Program-made: the position numbers and the translations under genes
Notes under the pieces: generated by a model
Told to the model about the DNA's origin: nothing
Database searches by the model: none
What the model saw: the letters and a program-made list of their open reading frames with translations, nothing else
Shown: one piece after another, positions 1 to 64,000 of the stretch
Position numbering within the stretch: the stretch's first letter is position 1
How the letters are laid out: each line of letters starts with the position of its first letter
NCBI GenBank assembly: GCA_964476125.1
Contig: CAYZAE010000012.1
Span: 996 to 64,995 of the forward strand
Direction: 5' to 3'
DNA from: an uncultured Verrucomicrobiota bacterium
GTDB lineage: Bacteria > Verrucomicrobiota > Verrucomicrobiia > Limisphaerales > CAIMTB01
DNA: 64,000 nt

Positions 1-1
1 C

Positions 2-757
2 GTCCGCGCCTTCGTCAAGGCGGTCGAAACCACCGCCCACGGCCCGGAGATCATTCTCAGCCGCGCCGATCCCATGTTCGTCATCAAGCTGTTCCAGCTT
101 GAGGTGGCGGAAATCTCGGACGGCACCATCGAGGTCAAGGCCATCGCCCGCGAACCGGGCTATCGCACCAAACTCGCCGTCCATTCCCGCGATCCCAAGG
201 TGGATCCGGTCGGAGCCTGCGTCGGACTCCGCGGCCAGCGCGTGAAAAACATCGTGCGTGAGCTGAACAACGAAAAGGTCGACATCATCCCGTGGTCCCC
301 GGACATCCGGACCTACGTGAACGCCGCCCTGGCTCCGGCCAAACTCAAGGCTTTCGAAGTCGATGAAGCAGGGAAACGCATCAAGATCCTGGTCTCGAAC
401 GACCAGCTCTCCCTCGCCATCGGCCGTCGCGGGCAAAACGCCCGTCTCACCTCCAAACTGACCGGCTGGTACGTCGACATCGAGGAGGAGACCATCGCCC
501 CTGAACTCGGATTCGAGGAAAAGGTGGCTGAGGCGATTCATGATCTGGCGGGTATTTCGGGCATCACTGAAACCCAGGCCCGTGCCCTGGTCCTCATGGG
601 ATTCCATTCCTTTGATGACCTGGCCCAGGCCGAGGTTGATGACCTGCAGGCCAATCCAGAGATCGGCGACCAGGCCGTCGCCGTTCTTGCCGCTGTCCAA
701 GCCGAGGCTCTGCGTCGGCGTGGCGGCGGTTCGTCGGGTTCTTCGGAAGCCTCCTGA
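2..757 (+). CDS. nusA: Transcription termination/antitermination factor NusA, C-terminal part (5' end outside the window)
   Basis: The frame of ORF 74..757 stays open to the window edge. KH-domain signatures VGACVGLRGQRVKNIVRELNNEKVDIIPW and SLAIGRRGQNARLTSKLTGW are present. infB follows directly, as in the conserved nusA-infB operon. Confidence 0.9.
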   Translation, partial: VRAFVKAVETTAHGPEIILSRADPMFVIKLFQLEVAEISDGTIEVKAIAREPGYRTKLAVHSRDPKVDPVGACVGLRGQRVKNIVRELNNEKVDIIPWSPDIRTYVNAALAPAKLKAFEVDEAGKRIKILVSNDQLSLAIGRRGQNARLTSKLTGWYVDIEEETIAPELGFEEKVAEAIHDLAGISGITETQARALVLMGFHSFDDLAQAEVDDLQANPEIGDQAVAVLAAVQAEALRRRGGGSSGSSEAS

Positions 758-823
758 CCTGGGGAGCGGGCCATCGGGCAGGTCCCGAGGGTCGACGTTG
801 GCGCCGGTTCATTTTGATTTTCT

Positions 824-3800
824 ATGCCCGTTCGCATCTACGACATCGCCCGAAAACTCGGCGTGGAGAGCAAGGTAGTGCTCTCCAAGGCCAAGGAGTT
901 GGGCATCTCTCACGCCAAGGTGGCTTCCAGCACGCTCGACAAGATTACTGCCGAGTATCTGGAGGTGAATCTGGCGCCGGCGCGGGCCGCCTCCGACGTC
1001 CCCGCCCCCGAAACGCCAGCCACCCACGCCCATCCGCCTGTCGAGGATGCCAGCCACGAGGCTCACGAGACGTCTCATCCCGAACCCGCCCCGGCCCCAA
1101 CGCCTGGCCCGGTCGCGACGACGGCATCCCACTCCCACGTCGAGCCCACCCCGCCGGCCGCACCCGCCCCGGTTGCATCCGCCGCATCCGCTCCGGCGCA
1201 CTCGGCACCCTCCGCCCCGGTCAGGACCGCCCCGCCCGTAGTCGCCCCGGCCCATGCCGAGGCTCCGGTTCCGCCACCCACCCCCGCTCCAACGCCAGCC
1301 CCGGCTCCGGCTCCAGTTCCGGCCGCGCCCTCCGTCAGCCCGGTTTCCTCCGTTACGACGCCAGTCGCCACCGCTCCAGCCGGCGCGCCTGTTCCCGTTC
1401 CCGCTGTCGAGAGTCCCGTGGTGGCCTCACCCGCACCTTCCGTCGCGTCGGCGGCGCCCTCCGCGGCTCCCGCTCCTGTGGCCATGGAACCCGTCCGACC
1501 CCACGCTGAAGCCGCCCCCGCGGCTCCGGCATCGGCTCCCGCCGCCCCGGTCGTGGAGGCTTCCGCCCCGGCGGCAGGCGTGCCGCTCGCCCGTCCCGCG
1601 ACCGACGCTCCCTCCGTTCCCAAGGCGGCAGGGTCGTCCGCACCCGCACCCGCACCCACCCCCGTTCCCGCGGCTGCCCCGGCACCCGGGCCTGCGTCCG
1701 TGCCAGCACCTGCACCTTCACCCGCGCCCACCCCGGCTTCGAGTCCGACCCCGACCTCTGGAACGGCGGTCCCACCGGCGGCGCCTGCCGCTCCTTCCAC
1801 ACCCGCGGTTCCACCCCGTTCTCCCGGGCTTGGCGAACTGGTGGGGCGCATCGAACTTCCGTTCCGCAACCGGCCCGGTGGCCGGCCGCCAACGCCTCCG
1901 ACACCTCCCCCGCCGCCGCCGCAACAGAGGCGGCCCGAGCCGCCTCCCGGACGTCGGCCCGAGATGCCGCCGCGGGGTCGTCCGCCCGGCTTCACGGCCG
2001 CTGGCGGCCGTCCTTATGGTCAGGGCGGTGGTGCCGGACGTCCGCCGATAGGGCAGGGCCCGGGTCGCCCCGGCATGGCGGGTGGGCCGCCTGGACGCAT
2101 GGGGCCCGGTCAGCCACCCGCGCCTGCGGGTCGCCCGGGTGGGCCTCCCGGCAAACAGCCGGCGCTCCCGGATTACGTGGCGCCCGCCGATGGGAAGGTG
2201 ATCTCGCTCAAGCCGCCGATCATCGTACGCGATCTCGCGGAGAAGATGGGCATCAAGGCGTACCGGCTTCTCCATGACCTCATGGAGCTCGGCGTTTTCG
2301 CGAACCTGAACCAGTCGGTCGACGAGAAGGTCGCCCAGTTCATCGCGGCCCGGCACGGGTTCCGTTTCGAAGTGGAACGGCGTGAAAAGGGCGCCGGCCA
2401 GGTTCATGCGCCGGTCAAGAAGGTCGAACTGGACGTCGATGACGCGCCGGAGCAGCTGAAACTGCGTCCGCCCGTGATCACGATCATGGGTCACGTCGAC
2501 CATGGCAAAACGACGCTGCTGGATGTCATCCGCAAGTCGGACGTTGCCGCCCGGGAAGCCGGCGGGATCACCCAGCACATCGGGGCCTACACCATCCAGG
2601 TGCCGCATCCGGAAAAACCGGCCGAGCTGCAGCAGCTCACGTTCCTGGATACTCCCGGTCACGCTGCGTTCAGCGCCATGCGCGCCCGCGGTGCCAATGT
2701 CACCGACATCGTCATTCTGGTCGTTGCGGCCAGCGAAGGCGTGATGCCGCAGACGATCGAGGCGCTCAACCACGCCAAGGCCGCCAAGGTTCCGATCATG
2801 GTCGCGGTCAACAAGTGCGACCTGCCTGCGGCGAATCCCCTGCGCACCCGGCAGATGCTTCAGGAGCACGGGCTGGTTCCCGAGGAATGGGGCGGTGAAA
2901 CGATCTTCGTCGATGTTTCCGCCAGCACCAAGGCGGGGATCGACCAGCTGCTCGCCTTGCTGGTGCTCCAGGCCGACGTCATGGAGCTCAAGGCGAACCC
3001 CACCCGGCGCGCCAAGGGCAACGTGATCGAGTCCGGTCTCGAACCCGGCGGCCCGACCGCCACGGTCCTGGTCCGGAAAGGCACACTCCGCCTGGGCGAC
3101 GTGGTCATTTGCGGACAGTATTACGGCCGCACCCGCGCCCTCATCAGCGAGGAAGGTCACCGTCTCAAGGAGGCCGGACCCTCGGTTGCCGTGAAGGTTC
3201 TCGGTCTCAACGGCGTTCCCGAGGCCGGTCTCGAATTCAGTGTGGTCGAGAACGAAAAGACCGCCCGGAATCTCGCCGAGGAACGCGAACTCGAAGCCAA
3301 GGCCGCCGGCTGGGAACGCGGTCCCCGCGTCACGCTCGACAACTTCTTCAAGGTCATCGAGCAGCAGTCCGCCAAGAGCCTCAAGCTCATCGTCAAGGGC
3401 GACACCCAGGGCTCCGTCGAGGCCATCGTCGAAGCACTCAAGAAAATCGAGAGCACCAAGGTCAGCCTCGAAATCGTCCACAGCGCCGTCGGCACCATCA
3501 CCGAGAGCGACGTGCTGCTCGCCGCCTCCGCCAAGGGCATCATCGTCGGCTTCCACACCCGCCTCGACAACGGGGTGCCCGCCGCCGCCAAACGCGAGGG
3601 CGTTCAGATCAAGCAATACGAGATCATCTACGAACTCATCGACGAAGTCCGGGCCGCCATGGCCGGACTGCTCGATCCCGAGCTCAAGGAAATCACCCTC
3701 GGTGCTGCCGAGGTCCGGCAGATCTTCGATCTCTCCAAGGGCGGCCGTGTGGCCGGTTGCATGGTCCTCAACGGCCGCATCATCAAGGGCAAGGCCCGCG

Positions 3801-3982
3801 TCGTGCGCCGCAAGGAAGTCATTCACGACGGCATTCTCGGCACTCTCCGACGGTATCAGGACGAGGTGGCCGAAGTCCGTTCCGGCCTCGAGTGCGGCAT
3901 CCGCGTCTCGAGCTTTGATGACTTCCAGACCGGGGATCTCATCGAGAGCTATTCCGTCGAGAAGGTCGCCCAGCAGCTCTGA
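824..3982 (+). CDS. infB: Translation initiation factor IF-2 with a very long Pro/Ala-rich N-terminal linker
   Basis: 1052-aa ORF. GTPase motifs are [17 protein letters not shown] and NKCD, and the IF-2 C-terminal domains ([17 protein letters not shown]) are present. Synteny after nusA. Confidence 0.97.
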
Positions 3983-3993
3983 GCCATCCGGCG

Positions 3994-4353
3994 ATGCACC
4001 GCGTCCGCTACGAACGGGTACGCGAGCTCCTGAAACGGGAGCTCGGAGAAATCATCCGCCGCGAAATCCCCATCGCGGTGGGTGGCGTCATCTGCGTCAA
4101 CGACGTCGGCCTGGCCGGCGATATGCAATCCGCGAAGGTGTTCGTGAGCATCGTCGGCACGGAGGAACAGAGGAAGGTCGGGGAGGAACTCCTCCGCACC
4201 CAGGTCATCGCCATCCAGAACCAGCTCGGACATGCCGTCGTCCTGCGCTACACGCCGCATCTGAAGTTCATCGTGGATGATTCAATCGCCCGCGGCGACA
4301 AGGTGCTCCAGATTCTCGACGAGCTGGACCAGGGACCGGGGCCGACGACATGA
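3994..4353 (+). CDS. rbfA: Ribosome-binding factor A
   Basis: 119 aa. The N-terminus (RVRELLKRELGEIIRREI...AKVFVS) is typical of RbfA. It lies immediately after infB, and its stop overlaps the next start (ATGA). Confidence 0.9.
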   Translation: MHRVRYERVRELLKRELGEIIRREIPIAVGGVICVNDVGLAGDMQSAKVFVSIVGTEEQRKVGEELLRTQVIAIQNQLGHAVVLRYTPHLKFIVDDSIARGDKVLQILDELDQGPGPTT

Positions 4354-5345
4354 GCGCGGCCAACGATACCATCGCCCAGATCCTCAGCACGCTTCGCCAG
4401 GCCAGTTCGGTGTGCGTGGTGGGGCATGTGCGACCGGACGGCGATTGCGCCGGCTCCCAGCTCGGGCTGGGCATGGCGCTGCGCAATGCGGGCAAGAAGG
4501 TGACGGTCTGGAACGAGGATTCGATCCCGCGAAAACTGGCCTTCCTCGATCCGGAGGGCCTGTTCGAAAAGCCGGTCCCGGGGCGCACCTTCGAATGCGT
4601 GGTGGCCACGGACGCCGCGAGTTTCGAGCGGCTCGGAGCCACCGGCAAATGCATCGGCGACCGCAAGGTCCTGCTGAACATCGACCATCACGAGAGCAAC
4701 ACGCAGTACGCCGACCTCAACTGGGTCGTCCCCGACGTGCCCTCGACCGGCGAGCTGGTTTTCGAGCTTCTCAAACGCGCCCGGTGGCCCGTCACGGCCC
4801 CGATTGCGGACTGCCTGTTCGCGGCGATTTCCACCGACACCGGATCCTTCCGCTATTCCACCACCGTTCCCGCGACGTTCCGTGCGGCGGCCGAGTTGGT
4901 GGAGCAGGGGGCCGATCTCGGGAGGATCGGGCACTTCGTCTACGATTCCCATCCGATGTCCCGGTTCCGGCTCCTGCGGCATGTCTACCGCCAGTGCCGG
5001 CTCACCCATGACGATCGCATCGCCTACTTCTGGCTGCGCCCCGGCGACTACGGTCGCGCTGGCGCCGAGCGCGAGGAAAGCGAAGGTCTCATCGACCACG
5101 TCCGGTCCATCGAACCGGTGATCGTGGCCTGCGTCTTCGAGCAAACCCCGGACGGCCAGGTCCGGATCAGTCTTCGTTCCAAGAGTGAGCGGGTCGATGT
5201 GAACGTCATCGCGCAGCAGTTCGGCGGCGGCGGTCACCGGGCCGCGGCCGGCGCACGGATTGCCGGCACACCGTTGGCGGTGCAGCGACGCGTCCTGCGC
5301 GCTCTCCGACGTGCCATCGATGCGGCCGCTCCTTCCAGATCCTGA
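4350..5345 (+). CDS. DHH/DHHA1 phosphoesterase (NrnA-like oligoribonuclease / pAp phosphatase)
   Basis: 331 aa with DHH-family motifs (GHVRPDGDCAGS, NIDHHESN, STDTGSF, GGGGH). It sits between rbfA and truB, as in many bacteria. Confidence 0.8.
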   Translation: MSAANDTIAQILSTLRQASSVCVVGHVRPDGDCAGSQLGLGMALRNAGKKVTVWNEDSIPRKLAFLDPEGLFEKPVPGRTFECVVATDAASFERLGATGKCIGDRKVLLNIDHHESNTQYADLNWVVPDVPSTGELVFELLKRARWPVTAPIADCLFAAISTDTGSFRYSTTVPATFRAAAELVEQGADLGRIGHFVYDSHPMSRFRLLRHVYRQCRLTHDDRIAYFWLRPGDYGRAGAEREESEGLIDHVRSIEPVIVACVFEQTPDGQVRISLRSKSERVDVNVIAQQFGGGGHRAAAGARIAGTPLAVQRRVLRALRRAIDAAAPSRS

Positions 5346-6061
5346 TGCTCCCCACCCAGTTACCCGGCGACGGCGCGTTGCTCGTCGACAAACCCTCCGG
5401 ATGGACGTCGCATGACGTCGTCGACAAAATGCGCCGACATCTTGGCATCAAGAAGGTCGGGCATTGTGGCACCCTGGACCCGATGGCCACCGGGTTGCTG
5501 GTCCTGCTGCTCGGCAAGGCCACCAAGCTTTCCGACCAGTTGATGGCCTCGGACAAGGTTTACTCGGGCCGGATCCGGCTGGGGGAGACGACGGCCTCCT
5601 ACGATGCGGACGGCGAATTGGTGGCGTCGCTGCCGGTGCCCCCGCTGACGCTTGAGGATTTGAACGAGACGGCGGCCACCTTCATCGGCGACCTGATGCA
5701 GACGCCGCCCATGGTTTCGGCCGTGAAGATCAAGGGCGTGCCCCTCTACCGGATGGCGCGCAAGGGCGTTGAAGTGGAGCGGGAGGCCCGGCTGGTTCAC
5801 GTCTACAATTTCCGCTTCACCCACTACGCGGAGCCGGAGGGGGACTTCCGGCTGGCGTGCACGAAGGGGACGTACGTTCGTTCCATCGCCCATGAACTGG
5901 GGGAAAAGGTCGGTTGCGGAGCCCATCTGTCGGCCCTGCGCCGCCTTGATTCCGGCCGGTTCAGCGTGAACGAAGCCACGCCGCTGGAACAGTTGCTGAC
6001 CCAGGAACCTGGGGACATTCTCTCCCGACTCGTTCCGTTCGTGAAACTGCTGGCGGCATGA
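5345..6061 (+). CDS. truB: tRNA pseudouridine(55) synthase TruB
   Basis: 238 aa. Contains the catalytic-Asp motif GHCGTLDPMATGLLVLLLG and PPMVSAVKIKGVPLY. Start overlaps the upstream stop. Confidence 0.95.
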   Translation: MLPTQLPGDGALLVDKPSGWTSHDVVDKMRRHLGIKKVGHCGTLDPMATGLLVLLLGKATKLSDQLMASDKVYSGRIRLGETTASYDADGELVASLPVPPLTLEDLNETAATFIGDLMQTPPMVSAVKIKGVPLYRMARKGVEVEREARLVHVYNFRFTHYAEPEGDFRLACTKGTYVRSIAHELGEKVGCGAHLSALRRLDSGRFSVNEATPLEQLLTQEPGDILSRLVPFVKLLAA

Positions 6062-6987
6062 AGATCCTCTCGGAGGCCGGGCTTCCCGGCATGGCCCAGG
6101 GCCCCGCGTGCCTCGCCATCGGGGTCTTCGATGGCGTGCATCTCGGTCACCGGGCGGTGATCCGTCAGACGCTTTCCGAAGCCCGTCGCAGGGGAGGGGC
6201 CGCGGTCGCCATCACCTTCGACCGGCACCCTGCCGCCATCGTGGCTCCCGACCGCAAACCGCCACTTCTCTGCCCGGTCTGGAGGAAGCTCGAGGCGCTC
6301 GCCCAGCTCGGACTCGATGCCACCGTGGTTTACGCCTTCGACGAATCCTTCTCCCGCCAGTCGGCGGCCCAGTTCGTGGATCGGCTCAGAACCGGGTTTG
6401 GCGTTCTGGGTAGCGTGACCGTCGGAGCCTCCTTCGTCTTCGGTCACGGAAGGACCGGCAATCTCGACGAATTGGGGCGCCTGGGCGCCTGCCATGGATT
6501 CGAAGTGCACGGGCTGCCACCGGTGGAAATCTCGGGCGAAGTGGTGAGCAGCACCCGCCTGCGCGAACTGGTCGCCAATGGCGAATTCGACCGCGCGGCG
6601 ACGCTTCTCGGACGTCGGCACACCCTCGCCGGCGAGGTGATCCAAGGCGACCGATTGGGGCGCAAGCTGGGGTTTCCCACAGCCAACGTCGATGTCGACG
6701 GTTTGGTTCTCCCCCCCCAGGGCGTTTATGCCGGATACGCGATGTGGGAAGGCTGCCGGATTCCCGCGGCTGTGAACATCGGCCGCCGGCCAACCCTCGA
6801 TGGATCCATCTCCGCCATCCGGGTGGAGGCGCATCTGCCTGGTTTCGAGGGGGACCTCTACGGTCGACGGATGGAACTCGACCTCCACACCCGACTCCGG
6901 CCCGAACAGAAATTCCCCTCCCTCGAAGCCCTGGTGGAACAGATCGGCCGCGATGTCGCGGCTGTGCGGGTGTGGTCGGGGAATTAG
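6058..6987 (+). CDS. ribF: Bifunctional riboflavin kinase / FAD synthetase
   Basis: 309 aa. N-terminal FMN adenylyltransferase (GVFDGVHLGHRAVI) and C-terminal riboflavin kinase (GDRLGRKLGFPTAN, RPEQKFPSLEAL). Coupled to truB (ATGA). Confidence 0.95.
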   Translation: MKILSEAGLPGMAQGPACLAIGVFDGVHLGHRAVIRQTLSEARRRGGAAVAITFDRHPAAIVAPDRKPPLLCPVWRKLEALAQLGLDATVVYAFDESFSRQSAAQFVDRLRTGFGVLGSVTVGASFVFGHGRTGNLDELGRLGACHGFEVHGLPPVEISGEVVSSTRLRELVANGEFDRAATLLGRRHTLAGEVIQGDRLGRKLGFPTANVDVDGLVLPPQGVYAGYAMWEGCRIPAAVNIGRRPTLDGSISAIRVEAHLPGFEGDLYGRRMELDLHTRLRPEQKFPSLEALVEQIGRDVAAVRVWSGN

Positions 6988-6996
6988 GGAGTTGCC

Positions 6997-7236
6997 ATGA
7001 GTTCGCACGCTTCTATAGTCGCCAGCATGAAACGTTTCCGCGGCTCCGCGGCCGCAGCCATTCTGGTTCTGGCGGCGACCGTCGTTGGCTGCGGGGGAGT
7101 CAAGGGCAGCCACTCCGTGTCCCCGGCCTCCATGTTCATGCCCGGACTCATGAAGAACGATACGCCGCGCCCGGTTCAACCCGGTCAGGCGACGCCGCCG
7201 GTCCGCAAACCCGACGACCGCAGCCTCCCGAGTTAA
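6997..7236 (+). CDS. Small hypothetical lipoprotein
   Basis: 79-aa ORF with a signal peptide and lipobox-like LAATVVGC (an internal start MKRF near 7027 is possible). I recognise no homology. Confidence 0.4.
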   Translation: MSSHASIVASMKRFRGSAAAAILVLAATVVGCGGVKGSHSVSPASMFMPGLMKNDTPRPVQPGQATPPVRKPDDRSLPS

Positions 7237-7247
7237 GACCCTTTCCC

Positions 7248-8723
7248 ATGCGTTTCCCCCTCGCCCTGACGCTCAAGATCACGCGGCACATCATCAAGCA
7301 CAAGGTCCGGCGGACTCCCAAGTTCGCCATGGTTCTGCAGCTTGAGCCCCTGCACACCTGCAACCTCACGTGCACGGGATGCGGCCGGATCCGCGAGTAC
7401 TCCACCAGCCTCAAGGACATGGTTCCCCTGGAACAATGTCTGGCGGCGGCCGTCGATTGCGACGCGCCCATGGTCTCAATCTGCGGCGGCGAACCCCTCA
7501 TCTATCCCAAGATCGAGGAACTGGTCGCCGGCCTCCGCGCGCAGCGCCGCATCATCTACATCTGCACGAATGGCGTGTTCATGCGGAAAAAGATGCGCGA
7601 CTACCTCGCCGCGCACTACTCCCCCGCGCTTGAACCAAAGCTCCGCCGCCTGGTCGACGAACTGCTGGTCACGGAGAAGGAGGCGGAACAAATCCGGACT
7701 GCCGACGCCGCCGCGCGCTCCAAGGTCACCATCGCCCCGTCGCAGTGGATGTACTGGAACGTCCATGTCGACGGACTCGAGTACACGCACGATCTCATCG
7801 TCGAACGTGAAGGCGTCTTCAAGGAATGCGTCGCCGCCATCAAGATGGCCAAGATTCTTGGCTATCAGGTCGCCACGAATACCACCGTCTACAAGGAGAC
7901 CGACGTCCAGGAACTCGAGGACATGTTCAAGTTCCTCTCCCACCTCGATGTCGACGGCCACACGATTTCGCCCGGCTACGACTACGACGCCGCCAAGAAG
8001 GACATGATGAAGCGGCTCGGGCGCAAGCCGGAGGATTTCTTCCTCACGCGCGCCATGACGCGTGAGAAGTTCCGCAACATCCAAAGCTGGGGCGAGCGAT
8101 TCACCATCTTCGGCACACCGGTTTACCAGGAGTTCCTCGCCGGAAAACGGGAATTGACCTGCAGCGCCTGGGCCATTCCCACCTTCAACGTCAAGGGCTG
8201 GAAGGCGCCCTGCTACCTGATGACCGACGGTCACTACCCCAGCTACGGGGAGATGCTCGCCAAGGTCGATTGGGAGAAGTACGGGGTGGTCGATGGCGTC
8301 GCCCGGGATCCCCGCTGCGAAAACTGCATGGTGCACTGCGGTTACGACCCCAGCGGCGCGCTCGGCACCAACTACCAGCGGGGCGACAACTGGAAGAACT
8401 TCAAATACAACTTCGCCGCCCGTCCCAAGCCCTGCCCGGATGGCGCTCAAGTGCACGCCTTCAACGGCGTGACCGTCGGCAAGGGACATCTCGCCGAGGC
8501 CAAGGCCACCGTGAACCGGGAACTCGCCGGCGCGAAGTCCGCCTTCGCCAGGGCCGGGAACGGCATCGAAACCGAAGCCAGCTCGGGTTCCTCCGGAGGA
8601 GGCTGCTCCTCGGGACCTTCGCACGATGCCGGTCACACCCACGGCAATGGCACCAGCCAAAGGGATGAACTGCTGGCCCGGATCCGTCAGGGCGGCAACG
8701 GTCAGGGTCCGGCCTCAAGCTAG
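7248..8723 (+). CDS. hpnH: Hopanoid-associated radical SAM protein HpnH (adenosylhopane synthase) with an internal insertion and a Gly/Ser/His-rich C-terminal tail
   Basis: Start taken at MRFPLALTLK inside ORF 6744..8723. Contains the radical-SAM CxxxCxxC (LHTCNLTCTGCGRI) and the HpnH-typical CSAWAIPTFNVKGWKAPCYLM and CENCMVHCGYDPS. Confidence 0.9.
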   Translation: MRFPLALTLKITRHIIKHKVRRTPKFAMVLQLEPLHTCNLTCTGCGRIREYSTSLKDMVPLEQCLAAAVDCDAPMVSICGGEPLIYPKIEELVAGLRAQRRIIYICTNGVFMRKKMRDYLAAHYSPALEPKLRRLVDELLVTEKEAEQIRTADAAARSKVTIAPSQWMYWNVHVDGLEYTHDLIVEREGVFKECVAAIKMAKILGYQVATNTTVYKETDVQELEDMFKFLSHLDVDGHTISPGYDYDAAKKDMMKRLGRKPEDFFLTRAMTREKFRNIQSWGERFTIFGTPVYQEFLAGKRELTCSAWAIPTFNVKGWKAPCYLMTDGHYPSYGEMLAKVDWEKYGVVDGVARDPRCENCMVHCGYDPSGALGTNYQRGDNWKNFKYNFAARPKPCPDGAQVHAFNGVTVGKGHLAEAKATVNRELAGAKSAFARAGNGIETEASSGSSGGGCSSGPSHDAGHTHGNGTSQRDELLARIRQGGNGQGPASS

Positions 8724-8735
8724 CTGTCCGATATC

Positions 8736-10190
8736 ATGAGCTGTCTTTTCCTTTCCCCCCCCAGTTTCGATGGCTTCGACGGCGGAGCAGGGGCGCGATA
8801 CCAGGCGCGTCGCGAGGTCACCAGCTTCTGGTACCCCACCTGGCTGGCCCAACCGGCCGCCCTCGTGCCCGGCTCCCGCCTGCTCGATTGCCCGCCCCAT
8901 GATGTCGGCAAGGAGGAATGTCTCCGCATCGCCCGGGATCACGAGCACGTCATCATCCATACCTCCACGCCTTCGCTCAGGAACGACTGCAAGGTGGCTG
9001 AGGCCATCAAGGCGCAGCGGCCCGAGACGGTCATCGGATTCGTCGGTGCCCACGCCGCGGTGCTCCCGACCGAAACCCTGAAGGCCTCCCCCTCCATCGA
9101 TTGGGTGGGCCGCAAGGAGTTTGATTTTACCTGCAAGGAGGTCGCCGAAGGTCGTCCCCTGGCCGGTGTTGCCGGACTGTCCTACCGGGATAAGGAAGGC
9201 AAGATCCGCCACAATCCCGAGCGCGAACTGATCCACAACATGGACGAACTGCCGTGGGTGGCGGACGTCTACAAGCGCGATCTGACCATCGAGAAGTACT
9301 TCATCGGGTACCTCCAGCATCCCTACGTCAGCCTCTACACAGGACGCGGCTGCCCGGCCCAGTGCACCTTCTGTCTCTGGCCGCAGACCATCGGCGGACA
9401 CAAATACCGGGTTCGCTCGCCGCAAAATGTCGCCGATGAAATGGCGTACATGAAGAAGACCTTCCCGCAGGTGCGTGAGTTTTTCTTCGACGACGACACC
9501 TTCACCGCCAACCTGCCCCGGGCTCGCGAGATCGCGAAGAAGCTTGCCCCGTTGGGGGTGGACTGGAGCTGCAACAGTCGCGCCAACCTCGACTACGACA
9601 CCATCAAGTCGTTCAAGGATTCCGGGCTCCGGCTGTTCCTGGTCGGTTACGAGTCGGGCAACGACGACATTCTCCAGCGCATCAAGAAGGGCGTCACCAT
9701 GGACGAGATGCGCCGCTTCACCCGTTCCTGCCACCAGGCGGGCGTTGTGGTTCACGGCACGTTCATCCTGGGGTTGCCGGTCGAAACACCCGCCTCCATC
9801 GAGAACACCATCAACTTCGCCAAGGAGTTGGACGTCTTCAGTCTCCAGGTCAGCCTCGCGGCGCCCTACCCGGGCACGGAACTCTACGAGATGGCCCGCC
9901 AGAACGGGTGGTTCGCCAAGCGCGACAAGGCAGACATCATCCATACCGATGGCTTCCAGGACTCCTCGCTCGAGTATCCCGGCCTGAACAAGGAGGAGAT
10001 CTTCGAGGCGGTGGACCGCTTCTACCGGTCCTATTACCTGCGTCCGAAGCCGATCCTGCGCATCATCAAGACGATGCTCGAAGACAAGGATGTGTTCGTC
10101 CGCCGCTGCCGCGAGGGTTACGAGTTCTTCAAAAGCCTGCGTCAGCGGAAGGAAACCCTGGCCGCTGCCCGGGCCGCCGCCGCAGCCTGA
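8736..10190 (+). CDS. hpnJ: Hopanoid-associated B12-binding radical SAM protein HpnJ
   Basis: 484 aa. The N-terminus LFLSPPSFDGFDGGAGARYQARREVTSFWYPTWLAQPAALVPGS is the characteristic HpnJ signature. Radical-SAM motif GRGCPAQCTFC. Adjacent to hpnH. Confidence 0.9.
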   Translation: MSCLFLSPPSFDGFDGGAGARYQARREVTSFWYPTWLAQPAALVPGSRLLDCPPHDVGKEECLRIARDHEHVIIHTSTPSLRNDCKVAEAIKAQRPETVIGFVGAHAAVLPTETLKASPSIDWVGRKEFDFTCKEVAEGRPLAGVAGLSYRDKEGKIRHNPERELIHNMDELPWVADVYKRDLTIEKYFIGYLQHPYVSLYTGRGCPAQCTFCLWPQTIGGHKYRVRSPQNVADEMAYMKKTFPQVREFFFDDDTFTANLPRAREIAKKLAPLGVDWSCNSRANLDYDTIKSFKDSGLRLFLVGYESGNDDILQRIKKGVTMDEMRRFTRSCHQAGVVVHGTFILGLPVETPASIENTINFAKELDVFSLQVSLAAPYPGTELYEMARQNGWFAKRDKADIIHTDGFQDSSLEYPGLNKEEIFEAVDRFYRSYYLRPKPILRIIKTMLEDKDVFVRRCREGYEFFKSLRQRKETLAAARAAAAA

Positions 10191-10258
10191 ATCGGATCCC
10201 TCCGACAAGCCCCCGGAGTCCCTAGGGCACCGGGGCTACCGATTCCCGCCCGCCCCGC

Positions 10259-11344
10259 TCAGGGCGGAGCCAGCTTCAGGATGGGTCGGACTCGCGTGAA
10301 TCCTGTGCGTTGGGCCCCGGCTGCCGGCGTCTGCTGAAACCGCACTTCCACTCCAGCGACACCGTCGTAAACCGGCTTGGGCGTGCCGCTGAGAAAGATC
10401 TGCGCCGGATTCGCAGTCCATTGGGAAAGGTCCGGGGAGGTTTCCACCACGAAATCCACCGTGCCACCCGCAAATCGCCGGAAGGTCGTCGCCAGTGCGG
10501 GTCTTCCGGAAGGGCGCGCGATCGCCGCCTGCAACCGGGGAAAGACCGTGGCGTCGTTCGGTTTGGTGCTGAAGGCGAACTCGACCCCGTTGTTGAAACC
10601 GTCGCCGTCTTCGTCCCCGGTCGGCTGTGGGGCCAGGGAATTAAACCAGAACTGTTCCCAGACGTCGGGCAGTCCGTCGCGATCCGTGTCCGCGGGCACC
10701 GCGGCAGCCAGGAGCATCTTCTTCAGGTTGTCGTAGTGCGTTTTTACCCCGAGATCGTGGGAAGTCAGGTTGTCCTTCCCCAACGGCCGGTTGAAGGCGT
10801 CGAGAATCAGAACATCCCGGTAAGCGATCCCCCAACTGGCCCAGACCCGGTCCGTCGACGTGTCCTGCAACCAAGGCAGGACATTCATGGTCAGCCCGAT
10901 GTAAAGATTCAGGCCGGACGACTCGAGGCGATTGAGTCCGATGATCTCGATGTTGAGACCGGGATTGGTCGCAGCGAGGTCCTTGAACAGGGTCTGGAGG
11001 TGACCAAACTGGCCACGACAATACCCTCACCCCGCGTCCCCGAAGTAATAGGCCGAAATCTGCAGCCGATAATCCCGCGGCGAGACCATCCGCGTGTAAC
11101 GGGAGGAGTTCGAATTGGCATCCCGCAGCTGAAAATCCGGCATCGGCTGAGGAACCGCGGTCTGGGCCTGCAACGCCGGGGTGAGCCAAACGCCCAGCCC
11201 CGCCAACGCCAGCATCACCGCCAGCCATGTCCGCCCCGGCCGGCTCACCCGGAGCCCCTCCGCGGCCTGGCACATCACCCCCCGGGGCGACCGGTCGGCT
11301 CCCGGGGAGATCGTTTCCCAATGGAACTGCGCTGCCATGAACAC
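10259..11344 (-). CDS. Secreted thioredoxin-fold (TlpA/redoxin-like) protein with in-frame TGA at 11027..11029 (candidate selenocysteine, U-G-Y-C motif) and a C-terminal TSP3-like repeat module
   Basis: ORFs 11027..11344 and 10259..10888 share one frame (start offset 456 nt). They are separated by one TGA plus 46 sense codons. Read-through gives PDFQLRD...ISAYYFGDAG-[TGA]-GYCRGQFGHLQTLFKDL...LPWLQD...RDVLILDAFNRPL. A signal-peptide-like LAVMLALAGLGVWLTPALQA is present. ORF start 11344 is GTG; ATG alternatives are at 11338 and 11275. Confidence 0.65.
11000..11016 (-). promoter_or_regulatory. Candidate bacterial SECIS hairpin downstream of the in-frame UGA
   Basis: RNA 5'-GUGGCC-AGUUU-GGUCAC-3' forms a 6-bp stem (one G-U) with a 5-nt loop containing G. 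It starts 10 nt after the UGA at 11027..11029. Folded by eye only. Confidence 0.35.
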
Positions 11345-11350
11345 GTAAAT

Positions 11351-12658
11351 CTAGACCGATGTGCCGTCAGGAATCACCCCATTTTTGGGCACCACCAGAA
11401 CGCCGTCCCGGATGTAGTACAGGGGATGGTCCAGGTTCTCCGGTTTGCCCAGGGGCGAAAGCTTGCAGTTGGCCCCGATGCGCGCGTTCTTGTCGATGAT
11501 CGCATTCTCGATGTGCGTGCCCGGCCCGATCCCCACCGGCGGCCGGCCGGCCTCGGTGTTCTGGGCGATGGATTCCGCCGACTCGTAGTAGTCGTTACCC
11601 ATGACCACCACGCGCCGGAGGCTCGCGTTTTCACCGATCAAACTGCGCACCCCGATCACCGCATGGGAAATCTTGGCGCGGGTGATGATGCAGCCGTCCG
11701 ACACCACCGCGTGATCAATCTCGGCGCCGTTGATCTTCGAGCCCGGGAGGAAGCGCGGACGCGTGAAAATCGGGCGGACCATGTCGAAGAAATTGAACTT
11801 CGGCAGTTCCGAGGTGATGTCGAGGTTCGCCTCGAAGAACGACGCGATGGTCCCGATGTCCTCCCAGTACCCTTGGAACACGTAGGAATAGACCCGCTGC
11901 TTGCCGATGGCGCTCGGAATGATGTGTTTGCCGAAATCCGTGAAATCGTTGTCCAAAAGGCGCAGCAGGACCTCCCGGTTGAACACGTAGATGCCCATCG
12001 ACGCCAGGAACTGCTCGCCTTCGCCCTCGATGCCGTGCTGACGAACCATCTCCGGGGTCAGCCGGAGCGTGTCCTGGACCGCCGGATCCTTCGGCTTCTC
12101 GACGAATCGCACGATCCGCCCCTCGGAATCGATCTGCATGATGCCCAGCGAACTCGCCACGCTGCGCGGGACCGGAATGGTCGCAATGGTGACATCAGCC
12201 TTCCGCGCCTCGTGCTCGACGAGCAGCTCCCGGAAATCCATCCGGTACAGCTGGTCGCCACTCAGGATCAGGGCGTAATCAAAACTGTGGTTCAGGAAGT
12301 GGAGGATGTTCTTCCGCACCGCATCCGCCGTGCCCTGGTACCACGAGGAACTCGAAAAGGTCTGTTCCGCGGCCAGAATACCAACGAAACCGCCCGAGAA
12401 ATTATCGAAGGTGTACGACTGGCTGAGATGCCGGTGCAACGAGGCGGAATTGAACTGCGTCAGCAGATAGATCCGCTTCAGGCCGGAGTTGATGCAGTTC
12501 GACAGCGGGATGTCCACGAGCCGGTACTTGCCCGCCAGGGGCACCGCCGGCTTCGCCCGTTCCCGGGTGAGCGGGAAGAGCCGGGTTCCCTGCCCGCCTC
12601 CCATGATGATGGAAAGCGTGCGTTGCGAGGTGTCCGGGATGATTTTGGAGGAAGGCAT
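11351..12658 (-). CDS. glgC: Glucose-1-phosphate adenylyltransferase
   Basis: 435 aa. GGGQGTRLFPLTRERAKPAVPLAGKYRLVDIPLSNCINSG is the canonical GlgC N-terminus, and the C-terminal left-handed beta-helix region is present. Confidence 0.95.
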   Translation of the reverse strand: MPSSKIIPDTSQRTLSIIMGGGQGTRLFPLTRERAKPAVPLAGKYRLVDIPLSNCINSGLKRIYLLTQFNSASLHRHLSQSYTFDNFSGGFVGILAAEQTFSSSSWYQGTADAVRKNILHFLNHSFDYALILSGDQLYRMDFRELLVEHEARKADVTIATIPVPRSVASSLGIMQIDSEGRIVRFVEKPKDPAVQDTLRLTPEMVRQHGIEGEGEQFLASMGIYVFNREVLLRLLDNDFTDFGKHIIPSAIGKQRVYSYVFQGYWEDIGTIASFFEANLDITSELPKFNFFDMVRPIFTRPRFLPGSKINGAEIDHAVVSDGCIITRAKISHAVIGVRSLIGENASLRRVVVMGNDYYESAESIAQNTEAGRPPVGIGPGTHIENAIIDKNARIGANCKLSPLGKPENLDHPLYYIRDGVLVVPKNGVIPDGTSV

Positions 12659-12759
12659 ACGGCAGCAGGTCTTGCAAAGGGCTGCACAAGGTTCCTAGCA
12701 TCGAAAGTCGCGGAGGAGCAAGCCAAGCCTCCCCGTAAATCCTCGAATCCTCATCATTT

Positions 12760-14622
<1,863 letters not shown>

Positions 14623-14756
14623 TTCCCGTGGTCAACGGTGTTGACGTGGTTCCGGGTGGTCCATTACGGTTTCCGCGTGCGGTCGATGGCGTCCGGGTGT
14701 CCCTCCTTCAAGAGGGTTCTCGTGGATTCTCAAAACGCTGTCGCCCAGTTATTTGT

Positions 14757-14831
<75 letters not shown>

Positions 14832-15178
14832 TTTTCCCGTTCCTCCCTCACGCCTGCCTCCTGCCATAATTCCCTCTTTCGTGCCCTGAAAGTCTGGTTC
14901 ACTCCCGCTGGGGTCGGCCGAGAGAAGCCCTTCTCTGGTACGGGTGGTCGGATCCAACTGAGTCAAAACATCCGCCGTTCAGGGAGACCAGCGCAGGGTG
15001 GGAGTCGTGCTGGCTGGCAAATTTCAACAATCCGGAGGGGATCCGATTCGAACTGCTACTCCGGTTCGATGGGGAAAGCCGCCGAAAAGGTTGCCATCTT
15101 CCTCCTTAGCGACCCTGATTCCGATTTCTCAACGGTGTGGCGAAAAACGGAATCTGCGTCCATAAACAAGGAAATCGC

Positions 15179-16573
15179 ATGATAACGAGCCTGCACCTCA
15201 AGAACTTCAAGGGGTGGAAGGATACCGGCCAGTTGAGTTTGGCACCGATCACTGTTTTCTTCGGTACCAACAGCTCAGGCAAATCGAGCCTTGGCCAGTT
15301 CCTCATGATGTTGAAGCAGACGGCGAATTCGACGGACCGTAATCGGGTGTTGCATCCAGGCGACGATTCCACGGCCGTGGACTTGGGAACCACCGAAGAC
15401 CTGCTCTATCGCCACGACACCACCCAGGAACTGAGCTTCACCTTGACGTGGGCGCAGCAGCCAGCCCTTGAGATCAGGGATGTACTGAGCCAAGAGACAT
15501 TTCGTGGCGAGACGATCAAGTTCGGTGCGACGATCGGATTCGAGACTGGCAAGGGTACGCAAGCGCGCTGCAGGCAGTTCGGCTATTTCTTTGGTGGCGA
15601 CGGAGATCCAGAGTTCGCAGCGGAGCTCCTTCACGATTCTGGCTCGGCTGGAGATTATCGGCTTGAAACGAGGGGTTTTAGGGCGGTCCGAAAGAATATG
15701 AGGGCGTGGCCATTGCCGCATCCGATGTGGTTCTTCGGTTTCCCGGACGAATTGAGCCGCTATTATCAGAACGCGGCGACTCTGAGCGAGCTCACCTTCG
15801 CGCTGCAGACCCTGCTCAAGGGTGTTTCTTATCTTGGGCCGCTCCGTGAAGAGCCCAAACGCCACTATGCCTGGGCCGGCGACACACCCGAGGATGTCGG
15901 GTCGCGGGGGGAGCGGTGGGTGAGCGCGTTCCTGGCCGCCTCAGACAGGAAGATCAGTTTGGGGTACAAGCAACGAGCGAAGTCGTTTGAAGCGTTGATC
16001 GCCGCGGAGCTACAACGTCTTGAGTTGATCCACTCCTTCAGCGTAACGCCTTTGGCAAAAGGGGTCCGGGAGTATCGGGTGCGGGTAAAGGTGGGGGAAG
16101 GGGCTTCCGAGGTCTCGATCCCGGATGTGGGTTTCGGTGTGTCGCAGGTCCTGCCAGTGCTCGTTCAATGCTTCTACGCGCCGCGGGGCAGCACGGTTAT
16201 AGTCGAGCAGCCCGAGCTTCACCTGCATCCGGCGGTGCAGCAGAATCTCGCCGATCTGTTCATTGACGCCTCGAAGTCGTACGAGGGAGGGACCGGCCGT
16301 AAAGTCCAGTTTCTCATCGAGAGCCACTCAGAGCATTTCCTTCGGCGGCTTCAGCGACGAATCGCCGAGCAACAGATCACCCGGGATGAGGTGGCCATCT
16401 ATTTCTGCGGCTCCAATCCCGGCGGTAGCACAATCGAGCCTCTCGAAGTCGACCTTTACGGGAACATCCAGAATTGGCCGCGTAACTTCTTCGGTGACCA
16501 GATTACGGATATGGCAGAGATGCAACGGGCGGGTATCCGCCGGCGACGCGAGGCTCAACCAGCCGGAACTTGA
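15179..16573 (+). CDS. ABC/AAA_21-type ATPase with DUF3696-like C-terminus (OLD/AriA/PtuA-like sensor ATPase class)
   Basis: ATG at 15179 (MITSLHLKNFKGW) inside GTG-started ORF 15137..16573. Walker A FFGTNSSGKSS, Walker B VIVEQPELHLHP, H-loop ESHSEHFLRRLQ, C-terminal NWPRNFFG. First gene of a coupled three-gene unit. Confidence 0.85.
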   Translation: MITSLHLKNFKGWKDTGQLSLAPITVFFGTNSSGKSSLGQFLMMLKQTANSTDRNRVLHPGDDSTAVDLGTTEDLLYRHDTTQELSFTLTWAQQPALEIRDVLSQETFRGETIKFGATIGFETGKGTQARCRQFGYFFGGDGDPEFAAELLHDSGSAGDYRLETRGFRAVRKNMRAWPLPHPMWFFGFPDELSRYYQNAATLSELTFALQTLLKGVSYLGPLREEPKRHYAWAGDTPEDVGSRGERWVSAFLAASDRKISLGYKQRAKSFEALIAAELQRLELIHSFSVTPLAKGVREYRVRVKVGEGASEVSIPDVGFGVSQVLPVLVQCFYAPRGSTVIVEQPELHLHPAVQQNLADLFIDASKSYEGGTGRKVQFLIESHSEHFLRRLQRRIAEQQITRDEVAIYFCGSNPGGSTIEPLEVDLYGNIQNWPRNFFGDQITDMAEMQRAGIRRRREAQPAGT

Positions 16574-16577
16574 GCGG

Positions 16578-17105
16578 ATGAAGCCCTTACCGCGTCGGTG
16601 CCTGGTGGACACGAACGTTGCCATTGTAGCCAACGGCCACAGTGAGCAGGCGAACGACGCCTTGGTGGGGGAGTGCATCGACGCGCTGCTGCAACTGACG
16701 AGGAAGGGTGGTCTGGTGGTCGATGAGCGGGGGGAGATTTTCAACGAGTACCTGCAGAACCTCAGCTTGAAGGGTCAGCCGGGAACAGGGGATTTGTTTA
16801 TGAAGTGGGTTCATGATCACCAGTGGAACCCGGATCTCTGTGAACGTCGGGCCATCACGCCGCGCGAAGACGAGCGGATGTACGAGGAATTTCCAGCGAC
16901 CCCCGACTTGAGGGCTTTCGATCGCGGCGACCGGAAGTTTGTTGCAGTGGCGAATGCGATGGAACCCAAGCCCCCGATTCTTGAGGCCGTAGACTTCAAG
17001 TGGTGGGGATGGAAGAAGGCGCTGGCTGCCGAGGGAATCGAGGTCGTTTTCCTCGATGAGAGAGCGGCCCGAACGGGATACTTCAAGCACATGCGCGATG
17101 TCTGA
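16578..17105 (+). CDS. PIN-like domain protein (putative ribonuclease)
   Basis: Start MKPLPRRCLVDTNVAIVANG lies 4 nt after the ATPase stop. Acidic PIN-like positions: CLVDTNV, VVDERGEIFNEY, FDRGDRKFVAVA. The assignment is from motif resemblance only. Confidence 0.6.
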   Translation: MKPLPRRCLVDTNVAIVANGHSEQANDALVGECIDALLQLTRKGGLVVDERGEIFNEYLQNLSLKGQPGTGDLFMKWVHDHQWNPDLCERRAITPREDERMYEEFPATPDLRAFDRGDRKFVAVANAMEPKPPILEAVDFKWWGWKKALAAEGIEVVFLDERAARTGYFKHMRDV

Positions 17106-17829
17106 GGTATTTCACAAATTCCCATCAACCCCGCACTTGGTCTGGTTGGGGCGAGCCGGACTGCGAGAGGATAAGTTGATGACTGCAGAAGAGGCGGAGG
17201 CGTTCCTCTCGGAACCGGCTGTGCTTGAGGAGAAAGTGGACGGAGCCAATCTCGGGATTTCCTTCGATGCCCAGGGGCGCATGCGATTCCAGAACCGTGG
17301 ACAATGGTTGACCGGAAAACTTTCGGGTCAGTGGGAAACGTTGCGAGTCTGGGCGGCTCAGCACGAGGAGTCCCTGCGAAAGTTCCTGCCGGCAAGACAC
17401 ATTCTGTTTGGTGAGTGGTGTCACGCGTTGCATTCCATCCGTTACGATCAGTTGCCGGACTGGTTTCTTGGCTTCGACGTCTTCGATTGCCGTGCTCGCA
17501 GATTCTGGAGTGTCGCGAGGCGAAACTCACTGCTCGATGCCGTCCATGTTGCAGCGGTTCCGGCAGTGGCGACCGGTCGCTTCCGAATACCCGACATTCT
17601 CAGGCTGCTGGACGGCCTCTCCTCCTTCGCTTCGTCCCCCCGGGAGGGGCTCTATCTTCGGCGGGACAAAGGTGATTGGCTGGAAGGCCGCGCCAAAGTG
17701 GTGTGCGCAGAGTTCACGCAAGCCATTGGTGAGCACTGGTCGAGGAGGCAATTCCTGGCAAACGCAACCGTTGCACAACCGGTTATTTGTGTGGGTGGAC
17801 ACCGCAGCGTCCCGCGGTTGTACCGGTAG
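17098..17829 (+). CDS. ATP-dependent RNA ligase family protein (covalent nucleotidyltransferase superfamily)
   Basis: Start MSEVFHKFPSTPHL overlaps the upstream stop by 8 nt. Motif I EEKVDGANLG (KxDG lysine), motif III LFGEWC, motif IV FLGFDVFD, motif V EGLYLRR...GRAKVV. Confidence 0.8.
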   Translation: MSEVFHKFPSTPHLVWLGRAGLREDKLMTAEEAEAFLSEPAVLEEKVDGANLGISFDAQGRMRFQNRGQWLTGKLSGQWETLRVWAAQHEESLRKFLPARHILFGEWCHALHSIRYDQLPDWFLGFDVFDCRARRFWSVARRNSLLDAVHVAAVPAVATGRFRIPDILRLLDGLSSFASSPREGLYLRRDKGDWLEGRAKVVCAEFTQAIGEHWSRRQFLANATVAQPVICVGGHRSVPRLYR

Positions 17830-18178
17830 AGCCCGTGAGCACCGATCTCTGATGGATCTCACCTCCCGGGGAGCGGAACGCGGCACCAATCATCATTCGT
17901 TGTCACCACCCGGCATGATGCCTTTAGAGTACTGCGACATGTCGCAGCTTTTGTTTAGCCGTTCAGTCTTGGCCTGATGGCGGAGCGCCCACTGACGGCG
18001 GTTCCCCGCCCTGGGTCGAATCCAGAGCGGCGACATGTTTCCGCATTCCATTCCCTCTCAACTGCCTTCCTTTCCCACAGCGGGTCTCGTTTGCCGACAA
18101 GCCGGAGATACCCCCGTCGGATTTCCCGGCAAAGATTCCTCTGGAACGCTGATTTCGTTTCGTGGGATGGGTTGGTGT

Positions 18179-19789
18179 ATGAAAATTTCGGAGACGGCCA
18201 CGGATTTCTCACTGCCTTCCGCGACCCGCGCTTTTCCCAGGAGATTTCCCATCCCACCCGGCCCCCTGAGGCTCGCCTTCACGGCGTTGCTGCTGATGCT
18301 TTCGGCGGCGACGCTGCCGGCCCAGAGCCCGGGGTTTCTCTACGAAGGCCGGTTGAGTACGGCGCGTGGTCCGGCGACGGGCTTGCATGACCTTGTTTTC
18401 CGCCTGCTCGATGCGCCGACCGGCGGGAGCCAGATCGGCCGGGTGGAGACGCGGCACCGGTTGGATCTGGTGGATGGGGTGTTTTCCACACGGCTGAACT
18501 TTGGCGGCGCGGCGTTCGACGGAACACCGCGATGGCTGGAAATCCGCGTGCGCGCGTCGGACAGCGGCTTGGATCATGTGACGTTGCAGCCGCGGCAGGA
18601 GATATCGCCGGTGCCGATGGCATTGCAGGCGTCGGGATTAAAGGGGGACCGCGGCGACGTCGGACCGCCGGGACCGGCCGGTGAGCCGGGGGCGCAGGGT
18701 GTGCAGGGAGTGCAGGGGCCTCAAGGTCCCGCCGGGCCGAAGGGAGATCGCGGAGATCGCGGAGAACCGGGCCCGGTGGGAGCGGCTGGGGTCAAGGGCG
18801 ATCCCGGAGCACCGGGCGTTGCGGGTGCGCCGGGGAGTCCTGGCCTGAAGGGCGATCGGGGCGACACAGGGCCCGCGGGTCCTCCCGGTCCGGCCGGGCC
18901 TCCGGGACCGGCAGGTCCGGAAGGGCCGCAAGGACTGCAGGGGATTCAAGGGATCCAGGGGCCTCCGGGGGCCCAGGGGTTGCAAGGACCTCCGGGGGAG
19001 GGTTTGCCAGGAAAACTGGCATCCTCGCCCAACGGCAGGGATCTCTGGCTGGGGATGGTGGATGACTTCGGCAATCCGATGTTCGTGGTGGGGGCGGACC
19101 AGATTACGCGGGCCCGGAATCTGGATGCCCAGGCGGTGGATTGTTTGAGCCTGTCCACCAAGTTCGGCGGCGGCATTACTTCGGATGGGCCCCTTTTGAG
19201 CCGAGGGACAATCACCGCGGATTTGGGAGTGGTCGCGAAGGGCCCGGTGAATTCCGATATGAGCATGAATGCGCCGACGGGTTTCTTTGGGAACCTGAGC
19301 GGCAACACCCTGTATGTGCGCGACCGCCAGAATCCGAATCGCAGTGGGTTCTGCACTCTCTCCGGATCCCTCTGGACGTTCGAGCAGTTTGCGGGATCAG
19401 GCCTCACTTCGGTCCGGTTCAACGGGATGAATCTGGAGGCGTTGGCGTTCAACACGCTTTCGGATCGGAACGCGAAGCAGGGGATCGAGCCGGCGGACGC
19501 GGGGGAGATTCTGGACAAGGTGGTGAACCTGCCGGTTTCCGAATGGTCGTATTCGAGCCAACCGGAGGTGCGGCACGTGGGTCCGATGGCGCAGGATTTC
19601 AAGGCTGCCTTCGGACTGGGGGATGACGAGAAACGGATCTCTCTCGGCGATGCGCAGGGAGTGGCGCTGGCAGCCATCCAGGGCTTGCACCAGCGGATGC
19701 AGGAGGAGATCGCGCGCCGGGACGCGGTGATCCGGAAGCTGGAGGAACGGCTGGCGGCTCTCGAACAGCGCACGACGTCCAAGCCATGA
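18179..19789 (+). CDS. Secreted collagen-like triple-helix repeat protein with C-terminal S74-type intramolecular chaperone (tail-fibre-like) domain
   Basis: Start MKISE... with signal peptide [18 protein letters not shown]. About 40 uninterrupted G-X-Y triplets ([19 protein letters not shown]...GPPGEG). C-terminus [12 protein letters not shown]...VSEWSY...[16 protein letters not shown]...[10 protein letters not shown] plus a coiled coil. Confidence 0.85.
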
Positions 19790-20256
19790 GCAGCAATTCA
19801 TTCTCACATTGGCTGGTGTTGCTTGGGGCGGCGAGCCTCGTGCAGGTGCGGGCGCAGGCTCAGACCCCGTTCTTCCTGACCGATGCTGGTTGGGCGGGAG
19901 GGGGTGTGGTCTCGGGGGGCGGGTTCACCCTGGTTGCCGGTGCGGCCGTGGCTCGGTCGGTTCCCCTGGAGGGCGGAGGCTTTACGCTGGTGAGCCGGGT
20001 GGGGGCACCCTCCACCGTTTATTTGGACAGCTCGGTTCCGGTGCTGGGGTACGAGCTGACGGGCCGGGGCACGCTCCTGCTGAAATTCTCCGGAACCGGC
20101 ACGGTGGTGGTGGAAGCGGCGGAGCGATTGGGATCGACACCAGCCCAGACGGTCTGGACGCCGGCGGCTTTGTCGCCCGGCCCGGCCATGCCCGGGGCGC
20201 TGGGCGAGGTGTCGTTGGGGGCGAATCACCGATTCTTCCGACTTCGTCGTCCCTGA
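19786..20256 (+). CDS. Small secreted hypothetical protein, translationally coupled to the collagen-like gene
   Basis: 156 aa. ATGA overlap with the upstream stop. Signal peptide [17 protein letters not shown], Gly-rich beta-type sequence, ends HRFFRLRRP. Confidence 0.5.
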
Positions 20257-20296
20257 AAGGGAGCGGAACCAGTTGCTGGGCCTTCCGGAATGGGAA

Positions 20297-20406
20297 CCAC
20301 AGAGGCACCGAGGCACAGAGGGGTGCTTTGGGTAATCAGGAGGCGATTGGGAGCGATCCTTGTCGGACGGAACCCGGCCTCTCTGCTCCGTGTCTCGGTG
20401 CCTCGG
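20297..20406. repeat. Inverted octamer-repeat hairpin element (arms built of GGCACAGA/GGCACCGA units) between convergent genes
   Basis: Left arm CCACAGAGGCACCGAGGCACAGAGG. Right arm CCTCTCTGCTCCGTGTCTCGGTGCCTCGG is its imperfect reverse complement. About 55-nt loop. Confidence 0.7.
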
Positions 20407-20410
20407 AGGT

Positions 20411-20872
20411 TCATCCCGTGGGCGGCCAGGTCGTGCCGTTGAGTTCCCGGGGTAACTGCGTCGGGTCGGTGGGGTAAATGAGGGACAGGTCCATCTGGGA
20501 TTTGGAGCCCTGGAGGAATTCGAGCTCCTCCGGGGCGCCGATGATGAGCCAAAGCACCTCGGCGTCGGTGTCGTTGAACACCTGGCGCAAGGCGTCGGGG
20601 CCCACCAGGACACCGCCGTACTTGGGCACGGTGAGGGTTTCATTGCCCACGCGCATCCGGCCGGTGCCCTCGAGCACGAAGTAGAATTCCTCGGCGCGGA
20701 GGTGCTTGTGCAGCGTGTTGGCGCTCCGGGGCGGCATTCGCCAGAGTCGCGCTCCCATGTTCTCGCTTCCCGTGCGCTCCAGGTAATCGGCGTTGGGGAT
20801 CCGCATCAAGTTGGACGGACGCCAGTGCAGGTCGTCGGGTGTGATCAGGCGATAGCCTTGGAAGGTGTTCAT
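20411..20872 (-). CDS. Cupin domain protein
   Basis: Start MNTFQGYRL inside ORF 20411..21268. Cupin core HKHLRAEEFYFVLEGTGRMRVGNETLTVPKYGGVLVGP. Confidence 0.75.
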   Translation of the reverse strand: MNTFQGYRLITPDDLHWRPSNLMRIPNADYLERTGSENMGARLWRMPPRSANTLHKHLRAEEFYFVLEGTGRMRVGNETLTVPKYGGVLVGPDALRQVFNDTDAEVLWLIIGAPEELEFLQGSKSQMDLSLIYPTDPTQLPRELNGTTWPPTG

Positions 20873-20882
20873 GGAATGGAAC

Positions 20883-21461
20883 TCAGACGCGGAGAGAGGC
20901 GCGGAATCCCCGGACGCTGAAGTAGGACTGCGCGCCGTTGTGATACACGAAGACATGTCCGAAACGGCGGTCGCCGAAGAGTGCGCCGCCCAATTCCCGG
21001 ATGTCCGCCGGCGTCGCGATCCAGCTCGAGGTTTTGGTGTCGAACTCCCCCAGCCTTTGCAACATTCGGTATTGCTCCTCGGCCAACAGTTCGACACCCA
21101 TGTGGGCGGCCATGTCCATGGCATTGTGCCGGGGCTTGTGCTCCTTCCGGGATTCCAGGCCTTCACGGTCGTAGCAGACGCTGGTGCGTCCTTTGGGGCT
21201 TTCCGCGGAGCAATCCACGAACAGGAATTCGCCCGAACTTTCGTCTCGGCCCACCACGTCCGGCTCACCGCCGGTTCGCTCCATTTCCTGGAGTGCTTTC
21301 CTTTTGCCAGGGCTGGCCTCCAGCCTGCCGCGGACTTCGGCCCAGGGAATTCCAGGATGCCGTCCCGGGTGATTTTCGAAGCGTTCCTTCAACACGGTCA
21401 GTAGCGCCTCCTCCTCGCTCCCAGGTGCCACGGCTTTGTTGGTGCGGGTAGGGCTCATCAT
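20883..21461 (-). CDS. DUF4256 family protein
   Basis: Start MMSPTRTNK. LLTVLKERFENHPGRHPGIPWAEV...MERTGGEPDVV...FVDCSAESP...RRFGHVFVYHNGAQSY matches my recollection of DUF4256 proteins. Confidence 0.65.
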   Translation of the reverse strand: MMSPTRTNKAVAPGSEEEALLTVLKERFENHPGRHPGIPWAEVRGRLEASPGKRKALQEMERTGGEPDVVGRDESSGEFLFVDCSAESPKGRTSVCYDREGLESRKEHKPRHNAMDMAAHMGVELLAEEQYRMLQRLGEFDTKTSSWIATPADIRELGGALFGDRRFGHVFVYHNGAQSYFSVRGFRASLRV

Positions 21462-21738
21462 AGGGGGGGATCGGCGTGCCGGGTTCGGATGCGGTATTTG
21501 GCTTTGCGAAACATCCAACAGATGGAAGTCACCATCATGGGGTGATGCGGGATTCGGAGCAACTGGTCGATGCGTTCCTGGTCAATGCCATGCCCTCCAA
21601 TCGCGCATTCGGGCCGAATGATCCGCGCGTGAATGCCGAATGTCGTGACTTGATCCCATGGGTGGGTGGTCCGGGAGATGATTCGCCGTGCCACGCGGGG
21701 ACGGGATGTGATTCAGTGGACGCAATCTCGAAGGCCCA

Positions 21739-23184
21739 ATGAAATTCCCATTTCCGCACCTCATCGGTTGGATGGTTCTGACGCTGCTGCTCGCGGGGTG
21801 CAAACCTTCCGGCGAAGATCCAGGCGCACAGGCGGCGCAGGAGCCCGTATCGGTGCCGGTGCCTGTGCCAGTGCCTGTGCCCGATCCCGAGCCGGCTCAG
21901 GAAGCGATCGAGTTGGTGACCGAGATTCCAGAGGAGGCCCCTTCCGTTGGTAATTCCAGTCCGGCTCCTGTGGCTCCCGGGGCACCGGGGACATTGGCTG
22001 CGGGCCCGAGGCCGGCCGCCACCGGCCTCCCGGAATACGAGCTGCGACTGGACCGTTCCGCGTGGCGGCGGTTGGGGCAGAATCCGTATGCGAACGACAC
22101 CTGTCCGGCGGTGTTTCTCGGGGGTGGGGAGACCTTCGAGGGGGCGCGGGTCCGGTACCGCGGGCAATGGGCACGATCGTGGCCCAAGAAGCCTTTGAAG
22201 ATTTTTCTGCCGAAGGAGAAGCCGTTTCAGGGATACGGGGCCTTGAACCTCAATTCCGCGTGGCACGATCCGGCGCTGCTGCGCGAGCCCCTGGCGTTCC
22301 ATGTCTATGCGGCGTGCGGCGTGCCCGCGCCCCGGGCCCGCATGGTGCGGCTGAAGATCAACGGCCAGTTTGAAGGCCTGTATGTCGACGTCGAGCAACC
22401 GAAACGACAGTTTCTTGAGCGCACAGGGTTGAAGGGGGCGGCGGTGTACAAGGCCTTGGGACGATCCAACCGATCGGACGAACGGGATCTCGGCGGAGCC
22501 GGTGTGTATGCCTCCGAGTACGAAAAGGAGACCCGGGAAACGGAGGGTTTCGGTGAGCTTCAAACCTTCTGCCACGCCCTGGCGACGGCGTCCGACGCGA
22601 AGGATTTTTTCGAGAAGCACGTCGATATCGATCGGTTGATCAATTATCTCGCGGCGGGGGTGCTGGTGCAGAACTGGGATTGCTTCAACAAGAACCATCA
22701 CCTGATCCATGACCGGGCCGGATCCGGGAAGTGGTTTCCCACGCCGTGGGACGTCGATCGCACGTTTGGCGACCACTGGTCGTGGTCGTTTGAAGTGGTG
22801 GATCTGCCTGTTCTGCTGGGCACCCGGGAGCAGCCTGGCGTCACCGGGTGGAACCGGCTCGCCGATCGGTTTCTCCGGGAACCTGAGTACCGGACCCGAT
22901 TTCTGAACCGCCTCGAAAGCCTGATTCAGACCGAATTCACGCCGGAACGGCTCTATCCGGTGATCGACCGGTGGGCGGTTGAGATCGCGGCGGATGTGGT
23001 CACCGACCGCGCAAAGTGGCGCGGCGCGGCGGCGAACTTCAACGGGTCCATCGTCCAGGTGAAGCGATTCATCGAGCAACGACGAACGCATGTCCGGCAG
23101 GAGATTGCCAGCTTGCGTCGGGGAGTGGCCCCCTCAGCCCAGCGTCCGGCAAAGCCGATCGCGCCACGTCGTCCCGCGGGTTGA
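21739..23184 (+). CDS. CotH kinase family lipoprotein
   Basis: 481 aa. Lipobox LLLAGC. CotH-type motifs LNLNSAWHDPALLREPLAFHVY, RLKINGQFEGLYVDVEQ, NWDCFNKNHHLIHD, TPWDVDRTFG. Confidence 0.85.
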   Translation: MKFPFPHLIGWMVLTLLLAGCKPSGEDPGAQAAQEPVSVPVPVPVPVPDPEPAQEAIELVTEIPEEAPSVGNSSPAPVAPGAPGTLAAGPRPAATGLPEYELRLDRSAWRRLGQNPYANDTCPAVFLGGGETFEGARVRYRGQWARSWPKKPLKIFLPKEKPFQGYGALNLNSAWHDPALLREPLAFHVYAACGVPAPRARMVRLKINGQFEGLYVDVEQPKRQFLERTGLKGAAVYKALGRSNRSDERDLGGAGVYASEYEKETRETEGFGELQTFCHALATASDAKDFFEKHVDIDRLINYLAAGVLVQNWDCFNKNHHLIHDRAGSGKWFPTPWDVDRTFGDHWSWSFEVVDLPVLLGTREQPGVTGWNRLADRFLREPEYRTRFLNRLESLIQTEFTPERLYPVIDRWAVEIAADVVTDRAKWRGAAANFNGSIVQVKRFIEQRRTHVRQEIASLRRGVAPSAQRPAKPIAPRRPAG

Positions 23185-23237
23185 AGGGGTGGGCCGGGAT
23201 TCACCCGATCGAGTCGGTCGGATCGAAGCGGCTCAGG

Positions 23238-23594
23238 TCAGTCCGCGTACCAGCGCATGACCTGGAGCGGGTCCCAGCGAAGCAACAGGAGCACCGCGCA
23301 GAAACTTGTGAGGGCGGTGAAGAGGACCAGGGACAGTGGGCGGCGTTCCGGGCGGTGCGTCACCGCGCGACCCACCAGGGCGAGAAGGGCGGTGAGGAAA
23401 AGTGGCAATCCGAGGATCAGCAGCAGCTCGGTGCCGCGGTAGAAGAAATCCACGAGCGGCCCGATGCTCTTGGGGTCGTCGAGGGACGGGCGTGGCCAGT
23501 ATCCCAGGCTGAGGCGGCCGGCGGTCCAGGTGGCGAGGAGGGCTGCGGGAAGCAGGATCGGGTAAGCCAGGACAAAGGCGCGAAAGGCGTTCAT
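23238..23594 (-). CDS. Hypothetical membrane protein
   Basis: 118 aa with 3-4 hydrophobic helices (FVLAYPILLPAALLATW, LLLILGLPLFLTALLALV, LFTALTSFCAVLLLL). No recognised family. Confidence 0.5.
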   Translation of the reverse strand: MNAFRAFVLAYPILLPAALLATWTAGRLSLGYWPRPSLDDPKSIGPLVDFFYRGTELLLILGLPLFLTALLALVGRAVTHRPERRPLSLVLFTALTSFCAVLLLLRWDPLQVMRWYAD

Positions 23595-23910
23595 GACAGA
23601 TCCTTGATTGGGATCAACCTAGGCGTTGCCTGGGACTCTGCCAATTGGGATTTCCCGGGCGCTTTCGGACACCGTGAATCCCGAAGTTGTTGGCAGCGGT
23701 TGTCGCGCTGCGACAACCCCGCCCGCGTTGAGCGGGCGGCAGCCGTGGGGATTCCGTCCTCCAGCCCGGGGTTGGACCGCGTTCGCGCGGGCCTACCTTG
23801 GGACCCTGTCCCCCCATGTCCCGATCCCTGAAAGGGTTTGGTCCGCACGCCCCCCACCCGCAGCCCACGCCCACGCCCACGCTGATATTCTTCCGAGGCC
23901 CATTTCTTCT

Positions 23911-24013
23911 CGCGCAGAGGCGCTGAGGCGCAGAGGTCCCGAGCAATCCATTCAAATCCGTTTCTTATCTCCCTCTCCTCCGCCTTTCCTCCGCGCCTCT
24001 GCGCCTCTGCGCG
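23911..24013. repeat. Inverted octamer-repeat hairpin element (GCGCAGAG units), downstream of the GNAT gene
   Basis: CGCGCAGAGGCGCTGAGGCGCAGAGG ... CCTCCGCGCCTCTGCGCCTCTGCGCG. The arms are near-perfect reverse complements. The loop contains GTTTCTTATC. Confidence 0.7.
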
Positions 24014-24073
24014 ATGCCTCTTCCCCCGCCGCCCGAACACCCCGACCCGCCGCCATCGCCTACCATCCCTGCC

Positions 24074-24643
24074 TCAGGCTCGAAGCGAGCCATTTCCTGG
24101 CGGACCAGGTGCCGGGGTGGGGGCGGGGAGCGACGGATTGCGGAGTTCGTAGGCATGCCATCGTTCGCCGCCGCCCGCGCCGCCGCCGCTGTGGGTGTGA
24201 ATCAGTCCCGACTTCTGGATGGCGCGGTTGGAAGCCACATTGTCGATGTTGGCTGCGGCGAGAATCCGAGTGAGGTGCAGGGTTTCGAAACCGTACCTGA
24301 CGAAGGCCCGGCCCGCCTCGGTGGCGAGTCCTCGTCCCCAAAAGGCACGGTCCAGGTAGAAGGCCAGCACGGCCTCTCCCGGGGCAATATCGCCGTGGCC
24401 CAGTCGATGGGGATAGAGACCGCAGCGGCCGATGTATCGTCCCTCCGCTTTGAGCACGGTGGCCAGCAGGCCGAGGTTTTTGGGGGGAAGAAGGTTCTCG
24501 CGGAAGTTTCGTTCCAGTTCACCCCGGGGGAGCACCGGTTGTGGCGCTCGAGAAAGGGGATCCGATTCCATGGCGCAGTAGGCCTCCAGATCGGCCGCGA
24601 GGTGCGGACGGAACAGCAGACGTTCAGTTTCGAACTGGGACAT
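24074..24643 (-). CDS. GNAT family N-acetyltransferase (RimJ/RimL-like)
   Basis: 189 aa. TERLLFRP at the N-terminus, acetyl-CoA site FWGRGLATEAGRAFVRYGF, and NVASNRAIQKSG. Confidence 0.85.
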   Translation of the reverse strand: MSQFETERLLFRPHLAADLEAYCAMESDPLSRAPQPVLPRGELERNFRENLLPPKNLGLLATVLKAEGRYIGRCGLYPHRLGHGDIAPGEAVLAFYLDRAFWGRGLATEAGRAFVRYGFETLHLTRILAAANIDNVASNRAIQKSGLIHTHSGGGAGGGERWHAYELRNPSLPAPTPAPGPPGNGSLRA

Positions 24644-24652
24644 GGGGCGTGA

Positions 24653-24740
24653 GTCGTGGGTCGTGGGTCGTGGGTCGTGGGTCGATTGGAGTCGGGAGTG
24701 GGGGGATCGGAGTTCGCAGTTCGGAGATCGGAGATCGGGG
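24653..24740. repeat. Tandem heptamer array (GTCGTGG x about 4.5) followed by GGAGATC x2, in the 5' leader of the GNAT gene
   Basis: Read directly: GTCGTGGGTCGTGGGTCGTGGGTCGTGGGTCG...GGAGATCGGAGATCGG. It starts about 10 nt upstream of the GNAT start codon (24643, minus strand). Confidence 0.8.
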
Positions 24741-24744
24741 GTGG

Positions 24745-25362
24745 TTAATGTGGGGGGAGGGAGGGTTCGGATCTCGGATCGCGGGTGTAGAGGTGGAGGA
24801 TGGCATGCTTGGGCAGGCGGAGGCGGGGGCCGCGAAAGCCGCGTCGGCGGAGTTCGGCACTGAGATAAGTCATCATGCCGGCGTGGGAGACCACCAGGGT
24901 GTCGACGGTGGATTGTTCGAGCAGGTCGGCGACGGCGCCGACGCGCTGGAGAAACTCATCACGGCTGGCGCGTTGGGACCGATGGCCGGTGAACCAGGCG
25001 AGGCGCACCATCCAGACCCAGACCGTCACCGGCAGCCGCAATCGGCCGGTGGCGAAGGTCTGAAAACCAGGTTCCCGTAGCAGGGCGGAGGTTTCGATGG
25101 GGCCGCGATGGAGTCTTCCGGCCGTGTCCAGAGCACGGTCCAGATCGCTGCTGAGGCAACGGGACCAGGGGATGCGGCCGGCATCCGCCGGACCGGGAAC
25201 GATGGGGGAGATGTCGTAGGCCTGCCGCCAGTCCTGGAGGTCCCCGGCGGTTTTCCAACCCGTGGGAAAGGGCATGGCCACGGGGAAGTGCCGGATCAAT
25301 CCAATTCGCACGGCTGGTTTGGAAACGGAATGGGGCGGCTCTGTTCGAGAGGAGGCTGGCAC
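24745..25362 (-). CDS. Histidine phosphatase (phosphoglycerate mutase-like) family protein
   Basis: 205 aa. The N-terminal IGLIRH motif (catalytic RH) and LVVSHAGMM (second His) are present. Confidence 0.75.
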   Translation of the reverse strand: MPASSRTEPPHSVSKPAVRIGLIRHFPVAMPFPTGWKTAGDLQDWRQAYDISPIVPGPADAGRIPWSRCLSSDLDRALDTAGRLHRGPIETSALLREPGFQTFATGRLRLPVTVWVWMVRLAWFTGHRSQRASRDEFLQRVGAVADLLEQSTVDTLVVSHAGMMTYLSAELRRRGFRGPRLRLPKHAILHLYTRDPRSEPSLPPH

Positions 25363-25417
25363 CGGAGGGGCGGGGGTGGTGGTCGGTTGTTCGGTTCTGC
25401 TGCGAACCAGGATTCCA

Positions 25418-26584
25418 TCAGGGCACCACCGACGCTCCTGGGGCGGGTTCGGTCACGAACACGCGCGCCTCGCGACCGGTGGCGTTTCGGTACCCTTCCA
25501 TCATGTGGGCGCGGAAATCCTCGGTTCGACCGGCCTCGACGAGATTCACGGTGCAACCGCCGAAACCGCCACCGGTCATGCGGGTGCCCACGATTCCCGG
25601 CGCCTTGACGGCGAGGTCGACGAGCAGGTCGAGTTCCTCGCAGCTCACTTCGTAATCGTCGCGCAGGCTGGCGTGGCTGGCGGCCATGAGCGGTCCGAAT
25701 CGGGACAGATCTCCCGCCTCCAGGGCCTCGGCGAATTCGGTGGCGCGGGCGATTTCTCCCACGACATGCCGGCACCGGCGTCGCACCACTTCCGACAACC
25801 CGCCGTTCGAGGCATTGAATTGCGCCGGGGTTAGGTCGCGCAGGGCGCGGATTTCCGGGAAGAACCCGCGCAGATGGGCCACGCCCTCCTCGCACTGCGC
25901 GCGACGGACGTTGTACTCGCCGCCGGCGAGTTCGTGCTTCACCCCGGAATCGCAGATCACGATGCGCACGGACGGTGGCAGAGGCACATGACGGTAGGCG
26001 AGGGACCGGCAGTCGAGCAGCAGTCCGTGCCCGGCGCGACCGTGGGCCGAGATGAACTGGTCCATGATCCCGCACTTCGTCCCGGCGAAATGATGTTCCG
26101 CGCGCTGGCCGGCGAGGGCGAGTTTCGCGGGGTCGACGACAATTCCCGAATGGGCGAGCAGGGCCAGACCGACGCTCATTTCCAAGGCCGCGGAGGAACT
26201 CAATCCGGCGCCATCGGGAACGTCTCCGGCGAACCAGAGATTGGCGGGGCGAAGGGAGTGTCCGTCGCGTTCCAATTCGAAGGCGATGCCGCGGACATAA
26301 TCCCCCCAGTGCCGTTGGCGGGGTTCGGGAGGAAGGTCCAGGCGGATTTCGATCGACTCGTTCCGATTGCCGGCGTGGACCCGAAGGGTGCGGCCTGGGG
26401 AGGAATCAGCGGCGGGGCCGATGGCGGTCCAGGTGGCGAAACCGATGGCGGCGGGCAGGACGAAGCCGTCGTTGTAGTCGGTGTGTTCCCCGATGAGGTT
26501 GACCCTGCCCGGGGCGCGGGTGACGAGGGCCGGTTCGCTGGAGAACACCCGGCGAAAACCTTGGACGGCGTCGGAACGGTTCAC
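25418..26584 (-). CDS. galK: Galactokinase
   Basis: GHMP kinase. GRVNLIGEHTDYNDGFVLPAAI is the galactokinase signature, with GAGLSSSAALE and MTGGGFGGC. ORF 25418..26785 has an implausible Arg/Pro-rich leader, so I place the start at GTG 26584 (388 aa). The start is uncertain. Confidence 0.9.
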   Translation of the reverse strand: MNRSDAVQGFRRVFSSEPALVTRAPGRVNLIGEHTDYNDGFVLPAAIGFATWTAIGPAADSSPGRTLRVHAGNRNESIEIRLDLPPEPRQRHWGDYVRGIAFELERDGHSLRPANLWFAGDVPDGAGLSSSAALEMSVGLALLAHSGIVVDPAKLALAGQRAEHHFAGTKCGIMDQFISAHGRAGHGLLLDCRSLAYRHVPLPPSVRIVICDSGVKHELAGGEYNVRRAQCEEGVAHLRGFFPEIRALRDLTPAQFNASNGGLSEVVRRRCRHVVGEIARATEFAEALEAGDLSRFGPLMAASHASLRDDYEVSCEELDLLVDLAVKAPGIVGTRMTGGGFGGCTVNLVEAGRTEDFRAHMMEGYRNATGREARVFVTEPAPGASVVP

Positions 26585-26815
26585 GCGCCCGATCGTGCCG
26601 CGGGTGGGCGGACCGGGCGAGTGGGATCGAGGGGAACGGGCTGGTCGGGGAGAACGCCTGCACGCCCGAACTTCCTGGGTCCCCGGCTGCCATCGATTCG
26701 CCTGCCCCTGCGCATCGTCATGCGTCACTCCGCGACGCCGACCAAAAACCCGCTCGAACCGTGGGGTGAACCCCACGGCTACCATCCTTCTGTCGTTCCG
26801 CGACTCCTGAAATTG

Positions 26816-29800
26816 CTACTTCACCGAGAGCGGCACGCTGCCGGAGTGGCTGTTGAATTCGGGGGCGTAGAGGCACTGCACGGAGGCCACGCCGGTGGTG
26901 TAGGCGCCGCGGTGTTGCACGCGGACGGGGTATTCGAAGACGTAGGTTCCCTTCGCGAGGTACCCGATGAAGAAGTGGCTGGCGGTGTCCCGCGTGCTCT
27001 CGTAGTAGCCGAGCCCGTCCTGGAAACGGTAGCCGGACAGCACGTTCACCGGTTCGGTGCCGCTGCCGCGTTGGTCCTTGAGATGCACGTACTCCAGATC
27101 GCGATCCACCCGGAGTTCGATCCGGATGACCAGTTCGTCCCCGACTTTCACCGCGCCCTTCACGGGCACGAGCCGTTGTCCGGCCTTGGTGGATTCCCGG
27201 ACGAAGGCGGACTTGGTCAGCTTCAGCGGCGTGCCGGCGAACGGTTTTACGCGGTCGAGATCCTCGAAGTACTGCCAGTGAACGGAGCCCCAGGAGACGC
27301 CGGTGTCGGTCTTGCGGACCACGATGTCAGCCTGTTTGGAGGAGACCTCGGCGCCCGGGATGCGCACCTGGTAGAAGCCGGTGCCGGCCTCCACGGCGGG
27401 GCCGGGCGTTTGGGTGCGGGCGTCCGCGGAGAGGCGATCCGACTTGGGCGATGCCTTGCCCGGGGTGATGGATTTCCCGCCCAGTTCCACCTCCACCAGG
27501 GCGTCGCTGCCGAGCAGATTGCGGCCGCCGAGCAGCAGGGCGTAGACGGCGTCGGCGGTGGCCTTGGTCGATTTCCAGGCCTGGGTTTGCTTCTGCTTGA
27601 GCAGCCAGACCTGGCAATCGTCGACGGCCTGGGTGTCGTGGGTGATCTTGGACAGCGCCTCGATCATGAGCGCCTGCGTTTCGATGGGGGCGCGATGCCA
27701 GGACCAGGAGAACTCCTCATCGCGCCAGAACCGGCCCAGTTCCTCGTTCACCACGCTGTGTTCGAGCAGCGATTTGACGATCGTTTGGGGCAGGGAAGCA
27801 GCGCTGGCGGGGGCGCGGTTGCCGAGTTTGGCGATGGCCAGGGCGATGTGGGCCTGGGATTGGCGGCCGACCTTGAGCCAGTGTTGCCGGGCCTGACCGA
27901 TCCAGTAATCGAAGGCCCCGGCGTGGGGTTCGGCGACCGGGTTGTCCGTGAGGAACAGGGTGCGGGCGTAGAGATAGAGCGCGACCGTGGCGTCGAGGTT
28001 CTCCTTCTCCAGCAGGTTCTTTTCCCGCAGCGCCTGGTAGCGGTCGTTCATCCAGCCGTCGAGTGCGTTGAGGGAGGCGAGGGCGGGTTGGACCTCGGCC
28101 TTCGCGCCGAGATCCCGGAGTCGGCCGAAGCCGGCGACGATGTAGAGCGTGATGTATTCGTCGCGGGGTCCGCCGGGGAACCAGGACCAGCCGCCTTCGG
28201 GCAGTTGCCGTTCGGCCAGTTTCTGGAGCGTCTGCTGGAGTTCGGACTCCAGTCGGGCGTCCTCGAAGAGCAGTCCGACCCGGCGGCGGGATTCGCTTTC
28301 CTGGTTGGCGTCGCGGAGCCAGGGCGTTTCCTCGAGCGCGATCGATTTGAGGTCAGCGTTCTTTTCCAGGGGACTATCGAGGGCGGGCGTGGCGCGCCAC
28401 TGATCGAGAATGCTGCGGATCTTGGGATCGCTGGTCGCGATGTGGCGGGCGAGCGCGTTGGCGTAGTAACGGTTGAAGATCTGTTCCGAGCACTCGTGCG
28501 GGTATTCCATCAGGTAGGGCAGGGCGAGCACGGCGTACCAGGCGGGCTGCGAAACCATCTGCACCGTGATGCCGTCGTGGCGCAGGGTGCGTGACCGCCC
28601 GGATTCCTTGAGGGCGGTGAAGGTGAACTTCCGGGTGGCGGGTCCGCGGATCGGGAGAGGCAGCGACTCGGTCAGGTGGATCCGGCGCGAGAGCACGGGC
28701 AGGTAACCTTCCTCGCCATCGCTGAGACGGTCGGTGGCGGCGACGGCCTTGAAGCGCAGGAAACCGCAGCCATCGGGAACGCGGAGACGCCAGGAGAGCG
28801 TCCGCGATTCCTTGGCCGGGATTTGAAAGCCCTGTTCCGGTTGCCGGTTCCCGAGGTCCTGGTCCGCGGACTGGCCGTCCTGGGCGAAGGTGAGATCGAG
28901 TCGGATGCGGCCGGTTTGCGGGTTGGTGGACTGGTTGGAGACCTTGACCGTGAATTCCAGTTCGTCGCCTTCGCGCAGGAAGCGGGGCGGGTTGGGTTGG
29001 ACCATGAGATCCTTGGCGGTGACCGTGGTTCCCGTCAGCAGCCCGGAGCGCAATTCGCGGTCATGCGCGAAGCCGAGAAAACGCCATTCGGTGAGCGCCT
29101 CCGGAAGCGTGAACGAAAGCCGGACCACGCCGTTGGAGTCGGAGGTCAGCTGGGGCAGGAAGAAGGCGGTCTCCTGGAGGTTCTGGCGGGCGGTGACTTT
29201 GGATGGATCGGGGCCGGGGCCTTCGGCGCCTTCGGCACCCGCGGCATTGGCGCGGCCTCGCCCCCCTGCGGCAGCGCCCTTGGCGCGAAGCATCGAGAGC
29301 TCGCCGTCGTTGTCGTAGTTCAGGGCCTTGGCGGAGGCCGGGGCGGCGGCCATGGCGGCAACCGGGCCGTCGGCGAGGGAAAAGGCAAACGAGTCGGCGA
29401 CCATTTCAGGTCCGCCGATACCCCGAAGGGTTCCTCGGCGGCTCATGAGTTGCGGGCTCATGGCGAAGCGCATCACTCCTCCACCGGTGAGTGCGTCGGG
29501 GAACCGGCGGTGGGAGACGCCCTGGGTTTCTGCCGGCGCGGGCCAGGTGCTGGACATCATAAGGAATCCGCGGAGCCCGTTGGCGAACAGGGAGTGGGCG
29601 GAAGACGAATAGATCGGCCAGAAGTGGAATCGTTCCGCCCAGCGATGGGGCCGGAACTGGTCGAGGGACGCGTCGTACAGCGTCGCGACGAGTTCGGCGG
29701 GAAGGACGGCTCCCTGGCCCTTGCGCGGTTTGATCACGGCCGTCCAGGTCTCCGGGGAACCGGGTTCCAGCCGGGACCGGAAGGTTTCCCAGGTCAGGTC

Positions 29801-32800
29801 GAGTTCCTTGTTGGACCAGGGGACGGTGATGGGGCGGGACTCGAGGTAACCCTGGTTGTTGCGCACCTGGGTGACGTGGAGGGTGAACCCGCCGCGCATC
29901 GCCTCGGTCACGGCCAGTCGGAGCGATTGCTGCGTGCGGCCAGCCGGAGTCCAAAACCGTTCCACCATCCGGTCGCGGTGTTCGAACTCGACGAACGCCC
30001 GGCCGGTTTCAAAGCCCGTGCCCCAGAGCGCCTCGAACTCCTTCCCGGGCTCGATCTCCCAGGCGGGCGCGGCCACCAACTGCGGGAGGTCCAGGCCCAG
30101 CCGCGGGGCGGCCGGGTCCAGGACGCGGATTCCAAGCATGGATTTGACGGTCTTGCCGAACCGATCCCGGGTCTCCAGCACGGCCCGGTAAAGGCCGGGG
30201 GCGAGTTCGAAACGGTTCGTCGTGGCTCCCGTGGCTTCGGTGCGGAAGGCCATTTCCGTCACCTTCTCCCCGAGCGGCCAGCGGTTCGGGTCGTTGGGGT
30301 CGGTCTGTTCATCCATTTCCACCTGGCCGCTCCGCGGACCGCTCCGGGGCGCCTTCGGAGGACGCGCCACGCGATGGATCCGGACCGTGCCCTCGGCCGC
30401 CTGCGGAGCGTCGTCCAGGGATTGGGTGGCGATGCGAATCTCGACCGCCCGGTCGCGAACCTGCCAGTCGGCGGCGGTCATTTCGACCTCGAGCGCCGTG
30501 TAGCCGATCTGGACGGAGCGTTGGGCGGAGCGGGTCTCGCCGGCGGCGTCGGTGACGTCGGCATGGACGGAGAACAGGAAGATCGGCTGGTCCGATTCCG
30601 CCACGGAGGCGTCGGGGGTGGCTTTGAATTCAATCGTGAAGGAGCCGTCGGTGCCCGCGACAGCGGTGCCATGGGCGATTTCCTGGGAGCCCTGGCCCAT
30701 CGGGCCGCCGTGTCGGAACCAGCCCCACCAGGGAGGGAACCGGACCTGGCGGGTGACCCGCCACTTCACCTGGGCGCCATCGACAGCGGCGCCGGTGTAG
30801 GCGAGGGCCCGGCCGGTGAGCTGCACCGCTTCGCCGAGACGCGGCGCGGCCTTGGGGGTGTCGAGGTCGGCGTGGAACTTCGGGCGTTTGTATTCTTCGA
30901 CCGACACGCCGATGGCGCCGGGGGCATCGCCTTCGACGACCAGGCTCATGGAGCCGTTGAGGCGGTCGCGGGGTGCGGTGAAGGTGCCGGCGAAGGATCC
31001 GTAGTTGTTGGCGCGGTGCTGTTGTCGGGCGATCTCCTTTCCGTTGGGATCACGGAAGATCACGGTGACGCTCCGGTCGGCCATCACCTGGTAGTTGGTG
31101 TTGGCGCGGTCGTGCCGGATGCTGATGCCCTTGTATTGGACGCTCTGGCCGGGGCGGTAGAGGGCGCGGTCGGTGAACAGCAGGGTTTCCTGCCAGCGAT
31201 TCGGGTTGGGCTGGGGGCGGGGCCAGTAGACGTCCTGTTCCAGCGACACCCGTTGGTCGCCCTTGCGGGCCTCGATCAGGTAGCCGCGATCTGATCTGCG
31301 TTCGCGGAAGGCGAAGAACCCGAGTTCATCGGTGGTCTGCGGATCGATGCCCACCCGTTCGCCATTGGTGCCGAGGTACCAGGCGCGGAGGGTGGCGCCG
31401 GAGACCGGCTCCCCGGAACGCGCGTCCAGCACGAAGCCCTCAAGGTTCCCCGCCCGGGGACGCACCACCAGCGCGAGGTCGCTGACCCAGACCGGGAACG
31501 AATGAAGCGCGTTGTTGTCGTCGGAGAAATCCGCCCGGTGACTGGCAAAGATCAGGTAGTAACCGGGAGCCAGTCCGTCGGGCGCGGGCAGGTCATGCCG
31601 CCATTCGCGGTAGTCGGTGGTCGGGGGCAGTTCCGCGTCCCAGGCCAGGGCCACCGGACGATTGAGGTACTCACGGCGTTGCTGGGGATTGAGGTTTTCG
31701 GGGCGTGGACGACGGCGATCGAGGAAATCCTCCCAGTTCACGGCGACGGCGCGGAACCAGACGTGGGTGAGGTTGCGGTAACGGACCTGGATGTCGGGGC
31801 GGGGATTGGACCAGACCTTTTCGGAGAGGAGGCTGGCTGACGGGGCCTGGATCTGGTCGATGAGATTGCGGCACCACGAGGCGCCGGCGGATCCCGGGAA
31901 GGTTTGGGCGCCCTGGCTCGCGACGCGGTGGGCTTCCGTGAACTTCTCCTGCCGGTGCAGGATCTGGGCCCATTCGTGATGGCCGAAGGCGGCGAGGTTG
32001 TTGCCGGCGGCGCGTTCGACGAAGTCCTTCAGAGCCGCGATGTGGCGGTCGTCCTTGTCGGGGCCGGTGGCGACATTGCCGGCGAACCGGATCCGTTCCA
32101 GGTCGGCATCAAGCCATGCGGAGCGGTCGGTGTCGGCCTGATGGAAGCGGAGCAGCGACTGGAATAGCCCAATGGCCTTCAGGGCGACGGCGTTGGTGTC
32201 GGTGGTGGTGGTGGCCGGTTTCCACGCCAGGAATTCCTCGGGCGTTCCCAGGATCGGACTCGCGGCCGTGGGAACGAAGGCATCCTCGGGCCGTGCGCCG
32301 GCCTGTTCTCCCGAGGCGTAGAACCCGATGGCTTCGTGGGTCAGGAAATCAAAGAGCGTGGGACGCTGATTGTCCGGGGCGGTGCCGCGTTCGAGCAGGG
32401 CGTCGAAATCGGCGATCGGGGTGCGTTGCAGCGGGCCGGGTTGGGCGAGCGCCAGGGAGAACTGGCGGTCGATCTCGGCGAATAGCCGTTTGAGGTCCCA
32501 GGTTTTGAAGTCCTCCCCTGCCGCGGCTGGGGTGGTCGCGGTGCGCTGTCGGATGCGCCAGTTGTTCTGCTGAAAATAGTTCCAATAGGCGCGTCCGAGC
32601 AGGGCGTGGAAGACGGGTTGGAGCGGTTCGGGCGCGGTGCGCAAGGCGTCGGCGAGGCGGGTGACGCGTTCCTCGGGACGTTGCCCCTGGATCTGGGTTT
32701 CGAGGGCAATCCCCCGCGCGATGGCCTTGGCGGCCTCCCCCCACGCCCGTTCCCGAAGTGCGGCTTCAGCGATCGGTTTGAGGCGGTCGGCGGCGGTGCG

Positions 32801-33037
32801 GGGCTGGCCCTGCGCAACCGCGGATTCAACGGCTTTCCAGTCGGCGTCCCGCGGGCTGGCGGCCGAGGCGGAGGGGATCCTGGACAGGGTCATGGTGAGC
32901 ATCAGGGCCAGGAGAGAGCCCCACAGAAGGCCTGGCGCCCTTCTTGTTTCCGTGGCCACTTCCGGCAGGCGAGGCCTTGCGGGCATCTGGGGAGGAAGGG
33001 GGACCCGTGCGGTGGAGCGGAAAGAGAAACGTTTCAT
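26816..33037 (-). CDS. Alpha-2-macroglobulin family protein (2073 aa) with CxEQ thioester motif
   Basis: Start MKRFSFRS... with signal peptide LLALMLTMTLSRIPSASA, inside the 2545-aa ORF. Thioester region LPYLMEYPHECSEQIFNRYYAN. Large beta-sandwich MG-domain-type sequence throughout. Confidence 0.9.
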   Translation of the reverse strand: MKRFSFRSTARVPLPPQMPARPRLPEVATETRRAPGLLWGSLLALMLTMTLSRIPSASAASPRDADWKAVESAVAQGQPRTAADRLKPIAEAALRERAWGEAAKAIARGIALETQIQGQRPEERVTRLADALRTAPEPLQPVFHALLGRAYWNYFQQNNWRIRQRTATTPAAAGEDFKTWDLKRLFAEIDRQFSLALAQPGPLQRTPIADFDALLERGTAPDNQRPTLFDFLTHEAIGFYASGEQAGARPEDAFVPTAASPILGTPEEFLAWKPATTTTDTNAVALKAIGLFQSLLRFHQADTDRSAWLDADLERIRFAGNVATGPDKDDRHIAALKDFVERAAGNNLAAFGHHEWAQILHRQEKFTEAHRVASQGAQTFPGSAGASWCRNLIDQIQAPSASLLSEKVWSNPRPDIQVRYRNLTHVWFRAVAVNWEDFLDRRRPRPENLNPQQRREYLNRPVALAWDAELPPTTDYREWRHDLPAPDGLAPGYYLIFASHRADFSDDNNALHSFPVWVSDLALVVRPRAGNLEGFVLDARSGEPVSGATLRAWYLGTNGERVGIDPQTTDELGFFAFRERRSDRGYLIEARKGDQRVSLEQDVYWPRPQPNPNRWQETLLFTDRALYRPGQSVQYKGISIRHDRANTNYQVMADRSVTVIFRDPNGKEIARQQHRANNYGSFAGTFTAPRDRLNGSMSLVVEGDAPGAIGVSVEEYKRPKFHADLDTPKAAPRLGEAVQLTGRALAYTGAAVDGAQVKWRVTRQVRFPPWWGWFRHGGPMGQGSQEIAHGTAVAGTDGSFTIEFKATPDASVAESDQPIFLFSVHADVTDAAGETRSAQRSVQIGYTALEVEMTAADWQVRDRAVEIRIATQSLDDAPQAAEGTVRIHRVARPPKAPRSGPRSGQVEMDEQTDPNDPNRWPLGEKVTEMAFRTEATGATTNRFELAPGLYRAVLETRDRFGKTVKSMLGIRVLDPAAPRLGLDLPQLVAAPAWEIEPGKEFEALWGTGFETGRAFVEFEHRDRMVERFWTPAGRTQQSLRLAVTEAMRGGFTLHVTQVRNNQGYLESRPITVPWSNKELDLTWETFRSRLEPGSPETWTAVIKPRKGQGAVLPAELVATLYDASLDQFRPHRWAERFHFWPIYSSSAHSLFANGLRGFLMMSSTWPAPAETQGVSHRRFPDALTGGGVMRFAMSPQLMSRRGTLRGIGGPEMVADSFAFSLADGPVAAMAAAPASAKALNYDNDGELSMLRAKGAAAGGRGRANAAGAEGAEGPGPDPSKVTARQNLQETAFFLPQLTSDSNGVVRLSFTLPEALTEWRFLGFAHDRELRSGLLTGTTVTAKDLMVQPNPPRFLREGDELEFTVKVSNQSTNPQTGRIRLDLTFAQDGQSADQDLGNRQPEQGFQIPAKESRTLSWRLRVPDGCGFLRFKAVAATDRLSDGEEGYLPVLSRRIHLTESLPLPIRGPATRKFTFTALKESGRSRTLRHDGITVQMVSQPAWYAVLALPYLMEYPHECSEQIFNRYYANALARHIATSDPKIRSILDQWRATPALDSPLEKNADLKSIALEETPWLRDANQESESRRRVGLLFEDARLESELQQTLQKLAERQLPEGGWSWFPGGPRDEYITLYIVAGFGRLRDLGAKAEVQPALASLNALDGWMNDRYQALREKNLLEKENLDATVALYLYARTLFLTDNPVAEPHAGAFDYWIGQARQHWLKVGRQSQAHIALAIAKLGNRAPASAASLPQTIVKSLLEHSVVNEELGRFWRDEEFSWSWHRAPIETQALMIEALSKITHDTQAVDDCQVWLLKQKQTQAWKSTKATADAVYALLLGGRNLLGSDALVEVELGGKSITPGKASPKSDRLSADARTQTPGPAVEAGTGFYQVRIPGAEVSSKQADIVVRKTDTGVSWGSVHWQYFEDLDRVKPFAGTPLKLTKSAFVRESTKAGQRLVPVKGAVKVGDELVIRIELRVDRDLEYVHLKDQRGSGTEPVNVLSGYRFQDGLGYYESTRDTASHFFIGYLAKGTYVFEYPVRVQHRGAYTTGVASVQCLYAPEFNSHSGSVPLSVK

Positions 33038-33110
33038 GGCAAAGCCGGCTACCCCATTAGACCCTATTGGGAGGGATTTCTTAGCAAAATCTTGGGGTGC
33101 GGTTTTTTGG

Positions 33111-33224
33111 GGGGAGGGGAGTGGGGGAGGGGAGTGGAGGGAGAGATTAAGATTAAGAATAAGATTAAGAATAAGAGTGTTGGTCGAACGGTTCGGACCA
33201 CGCACGACCCACGACCCACGACCC
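33111..33224. repeat. Composite microsatellite block: G-rich 13-mer x2, AT-rich (ATTAAGA/ATAAGA)n tract, CACGACC x3
   Basis: GGGGAGGGGAGTG x2, then AGATTAAGATTAAGAATAAGATTAAGAATAAGAG, then CACGACCCACGACCCACGACCCAC. Located in the divergent A2M/EamA intergenic region. Confidence 0.8.
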
Positions 33225-33319
33225 ACTCCAACGCAGCCCCGCTTTGCACTGGCTGGGGGGAGGGGGCTTCGGGATAGTCCCCGGGCGGAGCGCGCTTCAG
33301 GGCGGGGGTTGGAACGGTC

Positions 33320-34345
33320 GTGGAAATCGGCACGATGGAGTGTCTGGCGCCTGGCGGAATCCGTTCCAATCCATTCATGTTCGCCGCTTTTCTTACCACG
33401 CTGCTGTTTTCGATCTCCGGCGTGACGGCGAAGCGTTCGACCCGTTATCTGCCGAGCCTGGAGGCCAATTTCTGGCGGCTCCTGCTGGCCACCGGGATGC
33501 TGGCGCTCTACGGCCACACGCTGGGGGCGGGTTTGGGCGGGCCTGCGTTTGGCTGGTTCCTCCTCAGCGGGTTCGTTGGCTTCGGCGTGGGCGACATCGC
33601 CCTGTATCTGGCGTATCCCCATCTCGGTTCCCGGCTGGTCATTCTGATTGTTCACTGCGTGGCGTCGCCCTTGGCGGCGGCGATCGAGTGGACGTGGATG
33701 GGGGTTCCCATGACCGGACGCGAGATGGTGGCCGGCTTCCTGATTCTGTCGGGCGTCGCGCTGGCGCTGGCTCCGGCTTCGGGAGCCGGGCTGGCTCTGG
33801 GGGGGCTTGCCGCGAAACTCTCCAGCGGCCGCGGACGCAGCATCGGGTTCGCCCTGATCGCGGCGGCGGGACAGGGGATTGGCGCGGTTCTGAGCCGCCG
33901 GGCTTTTGAAGTCACCCGGTTGGCGGGGCATCCCGTGGATGGCATTTCCGCGGCCTACCAGCGGATCCTGGCGGGCGTGGTGGTGAGCGCGATCTCGCTG
34001 CTTTGGCTGCGTCGGTGGGGTGCCCCGGGCAACGTCGTTCCGGCCGGGAAGAAGGACGGGAATGCTCCAGCCGGCGAGCCGGTGAAGTCGGGGATGGCCA
34101 AGGCGTTTCCCTGGCTGGTGATCAATGCCCTGGCCGGCCCGGCGTTGGGGGTGAGCTGTTTTCAGTGGGCCCTGGCGGAGCGGGGGACGGGCGTGGTGCT
34201 GCCGATCGTGGCCCTGACGCCGCTGACGATCATTCCGCTCTCGGTGTGGCTGGAGGGCGAACGCCCGAATCGCCGCTCCCTGGCGGGCGCGGTGGTGGCG
34301 GTGGCGGGTGCCGTGTTGCACGCGGTGAGCCACGTCAGGCCGTGA
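33320..34345 (+). CDS. EamA/DMT superfamily transporter
   Basis: About 10 hydrophobic helices with the duplicated EamA pattern. The start may be the internal MFAAFLTTLLF (33377). Divergent from the A2M gene. Confidence 0.8.
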   Translation: MEIGTMECLAPGGIRSNPFMFAAFLTTLLFSISGVTAKRSTRYLPSLEANFWRLLLATGMLALYGHTLGAGLGGPAFGWFLLSGFVGFGVGDIALYLAYPHLGSRLVILIVHCVASPLAAAIEWTWMGVPMTGREMVAGFLILSGVALALAPASGAGLALGGLAAKLSSGRGRSIGFALIAAAGQGIGAVLSRRAFEVTRLAGHPVDGISAAYQRILAGVVVSAISLLWLRRWGAPGNVVPAGKKDGNAPAGEPVKSGMAKAFPWLVINALAGPALGVSCFQWALAERGTGVVLPIVALTPLTIIPLSVWLEGERPNRRSLAGAVVAVAGAVLHAVSHVRP

Positions 34346-34387
34346 CCAAGCCTCCTCGGTGCGGGGGCCAATTCCCCGGATAAGAAA

Positions 34388-34507
34388 CCACGAAGGCACG
34401 AAGGCACGAGGGCACGAAGGAAGGATTTTCGGAAACAACCAGAACAGACGCACGGGGAGCGCATCTCGGAACTCTCCAGCCCCGCATTCCCTTCGTGCCT
34501 TCGTGGT
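34388..34507. repeat. Inverted octamer-repeat hairpin element (GCACGAAG units), downstream of the EamA gene
   Basis: GATAAGAAAC-CACGAAGGCACGAAGGCACGAGGGCACGAAGG ... CCCTTCGTGCCTTCGTGG. Four direct octamers on the left and two inverted on the right. Confidence 0.7.
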
Positions 34508-34611
34508 GCCAACTGCATTTCCTTCGATCCGGGACGCGGGGATCGGTGGTCGGCACCGTGCCTTGCCGGACCGCGGAGCCGGGCGTAGCGTGGAATCCAG
34601 GATTACAGCCG

Positions 34612-37600
34612 ATGTTTCGACGACCTTTTCGCGCCATCGCCCAGGGGCTTTTGCTCTGTCTTTGCCACGCCGCGACCGCCGTGGGCCAAGCGCAGCCCGT
34701 CATCAACGAGATCCATTACGATCCCCCGGAGCCGACCGTCCGGGCCGAATTCGTTGAGCTCCATAATCCCACCGCCCAGGCCGTGCGTCTCGATGGCTGG
34801 CGGCTGGCCGGCGGCATCGACTACACGATTCCCGCCAACACCGAGATCCCGGCGGGAGGCTACCTGCTCCTGGCCGAGGATCCCGCCACGGTGCGGAGTC
34901 GATGGAACCTTGCGGCCCTAGGTCCCTGGCAGGGTAAGCTTCGGAATTCCGGGGACACCGTGGAGCTGCGGGATGCCCAGGGTGTGTTGCGGGATCGGGT
35001 GGGCTATGGCGCTGGTTTTCCCTGGCCGACCGTGGGTGTGGCTCCGGGGTATTCCATCGAGCGGTTGAACCCGGGCCTCGATGGCGATCTCGGCGGGCAC
35101 TGGCGCGCCTCGGTGGCGGCCGGACAGAGCCCCACGGGGCGGAACACAGTGATCGAGGCGGGCACCGACTGGCGCTATTTCAGGGGCGACGCCCAGCCCT
35201 CGATCCCGGGGACGGTGTGGCGCGGCGTGAATTTCAACGATGCCGCCTGGGCGACGGGCCGGCTTCCGATCGGGTACGATGCTTCGTTGGGCTTCGGCAC
35301 TCGGTTGGATGACATGCGCGGGGCGTACACTTCTTTTCTTCTGCGGCGGACCTTTGAGCTTGCGGATCCGGCGGGGGTGACGGCCCTGGAGATCAAGGCC
35401 CTGTACGATGACGGGTTCAAACTTTGGATCAATGGTCAGGCGGTGTTGGACGCCACCATGCCGGGGGGCGAGGTGGCGCTGAACGCGGTGGCCGGGGGAA
35501 CCCGGGAATCGAATGAGTACGAGACCTTCGCGGTGAGCGTGCCGCCGGGATTCCTTCGAGTCGGGGCGAACGTGGTGGCGGTGCAGGTGCATAACGTTTC
35601 CCTGGGCAACAGTTCCGACTGCTTTTTCGATGCGCGCATCACGGCGATCCGGGGGCCGACGGGGCAGGGTCCCACGCCGGGTCGGCAGAATATTGTTTTC
35701 ACAACGAACGCTCCGCCGGCCATCCGGCAGGTGGAACATAGCCCGGTGCGACCGCGCTCCGGTCAGTGGGTGACGATCACGGCGAAGGTGACGGATCCGG
35801 ACGGGGTGGGCTCGGTGGTGCTGGGCTATCAGGTGGTCCGACCCGGGGCGTATCTGGCGCTCGAAGATGCGGCGTATGAGACGGCCTGGACTCAACTGCC
35901 GATGCGGGATGATGGCTTGGGTGGCGATGCGGTGGCGCGGGATGGGGTTTTCACGGTGGTGGTTCCGTCGACGGCCCAGGTGCATCGCACCTTGGTGAGG
36001 TATCGGATCACGGCGACCGACGGAGGGGGCCGCGCGGTGCGGGTGCCGTATGCGGATGATCCCCAGCCGAACTTTGCGTATTTCGTGTACGACGGTGTTC
36101 CGGCGTGGACCGGGGCGGTTCGGCCGGGGGCGGCGGGTGCGCTGGGGCAGGTGTTCACGGTCAGTTCGAATGAGATGAACCGGCTGCCGACGCTCCACTT
36201 GTTGGCGAAGCGCGAGGCGGTCGAGCAGTCGACCTGGGGCAGCCGCTATGGCGGGGATGCTTATCTGTGGGCCGGGACGCTGGTCTACGAGGGACGGGTG
36301 TATGACCACATCCGGTACCGGGCGCGGGGCGGGGTGTGGCGCTATGCCATGACCAAGAACATGTGGAAGTTCGACTTCAACCGCGGCCATGACTTCGAGG
36401 CCCGGGACGATTGGGGACGCAAGCTCGAGGTGGGATGGACCAAGCTCAACCTCGGGGCGTCGATCCAGCAGGGCGACTACAACCATCGCGGCGAGCAGGG
36501 CATGTTCGAATCGACGGGATTTCGCATCTTCGAACTCGCAGGCGTGCCGGCCATGCGTTCGGCGTTCGCGCAATTCCGGGTCATCGACGACGCGCCGGAG
36601 GTGGTGTCGGGGAACCAGTACGAGGGTGATTTCTGGGGCGTGTATCTGATGCTCGAACAGCCGGACGGGCGGTTCCTGGATGGCCACGGTTTGCCCGACG
36701 GCAACCTGTACAAGATGGAGGGCGGCACCGGGGAGTTGAACAACGCGGGTCCGCAGGGGCCGCTGGACAAGTCGGATCTCAACGCGTTTCTGGAGACCTA
36801 CACCTCGGCCGATGAAACCTGGTGGCGGGCGAACCTGGATGTCGACCATTACCTGGGATACCAGACGGTGGTTCAGGCCATTCACCACTACGACATCTGC
36901 TACGACAAAAACTTCTTCTATTACCTCAATCCCGAGACCCGGCAGTGGCGGGTGGTGCCATGGGACCTGGACCTCACCTGGGCGGAGAACATGTTCGACC
37001 CGGGTTGCGGTGGCGTGGACCGCATCAAACAGCGGCTGCTGCCCGGGTTCCTGACGTTCCCGGCGGTATGGCGCCAGTGGCAGAACCGGATCCGGGATTT
37101 TCGGGATCTCCTGTGGAACGAGGACGAGGCGGCGCGGCTGATCGATGAACAGGCGGCGCGCCTGCGAGGCCCGGCCAGCGGCCCGACCGTGTTGGATGCC
37201 GACCGGGCCCAGTGGGATTACAACCCCAAGATGGCCGATCCCAACTTCTCCACCGCCTCGCATTCGAAGGCCGGTCAGGGCCGGTTTTACCAGTGGCCGA
37301 ATTATCCGGAGTCCGAGGTCAGCCGCGATTTCGCGGGGTGCGTGAAACTGATGAAACGGTATGTCGGGTTTCGGTCAACGAATGCCGAAGCGCGCGCCCG
37401 GGCCCTCGATCTGCTGGCGGCAGATGCGGCGATCCCGGCGCGGCCGACGCTTACCTACTCGGGGCCGGCGACCTTTCCGGTGAATGCCTTGAAGTTCCGG
37501 TGTTCGAACTACGCCGGGTCCCGGCCGGTGGCGGCGACACGGTGGCGGGTGGGCGAGATCACGCGTCCGGCGGTGGCGGGGCCTGCCTGGGCGGCGGCCG

Positions 37601-39693
37601 AGCCCTGGAAATATGAAATCGCGGATGCCTGGGAGAGCGGTCGTCTGGCGGGGTACGCGCCGACGCTCGACGTTCCGCCGGGCGCGCTTCGTGTGGGGGC
37701 GGTTTACCGGGCCCGAGTCCAGTTCGAGGATGTGGAGGGACGAACCAGCCGGTGGTCGGCGCCCGTGGAATTTGTGGCGGGCGCGCCGGATTCTGCGAGT
37801 TCGCTGGCTTCGAATCTGCGCGTGACCGAGCTCATGTACCACGCGACCGGAGGGTCGACGAACGACTTCATTGAACTGCACAACGCCGGCACGACGCCCC
37901 TCGCGCTGGGGGGCGCGGCGTTCACCCTGGGGATCGAGTACACCTTTCCGGCCGGCACCACGCTTGCCCCGGGCGCGTATCTGGTGCTCACCCGGGCGTC
38001 GGCGGCGGGGAATTATGCGGGCTTCCGGACGCGGTACGGACTCGGAACCAGCGTGGCCGTGTACGGGCCGTACTCAGGGAATTTCAGCGACGCCGGGGAA
38101 ACGGTGGTCTTGCGCGATGCGGTGGGAGGCACCGATCTCATCTCCTTCACCTACGGGGATGGCCGGGGCTGGCCGGTGGCGGCGGATGGCGCCGGCCATT
38201 CGCTGGTGCCGCGTGCCGACTTTGGTTCGGCGGCGAGCGGGGCCTTGGATTTCGGCGGCAACTGGCGGGCCAGCGCGGAGATTCTCGGATCCCCGGGGCG
38301 GGCGGATCCGGAGCCGGACACCTCGATCGTGCTCAACGAATTGGTGGCCCACACCGACTTCCTCTCCGAGTTCGATTCGAACGACTGGGTGGAGCTATAC
38401 CACCGCGGCGCCACGGCGGTCACCCTGGGGGCGGGTTGGTTTCTCAGCGACGATCCCGACAACCTCAAGCGCTGGCAGATCCCCGCGTCGACGGTCCTGC
38501 CGGCGCGAGGCTGGGTGGTGTTCGACGAAGTGACGGGGTTCAACAGTCCGCGGGGGACGGGATTCAGCCTGAATAAGGCGGGCGAGCAGGTTTTCCTGAG
38601 CCACTTTCCAGCCGGTGGACGGGGCCGTGTGGTGGATGCGGTGAGCTTCGAAGCCCAGGAGAACGAGTGGGCCCTGGCGCGGATTCCTGATGGCGGGAAC
38701 TACTGGGATCAGGCCATTCCGCGCACGCCCAAGGCGGCGAATGCCGCCCTGCTGCCCCGGGTGGTGATTTCGGAGGTGCAGTATCACGAGGCCGGATTGC
38801 CGACGAACCGCGTTGCGGCGGAGTTCCTGGAGTTCGTGGAAATCCACAACGCCACGAGCCGCCGGGTGGAGCTGTTCAACACCAATACCGTGTGGCGATT
38901 GACCGGTGGGATTGACTTCAACTTCCCACTGGCGCTTTTCCTCGCCGCCGACGAACGCGTGCTGGTGGTGCCGTTCGATCCGGTGGCCAGTCCCACGACG
39001 CTTGCGGGCTTCCGCGCAACCCACCAGGTGCCCGCCAACGTCCGGATCTTCGGTCCGTACACCGGGCGTCTCAACAATGACGGCGACCGCATCGCGCTCG
39101 AGCTGGCCCAGGCCCCGGACGTCCCGGGGGACCCGATCACCTGGGTGATCGTGGATGAGGTCACTTACTTCGATCGCGACCCGTGGCCGGGCGGTGCCGA
39201 TGGCGTGGGAACGTCGTATCAACGCCGATCGGCGACCGTGCCCGGGAACGATCCGGCGAACTGGTTCGCGGCGGCTCCGACGCCGGGGCGTGCTCCCGCG
39301 GTCGGGGATCCGGACACCGACGCCGATGGGATGCCGGACGCATGGGAGAATCTGCATGGGCTCTCGCCCAAGGATCCTTCGGATGCCGCGTTGGACCTCG
39401 ATTCGGACGGGTTGAGCAATCTCGCGGAGTATCAGGCGGGCACGGATCCGAGGGATCCGGCGAGCGCGTTGAAACTCGTGGCGGTCGCTTCGGCGAACGG
39501 GGTGTCGGTGGACCTCACCTTCACCGCCGTGGCGGGTCGCGGGTATGTCATCGAGGAGAAGGATCTCGGGGTGGGCGGCAGTTGGGCGACCGTGCAGGTG
39601 GTGCCCCAGGGGGCGGCGACGCGCGCGGTGACCGTGTCCATCCCGGTGAACGCGGGAACCGCGGGCCGCTGGCAGCGGGTGCGGTTGTTGTAG
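34612..39693 (+). CDS. Giant secreted protein: lamin-tail domains (x4) flanking a CotH kinase-like domain, C-terminal TSP3-like Ca-binding repeats
   Basis: Start MFRRPFRAIAQGLLLCLCHAATAVGQA. LTD motifs INEIHYDP...EFVELHN, VTELMYH...DFIELHN, LNELVAH...DWVELYH, ISEVQYH...EFVEIHN. CotH core GVYLMLEQPDGRFL...HHYDICYDKNFFYY...VPWDLDLTW. Also DPDTDADGMPDAWE...DLDSDGLSNLAEYQAGTDP. Confidence 0.85.
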   Translation: MFRRPFRAIAQGLLLCLCHAATAVGQAQPVINEIHYDPPEPTVRAEFVELHNPTAQAVRLDGWRLAGGIDYTIPANTEIPAGGYLLLAEDPATVRSRWNLAALGPWQGKLRNSGDTVELRDAQGVLRDRVGYGAGFPWPTVGVAPGYSIERLNPGLDGDLGGHWRASVAAGQSPTGRNTVIEAGTDWRYFRGDAQPSIPGTVWRGVNFNDAAWATGRLPIGYDASLGFGTRLDDMRGAYTSFLLRRTFELADPAGVTALEIKALYDDGFKLWINGQAVLDATMPGGEVALNAVAGGTRESNEYETFAVSVPPGFLRVGANVVAVQVHNVSLGNSSDCFFDARITAIRGPTGQGPTPGRQNIVFTTNAPPAIRQVEHSPVRPRSGQWVTITAKVTDPDGVGSVVLGYQVVRPGAYLALEDAAYETAWTQLPMRDDGLGGDAVARDGVFTVVVPSTAQVHRTLVRYRITATDGGGRAVRVPYADDPQPNFAYFVYDGVPAWTGAVRPGAAGALGQVFTVSSNEMNRLPTLHLLAKREAVEQSTWGSRYGGDAYLWAGTLVYEGRVYDHIRYRARGGVWRYAMTKNMWKFDFNRGHDFEARDDWGRKLEVGWTKLNLGASIQQGDYNHRGEQGMFESTGFRIFELAGVPAMRSAFAQFRVIDDAPEVVSGNQYEGDFWGVYLMLEQPDGRFLDGHGLPDGNLYKMEGGTGELNNAGPQGPLDKSDLNAFLETYTSADETWWRANLDVDHYLGYQTVVQAIHHYDICYDKNFFYYLNPETRQWRVVPWDLDLTWAENMFDPGCGGVDRIKQRLLPGFLTFPAVWRQWQNRIRDFRDLLWNEDEAARLIDEQAARLRGPASGPTVLDADRAQWDYNPKMADPNFSTASHSKAGQGRFYQWPNYPESEVSRDFAGCVKLMKRYVGFRSTNAEARARALDLLAADAAIPARPTLTYSGPATFPVNALKFRCSNYAGSRPVAATRWRVGEITRPAVAGPAWAAAEPWKYEIADAWESGRLAGYAPTLDVPPGALRVGAVYRARVQFEDVEGRTSRWSAPVEFVAGAPDSASSLASNLRVTELMYHATGGSTNDFIELHNAGTTPLALGGAAFTLGIEYTFPAGTTLAPGAYLVLTRASAAGNYAGFRTRYGLGTSVAVYGPYSGNFSDAGETVVLRDAVGGTDLISFTYGDGRGWPVAADGAGHSLVPRADFGSAASGALDFGGNWRASAEILGSPGRADPEPDTSIVLNELVAHTDFLSEFDSNDWVELYHRGATAVTLGAGWFLSDDPDNLKRWQIPASTVLPARGWVVFDEVTGFNSPRGTGFSLNKAGEQVFLSHFPAGGRGRVVDAVSFEAQENEWALARIPDGGNYWDQAIPRTPKAANAALLPRVVISEVQYHEAGLPTNRVAAEFLEFVEIHNATSRRVELFNTNTVWRLTGGIDFNFPLALFLAADERVLVVPFDPVASPTTLAGFRATHQVPANVRIFGPYTGRLNNDGDRIALELAQAPDVPGDPITWVIVDEVTYFDRDPWPGGADGVGTSYQRRSATVPGNDPANWFAAAPTPGRAPAVGDPDTDADGMPDAWENLHGLSPKDPSDAALDLDSDGLSNLAEYQAGTDPRDPASALKLVAVASANGVSVDLTFTAVAGRGYVIEEKDLGVGGSWATVQVVPQGAATRAVTVSIPVNAGTAGRWQRVRLL

Positions 39694-39716
39694 GGCGCTG
39701 GAGAATCCATCCGGCC

Positions 39717-40058
39717 ATGCATGAAGTGGGGATCGCCGAGGAGTTGTTGCGGAGCGCCGAGGAATCCGCGCTCCGGGCCGGGTGCCGGACTCTGCGCCGG
39801 ATCGAGGTGCGGGTCGGGATGTTCAGCAGTGTCGAACCGGAGGCGTTGACCTTTGCGTTCGAGGCCCTGAAACCGGGGACCCGGGCGGCGGCGGCAGAGT
39901 TGGTCATTGAACGGGTCCAACCGCGTGCGCGTTGCGGGGCTTGTCGGCGTGAGTTCGTGCCCGCGGCGGTGGTGGTTCTCTGTCCGGGGTGCGGTCAGCC
40001 CGGGGCGGAGGTCACGGGAGGATTCGAACTCGACCTGATGCGAATCGAAGCTGAATAG
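39717..40058 (+). CDS. hypA: Hydrogenase nickel-incorporation/maturation factor HypA
   Basis: 113 aa. Begins MHEVGIAEELL and has a zinc ribbon CGACRREF...CPGCG. The length is typical of HypA/HybF. Confidence 0.85.
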   Translation: MHEVGIAEELLRSAEESALRAGCRTLRRIEVRVGMFSSVEPEALTFAFEALKPGTRAAAAELVIERVQPRARCGACRREFVPAAVVVLCPGCGQPGAEVTGGFELDLMRIEAE

Positions 40059-40119
40059 GTAGCGCGGCCGCTCCGCGCGGCTCTTGTTCGGTCGGGTCCT
40101 GTTCTGCGAATCTGCGGGC

Positions 40120-41574
40120 ATGTCGGACGGCTTGCTTGGCGGGGTCAGTCTCCTGGTTCTCGACGACGAGGCGTTGTGGCGTCGTCGGTTGGTGGCTTAC
40201 CTGGAACGCGCCGGGGCCGACGTGACGGCCGTGGGCGACCTGGCCTCGGCACGTCGGGCGTTCGAGTCGGGTTCCTTCGATCTGGCCCTGTTGGATGTGC
40301 ATCTTCCGGACGGACTGGGCACGGACTTGCTGACCTCGGGGACAATTCCGCCGACCACAGCCGTGGTGGTGATGACCGCGGAAGGCGGTGTTTCCGGGGC
40401 GGTGGAAGCCATGCGCCAGGGAGCACAGGATTATCTCACCAAGCCGTTCGAACCCGAGGAACTTCCCCTCGTCTTCCAGCGCATCCGCCGACGCCGCGAG
40501 AGCCAGCGCATCGAGGAACACCGGCGCGAGGATGAACTCCCGCGCGAGGACGAGTTCGTCTTTGGTTCAGCGCTGGCCGGTCTGCGGTCGCAGTTGGACC
40601 GTATCCTGGCGGCGGACCGCCGCATGCAGACGGATCTGGCGCCGGTGCTGATCCATGGGGAGACCGGGACGGGCAAGACGAGCATCGCACGCTGGCTGCA
40701 TGCCCGGGGGCCGCGCGGCGAGCAGCCGATGGTGGAGGTGAACTGTTCAGCCCTGCCGGAGACGCTGGCCGAGGCGGAGTTGTTCGGACACGAACGCGGG
40801 GCGTTCACCGATGCCCGGGCGGCGCGCATGGGATTGTTCGAGGCAGCGCGGGGAGGGACGTTGTTTCTGGATGAGCTGGGGAGCCTCTCCCTTCCGATCC
40901 AGGCCAAGGTCCTGACCGCCATCGAGGATCGTAAAATCCGGAGGTTGGGCGGCAACAAACCAATCGCCGTGGATGCCCGGGTCATTGCGGCGTCGAACCG
41001 GGACTTACGGGAGATGGTCGCCAAGGGGCAATTTCGCGAGGACCTCTTTCATCGTCTGGATCTCTTCCGACTGACGCTGCCACCGCTAAGGGAACGCCCG
41101 CAGGACATCGTGCCCCTTGCGGAAGCGTTGATGCGCCGGGCGGGTCGACGCCATCGCCTTCAGGCGAGGGAGATTTCGCAGGAGGGCTGCCGCCGGCTCA
41201 CGGAGCATGCCTGGCCCGGGAATGTCCGTGAACTCGCGCACGAACTGGAGCGGGCGCTGGTGTTTGAGGAGGGGCTCTTGCAGTTCACCGCGCTGGCGGG
41301 GGTTGCAGAAGCGCGACCGGTCGGCAGTGCGTCCAACCCGCTTCCGGGGAAGGGTGCGGTACCCCCGGCCTCCGAATGGTTTAATCCGGCATTTCGATTT
41401 CCGGACCAGGGCTTCTCCCTGGAGTCGGCCATCGACCGCCTGGTCCGTCAGGCGGTCGATCAGAGCGGTGGGAATGTGTCGGCCGCCGCCCGGTTGCTGG
41501 GGGTCTCGCGGGATGTGGTGCGCTATCGCATGGAGGGCATGGCGGCCCGACCTGACGAACCCGCCAAAAGTTGA
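40120..41574 (+). CDS. Sigma-54-dependent Fis-family response regulator (NtrC-type enhancer-binding protein)
   Basis: Receiver domain (LLVLDDE...DLALLDVHLPDG). AAA+ sigma54-interaction domain (GETGTGKT, GAFTDA = GAFTGA variant, LFLDELG). C-terminal HTH (NVSAAARLLGVSRDVVRYRM). Confidence 0.92.
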   Translation: MSDGLLGGVSLLVLDDEALWRRRLVAYLERAGADVTAVGDLASARRAFESGSFDLALLDVHLPDGLGTDLLTSGTIPPTTAVVVMTAEGGVSGAVEAMRQGAQDYLTKPFEPEELPLVFQRIRRRRESQRIEEHRREDELPREDEFVFGSALAGLRSQLDRILAADRRMQTDLAPVLIHGETGTGKTSIARWLHARGPRGEQPMVEVNCSALPETLAEAELFGHERGAFTDARAARMGLFEAARGGTLFLDELGSLSLPIQAKVLTAIEDRKIRRLGGNKPIAVDARVIAASNRDLREMVAKGQFREDLFHRLDLFRLTLPPLRERPQDIVPLAEALMRRAGRRHRLQAREISQEGCRRLTEHAWPGNVRELAHELERALVFEEGLLQFTALAGVAEARPVGSASNPLPGKGAVPPASEWFNPAFRFPDQGFSLESAIDRLVRQAVDQSGGNVSAAARLLGVSRDVVRYRMEGMAARPDEPAKS

Positions 41575-41700
41575 CCAGCATCTGGAGGTACAGGAAGTCG
41601 GTGCCGGCACCACCTCCGGCCACTTTCTTTGATCCCTGCGGGATCAGGCTTGGGACGGCCCAACCCCTCTGGCCCGGGGAATGCTTCTCTGGAACTGCTG

Positions 41701-42675
41701 ATGAATGATGAACAGCAATCATGGAAACGATCGCCCCTGGACAGCCGGCAACTGCGCGCTTTCGCGACGTTGGCGCGAACGGCCAGCTTTACGGCCGCGG
41801 GCCGCGAACTGTTTCTGTCCCAATCCGCGATCAGCCATTCGATGCGGGCCTTGGAAGAGGACGTGGGTTGTCGCCTTTTTGACAGGGTGGGTAAAAAGGT
41901 CAGTCTGACCTTGGCCGGGGAGCAGTTGCTCCAGCACGCCGAGAAAATTCTCGGTGAAATGGATCAGGCCCGGGAATCCCTGGGGCACCTGGGCAAGTGG
42001 GGGCGCGGGCGACTGCGGATCGGGGCCAGCACGACGGTTTGCACGTACATCCTGCCGACCGTGTTACGGGAGTTCAAAGAGAGCTTCGCGCACTACGCGA
42101 TCACCATCGTGCCGGCGGACACGGCGCAGATGCTGAACCTGCTCCATGGCGGCCGGGTGGATCTGGCGCTGGCGCTGGAGCCGAAGCCCGAGGAGAAGCT
42201 GGTGTTCGAACCACTGTTCGAGGACGAACTCGCCTTCCTGCTCAGTCCGCGTCATCCGTGGGCGGTCGCCGGGGAGATCGACCGACGTGAGGTGCCGACC
42301 CAGAACTACATTCTCTACGATCGGAACAGTTACACGTTCCGCCTGGTGGAGGAGTACTTCCGGCGCGAGAAACTGGTGCTCAACACCTTCTGTGAATTGG
42401 GCAGCATGGAGGCCATCAAGGAGTTGGTGAAACTGGACCTTGGCATCAGCGTCCTGGCGCCGTGGATTGCCCGTGAAGAACTGCAGGCGGGCACGCTGGT
42501 GGCGCTGCCGCTCGGCAAACGGAAACTTCGCCGCCAATGGGGCATCGCCCGCTGGCGCTCCCGGACCCTGAATCTCGCCGAGGAAACGTTCGTGCGCCTT
42601 TGCCGGGATGTGACCGAGCAGATGACCCGCGAGACCGCCCATTGGACCGAAGAACGACGCACCAGCGCGGGTTGA
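41701..42675 (+). CDS. LysR family transcriptional regulator
   Basis: Start MNDEQQSW. HTH LRAFATLARTASFTAAGRELFLSQSAISHSMRALEEDVGCRLFDR, plus a LysR substrate-binding domain. Confidence 0.92.
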   Translation: MNDEQQSWKRSPLDSRQLRAFATLARTASFTAAGRELFLSQSAISHSMRALEEDVGCRLFDRVGKKVSLTLAGEQLLQHAEKILGEMDQARESLGHLGKWGRGRLRIGASTTVCTYILPTVLREFKESFAHYAITIVPADTAQMLNLLHGGRVDLALALEPKPEEKLVFEPLFEDELAFLLSPRHPWAVAGEIDRREVPTQNYILYDRNSYTFRLVEEYFRREKLVLNTFCELGSMEAIKELVKLDLGISVLAPWIAREELQAGTLVALPLGKRKLRRQWGIARWRSRTLNLAEETFVRLCRDVTEQMTRETAHWTEERRTSAG

Positions 42676-42902
42676 GGGCAATCCCATCCGAATTCTGTCC
42701 TTCAGCCCGGGGTTGGACCGTATCCACGCGGACCTACCCCGGGGGCCCCGGCACGCCCTACGCTGGAAAACCACATCCCCGTTCCTTGCTGGTCGGTTCG
42801 GCCCCCCGTGGTTTTTGTGCGGATCGTCCAGATATCGTGCCAAACTCCGCCCCTGACACACCGCCTCAAGTTGTGCTCAGGTTCTGGAAAACCGCGATCC
42901 GC

Positions 42903-43568
42903 ATGATCCCTTATCCCACGCTGAGACTCGCCCTCGGCCTCCTGTTCGGTGCTCTCCGCCCGATCCAAGCGGCGGTGCCCTCCGACTACCAGGGCACGCC
43001 TTTCACGGACACAATCCACAAGTCCGGCCCTCCCAACATCCCCGGCGTGGTGCAATGCGCCCTGTACGATCTCGGGGGCGAAGGGATCGCGTATCACGAC
43101 AGCGACGCCCTCAACAACGGCAGCGGCAAGCTGAACCTCGAGGTTGGCCATCAGCGCGCCCACGCCAGTGAGTACGTCTGGCACTTCAGGAAGGATGAGG
43201 GCGTAGACTTGTCATTCGTGAAAGACTGGGCCGACCTGAACCACACCAACCTGGTCGCGCCACACATCAACCAGTTCTACATCGGGTGGACCGAAAACGA
43301 GGAGTGGTGCAACTACACCGTCCACGTCACCCGCCCGGGCACCTATAGGATCCGCTGCCTGTATGCGTTCCAAGCCAACACGGTGAAGTTCGAACTAAAC
43401 GGCAAACCCGCGGCCGAGTGTCACCTCCCGGTGGCCACCAAGAATTATCACCACTGGAACCTCGCCGAGATCGGCACCATTACCTTTCCCACCGCGGGAC
43501 TCCAGGTCCTCACCTTCCACTACGGCAAGGGAAACAACTTCGCCTACTTCGTTTTCGAACCTCGATAG
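42903..43568 (+). CDS. Secreted carbohydrate-binding (CBM6-like) protein
   Basis: Start MIPYPTLRLALGLLFGA (signal peptide). YDLGGEGIAYHDSD, GWTENEEWCNYTV, GTYRIRCLYA and LQVLTFHYG resemble the CBM6 sandwich pattern. Confidence 0.7.
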   Translation: MIPYPTLRLALGLLFGALRPIQAAVPSDYQGTPFTDTIHKSGPPNIPGVVQCALYDLGGEGIAYHDSDALNNGSGKLNLEVGHQRAHASEYVWHFRKDEGVDLSFVKDWADLNHTNLVAPHINQFYIGWTENEEWCNYTVHVTRPGTYRIRCLYAFQANTVKFELNGKPAAECHLPVATKNYHHWNLAEIGTITFPTAGLQVLTFHYGKGNNFAYFVFEPR

Positions 43569-43581
43569 TCCGCCGCGCATC

Positions 43582-43970
43582 ATGAATGCCGCGGACACCG
43601 CAGCTCCTTCGTCACCGCGTCTCACCGTTCTTCTCAAGGGCCTCTACCCATCCCAGATCGCTGACGCCACCGCCCGACGCCTGGAGGATGTGCTCGCCAA
43701 GCACCGCGAAGAACTGGCGTCGTCCCGTTTGGCACCGACGTTGTCCGAACGGGACGTCCTGCTGATCGCTTGCGCCGACCACGTCCAGGCCGCTGGCGAA
43801 TCTCCCCTGCGAACGCTCGCCAGGTTCTGCGAACAACGGCTGTCACCTCTGATCAGGGGGGGTCATCTCCTGCCGTTTATCCCTGGACCTCCGACGATTG
43901 TTTCTCGGTGAAGGACTACTTTGCCGTCGCTCCCGAATACGGAACGTGGTCCGACGTCGCGGCGTTCCGG
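43582..43970 (+). pseudogene. 5' fragment of a sucrose-phosphorylase-like (GH13_18) sugar phosphorylase gene, frameshifted and truncated
   Basis: ORF 43582..43911 ends ...GGHLLPFIPG. The expected continuation YPWTSDDCFSVKDYFAVAPEYGTWSDVAAF is in another frame (ORF 43770..). This implies a 1-nt loss near 43885. Similarity stops near 43970 with no catalytic domain following. Confidence 0.6.
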
Positions 43971-44198
43971 CCGACTCTGTCCTTTGGCTGGCGGGCAACG
44001 GACCGCTTCCGGTGCGGCTTGCGATCGAGGGCGGTTCCCGCTGACCCCAGGTCGCCGATGCTTCCAGCTGGCCAGACCGTATGCGATTCGGAGTGGGTCG
44101 CTGTCGACGGCAAGCGGGTGATCAAGGAGGGCAAGAATCAACAATTTAGAAACGACCCTATTGGAACAATCATTGTGTTCCTTCGGTGGAAATCATTT

Positions 44199-45245
44199 TC
44201 AAAAAGCAGCGATGCGTTGGATGACCCAGAACATGGCCAGGCCGCCGATGGCGTAGGGCGGTGTGAGCTGCGCCCAGCGCGGAGCGGGGAGTTTCACACG
44301 GACCGCCAAGGCGATAAGCGAAAGCACGACTCCGATGAAGAGGAGGTGTCCCGCTTCCACGCCGATGCTGAAGAACAACAATGCCGTGGGAATATGTCCG
44401 TCCGGCAAACCGGCTTCGCTCAACCCGCTGGCAAAACCCAGGCCATGCATCAGTCCGAAGCTGAACGCCACAATCCACGGGGCGCGCGCCGTGAGTCCCG
44501 CGCGGCCCTGCCGGCCATGCACAATTTCCGACGCCACAAACACGATGCTCAAGGCGATGACGGCCTCGACCGGCGCTTGCGGAACGCGGATGTAACCCAG
44601 CGCTGCCAGCGTGAGGGTGATGCTGTGCGAGATGGTGAACGCGGTGACGGTCTTCAGGAGCGTCCAGTGCCGCGTGTCGAGGGACAGATTGAAGGCGCGG
44701 AGCTTTGTGATGCGTCCCTTGGCACCCGTTCCCAGACAAATGAGGAGCAACGCGAGGATGAATAGCAGGTGGTCAATGCCCGAGAGGATGTGCTCGATCC
44801 CCAGCACGGTGTAAGTCCGCGCCACCTCCAGCGCGCGCGGCGCGGCTGCGACTACGAATGACGGGGCGGACGGCGTGAGGCGGGTGACTTGCGTGGTGCC
44901 GTCGAGACGTTCCAAACGCACCAGCACATCGGTCATCGTCGAAGCCAGACCAGCGATGTGGACTGTGCCGCCGGTCAATCCGCCCGCGCACTTCACAGTC
45001 CAGCGTTCGGTAAAGGCGTTGTTGACCATCGTCGCGCGCGGCTCGGTGACATTCGTGCAGCCCGCCGGAAGTTCCACGTAAAGTCCGAGGCGCAAATTTT
45101 CGCCGCGACCCGGCACCTTCCACAGTGCGGCGTAAGTGTCCGGTGCGGTCTGGCGCAACTCGAGATACGCGGGTCGCACCTCATGCGCGGACGCGCTGCG
45201 GACAAGGGTCGCGAGCAGAACCAGGAGGAGGAGCGCGCGTTTCAT
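44199..45245 (-). CDS. HupE/UreJ family membrane protein with N-terminal periplasmic extension
   Basis: Start MKRALLLLVLLATLVRSASA. C-terminal half GIEHILSGIDHLLFILALLL...ISHSITLTLAALG...FGLMHGLGFA...GVEAGHLLFI is the HupE/UreJ pattern. Confidence 0.85.
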   Translation of the reverse strand: MKRALLLLVLLATLVRSASAHEVRPAYLELRQTAPDTYAALWKVPGRGENLRLGLYVELPAGCTNVTEPRATMVNNAFTERWTVKCAGGLTGGTVHIAGLASTMTDVLVRLERLDGTTQVTRLTPSAPSFVVAAAPRALEVARTYTVLGIEHILSGIDHLLFILALLLICLGTGAKGRITKLRAFNLSLDTRHWTLLKTVTAFTISHSITLTLAALGYIRVPQAPVEAVIALSIVFVASEIVHGRQGRAGLTARAPWIVAFSFGLMHGLGFASGLSEAGLPDGHIPTALLFFSIGVEAGHLLFIGVVLSLIALAVRVKLPAPRWAQLTPPYAIGGLAMFWVIQRIAAF

Positions 45246-46117
45246 TTCGCCTCCGCAAGTTTCTTCGGCCCCTTCGCCGGCTCCAAGCCATCGATGGTCA
45301 CGTTGTAGCGTTTCAACAGTTCCGAATAGAACTTTGCATTCGTTTCCAGCCGCCGCGCGTTCGCCCACTCGCGACGCACCGTGTCGCGCACATCCGCCAG
45401 CTCGGGCTGGCGGCCTTCCGTGCGTTCGCTGACCAACACCAGATGAACACCGTAGCCGGACTCAATCGGTCCCTGCCATTGGCCGGGCTTCACCCCACGC
45501 AACGTCGCCGCGAATTCTTCGCCGAACTGTTTCGCGATTTCTCCCGCCGGCATGGATTGGAACGCGTGTTCGAGCAAAAACGAATCGCCCAACGCTGCAC
45601 CGTCGGTCTTGCCGCCGGCCTGCTGCAACTGCGCCAGCAGTTGCGCGGTATCGCGCGCGAGGTTGTCGCCGTGCTTGGCGGGATTGAGATACACTTGGTT
45701 GAAGGTGAACCGCGGCTCGACGTGAAACGAATCGGGGTGCGCCTGCAAATAGGCGTTCAAGTCGGCGTCGGTCGGCTCGGTTTGGGCCGCGATGTCTTCG
45801 GACACGAATTCCAGTTTTTGCCGCAAGCGTCGGCGGATGACTGTGTCATCCTTGTCCAATCCCAGCGCGATGGCTTCACGCGTCGCGATTTCCTCGCGCA
45901 CCCAGTCGTCCACCAGGCCTTTGAGTTCCTCGTGCGTGGGCGGCCTCTGCCAGGTCCTCGCGAAGCCCGCCGCCAGATGCTCGACGTGCCCTTCGGTCAC
46001 GACGAACTTCCCCGGCTCACGGTGGCTGCCGGGTTTGGTCATCCATCCATAGGCGATGAACAGGCCCGCCCCCAGGAGGAGGAAGTGGAACAATGGTTCC
46101 TTCAGAATTCGTTTCAT
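45242..46117 (-). CDS. Parvulin/PpiC-type peptidyl-prolyl isomerase-like protein (membrane anchored)
   Basis: Start MKRILKEPLFHFLLLGAGLFIAY (TM anchor). C-terminal GQWQGPIESGYGVHLVLV resembles the rotamase core. 4-nt overlap with the HupE start. Confidence 0.7.
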   Translation of the reverse strand: MKRILKEPLFHFLLLGAGLFIAYGWMTKPGSHREPGKFVVTEGHVEHLAAGFARTWQRPPTHEELKGLVDDWVREEIATREAIALGLDKDDTVIRRRLRQKLEFVSEDIAAQTEPTDADLNAYLQAHPDSFHVEPRFTFNQVYLNPAKHGDNLARDTAQLLAQLQQAGGKTDGAALGDSFLLEHAFQSMPAGEIAKQFGEEFAATLRGVKPGQWQGPIESGYGVHLVLVSERTEGRQPELADVRDTVRREWANARRLETNAKFYSELLKRYNVTIDGLEPAKGPKKLAEAK

Positions 46118-46190
46118 CTCCGTCGTCTGATTATTCGCCGGTGAAATCGCGGACCGCCCACTCGGGCAGCCCGAGTGTTTCACAATCGAG

Positions 46191-48101
46191 TCACTTCCCT
46201 GGGTTATACCAAATCGGCGAGGTGTAGGCGCGCTCCTGGGTCGTCATCGGGACTTCCGGCGGCATTTTGATGCCGAAGCGAAGCGCCTCGTAAGCGGTCC
46301 AGCGCGGCGTGGGGATCTCGATGACGCGGGCGTAGTAAAACGCGGGTTGCTCCGCATCGAACTCCGGGTCCGTCCACGTGGCGGCGAGTTCCGGTGATCC
46401 AATGGTGTTTTTCCAGGTCGCTTTCGCAACGTCTACCGTGTTGCCGACCGCAGGAATTCTTCCATCCGCGCCGCGCTTGCGGTCACCGCTCCAGACGACG
46501 TCGTAAACCTTCTCGTGAGTCTTGCCACTCGTGTCGAGCCAGCCTTTGACGATCTGGATGCGATCGAGGTTGCCGCTGTAGGAATCCTTCAGCGCGGCGA
46601 CGAGGAAGTTCGGAGCCTTGCCGACTTCGCCCTTGCGCAAATCGCCGCCCATTGGCACGCCCTTCGCATAGCCGACGCCAGCAGGAAGTCGCGACTGCGC
46701 GTCGTCCGCAGTGAAATCCCAACCGCCGAAGAAGCGGACCACCATGCGCGGACCGGTGGTGGCATACGTTTCCTTGCGCTTCATCGCGTCGAAGATGGCC
46801 TCGCGCGTGTTCTCCGTCGCCCAGACACCGGCATAACCGGCGGCGGCCTGCTGCCAGCCTTTGATGGTGAATTTCGGATCGGGCGCTTCGATGACGACAT
46901 GCTCCCAACGGTGCGGTCCAGGCTCTACTCCCGAGTGCTTGCCAAAGAAGTTGTCCTCCTCAACCGCCGCCATGGCGGTGTGCGCGTCGGTGCCGGAAAC
47001 CATGCCGAACTTGAATGGGTTCACGCCGAGTATCCGCTCCATGAGCAGGCCATTCTTGAGGGCCTCGCGCGTGTATTCGTATTGCAGCATTCCTGGCTTC
47101 TTGGCCTCGGTGCCGTTGAGGTTGGACTTGTCCCACTTCTCATAGTCGGCGAACTCGTCATTCGGTGAGAGCGCGGGATGCGCCTCGCTGTCGCCCTTGA
47201 TCTGGGTGACTTCGACAATCGGCTCGAAGCGCGCGCGCAATAGCGCCAGTTCCTTCGAGTAGGGTTTGCCGTCGAAGGTCTCGACCGAGAACATGCGACC
47301 ATTGCTCAGGTTGCCGTTGTGCGGGATGGCCAGCACCTCGGCTCCAGTCTCTTTTTCGAACGCGGCCAGATGCCTCCAAAGGTCTTCCGGATTCTGACTG
47401 TCGAATTGCGAGTAAGGAACGGTGCGGTTCGCCATACTGGCATTGCCGCGGAAGAGCACGTTGCGGTGCAGATTGTTGCCGCCCATCGTGGTGTATTCGA
47501 AACCGATGATCGCGCTGAAGCGGCCGGGTTCGTTGTATTTGTCCGCCAGCGCGGTGTAAGCCTGCCAGGCATTGCGCACGGCCTTGTCGCTCTTGATCGG
47601 CGCTTCCTTGGTGGACAGCGAGGCCACGATCTCCATGGCGGTAGCAAAGACCTTGTCGTTGTCTCCGCTCTTCAACGCGTCATACCATTTCCTCCCGATT
47701 CGCGTGGCGAGAATTTCAGGGTCACCGCTGAGCAACTGCGGCATCAAACCATACATCTCGGCGTGGTCGGCGATCACCAGAAAGTCCAGCGGCCGGGACA
47801 GCTTGGCCCGCAGTCCGTAAGTGGTGGCGATCTCCTCGCCGCGGGCGAAGCGGAAGGCATCCTCCTGACCGACGCGGCACATCGTGCCTGCATCCACCGA
47901 GATCGCGGTATGCAAATGCGTGTCACCCCACAAAACGCGCGTCGGATAATTCCGCCCGGCATAGGGCGAGAAGTTTGGCCGAGAGATATGCGCCACGTCT
48001 GCCTTCGTGATCCCCTCATGGTTGTCGGCGTCCGCCGCCCAGGTGATGGAGGCGAACGTGCCGACGGCGAGCAGGAGCAAGGTGGGTACTGTTCGTTTCA
48101 T
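46191..48101 (-). CDS. DUF3604 domain protein (PHP-like metal-dependent hydrolase fold), paralog 1
   Basis: 636 aa. Signal peptide present. YPTRVLWGDTHLHTAISVDAG, PLDFLVIADHAE, AIPHNGNLSNG and GTDAHTA are DUF3604 hallmarks as I recall them. Confidence 0.85.
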   Translation of the reverse strand: MKRTVPTLLLLAVGTFASITWAADADNHEGITKADVAHISRPNFSPYAGRNYPTRVLWGDTHLHTAISVDAGTMCRVGQEDAFRFARGEEIATTYGLRAKLSRPLDFLVIADHAEMYGLMPQLLSGDPEILATRIGRKWYDALKSGDNDKVFATAMEIVASLSTKEAPIKSDKAVRNAWQAYTALADKYNEPGRFSAIIGFEYTTMGGNNLHRNVLFRGNASMANRTVPYSQFDSQNPEDLWRHLAAFEKETGAEVLAIPHNGNLSNGRMFSVETFDGKPYSKELALLRARFEPIVEVTQIKGDSEAHPALSPNDEFADYEKWDKSNLNGTEAKKPGMLQYEYTREALKNGLLMERILGVNPFKFGMVSGTDAHTAMAAVEEDNFFGKHSGVEPGPHRWEHVVIEAPDPKFTIKGWQQAAAGYAGVWATENTREAIFDAMKRKETYATTGPRMVVRFFGGWDFTADDAQSRLPAGVGYAKGVPMGGDLRKGEVGKAPNFLVAALKDSYSGNLDRIQIVKGWLDTSGKTHEKVYDVVWSGDRKRGADGRIPAVGNTVDVAKATWKNTIGSPELAATWTDPEFDAEQPAFYYARVIEIPTPRWTAYEALRFGIKMPPEVPMTTQERAYTSPIWYNPGK

Positions 48102-48129
48102 GTTCTTGTTTCCTTTCGTTAATTTTACG

Positions 48130-50061
48130 TCACCTCGCCGGATTGTACCAGATCGGCGAGGTGTAGCCGCGTTCTTGCAGCGTCATGGGCACTTCCTTGG
48201 GCATCGTGATGCCGTAGCGTTTGCATTCGTAGGCGGTCCAGCGCGGCGTCGGGATTTCGATGACGCGGCCGTAGTAGAAGGCCTTGAGCGCGGGATCGAA
48301 GTCCGGGTCCTTCCAGACGGCGATCAACTCGGGCGATCCAATCGTGTTGGTCCAGGTGGCGTTCGAAACGTCCACCGTGTTGCCCACAGCTGGCAGCTTG
48401 CCGTCGGTGCCTGGTTTGCGGTCGCCGGACCACGCCACGTCATAGACCTTCTCGTGCAACTCGCCCTTCGCGTCCATCCAGCCCTTGATGATCTGGTATC
48501 GGTCGAGGTTGCCGCTCAACGGGTCCTTGAGGGCGGCGACGAGAAAGGTGGGCGACTTCCCGGCGGGAGCCTGGTGAAGATCGCCACCCATTGGCACGCC
48601 CTTGGAATATCCCGCTTCCGACGGCATCCGCGTCTGGGCATCCGTGGCGTCAAAGTCCCAGCCGCCGAAGAAGCGCAGCGTCATGCGGGGGCCGGTGGTC
48701 GAGTAAGCCTCTTTGCGCTTGAGCGCGTCCCAAATGGACTCGCGCGTATTCTCCGTCGCCCAGACGCCCGTGTAGCCGGCGGCGGCCATCTGCCAACCGA
48801 CGACATTCACTTGCGGAGTCTTGATGACCGCGTGCTTCCACCGATGAGATGATGGTTCCACACCTGTGTGTTTGCCAAAGAAGTTATCTTCCTCCGCCGT
48901 GGTGAGCCCGGTGTGGGTGTCGGTTCCGCTGACGAAACCGAACTTGAAGGGATTAGCCCCAAGCTTCTCTTCGAGCTTCAGACCTTCCTTGAGCGCCTGC
49001 CGCGCATACTCCCGCTCCAACATGCCGGGCTTCTTCGGAATGCCGGCGAGGTTGGCCTGGTCCCACTTCTCGAAATTGGAGAATTCGTCGGTGGGTGAGA
49101 GGGACGGCTGCGTTTCGCCGTCGCCCTTGATCTGCGTGATCTCATACATCGGCTCCCACTTCGCGCGCGTTTCGGCCCATTCGCGAGTCAGGGGATTGCC
49201 CAGGAACGTGGAGAGCGCGAACATCTTTCCATTGGACAGGTTTCCGTTGTGGGGAATCGCGAGGAGTGACCCGCCTGTTTTAGCCTCCCAAGCCGCCATC
49301 CACTTCCAAAGGTCTTCCGGATTCTCACTGTCGAAGGTCGTCATCGGAATGACCATGTCGGCCAGAACCTTGCCATCCCGGTAAATCACATTGCGATGCA
49401 GGTTGTCGCCGCCACCGGCATTGCTCGTCCACTCGTAGCCGATAAAGGCGGTGAATCGCCGCGGCTCGTTGTATTTCTCCATGATCGCGGTGTTCTTCTG
49501 CCAGATCGACAGAGCCAGCTTGGGATCCTTCATCGCTGCTGGAACCTTGTTGTTCGACTGCGCCGCGATCATCTCGCTTGCCGCCTCCACACCCTTTCCG
49601 CTGGCCATCATGTCGTGCCACTTCTTGATGAGCGGATCGCGCATCAGATTGGGATTCCCGTCCCGGATCTCGAAGATCACGCCAGCGGCATCGGAGTGGT
49701 CGGTGATTGCCACCCAGTCGAGCGGGCGGCTCAACTTCACCGGCTCGCCGAGCGACGACATAATCTGCTCACCGCGCGCGAAACGCACCGCCTCCTCCGG
49801 CCCAAGCGTGCAGCCGAAGGCACCCGCATCGACCGACCAGCCGGTATGCACATGCTGGTCGCCCCACAGGACGCGCGTGGGGTAGTTGCGGTTGGCGTAG
49901 GGAGAGAAGCCCCGCTTCGGGAATGCTTTCGCAGCCGCCTCGACGTTCATCTCTCCCAGGTGTGGGTCGGACACGGGCTTGTTTTGCGCGAATGCCGGCA
50001 GCGAGTACCCCGTCAGCCCTAATCCAAGGCCGAGGGTCACAATCATGCTTTTCGATCTCAT
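48130..50061 (-). CDS. DUF3604 domain protein, paralog 2
   Basis: ATG start MRSKSMIVTLGLGL... inside GTG-started ORF 48130..50094. Collinear with paralog 1 (VLWGDQHVHTGWSVDAG, AITDHSD, AIPHNGNLSNG, GTDTHTG). Confidence 0.85.
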   Translation of the reverse strand: MRSKSMIVTLGLGLGLTGYSLPAFAQNKPVSDPHLGEMNVEAAAKAFPKRGFSPYANRNYPTRVLWGDQHVHTGWSVDAGAFGCTLGPEEAVRFARGEQIMSSLGEPVKLSRPLDWVAITDHSDAAGVIFEIRDGNPNLMRDPLIKKWHDMMASGKGVEAASEMIAAQSNNKVPAAMKDPKLALSIWQKNTAIMEKYNEPRRFTAFIGYEWTSNAGGGDNLHRNVIYRDGKVLADMVIPMTTFDSENPEDLWKWMAAWEAKTGGSLLAIPHNGNLSNGKMFALSTFLGNPLTREWAETRAKWEPMYEITQIKGDGETQPSLSPTDEFSNFEKWDQANLAGIPKKPGMLEREYARQALKEGLKLEEKLGANPFKFGFVSGTDTHTGLTTAEEDNFFGKHTGVEPSSHRWKHAVIKTPQVNVVGWQMAAAGYTGVWATENTRESIWDALKRKEAYSTTGPRMTLRFFGGWDFDATDAQTRMPSEAGYSKGVPMGGDLHQAPAGKSPTFLVAALKDPLSGNLDRYQIIKGWMDAKGELHEKVYDVAWSGDRKPGTDGKLPAVGNTVDVSNATWTNTIGSPELIAVWKDPDFDPALKAFYYGRVIEIPTPRWTAYECKRYGITMPKEVPMTLQERGYTSPIWYNPAR

Positions 50062-50099
50062 CGTTTTGCTTGTTCTCCGTGTTTCCAGAGACACAGAAG

Positions 50100-50350
50100 C
50101 GTGGATGGGTCCGTGGAGGCTGTCGAGAACAGCACGTTGGTGTCGAGGAACGCCGACGTCATCGGCGATCCTTCCTCACCCGCTCGTGCGGGATCGTCTT
50201 CGCGTCCAGTCCCATCATGCGAACGACTTCAAGAGCCGCGCGGTAATCGTCGGTGTCAACGGCGTTGTTCAGGCGGAGCTCGGCGATGCGTTTGGGAGTG
50301 TGGATTTCCACCGGATAGGCGACGACGGGCGGGAGGAGAGGTTGCAGGAT
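50100..50350 (-). pseudogene. Remnant of a VapBC-type toxin-antitoxin pair (antitoxin C-terminal part plus about 16 codons of a PIN toxin)
   Basis: Not in the ORF track (<60 aa). My translation is ...YPVEIHTPKRIAELRLNNAVDTDDYRAALEVVRMMGLDAKTIPHERVRKDRR*, with an ATGA overlap into MTSAFLDTNVLFSTAS... (PIN N-terminal D motif). PIN similarity is then lost just before the DUF3604 start. Confidence 0.45.
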
Positions 50351-50515
50351 TTAGTCCTCACTATTGAAACTCGTTCGCATTCGACGAAAGATTCGGTTCG
50401 TGCCGCGAAAGGTACGAATGGAATATGCCGGGCCTCTTTATCGCGTCACCAAACGCCGCGATCGCCGCGAGACGGTTTTCTCTTACCCCGTTACCAGCCC
50501 GTGCATGCGGCTCAC

Positions 50516-52153
50516 TCACTCATAGAGTTTCCGTATCCGCACGACATCGGCCTGATAGACCTTGAGGGTTTCCTCGGGAGCGCTCATGGCGCGGATCAGC
50601 GCCTCGTGACCCTCGACGCGCCGGCCCGCTTTGTTGAAGCCTTCGGCAGCCCTCAATTCGCTCGCCAGCGCGTCCTTCGGGCGGCGCGCTCCCTTGAACG
50701 CCACCGCGAGCCTCTCATCCACCCAGGGTGCGCTGCGCAGCGCAGCGTTGTCGGTCTTCGGCAATCGATCGAGCGCCCTTCGGGCCATCTGCCATTGGAA
50801 AATGGCCCCATCCATCCTGGACTCGTCGCCCCACTGCTGCTGCTTTTCGAAGATGGTTCCGAGAATGGTGTGGAACTTCACCAACCGCCCCCAGTCGGTG
50901 CCCACCTGGCGTCGGTACTCCTGGCCCTTTTCATCAAACAACTCCCGAACGAACGACTTCAGGATCACGCCCCCCTCGTCAAGGCGTTGTCCGGCTCCCG
51001 GGTCGCCATCGACGAGCAGGATGTTGGCCGCGTAAAGGCCCGCCTCGAGGTTTGTCGTGTCCAGTGCCCAGGCGTGACTGTAGGCGCCCAGCGCGGGACG
51101 CAGGGCGCGCGCGCGATAGTTCTGGGCCCCGATCCCGGCCAGGAACCGCGAAAGAACACGACGCGTCTCGGGGGCCAGGCCCGCTGCGAGCCCCGATTCC
51201 GCCTTCGCGGGACTGAATTCGATCGGCAACTCCGTCGTGAATACGCGGTCAATGACACTTAACAACCGACTCGCCACCGGAACCAGATTCTCCCGGGGAA
51301 CGCCTTTCAACGACTCGGACCAATTGCTCCGATAGCCCTCCCGATCGACGGCGGCTTCCGTGAAATACCGGAGCAGTCCTTCCACCAGATCCGGATAGCG
51401 GGGATGAGGTTGCCAGTGGGGAACGGTGGTCAGCGCATCCCGCAGGGAGCGCGCTGCCCCCGGGAAGTCCCGCTGCCGCAGTTGCTCGTTCACTAGGCGC
51501 ACGATCTGGGGAATGCCCGTCCCTTCACTTGCCGAACCCAGCGCGAGGGCCCGGGCGGAATTCGCAGCCCGATCAAAGGTCGGATCGGCCGCGCTCGCCC
51601 GTAGATAACTGCCATAGGCTTCCTCCCGACGGCCCAGGGTCTCGAGCGCGCGACCCAGGGTGAACAGGCAGCGAGACCGCCCCGAACCGGGCAGTTCCTT
51701 CCACGCGGGACTGTTGGTCACCGAGCCGATGATCTGCACCGCCTCGCTGGCCCGACTGAACCGGATCATCTGGGACGCGAAATTGTTGGCGGCCTGGAAC
51801 AGGAGGTTGCCGGAGGCCGTCTCCAGAACCGTCCGAAATTCGCGCTCCGAGCGGCTCAGCCAATCCGGTTCCGCATCCGACCTCTGGGCAGCGCGCCCCA
51901 GCAGGCCGGCGAACTCGAGGCGAAGGCTTGCAGCGTCCCCGGGGGACGCTTCGCGGATGGCCTGCTCGTACAGCACGATCGTGCGACGGACATCGAACCG
52001 GGCCGCACTCTCCCGGGCGGCAACGACGGTGGCTGAGGGCGTGGGTCCGGCGGGCGGATTCTGGGCTCGACCGGAGGGCGCGAGACCGAACCAGGCGATC
52101 GCGGCGAGCGATGGAAGCCAGAATGGCAGGCGCAGCAGCAGGCGTGAGTTCAT
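50516..52153 (-). CDS. Secreted helical-repeat (TPR-like) hypothetical protein
   Basis: Start MNSRLLLRLPFWLPSLAAIAWFGLAPSGRAQ (signal peptide). Alpha-helical repeat-like composition. Its start overlaps the upstream stop by 4 nt. Confidence 0.5.
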   Translation of the reverse strand: MNSRLLLRLPFWLPSLAAIAWFGLAPSGRAQNPPAGPTPSATVVAARESAARFDVRRTIVLYEQAIREASPGDAASLRLEFAGLLGRAAQRSDAEPDWLSRSEREFRTVLETASGNLLFQAANNFASQMIRFSRASEAVQIIGSVTNSPAWKELPGSGRSRCLFTLGRALETLGRREEAYGSYLRASAADPTFDRAANSARALALGSASEGTGIPQIVRLVNEQLRQRDFPGAARSLRDALTTVPHWQPHPRYPDLVEGLLRYFTEAAVDREGYRSNWSESLKGVPRENLVPVASRLLSVIDRVFTTELPIEFSPAKAESGLAAGLAPETRRVLSRFLAGIGAQNYRARALRPALGAYSHAWALDTTNLEAGLYAANILLVDGDPGAGQRLDEGGVILKSFVRELFDEKGQEYRRQVGTDWGRLVKFHTILGTIFEKQQQWGDESRMDGAIFQWQMARRALDRLPKTDNAALRSAPWVDERLAVAFKGARRPKDALASELRAAEGFNKAGRRVEGHEALIRAMSAPEETLKVYQADVVRIRKLYE

Positions 52154-52986
52154 TGGAGGTCTCCTGTGTCCCAACCCGGGGGGTTGTATTCCTTCAGGTA
52201 GATCAACGTGAGCTCGTACTGCCCGAGCTCAGGGTCGGCGGGCGTCTCGGTCACCCCCGCACTCAACGCCTGCTGGAGATCGCCGTCGTAGGCCTGCCAG
52301 ATCCCATGGGACCGGGCCACGAGCTGCAGCCGCGTGCGACGCTGGGGATGGAGAAATTCGACCGTGAAGGAGGCGTCCGCCAGGTGGGCATACCGCGCCT
52401 TGGCCAGCGGAAAGATCAGCAATCCATGGGGCCGATCCGGCCAGCGCGGGATTTCGGCGATGGGAATGCGCTGCCATAGCACCCGTTCATCCACGCCCTG
52501 GATCCCAGAGGCTGGAATCGCCAGCGGCAGGAATTCGTTCAGGATCCCCGGAATCGCGTTGGTGACATCCTGGGGTGAGGGCAATCCCAGGGCCAGGTCG
52601 CCCGGCTCCAGCCAAACCTTCTCGGCCAGCTTCAGCGGCGGTGACCCGGCCAGAGCCCGCCGGCCCAGCTCCAGTCTCACCACCAACTGCCCCGGCCCAC
52701 CGTCCCGCACTGCGAGCCTCACGTAGGCCCGATGCAGCAGCGCATTGTCCGGGGCGAAATCCCAATGTCTAAACCGCTGGAGCCGGGCCAGCAGATCCTC
52801 CGAAAGCGTTCCGATCACCGCCTTCGACTCCGATTGCGTCCATGGCTTGGAAACGGACGGAGTGATTTCCACCGAGACTCCGATCGGTACCGGTCCCGGA
52901 GTGGCCGAGAAAAGCCGGAGCCATGCGAAGATCGCGATGAACCCCGGCCAGCCGGGAGACCAGCGTCGACGTGTTCTAGGTTTCAT
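52150..52986 (-). CDS. Hypothetical membrane-anchored/secreted protein
   Basis: Start MKPRTRRRWSPGWPGFIAIFAWLRLF (N-terminal anchor). No recognised family. Middle gene of a three-gene operon. Confidence 0.45.
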   Translation of the reverse strand: MKPRTRRRWSPGWPGFIAIFAWLRLFSATPGPVPIGVSVEITPSVSKPWTQSESKAVIGTLSEDLLARLQRFRHWDFAPDNALLHRAYVRLAVRDGGPGQLVVRLELGRRALAGSPPLKLAEKVWLEPGDLALGLPSPQDVTNAIPGILNEFLPLAIPASGIQGVDERVLWQRIPIAEIPRWPDRPHGLLIFPLAKARYAHLADASFTVEFLHPQRRTRLQLVARSHGIWQAYDGDLQQALSAGVTETPADPELGQYELTLIYLKEYNPPGWDTGDLQ

Positions 52987-53020
52987 AACGAATTTCAGCG
53001 CAGGAGGAATCCGCTTCGTT

Positions 53021-54022
53021 TCATTGAATCTCGATTTCCACGAGTTGCGGGAACTCCGACGGGCTCCGGCACTCCACAATGGTGCGGCGGACTTCGAGGA
53101 AGACGCTGCCGTCTGCGCGGAGCACCGCGAGGTTCAGATCCTGACCCGCCACCAGGGCTCGAGGCGGACCCAGGGCCTTCGGCGAGAGCCAGCGATCCAG
53201 AATCCGGCTCGGCCCGCGCAGCCCCGCGAGTTCCTCGCGCCAGGCCTGCCGGTACTTCGCCGGGACTTCCACCGAACCCCGGCACCCGATCCACACCGAC
53301 TCGCCACGCCAGAGATTCGTGCCCAGCCCATTCGTGCCGAGGGACGCCGTCAGTTGAAAAGTGCCCTTCGCGAGCGTCCCCGCCAGCTGCATCGAAGGCC
53401 GGATCAACACCGAATTCCTCACCAACAGATCGCCGGGAACCTCGACGAAGCTGCGTCGCCACGGGCGAACCGCGACCTCCAGCAACGGCAAGCCGTCGAT
53501 ATCGATGGCATACGGGTGACCGCCGATCGCGGTACGGCAGGCGACTCGTTTCTCCGCTCCAGCACCCAACCGGAATACTTCGCCATGTTCCTCCGGTTTC
53601 CCGGCGGAACCTACCCGGACCCGGCGCCCGTCGGTGAGAAAGGACGCATCGAGAACCACGGTGCCATGGGTGGAGCCCCAGAACAGGAAGGCGAGGGTCG
53701 CCAGGGTGGCCAGGACCGAACTGATCCCGTGGGCCATGAAGCCATCCAGCAGAAGTTGAAGATGATCCTTGCGACGGGCGCGGATGAGGTTCGCGACGAA
53801 GGCCACCCAACCGGCGACGCCTCCCATCGCCAACAGCGTCAGGACGTCCTCGAGTTGCTCGGTGAACTTTCCAATCCAGAAAAGCCAGGCCACGCCCAGG
53901 GTCATGAACCAGAGCAGATGCACATAAAACCGGTCCCGGAAAAGGCGCAACCCCCGGAGCAATACTCCCCGGGACACCCGCCGCCGCCCGCTCCCAGCCG
54001 AATGACCCGAGCCCGAGTTCAT
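53021..54022 (-). CDS. Hypothetical polytopic membrane protein with a C-terminal soluble domain
   Basis: Start MNSGSGHSAGSG. About 4 TM helices (VHLLWFMTLGVAWLFWI, LLAMGGVAGWVAFVANL, ISSVLATLATLAFLFWG), then about 200 aa of soluble sequence. First gene of the operon. Confidence 0.5.
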   Translation of the reverse strand: MNSGSGHSAGSGRRRVSRGVLLRGLRLFRDRFYVHLLWFMTLGVAWLFWIGKFTEQLEDVLTLLAMGGVAGWVAFVANLIRARRKDHLQLLLDGFMAHGISSVLATLATLAFLFWGSTHGTVVLDASFLTDGRRVRVGSAGKPEEHGEVFRLGAGAEKRVACRTAIGGHPYAIDIDGLPLLEVAVRPWRRSFVEVPGDLLVRNSVLIRPSMQLAGTLAKGTFQLTASLGTNGLGTNLWRGESVWIGCRGSVEVPAKYRQAWREELAGLRGPSRILDRWLSPKALGPPRALVAGQDLNLAVLRADGSVFLEVRRTIVECRSPSEFPQLVEIEIQ

Positions 54023-54329
54023 GGGATGCTCATCTCGCCCTCTGTTCCCTACTCCGCACTCCTCACTCACGCGACACACCGTGAGGTACGCACGCCTCCA
54101 AAGGATGGCCAAGAGGATGGGTGTGAAGATTTTTTCTTATCAGCATCCTAAGGATCAGGTCTCCGCAGTCAATGACACGATCTGGCACCCGAACATCCAG
54201 GGCTTCTCCCCGAATTGCTGGTGGTCGCCAAATAGTTGGGATGGATCAGCCAGGGATACGTTCAGGATCGCGGACCGGGAGCGGGAGGGACGTGTTACCA
54301 GTCCATCCCGACCACCCCGGCACGCCCTA

Positions 54330-54620
54330 CGCCGGAAGATCAGATCCCCAGTCGAAGTCCTGCCTCTTCACCTCGTCCATCAGCGCCAGGAACTCGCGTG
54401 GCCGCAGCACCAGCAGACCTGCAAGAGCCTTTCCAAAAAGGCGCCGAAATTACGGCTGTCTCCCGTGACGAGATAATCCACCCCCGCCGCGATCGCCGAT
54501 GCGAGAATCGGCACATCCTTGTCTCTTAATGAGTGCTTCCATGAAACCGGCATGGAAGGAATGCAGCAGTGCTGCAATACCGCATTCTGGCAGCGTGGCA
54601 GCGGTTACCTCCCGGACCGC
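54330..54620 (-). pseudogene. Decayed PIN-domain toxin gene (frameshifted)
   Basis: ORF 54380..54577 contains DVPILASAIAAGVDYLVTGDSRNFG (PIN C-terminal motif). The natural continuation KALAGLLVLRPREFLALMDEV is in another frame after a T-run. Upstream parts lie in a third frame (ORF 54450..54731). Confidence 0.5.
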
Positions 54621-54630
54621 CCGGGGGTTT

Positions 54631-54727
54631 CGTCCATCCCGGCCGCCTCGGCGCGCGCTACGCCAGAAAACCACATCCCCGTTCGACATGGAATAATTAC
54701 GAGCGACGCGAACCCGCAGGGGTCTCC
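54631..54727 (+). repeat. Dispersed ~100-nt repeat, family 1 (copy C)
   Basis: ...CATCCCGGCCGCCTCGGCGCGCGCTACGCCAGAAAACCACATCCCCGTTCGACATGGAATAATTACGAGCGACGCGAACCCGCAGGGGTCTCC aligns with the copies at 56880..56964 and 58541..58628. It aligns partially with 42745..42790 and 54301..54355. Confidence 0.8.
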
Positions 54728-54789
54728 TCATCGTGGTGTGGCGGAGAAGTGCCGATAGACCTGGCGTGGTTGCTATGCTTAAATGTCAA

Positions 54790-54904
54790 GCATTTAGCTG
54801 CGACCCTATGGGAACCTTATTACCGGATCATCTACGAGATCATCGACGACCGCCTGTTCGTTGTGGTCATCGCGCTGGGGCATCGACGGGAAATTTACCG
54901 CTGA
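54790..54904 (+). pseudogene. 3' fragment of a RelE/ParE-family toxin gene
   Basis: The C-terminus of ORF 54569..54904 reads WEPYYRIIYEIIDDRLFVVVIALGHRREIYR*, a typical RelE/ParE C-terminus. The N-terminal half is replaced by repeat sequence containing the GACCCTATGG motif. Confidence 0.5.
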
Positions 54905-54975
54905 GCTCATGGCGGTCCCCGAAGAACAGCCAGTTTTTCCCGGGAGCTCCCCAGGCGCGGCGATCCGCTTCCATT

Positions 54976-55407
54976 TCATGAACGCCGGGGACGTCCCTGG
55001 TTCCGAGCCCTGACCTCACGGGTTGGAATCGACGGTCCCGGGGTCAGGAAGATCAGTCGGTTTTGCCAAGCCTCATTCCCTTTGCTTTCCCAGAGCCAAA
55101 CCAGCGCCCTCATGAGCCCGCCGATGTCGTTCGGCGGAATGGTTTGCTCGTCAACAAAGACGATGCCCCCAAGCTCACGCCCGGCTTCCAGAAGGTCCGA
55201 GGCGTGTTTCCAAAGAGTGCGTTGATCGTACGTCACCAGCGTCAACTGCTGCTTCCCTGCCTCCGTCAGGATCTCCGGATCCGGAACCCCTAAAAAGGTG
55301 CCGGACTGCCAGTCGTGGATGGACTGGATGTCCATCGACGTGCGTTTCGCCTTTGCCTGCAAGGCGACCTCCCTCGAGATGTGCTCGTCGAGCAGGAGCC
55401 GGAGCAT
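54976..55407 (-). CDS. DUF5615-type PIN-like protein (putative toxin)
   Basis: Start MLRLLLDEHIS (typical DUF5615 N-terminus) inside ORF 54976..55620. Lies immediately downstream of the DUF433 gene with a 1-nt gap. Confidence 0.7.
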   Translation of the reverse strand: MLRLLLDEHISREVALQAKAKRTSMDIQSIHDWQSGTFLGVPDPEILTEAGKQQLTLVTYDQRTLWKHASDLLEAGRELGGIVFVDEQTIPPNDIGGLMRALVWLWESKGNEAWQNRLIFLTPGPSIPTREVRARNQGRPRRS

Positions 55408-55408
55408 G

Positions 55409-55852
55409 TCACTTGCCTTTGAGCACGCTCGCCGGAACCTCAATCCGTTCCAGTGCCGGAACCAGCCGTGACAGCCTGGTGAAGTCGTGCGCCCGGCCAT
55501 CCTCGATGGCGCTTTGAGTCTCCTCCGGGAAAGCCGCCGCGTAGTTGAGCGCAGCGCGGATTTTTGAGACCGGCCAGGTGAGATGTTTGGCGCTCTTCTC
55601 GACGTCGTCGCCATACGCACGCGTGAGATTCACAACCTGCCACACAGCCACCCGTGTTCCTTCGACGTAGGCCTGCCGTCCCACCGGCGAATCGCGGAAC
55701 TCGATCATGGCGAAGTCCTCCCGCCGAAGTCCCTCATCCACCAGGCGCGCGGCAGTTTCCGCTGCGGATCGATCGAACCGCCGGGCGAGCCGTTTGAGGC
55801 TCTCCGCACGTTCGGTGGGCAATCGAAGGCTCAAGACGGTTGTGGCTGCCAT
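55409..55852 (-). CDS. RHH-DUF433 fusion protein (putative antitoxin)
   Basis: Start MAATTVLSLRLPTERAESLKRLARR (ribbon-helix-helix-like), followed by a DUF433-like region GRQAYVEGTRVAVWQVVNL...LTWPVSKIRAALNYA. Confidence 0.7.
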   Translation of the reverse strand: MAATTVLSLRLPTERAESLKRLARRFDRSAAETAARLVDEGLRREDFAMIEFRDSPVGRQAYVEGTRVAVWQVVNLTRAYGDDVEKSAKHLTWPVSKIRAALNYAAAFPEETQSAIEDGRAHDFTRLSRLVPALERIEVPASVLKGK

Positions 55853-56107
55853 GGTAGGTTTCTCTGGTTCAATACAACTGTAGCGACTGTAGACGTCCGC
55901 TTGGATTGAAGTCAAACGGTCCCCCACGCCCATCCCAAAACCTGAAGGGGTTTCGCACCCCCGACCCTATTGGAGCCATCCGGGAGGTTCACCCCAGAGG
56001 ACATAGAGAGCACAGAGGCAGCGAAGAAGAAGCCATCAGTAAAGGTGGCGATTGTTCGTTTCGTGGAATCGTGAAACCGCCGCGATGATCCGTTGGCGCG
56101 AAGTCGA

Positions 56108-56121
56108 CGACCCTATTGGAA
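56108..56121 (+). repeat. GACCCTATTGGAAC motif (one of at least 7 copies)
   Basis: The same 11-14-mer, with 0-2 mismatches, is read at about 33060, 44154, 54802, 55963, 56108, 57053 and 58874. A degenerate version (CTCACTATTGAAAC) is at about 50357. Several copies abut stop codons of minus-strand genes or the break points of truncated genes. Confidence 0.75.
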
Positions 56122-56670
56122 CACTGATGTCGGCCGACGGCCCATCCAGCGCAGGGCCAGGCCGGTGCCGAGCGCGTACACCAAGAGCACCCAAACCCAC
56201 GTCAGACCGTCGGTGGCCCTGTCGGTGGGGTCCTGCGGGAAGACCTTTCGGATGCCCAATCCCCAGGTCATCAGGCCCGAGAACCAGCTTGCTCCGCTGA
56301 TCACCGGCCAGAGAAGCCATCCGCGAATGCCTCCCGCCGCGAGCAATCCTGCCTGGCCGAGGCCGAATCCGAGGCCGAGGAAATGGTACAGGAACCAGGC
56401 GAAGGGCATCGACAGGACAAAGCCGGAAGCGGTGGCCAACGGCCAAAGGATCACCGCCCAGAACGGCAGCAACCGCCGCAGCACCGTCGCCTGAAATACG
56501 CCGAGGCCGAAGGGGCCGCCGACAACCACCCAGGCGAGACCCTGGCTTGGGAACGCCTGGATCAGCAGGACAGCCATCCCGACCAAGACCCCATGCACTC
56601 CCAGCCAGCGTAACAACCCGGGCGAAGCAGCCAGCGGCTTGGCGGCGGGAGTTTGCGTGAGGGGTGTCAT
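56113..56670 (-). CDS. Hypothetical polytopic membrane protein
   Basis: 185 aa with 5-6 hydrophobic helices rich in Gly/Trp/Leu. No family recognised. Flanked by dispersed repeats. Confidence 0.55.
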   Translation of the reverse strand: MTPLTQTPAAKPLAASPGLLRWLGVHGVLVGMAVLLIQAFPSQGLAWVVVGGPFGLGVFQATVLRRLLPFWAVILWPLATASGFVLSMPFAWFLYHFLGLGFGLGQAGLLAAGGIRGWLLWPVISGASWFSGLMTWGLGIRKVFPQDPTDRATDGLTWVWVLLVYALGTGLALRWMGRRPTSVFQ

Positions 56671-56830
56671 GGGTTGTCGAAACCGGGTTGGTGCATCCGA
56701 GTTGAGCCGGCCCAGTGGCTGAAAACGGGGCGATCTTCCTCAGAGATCTGGGCGGATTCCATCGGGAAACCGTCGATGGATGACAGTCTTCCCGGGTTCG
56801 GATCCGACCATGGATCGGACCCTCCGAAGC

Positions 56831-56964
56831 TTTGGAACGCAGGCGTTACAATTCGGACCGGGGCGGGGGGCCAATCCCGGCCACCCGGCACACCTTGCGC
56901 CGTGATACCACATCCACGTTCGACATGGAATGAATACGACCGACGCGAAGCCGCAGGGGTCGCC
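56831..56964 (+). repeat. Dispersed repeat, family 3 fused to family 1 (copy D)
   Basis: TTTGGAACGCAGGCGTTACAATTCGGACCGGGGCGGGGGGCCAATCCCGGCC (also at 58808..58870), followed by ACCCGGCACACCTTGCGCCGTGATACCACATCCACGTTCGACATGGAATGAATACGACCGACGCGAAGCCGCAGGGGTCGCC. Confidence 0.8.
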
Positions 56965-57069
56965 TGATTGCTGAATGACGCTGAAGCCGGTGCAAATGCC
57001 GTCGCGGAAATGTCAACAATTGGTTCTGCAGCAGAACTAGGAATTCAGGCGCGACCCTATAGGCGCCTT

Positions 57070-58359
57070 CTATTGCTTGTAGACGGTGCCACCCTTCATG
57101 ACGAACGTCACATTCGTCATGAGTTTGATGTCCGCCAGCGGATCCCCCCGGACGGCCACGAGGTCGGCGAACTTGCCGGGCTCAACCGTGCCGAGGTCCT
57201 TCTCGATGCCCAGCAACCTCGCCCCTTCGAGCGTGGCGGACTGGAGGGCCTTCATCGGTGGCATGCCCGCCTCGGTCATGTAGATAAATTCTTTGGCGTT
57301 GTCCCCATGGGCGGCCACGCCCTGGTCGGTGCCGAAGGCGATCTTCACACCGGCGTGCTGGGCGCGCTGGAAAGTGGCGGTCATGGCCGCACCGGTGGCG
57401 ATGGCCTTCGGCACGACCACCGGCGGGAAGAAGCCGGGGATTTTCGCCTTCTCCAGGACAAAGTGCCCGGCGCTGAGCGTGGGCACGTAGTAGGTGCCGT
57501 GTTGCTTCATGAGGGCAATCACCTCGTCGGTCATGAAGGTGCCGTGCTCGATCGAGTCGACGCCGAGGCGGACGGCGAGTTTCATGCCCTCGGTGCCGTG
57601 GGCATGGGCGGCAACTTTTAGGCCGTAGTTGTGGGCAGTTTCGATGATCGCGCGGGTTTCGTCCTCGGTGAATTGCGGGTTCTGGCCGTTGGTTGCGAGC
57701 GAGAGCACTCCGCCGGTGGCGGTGATCTTGATGAGATCAACCCCGTCCTTGTAGCGCTGGCGGACAGCCTTGCGTGCGTCGTCGGCGCCGTTGATCACAC
57801 CTTCCCGCGGGCCGGGGTCGCCCATGAGCTTGAAATTCTGGCCGTTGGTCGGGTCGGCATGGCCGCCGGTCGTGGCCAGGCTGCCACCGGCAGTATAGAC
57901 GCGCGGACCGGGAACCCAGCCGGCGCTGATTGCCTTGCGCAACGCGAGCGTGGAGTTCTGCGAATCTCCCAGATTGCGCACGGTGGTGAAGCCGGCGAGG
58001 AGAGTCTTCTTTGCATAAAAGGCGGCGCGCAGGGCGTAGTCGCCGGGGTTGAGGAAAAACTCCTCGGTGTAGCTCTCCGGTGATTGCTCGCCGTCGAGAT
58101 GGACATGCATGTCCATCAGGCCGGGCAGGAGGGTGGCGGACTTCAGGTCGATGACGGTGTCGTCGGCGGCGGGTACGGCGAAGCCGTCTTGGATCGAGTC
58201 GATCCTCTCGCCGGACACCACAATCGTGACGTTTTTGCGTACCAGGTCGGAGCGCCCGTCGATCAAGGATCCGGCGTGGATGAGAGTCTTGGCGGAAACA
58301 ACCGTGATGCGAAGCAGCATCAGGCTGAGCAGTAACATGTGCCGGAGAGGGGCGGTCAT
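57070..58359 (-). CDS. Amidohydrolase family protein (secreted metal-dependent hydrolase)
   Basis: Start [37 protein letters not shown] (HxH metal site), AAHAHG, SIEHGTF and AFGTDQGV are amidohydrolase-superfamily metal ligand motifs. Confidence 0.9.
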
Positions 58360-58540
58360 GCGGGTAGCTTTTGCCCCGGGGCAGCGTGCCGGCAACGGCG
58401 AATTCCACAGAACAAAAGCAAACCTGCCTGCGGCAGGTACAGTGGCGAGTTTCGTGGAACTGCACCTTCTGAAGGTGGGTAAGGCATTGCCGCATTCCTG
58501 CCGCGACTACCATCCGGATCGGGCGAGGGCTTCGCTCCCT

Positions 58541-58628
58541 CGAGCCACCGCGGCACGCCCTGCGCCGGAAAGCCACATCCCCATCCGACATGGAACGACT
58601 ACGACCGACGCGAACCCGTAGGGGCCAC
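58541..58628 (+). repeat. Dispersed repeat, family 1 (copy E)
   Basis: CGAGCCACCGCGGCACGCCCTGCGCCGGAAAGCCACATCCCCATCCGACATGGAACGACTACGACCGACGCGAACCCGTAGGGGCC. Confidence 0.8.
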
Positions 58629-58807
58629 TCATTGTTGTTGCATCTTTCCGGAGGTGGCGTCGGGCACGACGCCACCTCCGGCCACTTTCTGCGTTCCCTC
58701 CGGGATCGCCGGAGTCTGCCCGTTACTCCCAGTCATCGTTTGGATTGCGGGGAAGGAGGCTGTCCCGGAACCCGGAAGGGTGCCGGAGCCCGAGCCCACA
58801 CCCACAG

Positions 58808-58887
58808 CTTCGGAATGCAGGCGTTATCGCTCGGACCGGGGCAGGGGTTTTGGTCCAACCCGGCCATCCCTTCGACCCTATTGGAAC
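58808..58887 (+). repeat. Dispersed repeat, family 3 copy joined directly to a GACCCTATTGGAAC motif
   Basis: CTTCGGAATGCAGGCGTTATCGCTCGGACCGGGGCAGGGGTTTTGGTCCAACCCGGCCATCCC-TTCGACCCTATTGGAAC. Confidence 0.75.
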
Positions 58888-59302
58888 ACCAGGATTGCTG
58901 GCCGGCGTTTTGGACGAGGGCGGTTTTGCCGTCCGGAGAGAAGCCGTGGAACAGGTGCTCAAACTGTTGCCGGATCACCTGACCTTCGAGGCCGAGCAAC
59001 CAGTTGCCAGGTGGGAAAATCCGGTAGGGTCGCCGCCGACGCCATCGGCACACCCTTCGAGCCAAAAATCGGGCCCACCTGGAAACGCCAGCGAACCTGA
59101 TCCGCCCCTTCTGTTACGACGGACACCATTGAGGTTTAGAGCGGGCTCGCGCCAACGATAAGAGCCGGACCACTGCGCTTCGATGCAGTCTCGACGTGGG
59201 CCTCCCACTCACCGGATACCTTTTAGCGCAGTCCCCTTTTCCAAGTAAGGTGCGATGCCGACGAACAATGTACCGGAAGGATTCCGGAATGGTGCTTGAG
59301 GT

Positions 59303-59319
59303 CCATTAAGACTTAATGG
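59303..59319. promoter_or_regulatory. Perfect palindrome CCATTAAG-A-CTTAATGG 19 nt upstream of the lipoprotein start codon (candidate operator or leader hairpin)
   Basis: Read directly. A second perfect palindrome ATTCCGGAAT lies at 59281..59290. Confidence 0.35.
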
Positions 59320-59337
59320 TAAGCATCAGTCCCTTCG

Positions 59338-61311
59338 ATGGACTATTCCCTACACCTCGGCTTCGGCAGGATCTCATTTGCCCTGGCTCTGCTTCTCATG
59401 GCGGGCTGCGCAAGAGTCACTGTCCGCAAGGTGCCGACGCCTACCCAATACACTGAGTGGAGCGATCGGATGCAGGCCAAGGCGGATCGAATGGACGGAA
59501 TCCGGTTTTATCTACCCCGTCCGTTCGTGAACGTGTTCGAGTCGTTTCCTGTCCGGACCGACGTCTACCTAGTAAACGGGGTTGTCACCCCGGATAATCA
59601 GGGCGTGATCATTCGGGATGTCCGCCCGGGCAGTCCGCTGGCCAATCTCTTTGCGAGCGGAACGAACCAGATCACCATTCCCCGGACCGTCATCGCGCCC
59701 GCGAGCGAGCAGTCGGTCCAGGCCACGATTGCGACTCAGTCCGCCATCCTTTCCGCGCTCGCCGAGCCGGTGAAGCCTGCCCTGGCCCCGACGAACAACG
59801 TAGTGACCAGCGGCGCCAATCCGACGCCCAAGACCGAGTCCACCTCGCAAGGCGCCGGAGACCCGGCCCCGGGAATACCCGCACGCACCGGGATCAACGA
59901 GCGAAACATTGCCAACGACAACGGCGCGTATGCCTACCAACCGATGCGGGGGAATCTGGACCTGGCCTACCTGCCGGATTTCGAGGAGCAGTACGCGGTC
60001 GACAGTCATTCCGGCCTTGGGAATGCCAAGTTCTCATTGAATCTGGGGCAGGGTTGGAGTCTGCAAAGCCTCAACTCGCTATCGGATAACAGCGAGATCA
60101 ACAAGCGGATCTTCGACATCATCGATTCTTCGGTCGAACTGGCCAAGGCCGCAGCCAAGGCTTCCATGGGAATCCCGCCCATCCCGGGGATTCCGACGGA
60201 TGCCGTCATTACCCCGCAAAGCAGCGCACTCAAGGACGAACCGGCTGGGACACCGGTCACGCTCAAGATCGTAGTGGTGCACTACGCAGCCAAGGGGCTC
60301 TACCCCATCATCAAGCCGCGGGAACTTCAGGAGCGTCAGACCGGCAGGGCCATCACCAACCGCTTTCTCTACCTGAATCTTCACAAGCTCCTCGACGCCC
60401 AACCTTCTCCGGTGAGCGCCTTCGATCCCCAGGCCATCGCGAGAGCCCAAAAGGCAGTCGACAACGAGACCGGCAACTTCACGGTACCGCGGTATCCCTA
60501 CCAATACCTCAGCTTCCAAACCTTCCGCTACCTAGCAATTCAGGTCGTCCGCCCCGGCGACAAACCGTTCGATGCGCTTTACGACAAGACCGGCACCCAG
60601 GGCAGTGCGGGAGAAGCACAGCGCGCCGACCTAGCTTCCTTTATTTACGATGGACTAACCCGGAACGCGGCGAAACATGACAAGGACGCTGCCAAGGGGG
60701 CTGGCAAGCTCAACGAAAACGAGCGGGGCTTATGGATGCAAGAGATCACCAAGACGAAGTACCTTCCCAAGGTTCCCGGGTGCGAGAATGGAAAAGGGTG
60801 TTACGCGGTCGACAAGGCCATCTATGACATCGACAGCCGCGTGCTGACGGCCACGTTGGCCCATACGGGGGTTCCGGTACTGATGGGAACGAACAGACTG
60901 GAGGAACTGGTTGATGATCTGGCAAGGGACGCGTATCGACGTGTCCGTGACTCTATGAGCAAGACCGCCCCATCGGAAACCCCTCTCGACAAGGTCGTGC
61001 TGCAGTTCAGCACCGACCTAGGCAAACTCCTGACGGCGGATACTGCTGGCGCGGTCAGCGCCCAACTTTCGCAACTCAGCTATTCGTCGGGTACAAATGC
61101 TGTGATCAAAGCGACGCTGGATAAGGTCGTCACGGAGGAACCTCTCAAGATCACGGTGAAGCTCGAGACCTCGGGGAGCGTTGAAAAAAAGTATACCCGG
61201 GCTGAACTCCAAGACGCCATCGGCAAAGACTTGGAGAAGGCCCTCCAAAAGCCAAGCAAAGTGGTCGTTGAGATCAGCAACGCGACCGATGCCCTTGGCT
61301 TTCTGAAGTAG
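59338..61311 (+). CDS. Large hypothetical lipoprotein (657 aa)
   Basis: Lipobox LLLMAGC after MDYSLHLGFGRISFALA. No domain recognised. Lower GC and different codon usage than the core genes (by eye). First gene of a tight three-gene unit. Confidence 0.6.
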   Translation: MDYSLHLGFGRISFALALLLMAGCARVTVRKVPTPTQYTEWSDRMQAKADRMDGIRFYLPRPFVNVFESFPVRTDVYLVNGVVTPDNQGVIIRDVRPGSPLANLFASGTNQITIPRTVIAPASEQSVQATIATQSAILSALAEPVKPALAPTNNVVTSGANPTPKTESTSQGAGDPAPGIPARTGINERNIANDNGAYAYQPMRGNLDLAYLPDFEEQYAVDSHSGLGNAKFSLNLGQGWSLQSLNSLSDNSEINKRIFDIIDSSVELAKAAAKASMGIPPIPGIPTDAVITPQSSALKDEPAGTPVTLKIVVVHYAAKGLYPIIKPRELQERQTGRAITNRFLYLNLHKLLDAQPSPVSAFDPQAIARAQKAVDNETGNFTVPRYPYQYLSFQTFRYLAIQVVRPGDKPFDALYDKTGTQGSAGEAQRADLASFIYDGLTRNAAKHDKDAAKGAGKLNENERGLWMQEITKTKYLPKVPGCENGKGCYAVDKAIYDIDSRVLTATLAHTGVPVLMGTNRLEELVDDLARDAYRRVRDSMSKTAPSETPLDKVVLQFSTDLGKLLTADTAGAVSAQLSQLSYSSGTNAVIKATLDKVVTEEPLKITVKLETSGSVEKKYTRAELQDAIGKDLEKALQKPSKVVVEISNATDALGFLK

Positions 61312-61313
61312 GA

Positions 61314-62042
61314 GTGCGGCTCCTGCCACCCTGGAACTGCATGGCCTCGCACGCAATCATCACCGCCCAGGGCAGGCGCGAGGCGACCGGAACCATGACG
61401 TGCGCGGTCCACCTGCGGGACGGCAATGGCAGTTTGATGGACGGGACGTACCTCATCAGCTGCCTCCACGTTCTGGCCCTGGCCCAGGAGTACTATCCCG
61501 ATTTTGCCCCGGGAGCGAGCGTCCTCACCCCGAACGATTCAAAAGTGGTTGCGCATGCAACCGAGCATCGCGGCTTTCTCATCGATCAGTATTTGCATAG
61601 TTTTGATGCCGCTATTGCACGGGTGGTCGACGACGAGGCGCTGAAGCAGTTGGTTCCACCCGCCCGGCCGAAGGACTTTATCTCCAGCCCCGCTCAGATT
61701 CCTTCCCTGTACATGATCCAGGTTCCGGATCGGGAGCCGATCGTCGCGTCCAGCCGGCGGATTCTTCGCAGCGATCAGCTGTCGATTCCGTATCGAAGGG
61801 GCACGTCGATGGAGCGTCTACGGGTCTGGCACCGGTGCATCGTGGAGTCCGCCTGTGCTGGCGAAAAATCGACGGTGGGCGGCGACAGCGGATCGCCGGT
61901 GGTGAGCCTGAACGGAGACACGCTGATCGGCATGCACATCGCCGGCGCCGGCAATCTCTCCTATCTGATCCCCGCCTTCGACTTGCTGGATCCGGCCAAC
62001 TATTACGGTCTGTCCAGTCGGGGCCGAATTCACCTGGCCTAA
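61314..62042 (+). CDS. Trypsin-like (S1/chymotrypsin-fold) serine peptidase without signal peptide
   Basis: Candidate triad: His in LISCLHVLA, Asp in HSFDAAIARV, Ser in GGDSGSPVVSLNGDTLIGMHIAG. Starts 2 nt after the upstream stop (alternative ATG at 61341). Confidence 0.75.
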   Translation: MRLLPPWNCMASHAIITAQGRREATGTMTCAVHLRDGNGSLMDGTYLISCLHVLALAQEYYPDFAPGASVLTPNDSKVVAHATEHRGFLIDQYLHSFDAAIARVVDDEALKQLVPPARPKDFISSPAQIPSLYMIQVPDREPIVASSRRILRSDQLSIPYRRGTSMERLRVWHRCIVESACAGEKSTVGGDSGSPVVSLNGDTLIGMHIAGAGNLSYLIPAFDLLDPANYYGLSSRGRIHLA

Positions 62043-62080
62043 AGGCTCTACGGCTAACCTGGATCCACATTCATCCAACC

Positions 62081-63556
62081 ATGTACGACACGACAATCCT
62101 GGAGGTCGCGATCGGCGTTGCCTTCATCTACCTGCTCCTGAGCCTGATGGTAACCGCCATTTTCGAGGTCATCGCCACCAAGGCCCGTTTTCGCCACAAG
62201 GAATTGTGGCGGGGTGTGCAGTGCCTGGTAGGAGGAGCCACGGGAGGCGGGTCGATGGCGGGAGATCTCATGAATCACCCGCTGATCCGGTCGATTTCGG
62301 CTCCGGACAATGTCGTTGACAAGGTATCAGGGGTCGAGATTCGGGCACCGTCGAATCTTTCCGCCAACCTGTTCTCGACCGCACTGCTGGACCAGATCGG
62401 CCTTTCTGGTTCTCAGGTGGGACTGCAGCGGGAGATCGCGAAGGTCGTCGCGGGCTACCCCGACGCGCAGGGGAGCCCGGAGGCGCTGGCGGTTCTTGTG
62501 AAGGAGCACCTGTCGCGCCGTGTCGCTGTCCTTCCGGGCTCGACGCTAGCGGCGGACCTGCACCCAGCGCTCGCGGCCGTATCGACCTCGACCTCGGTTG
62601 CGGGTTTGAAGTCTGAACTCCTTGACATCCTCGGACGATCGGAGATGGCAATCCTTGATGTCCGACTGAAGGGCGGGAGTGGTGGTCCGACCGAGGTGCA
62701 TCGGACCCTGCGGGCGCTGGCGAGCGACGGCGTTGGCAACTTTGATGAGTTCAAGGGGCGAGTTGAAGCATGGTACGATGAAGGGATGAGGCGCACTTCG
62801 GGTTGGTACGCACGCAAGGCTCAAACGTGGGTTCTCGTCCTCGCGACGTTGCTGACCTTGGGGATGAACATCGACTCGATCGCGATCGTGAAGAAACTCT
62901 CCAGTGACTCGACGCTTCGACGGGCGCTGGTCGCTCAGGCCGAGAGTTTCGTCGAAGAAAATCGGCCTCACCTTGAGCAACTCGCGCCGGCCGCGCCCGA
63001 CGGGACCACGGTGGCGGTCGGGGACGGTGCAACGATCCTCTTCCATCCCAATCCAGTTTCGGCAGGAATGGCTTCCATCGGGAGAATCAGCCGGAGGACT
63101 CCTGCAAGCGTCGATTTGAGCTACCAACTGCGAGTCCTGGGATCGAACGCGTCGGTGGTCCTCAACACCAACCGAGTCATGATGCCCAAGGGCAACCATG
63201 AGGCGGACTTCATCGTGATGGTGGACACCACCAATCGTTCCTATTCCGTGTCCATCGAGGTCACGGACTTTCCTGGGATTGCAGGCGTTTTGAGGGTGAA
63301 ACCCGACCCTGGCCAGGAGTTGGAGCGGCTGAACGGGCGGATTGTCTCGCTGGGTTTGCCGATCGGTTGGGAATCCAACTCACCAATCAACATTTGGACG
63401 GCGATTCCCGGGTGGCTCATGTCGATTGCAGCCATTTCCTTGGGGGCGCCCTTTTGGTTCGACCTCCTGACGAAGCTCATGAAGCTTCGGGCACCTTCGG
63501 GGGCGGCGGCAGCCCCTGTGGTTCCCGGACCCGCTCCGGCGGCGTCCCCGAAGTGA
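62081..63556 (+). CDS. Hypothetical 3-TM membrane protein with conserved-looking C-terminal SLGAPFWFDLLTKL motif
   Basis: Start MYDTTILEVAIGVAFIYLLLSLMVTAIFEVIA inside ORF 61835..63556. TM helices at the N-terminus, the middle (TWVLVLATLLTLGMNI) and the C-terminus (IPGWLMSIAAISLGAPFWF). Pro/Ala tail. Confidence 0.6.
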   Translation: MYDTTILEVAIGVAFIYLLLSLMVTAIFEVIATKARFRHKELWRGVQCLVGGATGGGSMAGDLMNHPLIRSISAPDNVVDKVSGVEIRAPSNLSANLFSTALLDQIGLSGSQVGLQREIAKVVAGYPDAQGSPEALAVLVKEHLSRRVAVLPGSTLAADLHPALAAVSTSTSVAGLKSELLDILGRSEMAILDVRLKGGSGGPTEVHRTLRALASDGVGNFDEFKGRVEAWYDEGMRRTSGWYARKAQTWVLVLATLLTLGMNIDSIAIVKKLSSDSTLRRALVAQAESFVEENRPHLEQLAPAAPDGTTVAVGDGATILFHPNPVSAGMASIGRISRRTPASVDLSYQLRVLGSNASVVLNTNRVMMPKGNHEADFIVMVDTTNRSYSVSIEVTDFPGIAGVLRVKPDPGQELERLNGRIVSLGLPIGWESNSPINIWTAIPGWLMSIAAISLGAPFWFDLLTKLMKLRAPSGAAAAPVVPGPAPAASPK

Positions 63557-64000
63557 CCGGCGCGGTCTGGTTTCGGCCTGCTGCGATTTAATAGGAAACC
63601 GGTGTTTGGGAAAATCGCACGCAATAAAGGGCTCTGACCTCAGACCGCATCCGCGTTAATGAAACCTCGTACCATTTGAATCAGATAGCATACGTTGCCT
63701 TCTTCGCCCTTGTGCCCGGGCGTTGGCCGGAGACCTTCCGAGAGAGTCCAATCCGACGTCTTCTTGTGGGCGCGACAAACCTGGTTTGGCAACCCACAGA
63801 TGATTCGTCCGGAGCGACGTGATGGAGGCCTTTGGGCGGGGGCACGACAGGACTTTTCATCAGAGCCTGTCCCCCAGTGCACCGGTCTGCGCCAGCTTTG
63901 GTCGGAGCTAGGGTGTGGCTTGGAGGTTGGAGCCGCAGTTTCTGGGGAAATGAGCAAATCGTGGGGTTATGGTGCCTTCGGTAAGCGTTTCGGCGCTCGT

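What the first reader, a model, noticed from the sequence alone, without database searches (positions are those of the whole stretch)
10259..11344. In-frame TGA at the first Cys of a thioredoxin-fold CxxC motif: candidate selenoprotein with a SECIS-like hairpin
Two minus-strand ORFs in the track share one frame. They are separated by one TGA (11027..11029) followed by 46 sense codons. Read-through yields a complete secreted TlpA/redoxin-like domain. The stop sits where the N-terminal redox Cys belongs: ...YYFGDAG-U-GYCRGQFGHL... The sequence before the TGA (PDFQLRD..., 'SAYYFGD') and after it (LPWLQD, VLILDAFNRP) fits the fold. Ten nt after the UGA, the RNA GUGGCC-AGUUU-GGUCAC can form a 6-bp hairpin with a G in the loop. 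That matches the distance and form expected for a bacterial SECIS. UxxC thioredoxin-fold selenoproteins are an established class. The fusion to a TSP3-repeat/beta-sandwich C-terminal module is unusual.
Basis: partly seen in the sequence, partly recalled or inferred. Interest (0 to 1): 0.75.

Follow-up and report, generated by a model that had tools for sequence, protein, structure and literature searches.

The report
Secreted redoxin selenoprotein gene, TUGYCR family
The in-frame TGA is almost certainly a real selenocysteine codon in a secreted thioredoxin-fold enzyme, but NCBI already curates this family as a (seleno)protein, so it is a correct call of a known kind rather than a discovery.

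Summary
One minus-strand frame (10259..11344) is interrupted by a single TGA (11027..11029), and a 6-7 bp hairpin starts 10 nt after it.

Reading the TGA as Cys/Sec gives a protein that matches NCBIfam NF053656, "TUGYCR motif thioredoxin fold (seleno)protein". The match is E 9e-53 and 178 bits against a cutoff of 100, over the full model.

The same column is TGA in 40 of 41 gene copies from 38 loci (Verrucomicrobiota, Myxococcota, proteobacterial MAGs, one Pirellulaceae MAG). It is also TGA in four further metagenome contigs of the same organism. True Cys forms exist (TGT/TGC, HA[TND]CxxC).

The hairpin shows compensatory changes, including at a synonymous Gly third position. It has decayed in 3 of 5 Cys forms and fits the published bacterial SECIS model. 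TGA ends ordinary genes in the window, so a genome-wide code change is excluded.

An AlphaFold model of a 45%-identical Cys homologue is a ResA/TlpA/DsbE-like fold, with the Sec/Cys at the N-terminus of helix 1.

The Verrucomicrobiota clade alone adds a TSP3-like plus Ig-like β-sandwich tail.

Not shown: selA, selB, selD or tRNA-Sec. None lies in the window, and the rest of the genome was out of reach.

Verdict: new member of a known kind, of modest interest.

The parts
10259..11344 (-). Whole read-through coding frame of the selenoprotein gene. Candidate starts are GTG 11344, ATG 11338, ATG 11275 and ATG 11215. The true stop is TGA at 10259..10261.
   Evidence: JGI and Logan gene callers split it into an 82/103-aa piece and a 209-aa piece at the TGA.
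11165..11275 (-). Probable Sec-type signal peptide (MCQAAEGLRVSRPGRTW-LAVMLALAGLGVWL-TPALQA|Q). Read from the sequence; no predictor was run.
   Evidence: Orthologues have equivalent hydrophobic leaders, and non-verrucomicrobial members have lipobox-like leaders (L..AC/GC).
10703..11143 (-). Thioredoxin-fold redoxin domain, NCBIfam NF053656 (redoxin_TUGYCR)
   Evidence: E 8.9e-53, 178.1 bits, cutoff 100, model positions 1-146 of 146. Fold.
11027..11029 (-). Selenocysteine codon UGA, the first residue of the U-G-Y-C redox motif
   Evidence: TGA at this column in 40 of 41 homologous copies and Cys in the rest. Same TGA in L001 and in four further metagenome contigs of the same organism.
11018..11020 (-). 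Resolving Cys codon (TGT) of the UxxC motif
   Evidence: Invariant column C50 in the 34-sequence alignment.
11000..11016 (-). SECIS hairpin inside the coding sequence. Stem 11016..11011 pairs with 11005..11000. Loop is 11010..11006 (AGUUU; alternatively a 7-bp stem with a GUU loop).
10550..10699 (-). TSP3-like Asp-rich (DxDxDG) calcium-binding-type repeats with two short helices. Specific to the Verrucomicrobiota clade.
   Evidence: Pfam TSP3_bac below threshold (15.7 bits against 25). Amuc_1099_fam partial hit. Invariant Asp columns. Model pLDDT 86-96.
10277..10537 (-). C-terminal seven-strand β-sandwich of generic Ig-like type
   Evidence: AlphaFold pLDDT 91.5. Foldseek gives only weak Ig-like matches, E >= 0.027.

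Best explanation
The region is one gene for an exported thioredoxin-fold selenoprotein of the TUGYCR redoxin family. The UGA at 11027..11029 is decoded as selenocysteine. The signal is a SECIS hairpin that lies 10 nt downstream, inside the coding sequence (11000..11016). In the standard bacterial mechanism it would recruit SelB carrying Sec-tRNA(Sec). The product has four parts: a signal peptide, a ResA/TlpA/Prx-like redoxin domain with a U-G-Y-C active site at the N-terminus of helix 1, an Asp-rich TSP3-like linker, and an Ig-like β-sandwich. Catalysis is inferred to run through a selenenylsulfide between U106 and C109. That bond would then be re-reduced by an extracytoplasmic thiol reductant. 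The enzyme would therefore act outside the cytoplasm as a selenol/thiol oxidoreductase, probably tethered by its C-terminal module. Shown here: the recoding signature, family membership, the fold and the domain layout. Inferred: Sec insertion itself, export, the substrate, and the tethering role of the tail.
For: Family: NF053656 at 178 bits against a cutoff of 100, full model length. TGA conservation: all 24 database homologues of the read-through are C-terminal fragments that begin after the TGA, which means gene callers split them at the same place. Translating orthologue DNA shows TGA in frame, with conserved peptide on both sides. In 38 loci, 40 of 41 copies have TGA and one has TGT. Five independent assemblies of the same organism all keep the TGA. 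Cys homologues: P0025, P0029, P0032, P0033, P0035, P0037 and P0038 have Cys at the column. The 'W' at this column in P0026 is a TGA mis-translated by the gene caller. SECIS: 96.6% of stem cells pair. There are 25 double-change cells against 7.0 +/- 1.9 in shuffles (0 of 500 reach it). Slid controls pair at 23-52%. One covarying column is the synonymous third position of a Gly codon, so protein-level selection cannot explain it. The hairpin is lost in 3 of 5 Cys forms that keep the SQFG peptide, through a switch of Ser codons from AGY to UCN. The published bSECIS criteria are met: loop 3-9 nt, G in the first two loop positions, 16-37 nt from UGA to loop, MFE <= -7.5 (PMC13188914; values). No code change: TGA ends infB, truB, hpnJ, galK and both DUF3604 genes within 2-21 residues of the HMM end. 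Fold: AlphaFold pLDDT 93.6 for Cys homologue P0025, with C63 directly before helix 64-81. Foldseek finds ResA, DsbE and thioredoxin-like proteins at E ~1e-9 with TM 0.8. A profile search of PDB sequences aligns UxxC with the CxxC of ResA.
Against: No selA, selB, selD or tRNA-Sec lies in the 64-kb window or in the flanks of 38 homologous loci. The rest of the genome could not be read, so the decoding machinery is assumed, not shown. The window protein has G, not the family's name-giving T, before U (AG-U-GYCR). Its own structure could not be predicted because the tool refuses U-to-C edited sequences, so the fold rests on a 45%-identical homologue. The hairpin alone is weak evidence (z = -1.59; 7.8% of TGA triplets have one). 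There is no biochemical evidence for any family member, and no paper in the searched library names the family.
Confidence: 0.9

Rival explanations
1. Nonsense pseudogene, or two independent small genes: the TGA is a real stop and the downstream ORF (ATG 10888) is separate or degraded.
For: Public gene callers annotate it this way. NCBI MAG records name the fragments 'hypothetical protein'.
Against: TGA sits at the identical column in 40 of 41 copies across at least four phylum-level groups. The 46 codons between the TGA and the first ATG are conserved in frame at 41-57% amino-acid identity, and no other stop appears in any orthologue. The downstream fragment alone would lack both the signal peptide and half of the fold.
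Confidence: 0.02
2. UGA is read as Trp, Gly or Cys by a genome-wide code change or by near-cognate read-through, not as Sec.
For: UGA-to-Trp reassignment is reported in some Verrucomicrobiota (abstract of PMC13462651). JGI/ENA callers printed W at this column for several homologues.
Against: TGA is the normal stop of many genes in this window, with HMM ends 2-21 residues before it. The column alternates only with Cys, never with a TGG Trp codon. A covarying hairpin tied to the TGA forms is not needed for a reassigned codon.
Confidence: 0.03
3. Functional rival, still a selenoprotein: the domain works as a peroxiredoxin-like peroxidase. Sec would be the peroxidatic residue and C109 the resolving residue, instead of a TlpA/ResA-type disulfide reductase.
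For: Sources label the Cys homologues 'AhpC/TSA family' or 'peroxiredoxin', and some have precomputed PF00578/PF08534 hits. The invariant R117-D118 (window peptide IAYRDVLILD) sits directly before a β-strand. From my own knowledge of these families, not a tool result, that is where Prx has its catalytic Arg (YRGLFIID) and where ResA/TlpA have the cis-Pro. A Prx (Bcp4) appears among the Foldseek hits (rank 41).
Against: The best structural matches are ResA, DsbE and thioredoxin-like reductases. The Prx PxxxTxxC spacing is absent: T directly precedes U in most members, and the window has G. For the window protein, Pfam AhpC-TSA scores 12.7 bits against a cutoff of 26.
Confidence: 0.35
4. Sequencing or assembly error created the TGA.
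For: None, beyond the general possibility.
Against: The same TGA appears in five independent assemblies of the same organism, which differ from the window at 0-7 positions over 994-1086 nt.
Confidence: 0.01

Closest known systems
NCBIfam NF053656.1 redoxin_TUGYCR, 'TUGYCR motif thioredoxin fold (seleno)protein'
   Same: Full-length HMM match well above the curated cutoff. Same U/C-x-Y-C-R motif, the same conserved blocks (PDF.L.D.N, VSPRDY, LPWLQDT, YRDV..LD, NLT) and the same in-frame TGA.
   Different: The window and 6 of the 9 other Verrucomicrobiota loci have G instead of T before U. This clade carries a ~145-residue C-terminal TSP3-like plus β-sandwich extension. Most other members end about 110 residues after U. 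The single Pirellulaceae member (L026) carries a different long C-terminal extension instead.
Extracytoplasmic TlpA/ResA/CcmG(DsbE)-type thiol-disulfide oxidoreductases
   Same: Exported. The fold matches (Foldseek E ~1e-9, TM about 0.8 normalised to the target). The redox motif sits at the N-terminus of helix 1 and aligns with the CxxC of ResA.
   Different: Sec replaces the first Cys. Sequence similarity is below significance (E 0.1-1). The position of the cis-Pro appears to be taken by an invariant Arg-Asp (inference). No link to cytochrome c or copper maturation genes is seen in the neighbourhood.
UxxC Prx-like/Trx-like/redoxin bacterial selenoprotein families from metagenome surveys (Zhang and Gladyshev; PMC2398784, PMC13188914)
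   Same: Thioredoxin-fold UxxC selenoproteins with Cys homologues and domain fusions are a long-established class.
   Different: I could not tell whether TUGYCR equals one of the listed families, such as 'Redoxin family protein PF08534 UxxC' or 'Prx-like 3'. The 2026 review table does not list NF053656, and 'TUGYCR' occurs in no searchable paper. Sec forms far outnumber Cys forms here (40:1 in genomes), whereas Cys forms dominate in most of the listed families.
Bacterial SECIS, with E. coli fdhF as the paradigm and the bSECIS consensus model
   Same: A hairpin lies immediately downstream of the UGA within the coding region. A GU lies in a small apical loop. The distance from UGA to the loop is 16-17 nt, and MFE is -7.8 kcal/mol. 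The 10-nt spacer is close to the 11-nt spacing of the minimal E. coli element (my own knowledge: Liu, Reches and Engelberg-Kulka 1998).
   Different: The stem is short (6-7 bp), with no conserved lower helix or bulged U. SelB binding has not been tested.

Membership tests
NCBIfam NF053656 redoxin_TUGYCR | HMM score at or above the curated cutoff over the whole domain | tested here: met
   178.1 bits against a cutoff of 100, E 8.9e-53, model positions 1-146 of 146.
NCBIfam NF053656 redoxin_TUGYCR | T-U-G-Y-C-R motif with Sec (TGA) or Cys at the U position | tested here: met
   The window has A-G-U-G-Y-C-R, so UGYCR is present, but T is replaced by G. The same is true of 6 of the 9 other Verrucomicrobiota loci.
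NCBIfam NF053656 redoxin_TUGYCR | Thioredoxin fold | tested here: met
   Shown for the 45%-identical Cys homologue P0025: pLDDT 93.6, Foldseek ResA/DsbE at E ~1e-9.
Bacterial selenoprotein gene | In-frame UGA aligned with Cys in homologues, with conservation on both sides | tested here: met
Bacterial selenoprotein gene | [quoted passage not shown] | tested here: met
   7-bp stem, GUU loop, 17 nt, -7.8 kcal/mol. Criteria from PMC13188914. Covariation.
Bacterial selenoprotein gene | selA, selB, selC (tRNA-Sec) and selD in the same genome | not testable with these tools
   None in the window or in the flanks of the loci. The window's genome was not among the GTDB representatives returned, and its contigs in public collections are at most 12.5 kb.
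Bacterial selenoprotein gene | Selenium physically present in the protein | not testable with these tools
   Needs 75Se labelling or mass spectrometry.
TlpA/ResA/CcmG-like thiol-disulfide oxidoreductase | Exported thioredoxin-like fold with CxxC at the N-terminus of helix 1 | tested here: met
   The signal peptide was read from the sequence.
TlpA/ResA/CcmG-like thiol-disulfide oxidoreductase | Conserved cis-Pro loop opposite the active site | tested here: inconclusive
   The strand that follows the cis-Pro in ResA is preceded here by an invariant R117-D118. The correspondence rests on my recollection of the ResA sequence, and no superposition was available.
Peroxiredoxin (Pfam PF00578 AhpC-TSA) | Pfam gathering score | tested here: not met
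   12.7 bits against a cutoff of 26 for the window protein. Some Cys homologues have precomputed PF00578/PF08534 hits.
Peroxiredoxin (Pfam PF00578 AhpC-TSA) | PxxxTxxC active-site spacing | tested here: not met
   T is adjacent to U in most members, and the window has G.

The most novel reading that the evidence does not exclude
The Verrucomicrobiota clade may be a cell-surface or extracellular selenoenzyme. It would be held outside the cell by a TSP3-like/Ig-like tail of the kind shared with a giant secreted protein of the same genome. Its active site would be a hybrid: the UxxC of a disulfide reductase combined with the catalytic-Arg position of a peroxiredoxin. In that reading it detoxifies peroxides or reduces disulfides in the organism's exterior, a role that would make selenium supply limiting for a surface function.
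Probability: 0.3. Interest if true: 0.45.

Novelty: new member of a known kind. Interest (0 to 1): 0.3.

Why it matters
There are three practical consequences. First, public gene calls split this gene, or print W at the Sec codon, in essentially every metagenome and MAG examined. That includes NCBI Verrucomicrobiales MAGs, where the pieces are 'hypothetical protein'. The window therefore adds a clean, well-supported example for correcting annotation of a whole clade. Second, the family is unusually committed to selenium: about 40 Sec forms to 1 Cys form in species-representative genomes. This implies a real catalytic need in an extracytoplasmic enzyme, and it marks its carriers as Sec-decoding organisms. 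Third, the SECIS lies inside helix 1 of the protein, so RNA pairing visibly constrains the amino-acid sequence (Ser/Gly/Ala at +5 is coupled to Tyr/His at +9). That makes it a tidy natural example of overlapping RNA and protein constraints. None of this changes what is known about selenoproteins in principle.

Tried and rejected
I used a Cys homologue returned by the protein search instead.
- Single-sequence phmmer against PDB gave only insignificant hemocyanin/tyrosinase matches, which I reject as chance.
- Rfam found nothing at the hairpin, either at gathering threshold or at E <= 10.
- I looked for Sec machinery in four ways, and none found any. ARAGORN on the window and 38 loci found no tRNA-Sec. 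NCBIfam scans of 28 large window ORFs gave only a sub-threshold selB hit, which is the IF-2 GTPase.
- A second same-frame TGA junction (41572..41574, + strand) turned out to be the boundary between a sigma-54 regulator and a LysR gene, not a selenoprotein.
- The LysR regulator's best hit is 'selenium metabolism-associated LysR'. It is below the cutoff (187.5 against 250) and has no selenium genes beside it, so I do not use it as evidence.
- The promoter/terminator scan was uninformative.
- Literature: 'TUGYCR' appears in no searchable paper, and NF053656 is absent from the 2026 review table.
- I ran no further search on SelB or SelD. The top-120 listing could not be aimed at this lineage.

Full report
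**1. The observation**

Reading 10100..11600 on the minus strand and translating 10259..11344 gives 362 codons in a single frame, with one internal stop.
- The stop is TGA at 11027..11029.
- Upstream lies a 105-codon ORF, and 46 sense codons follow the TGA before the ATG at 10888.
- The local peptide is LQISAYYFGDAG*GYCRGQFGHLQ.
- Ten nucleotides after the UGA, GUGGCC/AGUUU/GGUCAC (11016..11000) forms a hairpin. Its free energy is -7.4 kcal/mol with a 6-bp stem and -7.8 with 7 bp and a GUU loop.

On its own the hairpin is not remarkable. The segment folds at z = -1.59 against shuffles. A generic bSECIS-like hairpin follows 7.8% of the 1541 TGA triplets in this GC-rich window, although the exact geometry follows only 0.26%.

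**2. What the protein is**

With Cys in place of the stop, Pfam gives only sub-threshold hits: TSP3_bac at 15.7 bits and AhpC-TSA at 12.7 bits. NCBIfam is decisive. NF053656.1 redoxin_TUGYCR, "TUGYCR motif thioredoxin fold (seleno)protein", matches at E 8.9e-53. The score is 178.1 bits against a curated cutoff of 100, covering model positions 1-146 of 146. NCBI's curators have therefore already recognised the family as containing selenoproteins.

**3. Homologues**

A database search with the read-through protein returned 24 hits. All were 183-247-residue fragments covering only the part after the TGA, apart from one 535-residue protein (P0024) that matches only part of the query. Gene callers everywhere break the gene at the same place.

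Fetching the DNA showed the upstream piece in frame, separated by TGA, with conserved peptide on both sides. This held for a near-identical contig (L001), a Verrucomicrobiales MAG (L002) and a 393-kb JGI contig (L003). An example is FYFGDAG*SYCRGQFGHLQ.

A scan of one genome per GTDB species found 35 more loci.
- They come from Verrucomicrobiota, Myxococcota, assorted proteobacterial MAGs and one Pirellulaceae MAG.
- Across all 38 loci there are 41 copies of the domain. Forty have TGA at the column and one (L030) has TGT in a CPLC motif.
- Four more JGI metagenome contigs of the window's own organism carry the same TGA, with 0-2 mismatches over 994 nt.

A profile search then found 250 database proteins.
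- About a dozen are full length.
- Seven of these are true Cys forms (HA[TN]CxYC and similar: P0025, P0029, P0032, P0033, P0035, P0037, P0038).
- Six show W at the column. For the one checked (P0026), the W is a TGA that the gene caller translated as Trp.
- The remaining listed hits are mostly ~97-residue post-TGA fragments.

The Cys/Sec alternation at one column, with conservation on both sides, is the classical selenoprotein signature. It rules out a nonsense pseudogene.

**4. The SECIS**

In every TGA copy the same hairpin lies 10 nt after the UGA. In a 39-sequence ungapped alignment the six stem pairs are standard pairs in 96.6% of cells.
- Three pairs show double changes: A-U/G-C 25:13, G-C/C-G/G-U/A-U 24:8:6:1, and U-A with A-U and C-G variants.
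- There are 25 double-change cells against 7.0 +/- 1.9 in column shuffles (0 of 500 reach it).
- The covariation score is 0.355 against 0.142.
- Sliding the 3' arm by 1-3 columns drops pairing to 23-52%.
- RNAalifold independently predicts the same helix.

One covarying column (36) is the third, synonymous position of the Gly codon, so the coupling cannot be a protein-level effect. As a by-product, residue +5 (Ser, Gly or Ala) is coupled to residue +9 (Tyr or His) through base pairing.

The Cys forms act as a control. Three of five have lost the hairpin (2-3 of 6 pairs) even where the SQFG peptide is kept, by using UCN instead of AGY Ser codons. Two keep it and are probably recent conversions.

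The element meets all four criteria of the published bacterial SECIS model (PMC13188914; values):
- a 4-16 bp stem;
- a 3-9 nt loop with G, usually followed by G or U, in the first two positions;
- 16-37 nt between the UGA and the loop (here 16-17);
- MFE <= -7.5 kcal/mol (here -7.8).

**5. Not a code change, not an error**

TGA is the ordinary stop in this window. It terminates infB, truB, hpnJ, galK and both DUF3604 genes within 2-21 residues of where their HMMs end. UGA-to-Trp reassignment, reported in some Verrucomicrobiota (PMC13462651), therefore does not apply. Five independent assemblies exclude a sequencing error.

**6. Fold and domain layout**

I therefore modelled the Cys homologue P0025, which is 45% identical over 96% of the domain, using a 45-sequence alignment.
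- pLDDT is 93.6 and pTM is 0.84.
- C63, which corresponds to U106, sits right after strand 53-59 and at the start of helix 64-81. This is the canonical thioredoxin-fold active-site position.
- Foldseek against the PDB gives 581 hits at E <= 0.001. ResA, DsbE-like and thioredoxin-like exported reductases lead at E ~1e-9, with TM about 0.8 per target. Sco and a Bcp peroxiredoxin come further down.
- A sequence profile against PDB chains gives only weak hits (E 0.1-1). They are the same kinds of proteins, and UxxC aligns with their CxxC.

The N-terminus reads as a signal peptide (RVSRPGRTW-LAVMLALAGLGVWL-TPALQA|Q). Many non-verrucomicrobial members have lipoprotein-like leaders. This is a sequence reading with no predictor run.

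The last 146 residues were modelled with 27 sequences at pLDDT 91.5. They form an Asp-rich TSP3-like segment followed by a seven-strand β-sandwich that has only generic Ig-like neighbours (E >= 0.027).
- This tail is present in all ten Verrucomicrobiota loci.
- It is absent from most other members, which end about 110 residues after U.
- The Pirellulaceae member carries a different long C-terminal extension instead.
- The TSP3-like part resembles the C-terminal end of the 1769-residue secreted protein at 34384..39690 in the same window (35% identity over 79 residues, E 1.7e-5).
- It also gives a partial hit to the Amuc_1099 pilus-like family.

The tail is therefore best read as a lineage-specific tethering or interaction module. 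That is an inference.

**7. Mechanism**

The shown steps are the recoding signals, the family, the fold, and the position of U and C. The remaining steps are inferred.
- SelB carrying Sec-tRNA(Sec) binds the hairpin and inserts Sec at UGA 106.
- The protein is exported.
- U106 attacks a substrate and forms a selenenylsulfide with C109.
- An extracytoplasmic reductant recycles that bond.

Which substrate is open. The top structural neighbours favour a TlpA/ResA-type disulfide reductase. Against that stand the invariant R117-D118 before the β-strand (IAYRDVLILD) and the source annotations of the Cys forms as AhpC/TSA. Both point to a peroxiredoxin-like site, because Prx has YRGLFIID with its catalytic Arg there, where ResA has a cis-Pro. 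That comparison rests on my own knowledge of those sequences, not on a tool result. The Prx PxxxTxxC spacing is not met. I put the disulfide-reductase reading at about 0.45, the peroxidase reading at about 0.35, and other roles at the remainder.

**8. Context**

The gene starts 6-12 nt after the stop of glgC on the same strand and converges on hpnJ/hpnH. glmS lies beyond glgC. The order glmS-glgC-selenoprotein recurs in L003, and hpnJ/hpnH lie downstream in L002. This looks like conserved gene order rather than a functional operon with a redox partner.

No Sec machinery is in the window or in the flanks of the loci. The genome could not be reached. It was not among the GTDB representatives returned, and the public contigs that carry it are at most 12.5 kb. 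This is the one untested refutation criterion.

**9. Comparison and novelty**

UxxC thioredoxin-fold and Prx-like selenoproteins, including fusions, have been catalogued since 2005-2008 (PMC1088965, PMC2398784). This particular family has a curated NCBIfam model. It is not named in any paper I could search, nor in the 2026 review table.

The window's gene is a new member of a known kind. Three features are mildly unusual: the clade-specific tail, the G-for-T motif variant, and the strong dominance of Sec over Cys forms. I give 0.3.

Noticed in passing
window 41575..42672 (+): LysR-type regulator whose best NCBIfam match is 'selenium metabolism-associated LysR' (NF040786). The score is 187.5 bits, below the cutoff of 250. 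It lies directly after a sigma-54 response regulator (40063..41571) in the same frame, separated by a TGA that is an ordinary stop. No selenium genes lie beside it.
   Followed up: partly
window 14757..17829: A stretch with low third-position GC lies right after tRNA-Lys(CTT). It holds an AAA_15/AAA_21/DUF3696 ATPase (15137..16573), an unknown ORF (16263..17105) and an RNA_ligase-family protein (17056..17829). It looks like an integrated defence or mobile island at a tRNA gene.
   Followed up: partly
window 26819..34699 (-) and 34384..39690 (+): Two giant ORFs of 2627 and 1769 residues with almost no family matches. The second has a choice-of-anchor X domain. It shares the TSP3-like C-terminal segment with the selenoprotein (35% identity over 79 residues).
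   Followed up: partly
window 44202..50175 (-): A cluster of a HupE/UreJ-like membrane protein, a PPIase (Rotamase_2) and two tandem DUF3604 paralogues, each about 790 bits to PF12228. The function is unknown.
   Followed up: no
L016 2627 and 3389; L017 2669 and 3508: Two TGA-containing TUGYCR genes lie in tandem within about 800 nt in two proteobacterial MAG loci, each with its own hairpin.
   Followed up: no
P0028 (JGI, 212 aa): A family member whose first domain has Ser at both the U and C positions (DATSAYSRDQFG), which would make it redox-inactive. It is followed by the start of a second domain that ends at ...YYFGAAT, exactly where the Sec codon would be.
   Followed up: no
P0026, P0027, P0030, P0031, P0034, P0036; L043 305..895: JGI/ENA gene calls print Trp (HATWGYC) at the Sec column. 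For P0026 the DNA shows TGA, so these are Sec forms mis-translated under a TGA=Trp table. NCBI MAG records instead annotate only the post-TGA fragment as 'hypothetical protein'.
   Followed up: partly
L026 (Pirellulaceae MAG) 2501..3004 and downstream: This planctomycete member has a different, ~180-residue C-terminal extension after the redoxin domain. It contains repeats that look dockerin-like (DVNNDSVISPVGDVL, DVNGDYLISPVGDVL), read from the sequence only. This suggests that different lineages attach different anchoring modules to the same selenoenzyme.
   Followed up: no
window 21712..23181 (+) and 17996..19786 (+): A CotH kinase-family protein (215 bits) and a protein with collagen-like Gly-rich repeats (hits to Scl/Lcl adhesins, below cutoff).
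   Followed up: no

Follow-up and report, generated by a model that had tools for sequence, protein, structure and literature searches.

The genes for a predicted lipoprotein and a signal-less, trypsin-like protease form a conserved pair that is rare and horizontally scattered across several bacterial phyla. The pair was analyzed in a window of 64,000 nucleotides from an uncultured Verrucomicrobiota bacterium (contig CAYZAE010000012.1), where it is followed by the gene for a membrane protein with a GAPFWFD motif. This locus is best read as an accessory cassette that is self-contained and was acquired horizontally. By analogy, the cassette resembles the bacterial "protease plus effector" immune modules, and it may, tentatively, represent a new protease-effector conflict module of the defence or abortive-infection type that spans the envelope.

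The ORFs of the window showed that the three genes are open, adjacent and co-directional (Table 1), as the first-pass annotation had described. The same synteny was found at other loci, so that the arrangement is not due to chance. The genes are indeed neighbours, but the 2-nt spacing assigned to the lipoprotein and protease genes was not upheld. The sister locus G002/L012 begins at an equivalent ATG, and the start of the protease was therefore placed at 61341 rather than at 61314, which gives a protein of 233 aa and a gap of 29 nt. A deviating composition had also been claimed. The GC content of the three genes (0.59-0.62) is lower than that of the whole window (0.64), and their GC3 is 0.73-0.76 vs. 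about 0.78-0.85 in most long genes; the deviation exists, but the shift is modest. An Rfam scan of the locus gave no match, and no remnant of the S8 peptidase that lies upstream in G002 was found in the window.

Table 1. Features of the cassette locus in the window.
Feature	Position	Strand	Basis
Leader with two perfect palindromes	59281..59319	+	read directly from sequence
Palindrome ATTCCGGAAT	59281-59290	+	direct reading
Palindrome CCATTAAGACTTAATGG	59303-59319	+	direct reading
Lipoprotein, 657 aa	59338..61311	+	signal peptide and lipobox
Lipobox Cys24 codon	59407-59409	+	leader ...ALALLLMAG-C24
Conserved beta-rich core of lipoprotein, about residues 25-430	59410-60627	+	
Lineage-specific alpha/beta C-terminal region	about residues 460-657 of lipoprotein		
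Signal-less chymotrypsin-fold serine protease, 233 aa, short form	61341..62042	+	
Protease His43 (SCLHV)	61467-61469	+	
Protease Asp89 (FDAAIA)	61605-61607	+	
Protease Ser183 (GDSGSP)	61887-61889	+	
Three-helix membrane protein, 491 aa	62081..63556	+	
TM1, about residues 7-31	62099-62173	+	hydropathy
TM2, about residues 248-268	62822-62884	+	hydropathy
TM3, about residues 442-463	63404-63469	+	hydropathy
Invariant GAPFWFDLL inside TM3	63443-63469	+	family alignment
Ig-like insert in predicted periplasmic segment	63023-63298	+	

What is conserved is the pair of lipoprotein and protease and not the trio. Of 52 distinct public loci whose sequence extends far enough downstream, 45 have the protease directly after the lipoprotein in the same direction, often with a 4-nt overlap, and no gene beyond the protease recurs beside the lipoprotein. 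A few lipoprotein genes without a protease partner were also found (L024, L028 and L044-L047). The hosts include Planctomycetota, Verrucomicrobiota, Binatia, Pseudomonadota and others, so the pairing is maintained across several phyla. The co-occurrence expected from the first-pass annotation thus held for the pair, but not for the GAPFWFD protein as a fixed third gene, since the trio was seen at four loci only (the window, G002/L012, L026 and L048), which come from two phyla. The cassette was detected in one of the 401 genomes sampled from the phylum and in 2 of the 14 from the genus, and its flanks vary between loci even within the genus (G000 vs. G002). The lipoprotein is absent from IMG/VR and PLSDB, and the cassette was found on no phage or plasmid record. 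No description of the pair was found in the literature and PADLOC matched none of the three proteins, in agreement with the earlier view that no system of this composition had been described.

The 657-aa protein had been called a lipoprotein, and this was substantiated. It begins with a hydrophobic leader that ends in the lipobox LLLMAGC, and Cys24 is kept in more than 90% of 110 homologues, usually as (L/V/I)xGC(A/S). The family comprises 686 clusters at 50% identity, with about 700 members, and the homologues range from 470 to 750 aa. The alignment of 110 sequences contains 34 invariant columns, a constraint in the core that is unusually strong for a rare accessory gene, and many of the conserved residues are polar. 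Scans against Pfam (none at E <= 1), NCBIfam, PADLOC and PHROGs and a PDB profile search with the alignment gave no match, nor did the AF2 model (pLDDT 73) have a fold match at E < 1e-3 in PDB or BFVD. PG_binding_1 was the only Pfam domain fused in 58 distant or long homologues, and these fusions place the family in the periplasm. Internal linkers at residues 142-179 and 262-299 are disordered. Judged from its sequence, the protein is an exported member of an undescribed, strongly constrained family, with a predicted lipid anchor.

The protease was the only one of the three proteins to be matched in the Pfam, NCBIfam, PADLOC and PHROGs scans. Pfam Trypsin (PF00089) aligned to residues 20-213 with 22.9 bits (cut-off 20.6, E = 8.3e-5), Trypsin_2 scored under its cut-off, and the top PDB sequence matches were S1B-type proteases (E = 0.06-0.7). 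By these matches, the protein is assigned to the chymotrypsin fold (clan PA, S1-like) as a very divergent member. The triad His and Asp are retained in all 20 aligned partner proteases and the catalytic Ser in 19, the 20th (L019) ending at a contig edge, while the Asp preceding the Ser is substituted in L023 (GSSGS) and L016 (GHSGS). The window protease has no hydrophobic N-terminus, and there is no room for a signal peptide because the frame opens 2 nt past the upstream stop; a signal peptide is likewise absent from all 20 aligned partners. The proposal of a signal-less protease with a plausible triad was thereby borne out, with neither an export signal nor a loss of the catalytic residues. 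Most partner proteases carry an extra N-terminal domain of about 130-150 aa that is absent from the short form. Homology of this domain to the cytoplasmic domain of the membrane protein or to the lipoprotein was rejected (hhalign probability <1%), a search for other proteins with the domain returned close relatives only, and a PDB profile search with its alignment returned nothing. Three proteases are short (the window, L012 and L015), and each is followed by a membrane-protein gene, although the membrane protein behind L015 is unrelated in sequence to the GAPFWFD protein.

The possibility was considered that the cassette works as a conflict module. The tight pairing, the conserved triad without a signal peptide and the periplasmic placement of the lipoprotein family argue for this reading, as do the recurrence of the trio with membrane proteins of two separate clades of their tree and the membrane-protein gene behind every short protease. 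The cassette is moreover rare and patchy with differing flanks, and conflict-type genes are found near some loci. These include SIR2 genes, a DUF2235 hydrolase and RHS in L091, an MBL gene and a DUF2235 hydrolase gene that share a co-directional cluster in L093, a KAP NTPase beside the cassette in L092, TIR_2 in L033, caspase-WD40 and CHAT genes in the Uabimicrobium locus, and an integrase, an M78 peptidase and an MBL in L009. A patatin gene is near the cassette in three loci, and Tle1-like and RHS genes are near it in two. The tally is a lower bound, since ORF picking in high-GC loci sometimes took antisense shadow ORFs. The likeness to conflict systems noted in the first-pass annotation is therefore partly supported, through rarity, patchy spread, variable flanks and some neighbours. 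However, there was no PADLOC or PHROGs match, housekeeping neighbours are common at other loci (YaeQ, ECH, SHMT, DUF3050), and the lipoprotein and the protease are in different compartments. Furthermore, most defence proteases have a sensor domain, whereas no STAND, vWA or other sensor domain was recognisable in the cassette protease.

If the cassette is a conflict module, the lipoprotein would form its envelope arm, and might either sense perturbation of the envelope or cell wall or be a latent effector that damages the envelope, with its disordered linkers as candidate cleavage sites. The protease would be the enzymatic switch, and the membrane protein may couple cytoplasm and periplasm for the short protease, which does not have the N-terminal domain. 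Activation would lead to proteolysis and then to cell arrest or death. Direct cleavage of the mature lipoprotein is hard to picture because the protease lies across the inner membrane and about 90% of the cassettes lack a membrane partner.

Pepco/Trypco, EACC1, MBL, alpha/beta-hydrolase and bacterial gasdermin genes are each found with an adjacent trypsin-, caspase- or subtilisin-like protease (PMC12642450; PMC7159879), the protease-neighbour theme being described in the latter. As in these linked modules, the cassette has a candidate effector gene directly 5' of the gene for a trypsin-fold protease within one operon. It is also patchily distributed, MBL and DUF2235 alpha/beta-hydrolase genes occur at some loci, and the disordered linkers offer possible cleavage sites. 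Unlike them, the cassette has a lipoprotein that falls outside the known effector families (Pfam, PADLOC and Foldseek negative) and is Sec-exported and lipid-anchored rather than cytoplasmic, and its protease has no sensor domain. A Pepco/Trypco-trypsin or other catalogued defence system was rejected, as neither the lipoprotein nor the membrane protein gave a Trypco1/2, Pfam or PADLOC match. The cassette is like the gasdermin systems in that the protease adjoins a possibly membrane-acting protein, and in the neighbours of the Uabimicrobium locus. However, bacterial gasdermins are cytoplasmic and about 250-300 aa long, whereas the cassette partner has 470-750 aa and a cleavable lipoprotein signal; a gasdermin-protease system was rejected because the partner has that signal and no gasdermin fold (PDB, BFVD, E < 1e-3). 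A looser analogy is NlpI-Prc, in which a lipoprotein and a serine protease function together at the envelope. NlpI is an outer-membrane lipoprotein adaptor with TPRs and Prc an exported protease of family S41, both are core genes while the cassette is rare and mobile, and there is no similarity in sequence or fold.

Alternatively, the pair could consist of a toxin and its immunity protein, with the protease delivered into the periplasm of competitors by a T6SS or contractile injection system and the lipoprotein protecting the producer. Effector-immunity pairs that act in the periplasm (Tle-Tli, Tae-Tai) classically have a signal-less enzyme encoded beside a Sec/lipobox protein, RHS, Tle1-like and patatin genes lie near some loci, and the protease-less lipoprotein genes resemble orphan immunity genes. 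The T6SS sheath gene TssC (PF05943) was detected in 4 of 10 other carrier genomes, and two Hcp-like ORFs are present on contig C42. However, TssC was not found in G000 (93% complete) or in the remaining six carriers, and no PAAR, MIX, Rhs, LXG or other trafficking domain was found in the protease, so a T6SS effector-immunity assignment was not accepted. Moreover, the putative immunity protein is large and has 34 invariant residues, the gene order places immunity first, and the lipoprotein is better conserved than the enzyme (median identity 44% vs. 29%, and higher in 443 of 459 locus pairs), a pattern opposite to that of the immunity proteins known to us. A toxin-immunity pair is therefore considered unlikely.

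An accessory physiological function at the envelope, in which a dedicated protease controls the amount or maturation of a lipoprotein acting on the wall or outer membrane and no conflict is involved, appears similarly improbable. The PG_binding_1 fusions, the conserved polar residues, which suggest an enzyme or precise binding surface, and the ordinary metabolic neighbours at many loci are consistent with it. However, the cassette is extremely sparse and its context shifts even within one genus, and the protease is cytoplasmic, whereas the envelope quality-control proteases known to us are exported. Additionally, the family scans matched no envelope-biogenesis family, and the lipoprotein and membrane protein match no described family at all.

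The third gene encodes a protein with three hydrophobic helices, as first described, and GAPFWFD is invariant in its family. A helical domain lies between TM1 and TM2 (about residues 33-247), and hydropathy and charge distribution suggest an N-out/C-in topology, in which this domain (about 210 aa) would be cytoplasmic and a part of about 170 aa with the Ig-like insert would lie in the periplasm. The AF2 model (pLDDT 82, pTM 0.75) matched PDB via the Ig-like insert alone; the PDB profile search and the scans of Pfam (none at E <= 1), NCBIfam, PADLOC and PHROGs gave nothing. With more than 600 relatives at E <= 1e-3, the GAPFWFD family is large (several hundred clusters) and previously unannotated. 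Its signature consists of an N-terminal TM helix ..IG..F.YLLLSL.., HPLI, WF/Y..sM.RvSGWYkR before TM2, LGLPIGW and GAPFWFD in TM3, and the window copy (P0001) retains 23 of the 23 invariant columns of the 61-sequence family alignment. Two weak viral-contig loci and one plasmid match were found (IMG/VR, PLSDB). Most members stand alone, among unrelated neighbours, in Acidobacteriota, Bacteroidota and other groups, suggesting that the family has a function of its own, which counts against the conflict reading. That the gene is a mere passenger on the same transferred fragment and the pair alone is functional is consistent with this and with its lack in about 90% of cassettes; it nevertheless seems quite unlikely, as the gene follows the pair directly and in the same direction, at a distance of 12-56 nt, in the four loci of two phyla and two clades, and is found among the 14 genomes of the genus only where the cassette is present, while the only other short protease (L015) has a different membrane protein behind it.

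Returning to the conflict module, a more far-reaching form was considered, a trans-envelope immune module that would be the first with a Sec-exported lipoprotein as protease partner; this is rather improbable in either of two versions. The lipoprotein might report a breach of the envelope or cell wall, e.g. phage adsorption or injection, which the three-helix membrane protein would relay to the sensor-less cytoplasmic protease, or the protease might license an envelope-destroying lipoprotein of a new fold. If the cassette is a defence or toxin system, the protease-effector logic of gasdermin, Pepco, EACC1, MBL and alpha/beta-hydrolase systems would reach an effector or sensor outside the cytoplasm, and it would have to be asked how the two proteins, one in the cytoplasm and one in the periplasm, communicate. 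Apart from the Ig-like insert, neither sequence nor predicted fold links the lipoprotein or the membrane protein to a described relative, and the cassette locus is the first functional lead for the GAPFWFD family.

No sigma-70-like promoter was found in the leader, and a scan for promoters and terminators gave no more sites than shuffled sequence did. The palindrome CCATTAAGACTTAATGG is not kept 5' of the G002 copy (L012). It is real, as first reported: it occurs once in the window, and 0 of 100 shuffles gave a match. The leader palindromes are possibly an operator or a hairpin.

The interval 59338-63556 is taken up by three neighbouring plus-strand ORFs. The first-pass annotation described them as a lipoprotein, a protease with plausible His/Asp/Ser motifs and no export signal, and a three-helix membrane protein with a GAPFWFD motif, and all three descriptions proved sound. 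The shared direction of the genes also stands, but the reported 2-nt gap between the first two does not. That gap requires the GTG start of the protease; the copy in G002, a second genome of the genus (record L011/L012, Verrucomicrobiota MAG), begins at the equivalent of ATG 61341. The window protease was therefore placed at this ATG, which gives a gap of 29 nt. The GC and GC3 of the three-gene cassette are slightly lower than the window's typical values; a difference from the core in GC and codon usage had been judged by eye. The perfect palindrome noted before the first gene was confirmed as a 17-nt sequence at 59303-59319, occurring once in the window; it is not conserved 5' of the G002 copy. 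A perfect 15-nt inverted repeat with a 4-nt loop (CCGGAGGTGGCGTCG / CGACGCCACCTCCGG, 58648-58681) was also seen in the non-coding stretch of about 940 nt from the amidohydrolase gene to the cassette.

Features of the cassette and its flanks (window coordinates unless a locus, L, is named)
Feature	Position	Strand	Remarks
Lipoprotein gene (gene 1)	59338-61311	plus	657 aa; ORF call
Protease gene (gene 2)	61341-62042	plus	233 aa; frame open from GTG 61314
Membrane-protein gene (gene 3)	62081-63556	plus	491 aa; three hydrophobic helices, C-terminal GAPFWFDLL motif
DUF433 / DUF5615 (PIN-like) gene pair	54976-55933	minus	upstream of cassette; Pfam, modest scores
Weak MazE-like ORF and weak DDE transposase fragment	L004:4963-5887		downstream of cassette

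ORFs were called in 25 genome and 54 metagenome loci and searched with profiles of all three proteins. In 52 of the 73 distinct loci the sequence extended for 900 nt or more past the end of the lipoprotein gene, and in 45 of these 52 a protease homologue was the next co-directional gene, often with a 4-nt overlap or a gap of less than 50 nt. When all ORFs of these loci were clustered all against all, no other recurrent neighbour emerged. The lipoprotein-protease gene pair is the conserved unit. The full trio, in which a GAPFWFD gene comes after the two, is limited to four loci: the window, L012 (Verrucomicrobiota), L026 (Phycisphaerales) and L048 (metagenome). Judged from the sequences, the cassette is an operonic, co-inherited combination of a predicted exported lipoprotein and a predicted cytoplasmic serine protease whose triad is intact, joined in a minority of loci, the window among them, by a predicted membrane-spanning third partner.

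The lipoprotein begins with a hydrophobic leader and a lipobox, LLLMAG-C24, whose Cys is retained by over 90% of a set of 110 homologues. Scanning all 1.84 billion cluster representatives with HMMER yielded 686 clusters at E <= 1e-3, of which 246 reached E <= 1e-30. Every homologue is unnamed ("hypothetical"), and the hosts include Planctomycetota (Brocadia, Phycisphaerales, Tepidisphaeraceae, Uabimicrobium), Verrucomicrobiota, Binatia, Desulfobacterales, Pseudomonadota and others. Searches of Pfam, NCBIfam and PADLOC (E <= 1), of PHROGs (E <= 0.1) and, with the 110-sequence profile, of PDB sequences were all negative. The AlphaFold model (pLDDT 73) predicts a conserved beta-rich core directly following the lipid anchor, low-confidence linkers (residues 142-179, 262-299 and 339-347) that break up this core, and a well-predicted alpha/beta C-terminal region common to the closest relatives only; Foldseek gave no match at E < 1e-3 in PDB or BFVD. 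The alignment contains 34 invariant core positions, and the many polar residues in this set (R56, R61, R204, D208, D214, E217, Q218, Q238, S241, Q243, D250, N251, K326 and E329) suggest an enzyme or a highly specific interface. Several homologues end in a PG_binding_1 domain, and these fusions support a periplasmic, wall-proximal site. One homologue (P0187, 853 aa, metagenome) is annotated with Calx-beta and HTH_3/HTH_31 domains, an odd fusion that may be a gene-call artefact.

The window protease scored 22.9 bits against Pfam Trypsin (cut-off 20.6). Its triad, His43 (SCLHV), Asp89 (FDAAIA) and Ser183 (GDSGSP), is kept across the alignment of partner proteases. A hydrophobic N-terminus is absent, and the upstream space is insufficient for one. 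The partner proteases are mostly 330-430 aa long, and most have an additional domain of about 130-150 aa at the N-terminus, marked by the conserved pattern W..L ... F.V.RK ... P ... VPTDV, in which no signal peptide, Pfam match or PDB match was found. The short forms lacking this domain are those of the window, G002 and, as the sole other case, L015. Median pairwise identity was 44% for the lipoprotein core vs. 29% for the protease, and in 443 of 459 locus pairs it was the lipoprotein that had the greater value. Some 2 kb upstream of the cassette, a further, divergent member of the protease family (370 aa; E = 1e-11 against the partner-protease profile) is encoded at L019:4829-5938 and at L056:2829-3938 (minus strand), with a 622-aa 13-TM protein in between.

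The cassette is rare and patchy across the genomes sampled. Of 14 genomes from the genus, two, G000 (the window's genome) and G002, yielded the membrane protein and the lipoprotein's C-terminal part, and within the genus the membrane protein is restricted to these two cassette carriers. Among 401 genomes phylum-wide (380 of high quality), the lipoprotein profile detected G000 alone, and the lipoprotein was found on none of the IMG/VR viral contigs or PLSDB plasmids. The flanks of the two congeneric copies are unlike: an amidohydrolase, the DUF433/DUF5615 pair and the weak MazE-like and transposase fragments in G000, and an S8 peptidase and DUF1501 in G002.

Other neighbours were identified from loci with Pfam annotation. 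In L091, a DUF2235 (Tle1-like) hydrolase, the lipoprotein, the protease, an unknown 488-aa protein and an RHS protein are co-directional (7797-13887), with SIR2-TPR and SIR2-AAA proteins nearby. In L093, an MBL-fold protein, a DUF2235 hydrolase and a 450-aa 2-TM protein of unknown kind lie immediately upstream of the lipoprotein and protease genes, in one co-directional cluster with them (5291-12202). These two clusters may be multi-effector arrays sharing one protease. The two DUF2235 proteins are 45% identical, and two MBL proteins are recognisably related (E about 1e-11). A 4-TM KAP NTPase lies immediately downstream in L092, a TIR_2 protein is present in L033, and L009 has an integrase, a kinase, SNase, an M78 peptidase and MBL. 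The tally of 126 neighbour ORFs in 34 loci, a lower bound because of ORF picking in high-GC DNA, included patatin three times and otherwise mostly unrelated housekeeping families. On the chromosome of Candidatus Uabimicrobium amorphum (L010/L024, about 6.38 Mb), a lipoprotein homologue without a cytoplasmic protease partner is flanked by a secreted, signal-bearing trypsin of 581-609 aa, several Peptidase_C14-WD40 (caspase-WD40) proteins and a CHAT-TPR giant.

In protease-effector systems, a neighbouring protease cuts and thereby unleashes a latent death effector, as shown for gasdermin, Pepco/Trypco, EACC1, MBL and alpha/beta-hydrolase effectors (PMC12642450); the protease-neighbourhood theme is also found in PMC7159879. 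The favoured reading, although an uncertain one, is that the pair may be a conflict module of this type. The effector-upstream-of-protease order, the MBL and DUF2235 genes present in two of the loci, the rarity and the shifting context fit the protease-triggered conflict first proposed. The compartments are the difficulty, as the mature lipoprotein would lie outside the inner membrane and the protease inside. The lipoprotein family is not among the ten protease-associated effector families in PMC12642450, and the literature search found no description of the pair or of either unannotated family, in agreement with the first-pass annotation, which recognised no described system of this composition. 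If the protease-effector reading is true, the cassette is a new variant within that kind; if it is wrong, the cassette is just an undescribed conserved operon.

It is unlikely that the protease is instead a toxin sent into competitors, with the lipoprotein as periplasmic immunity. Such an arrangement would account for the signal asymmetry between the two proteins and for occasional orphan lipoprotein genes. However, the "immunity" protein is large and more conserved than the "toxin", the protease has no trafficking domain, and a T6SS sheath gene (TssC/VipB) was not found in G000, nor a T6SS sheath gene in 6 of 10 other carriers. G000 has two tandem Hcp-like (PF05638) ORFs on contig C42 (2166-3137; L096/L097), which could be components of a contractile injection or phage-tail-like element instead of a T6SS. 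An accessory envelope function not involving conflict is likewise doubtful; the PG-binding fusions and housekeeping neighbours are consistent with it, but the extreme patchiness is at odds with it.

Under the protease-effector reading, the three-helix protein, with domains predicted on both membrane faces, is the obvious candidate for bridging lipoprotein and protease in the window. There it goes with a short protease without the usual N-terminal domain. A three-helix partner is absent from about 90% of cassettes. In its AlphaFold model, which is confident (pLDDT 82, pTM 0.75), a helical domain follows the long TM1, and a very long helix then extends into TM2; between TM2 and TM3 come two helices and an Ig-like beta-sandwich (about residues 315-406), the only part for which Foldseek gave matches in the PDB. 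The distribution of Lys/Arg (five following TM1, three following TM3 and none preceding TM3) suggests an N-out/C-in topology, with about 210 aa in the cytoplasm and, on the periplasmic side, about 170 aa that contain the Ig-like domain. The GAPFWFD family is large and unannotated, with more than 600 relatives at E <= 1e-3 among the candidates scored, and has as its signature an N-terminal TM helix, HPLI, PSYIP, WFN.SMDRVSGWYKR before TM2, LGLPIGW, and GAPFWFD within TM3. Its genes elsewhere stand alone among unrelated neighbours. In a maximum-likelihood tree, the four cassette-linked copies form two separate, fully supported pairs within one 19-member subclade that also holds stand-alone genes; the membrane protein was therefore recruited twice, or once and then often lost. 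That its gene is merely carried along, a question separate from the other two alternatives, seems rather improbable. In L015 (Pseudomonadota MAG, 10085-11745), the stop of the gene for the 236-aa short protease overlaps the start of the next gene, which encodes a 318-aa four-TM protein; this protein is unrelated in sequence to the GAPFWFD family and may be an analogous membrane partner.
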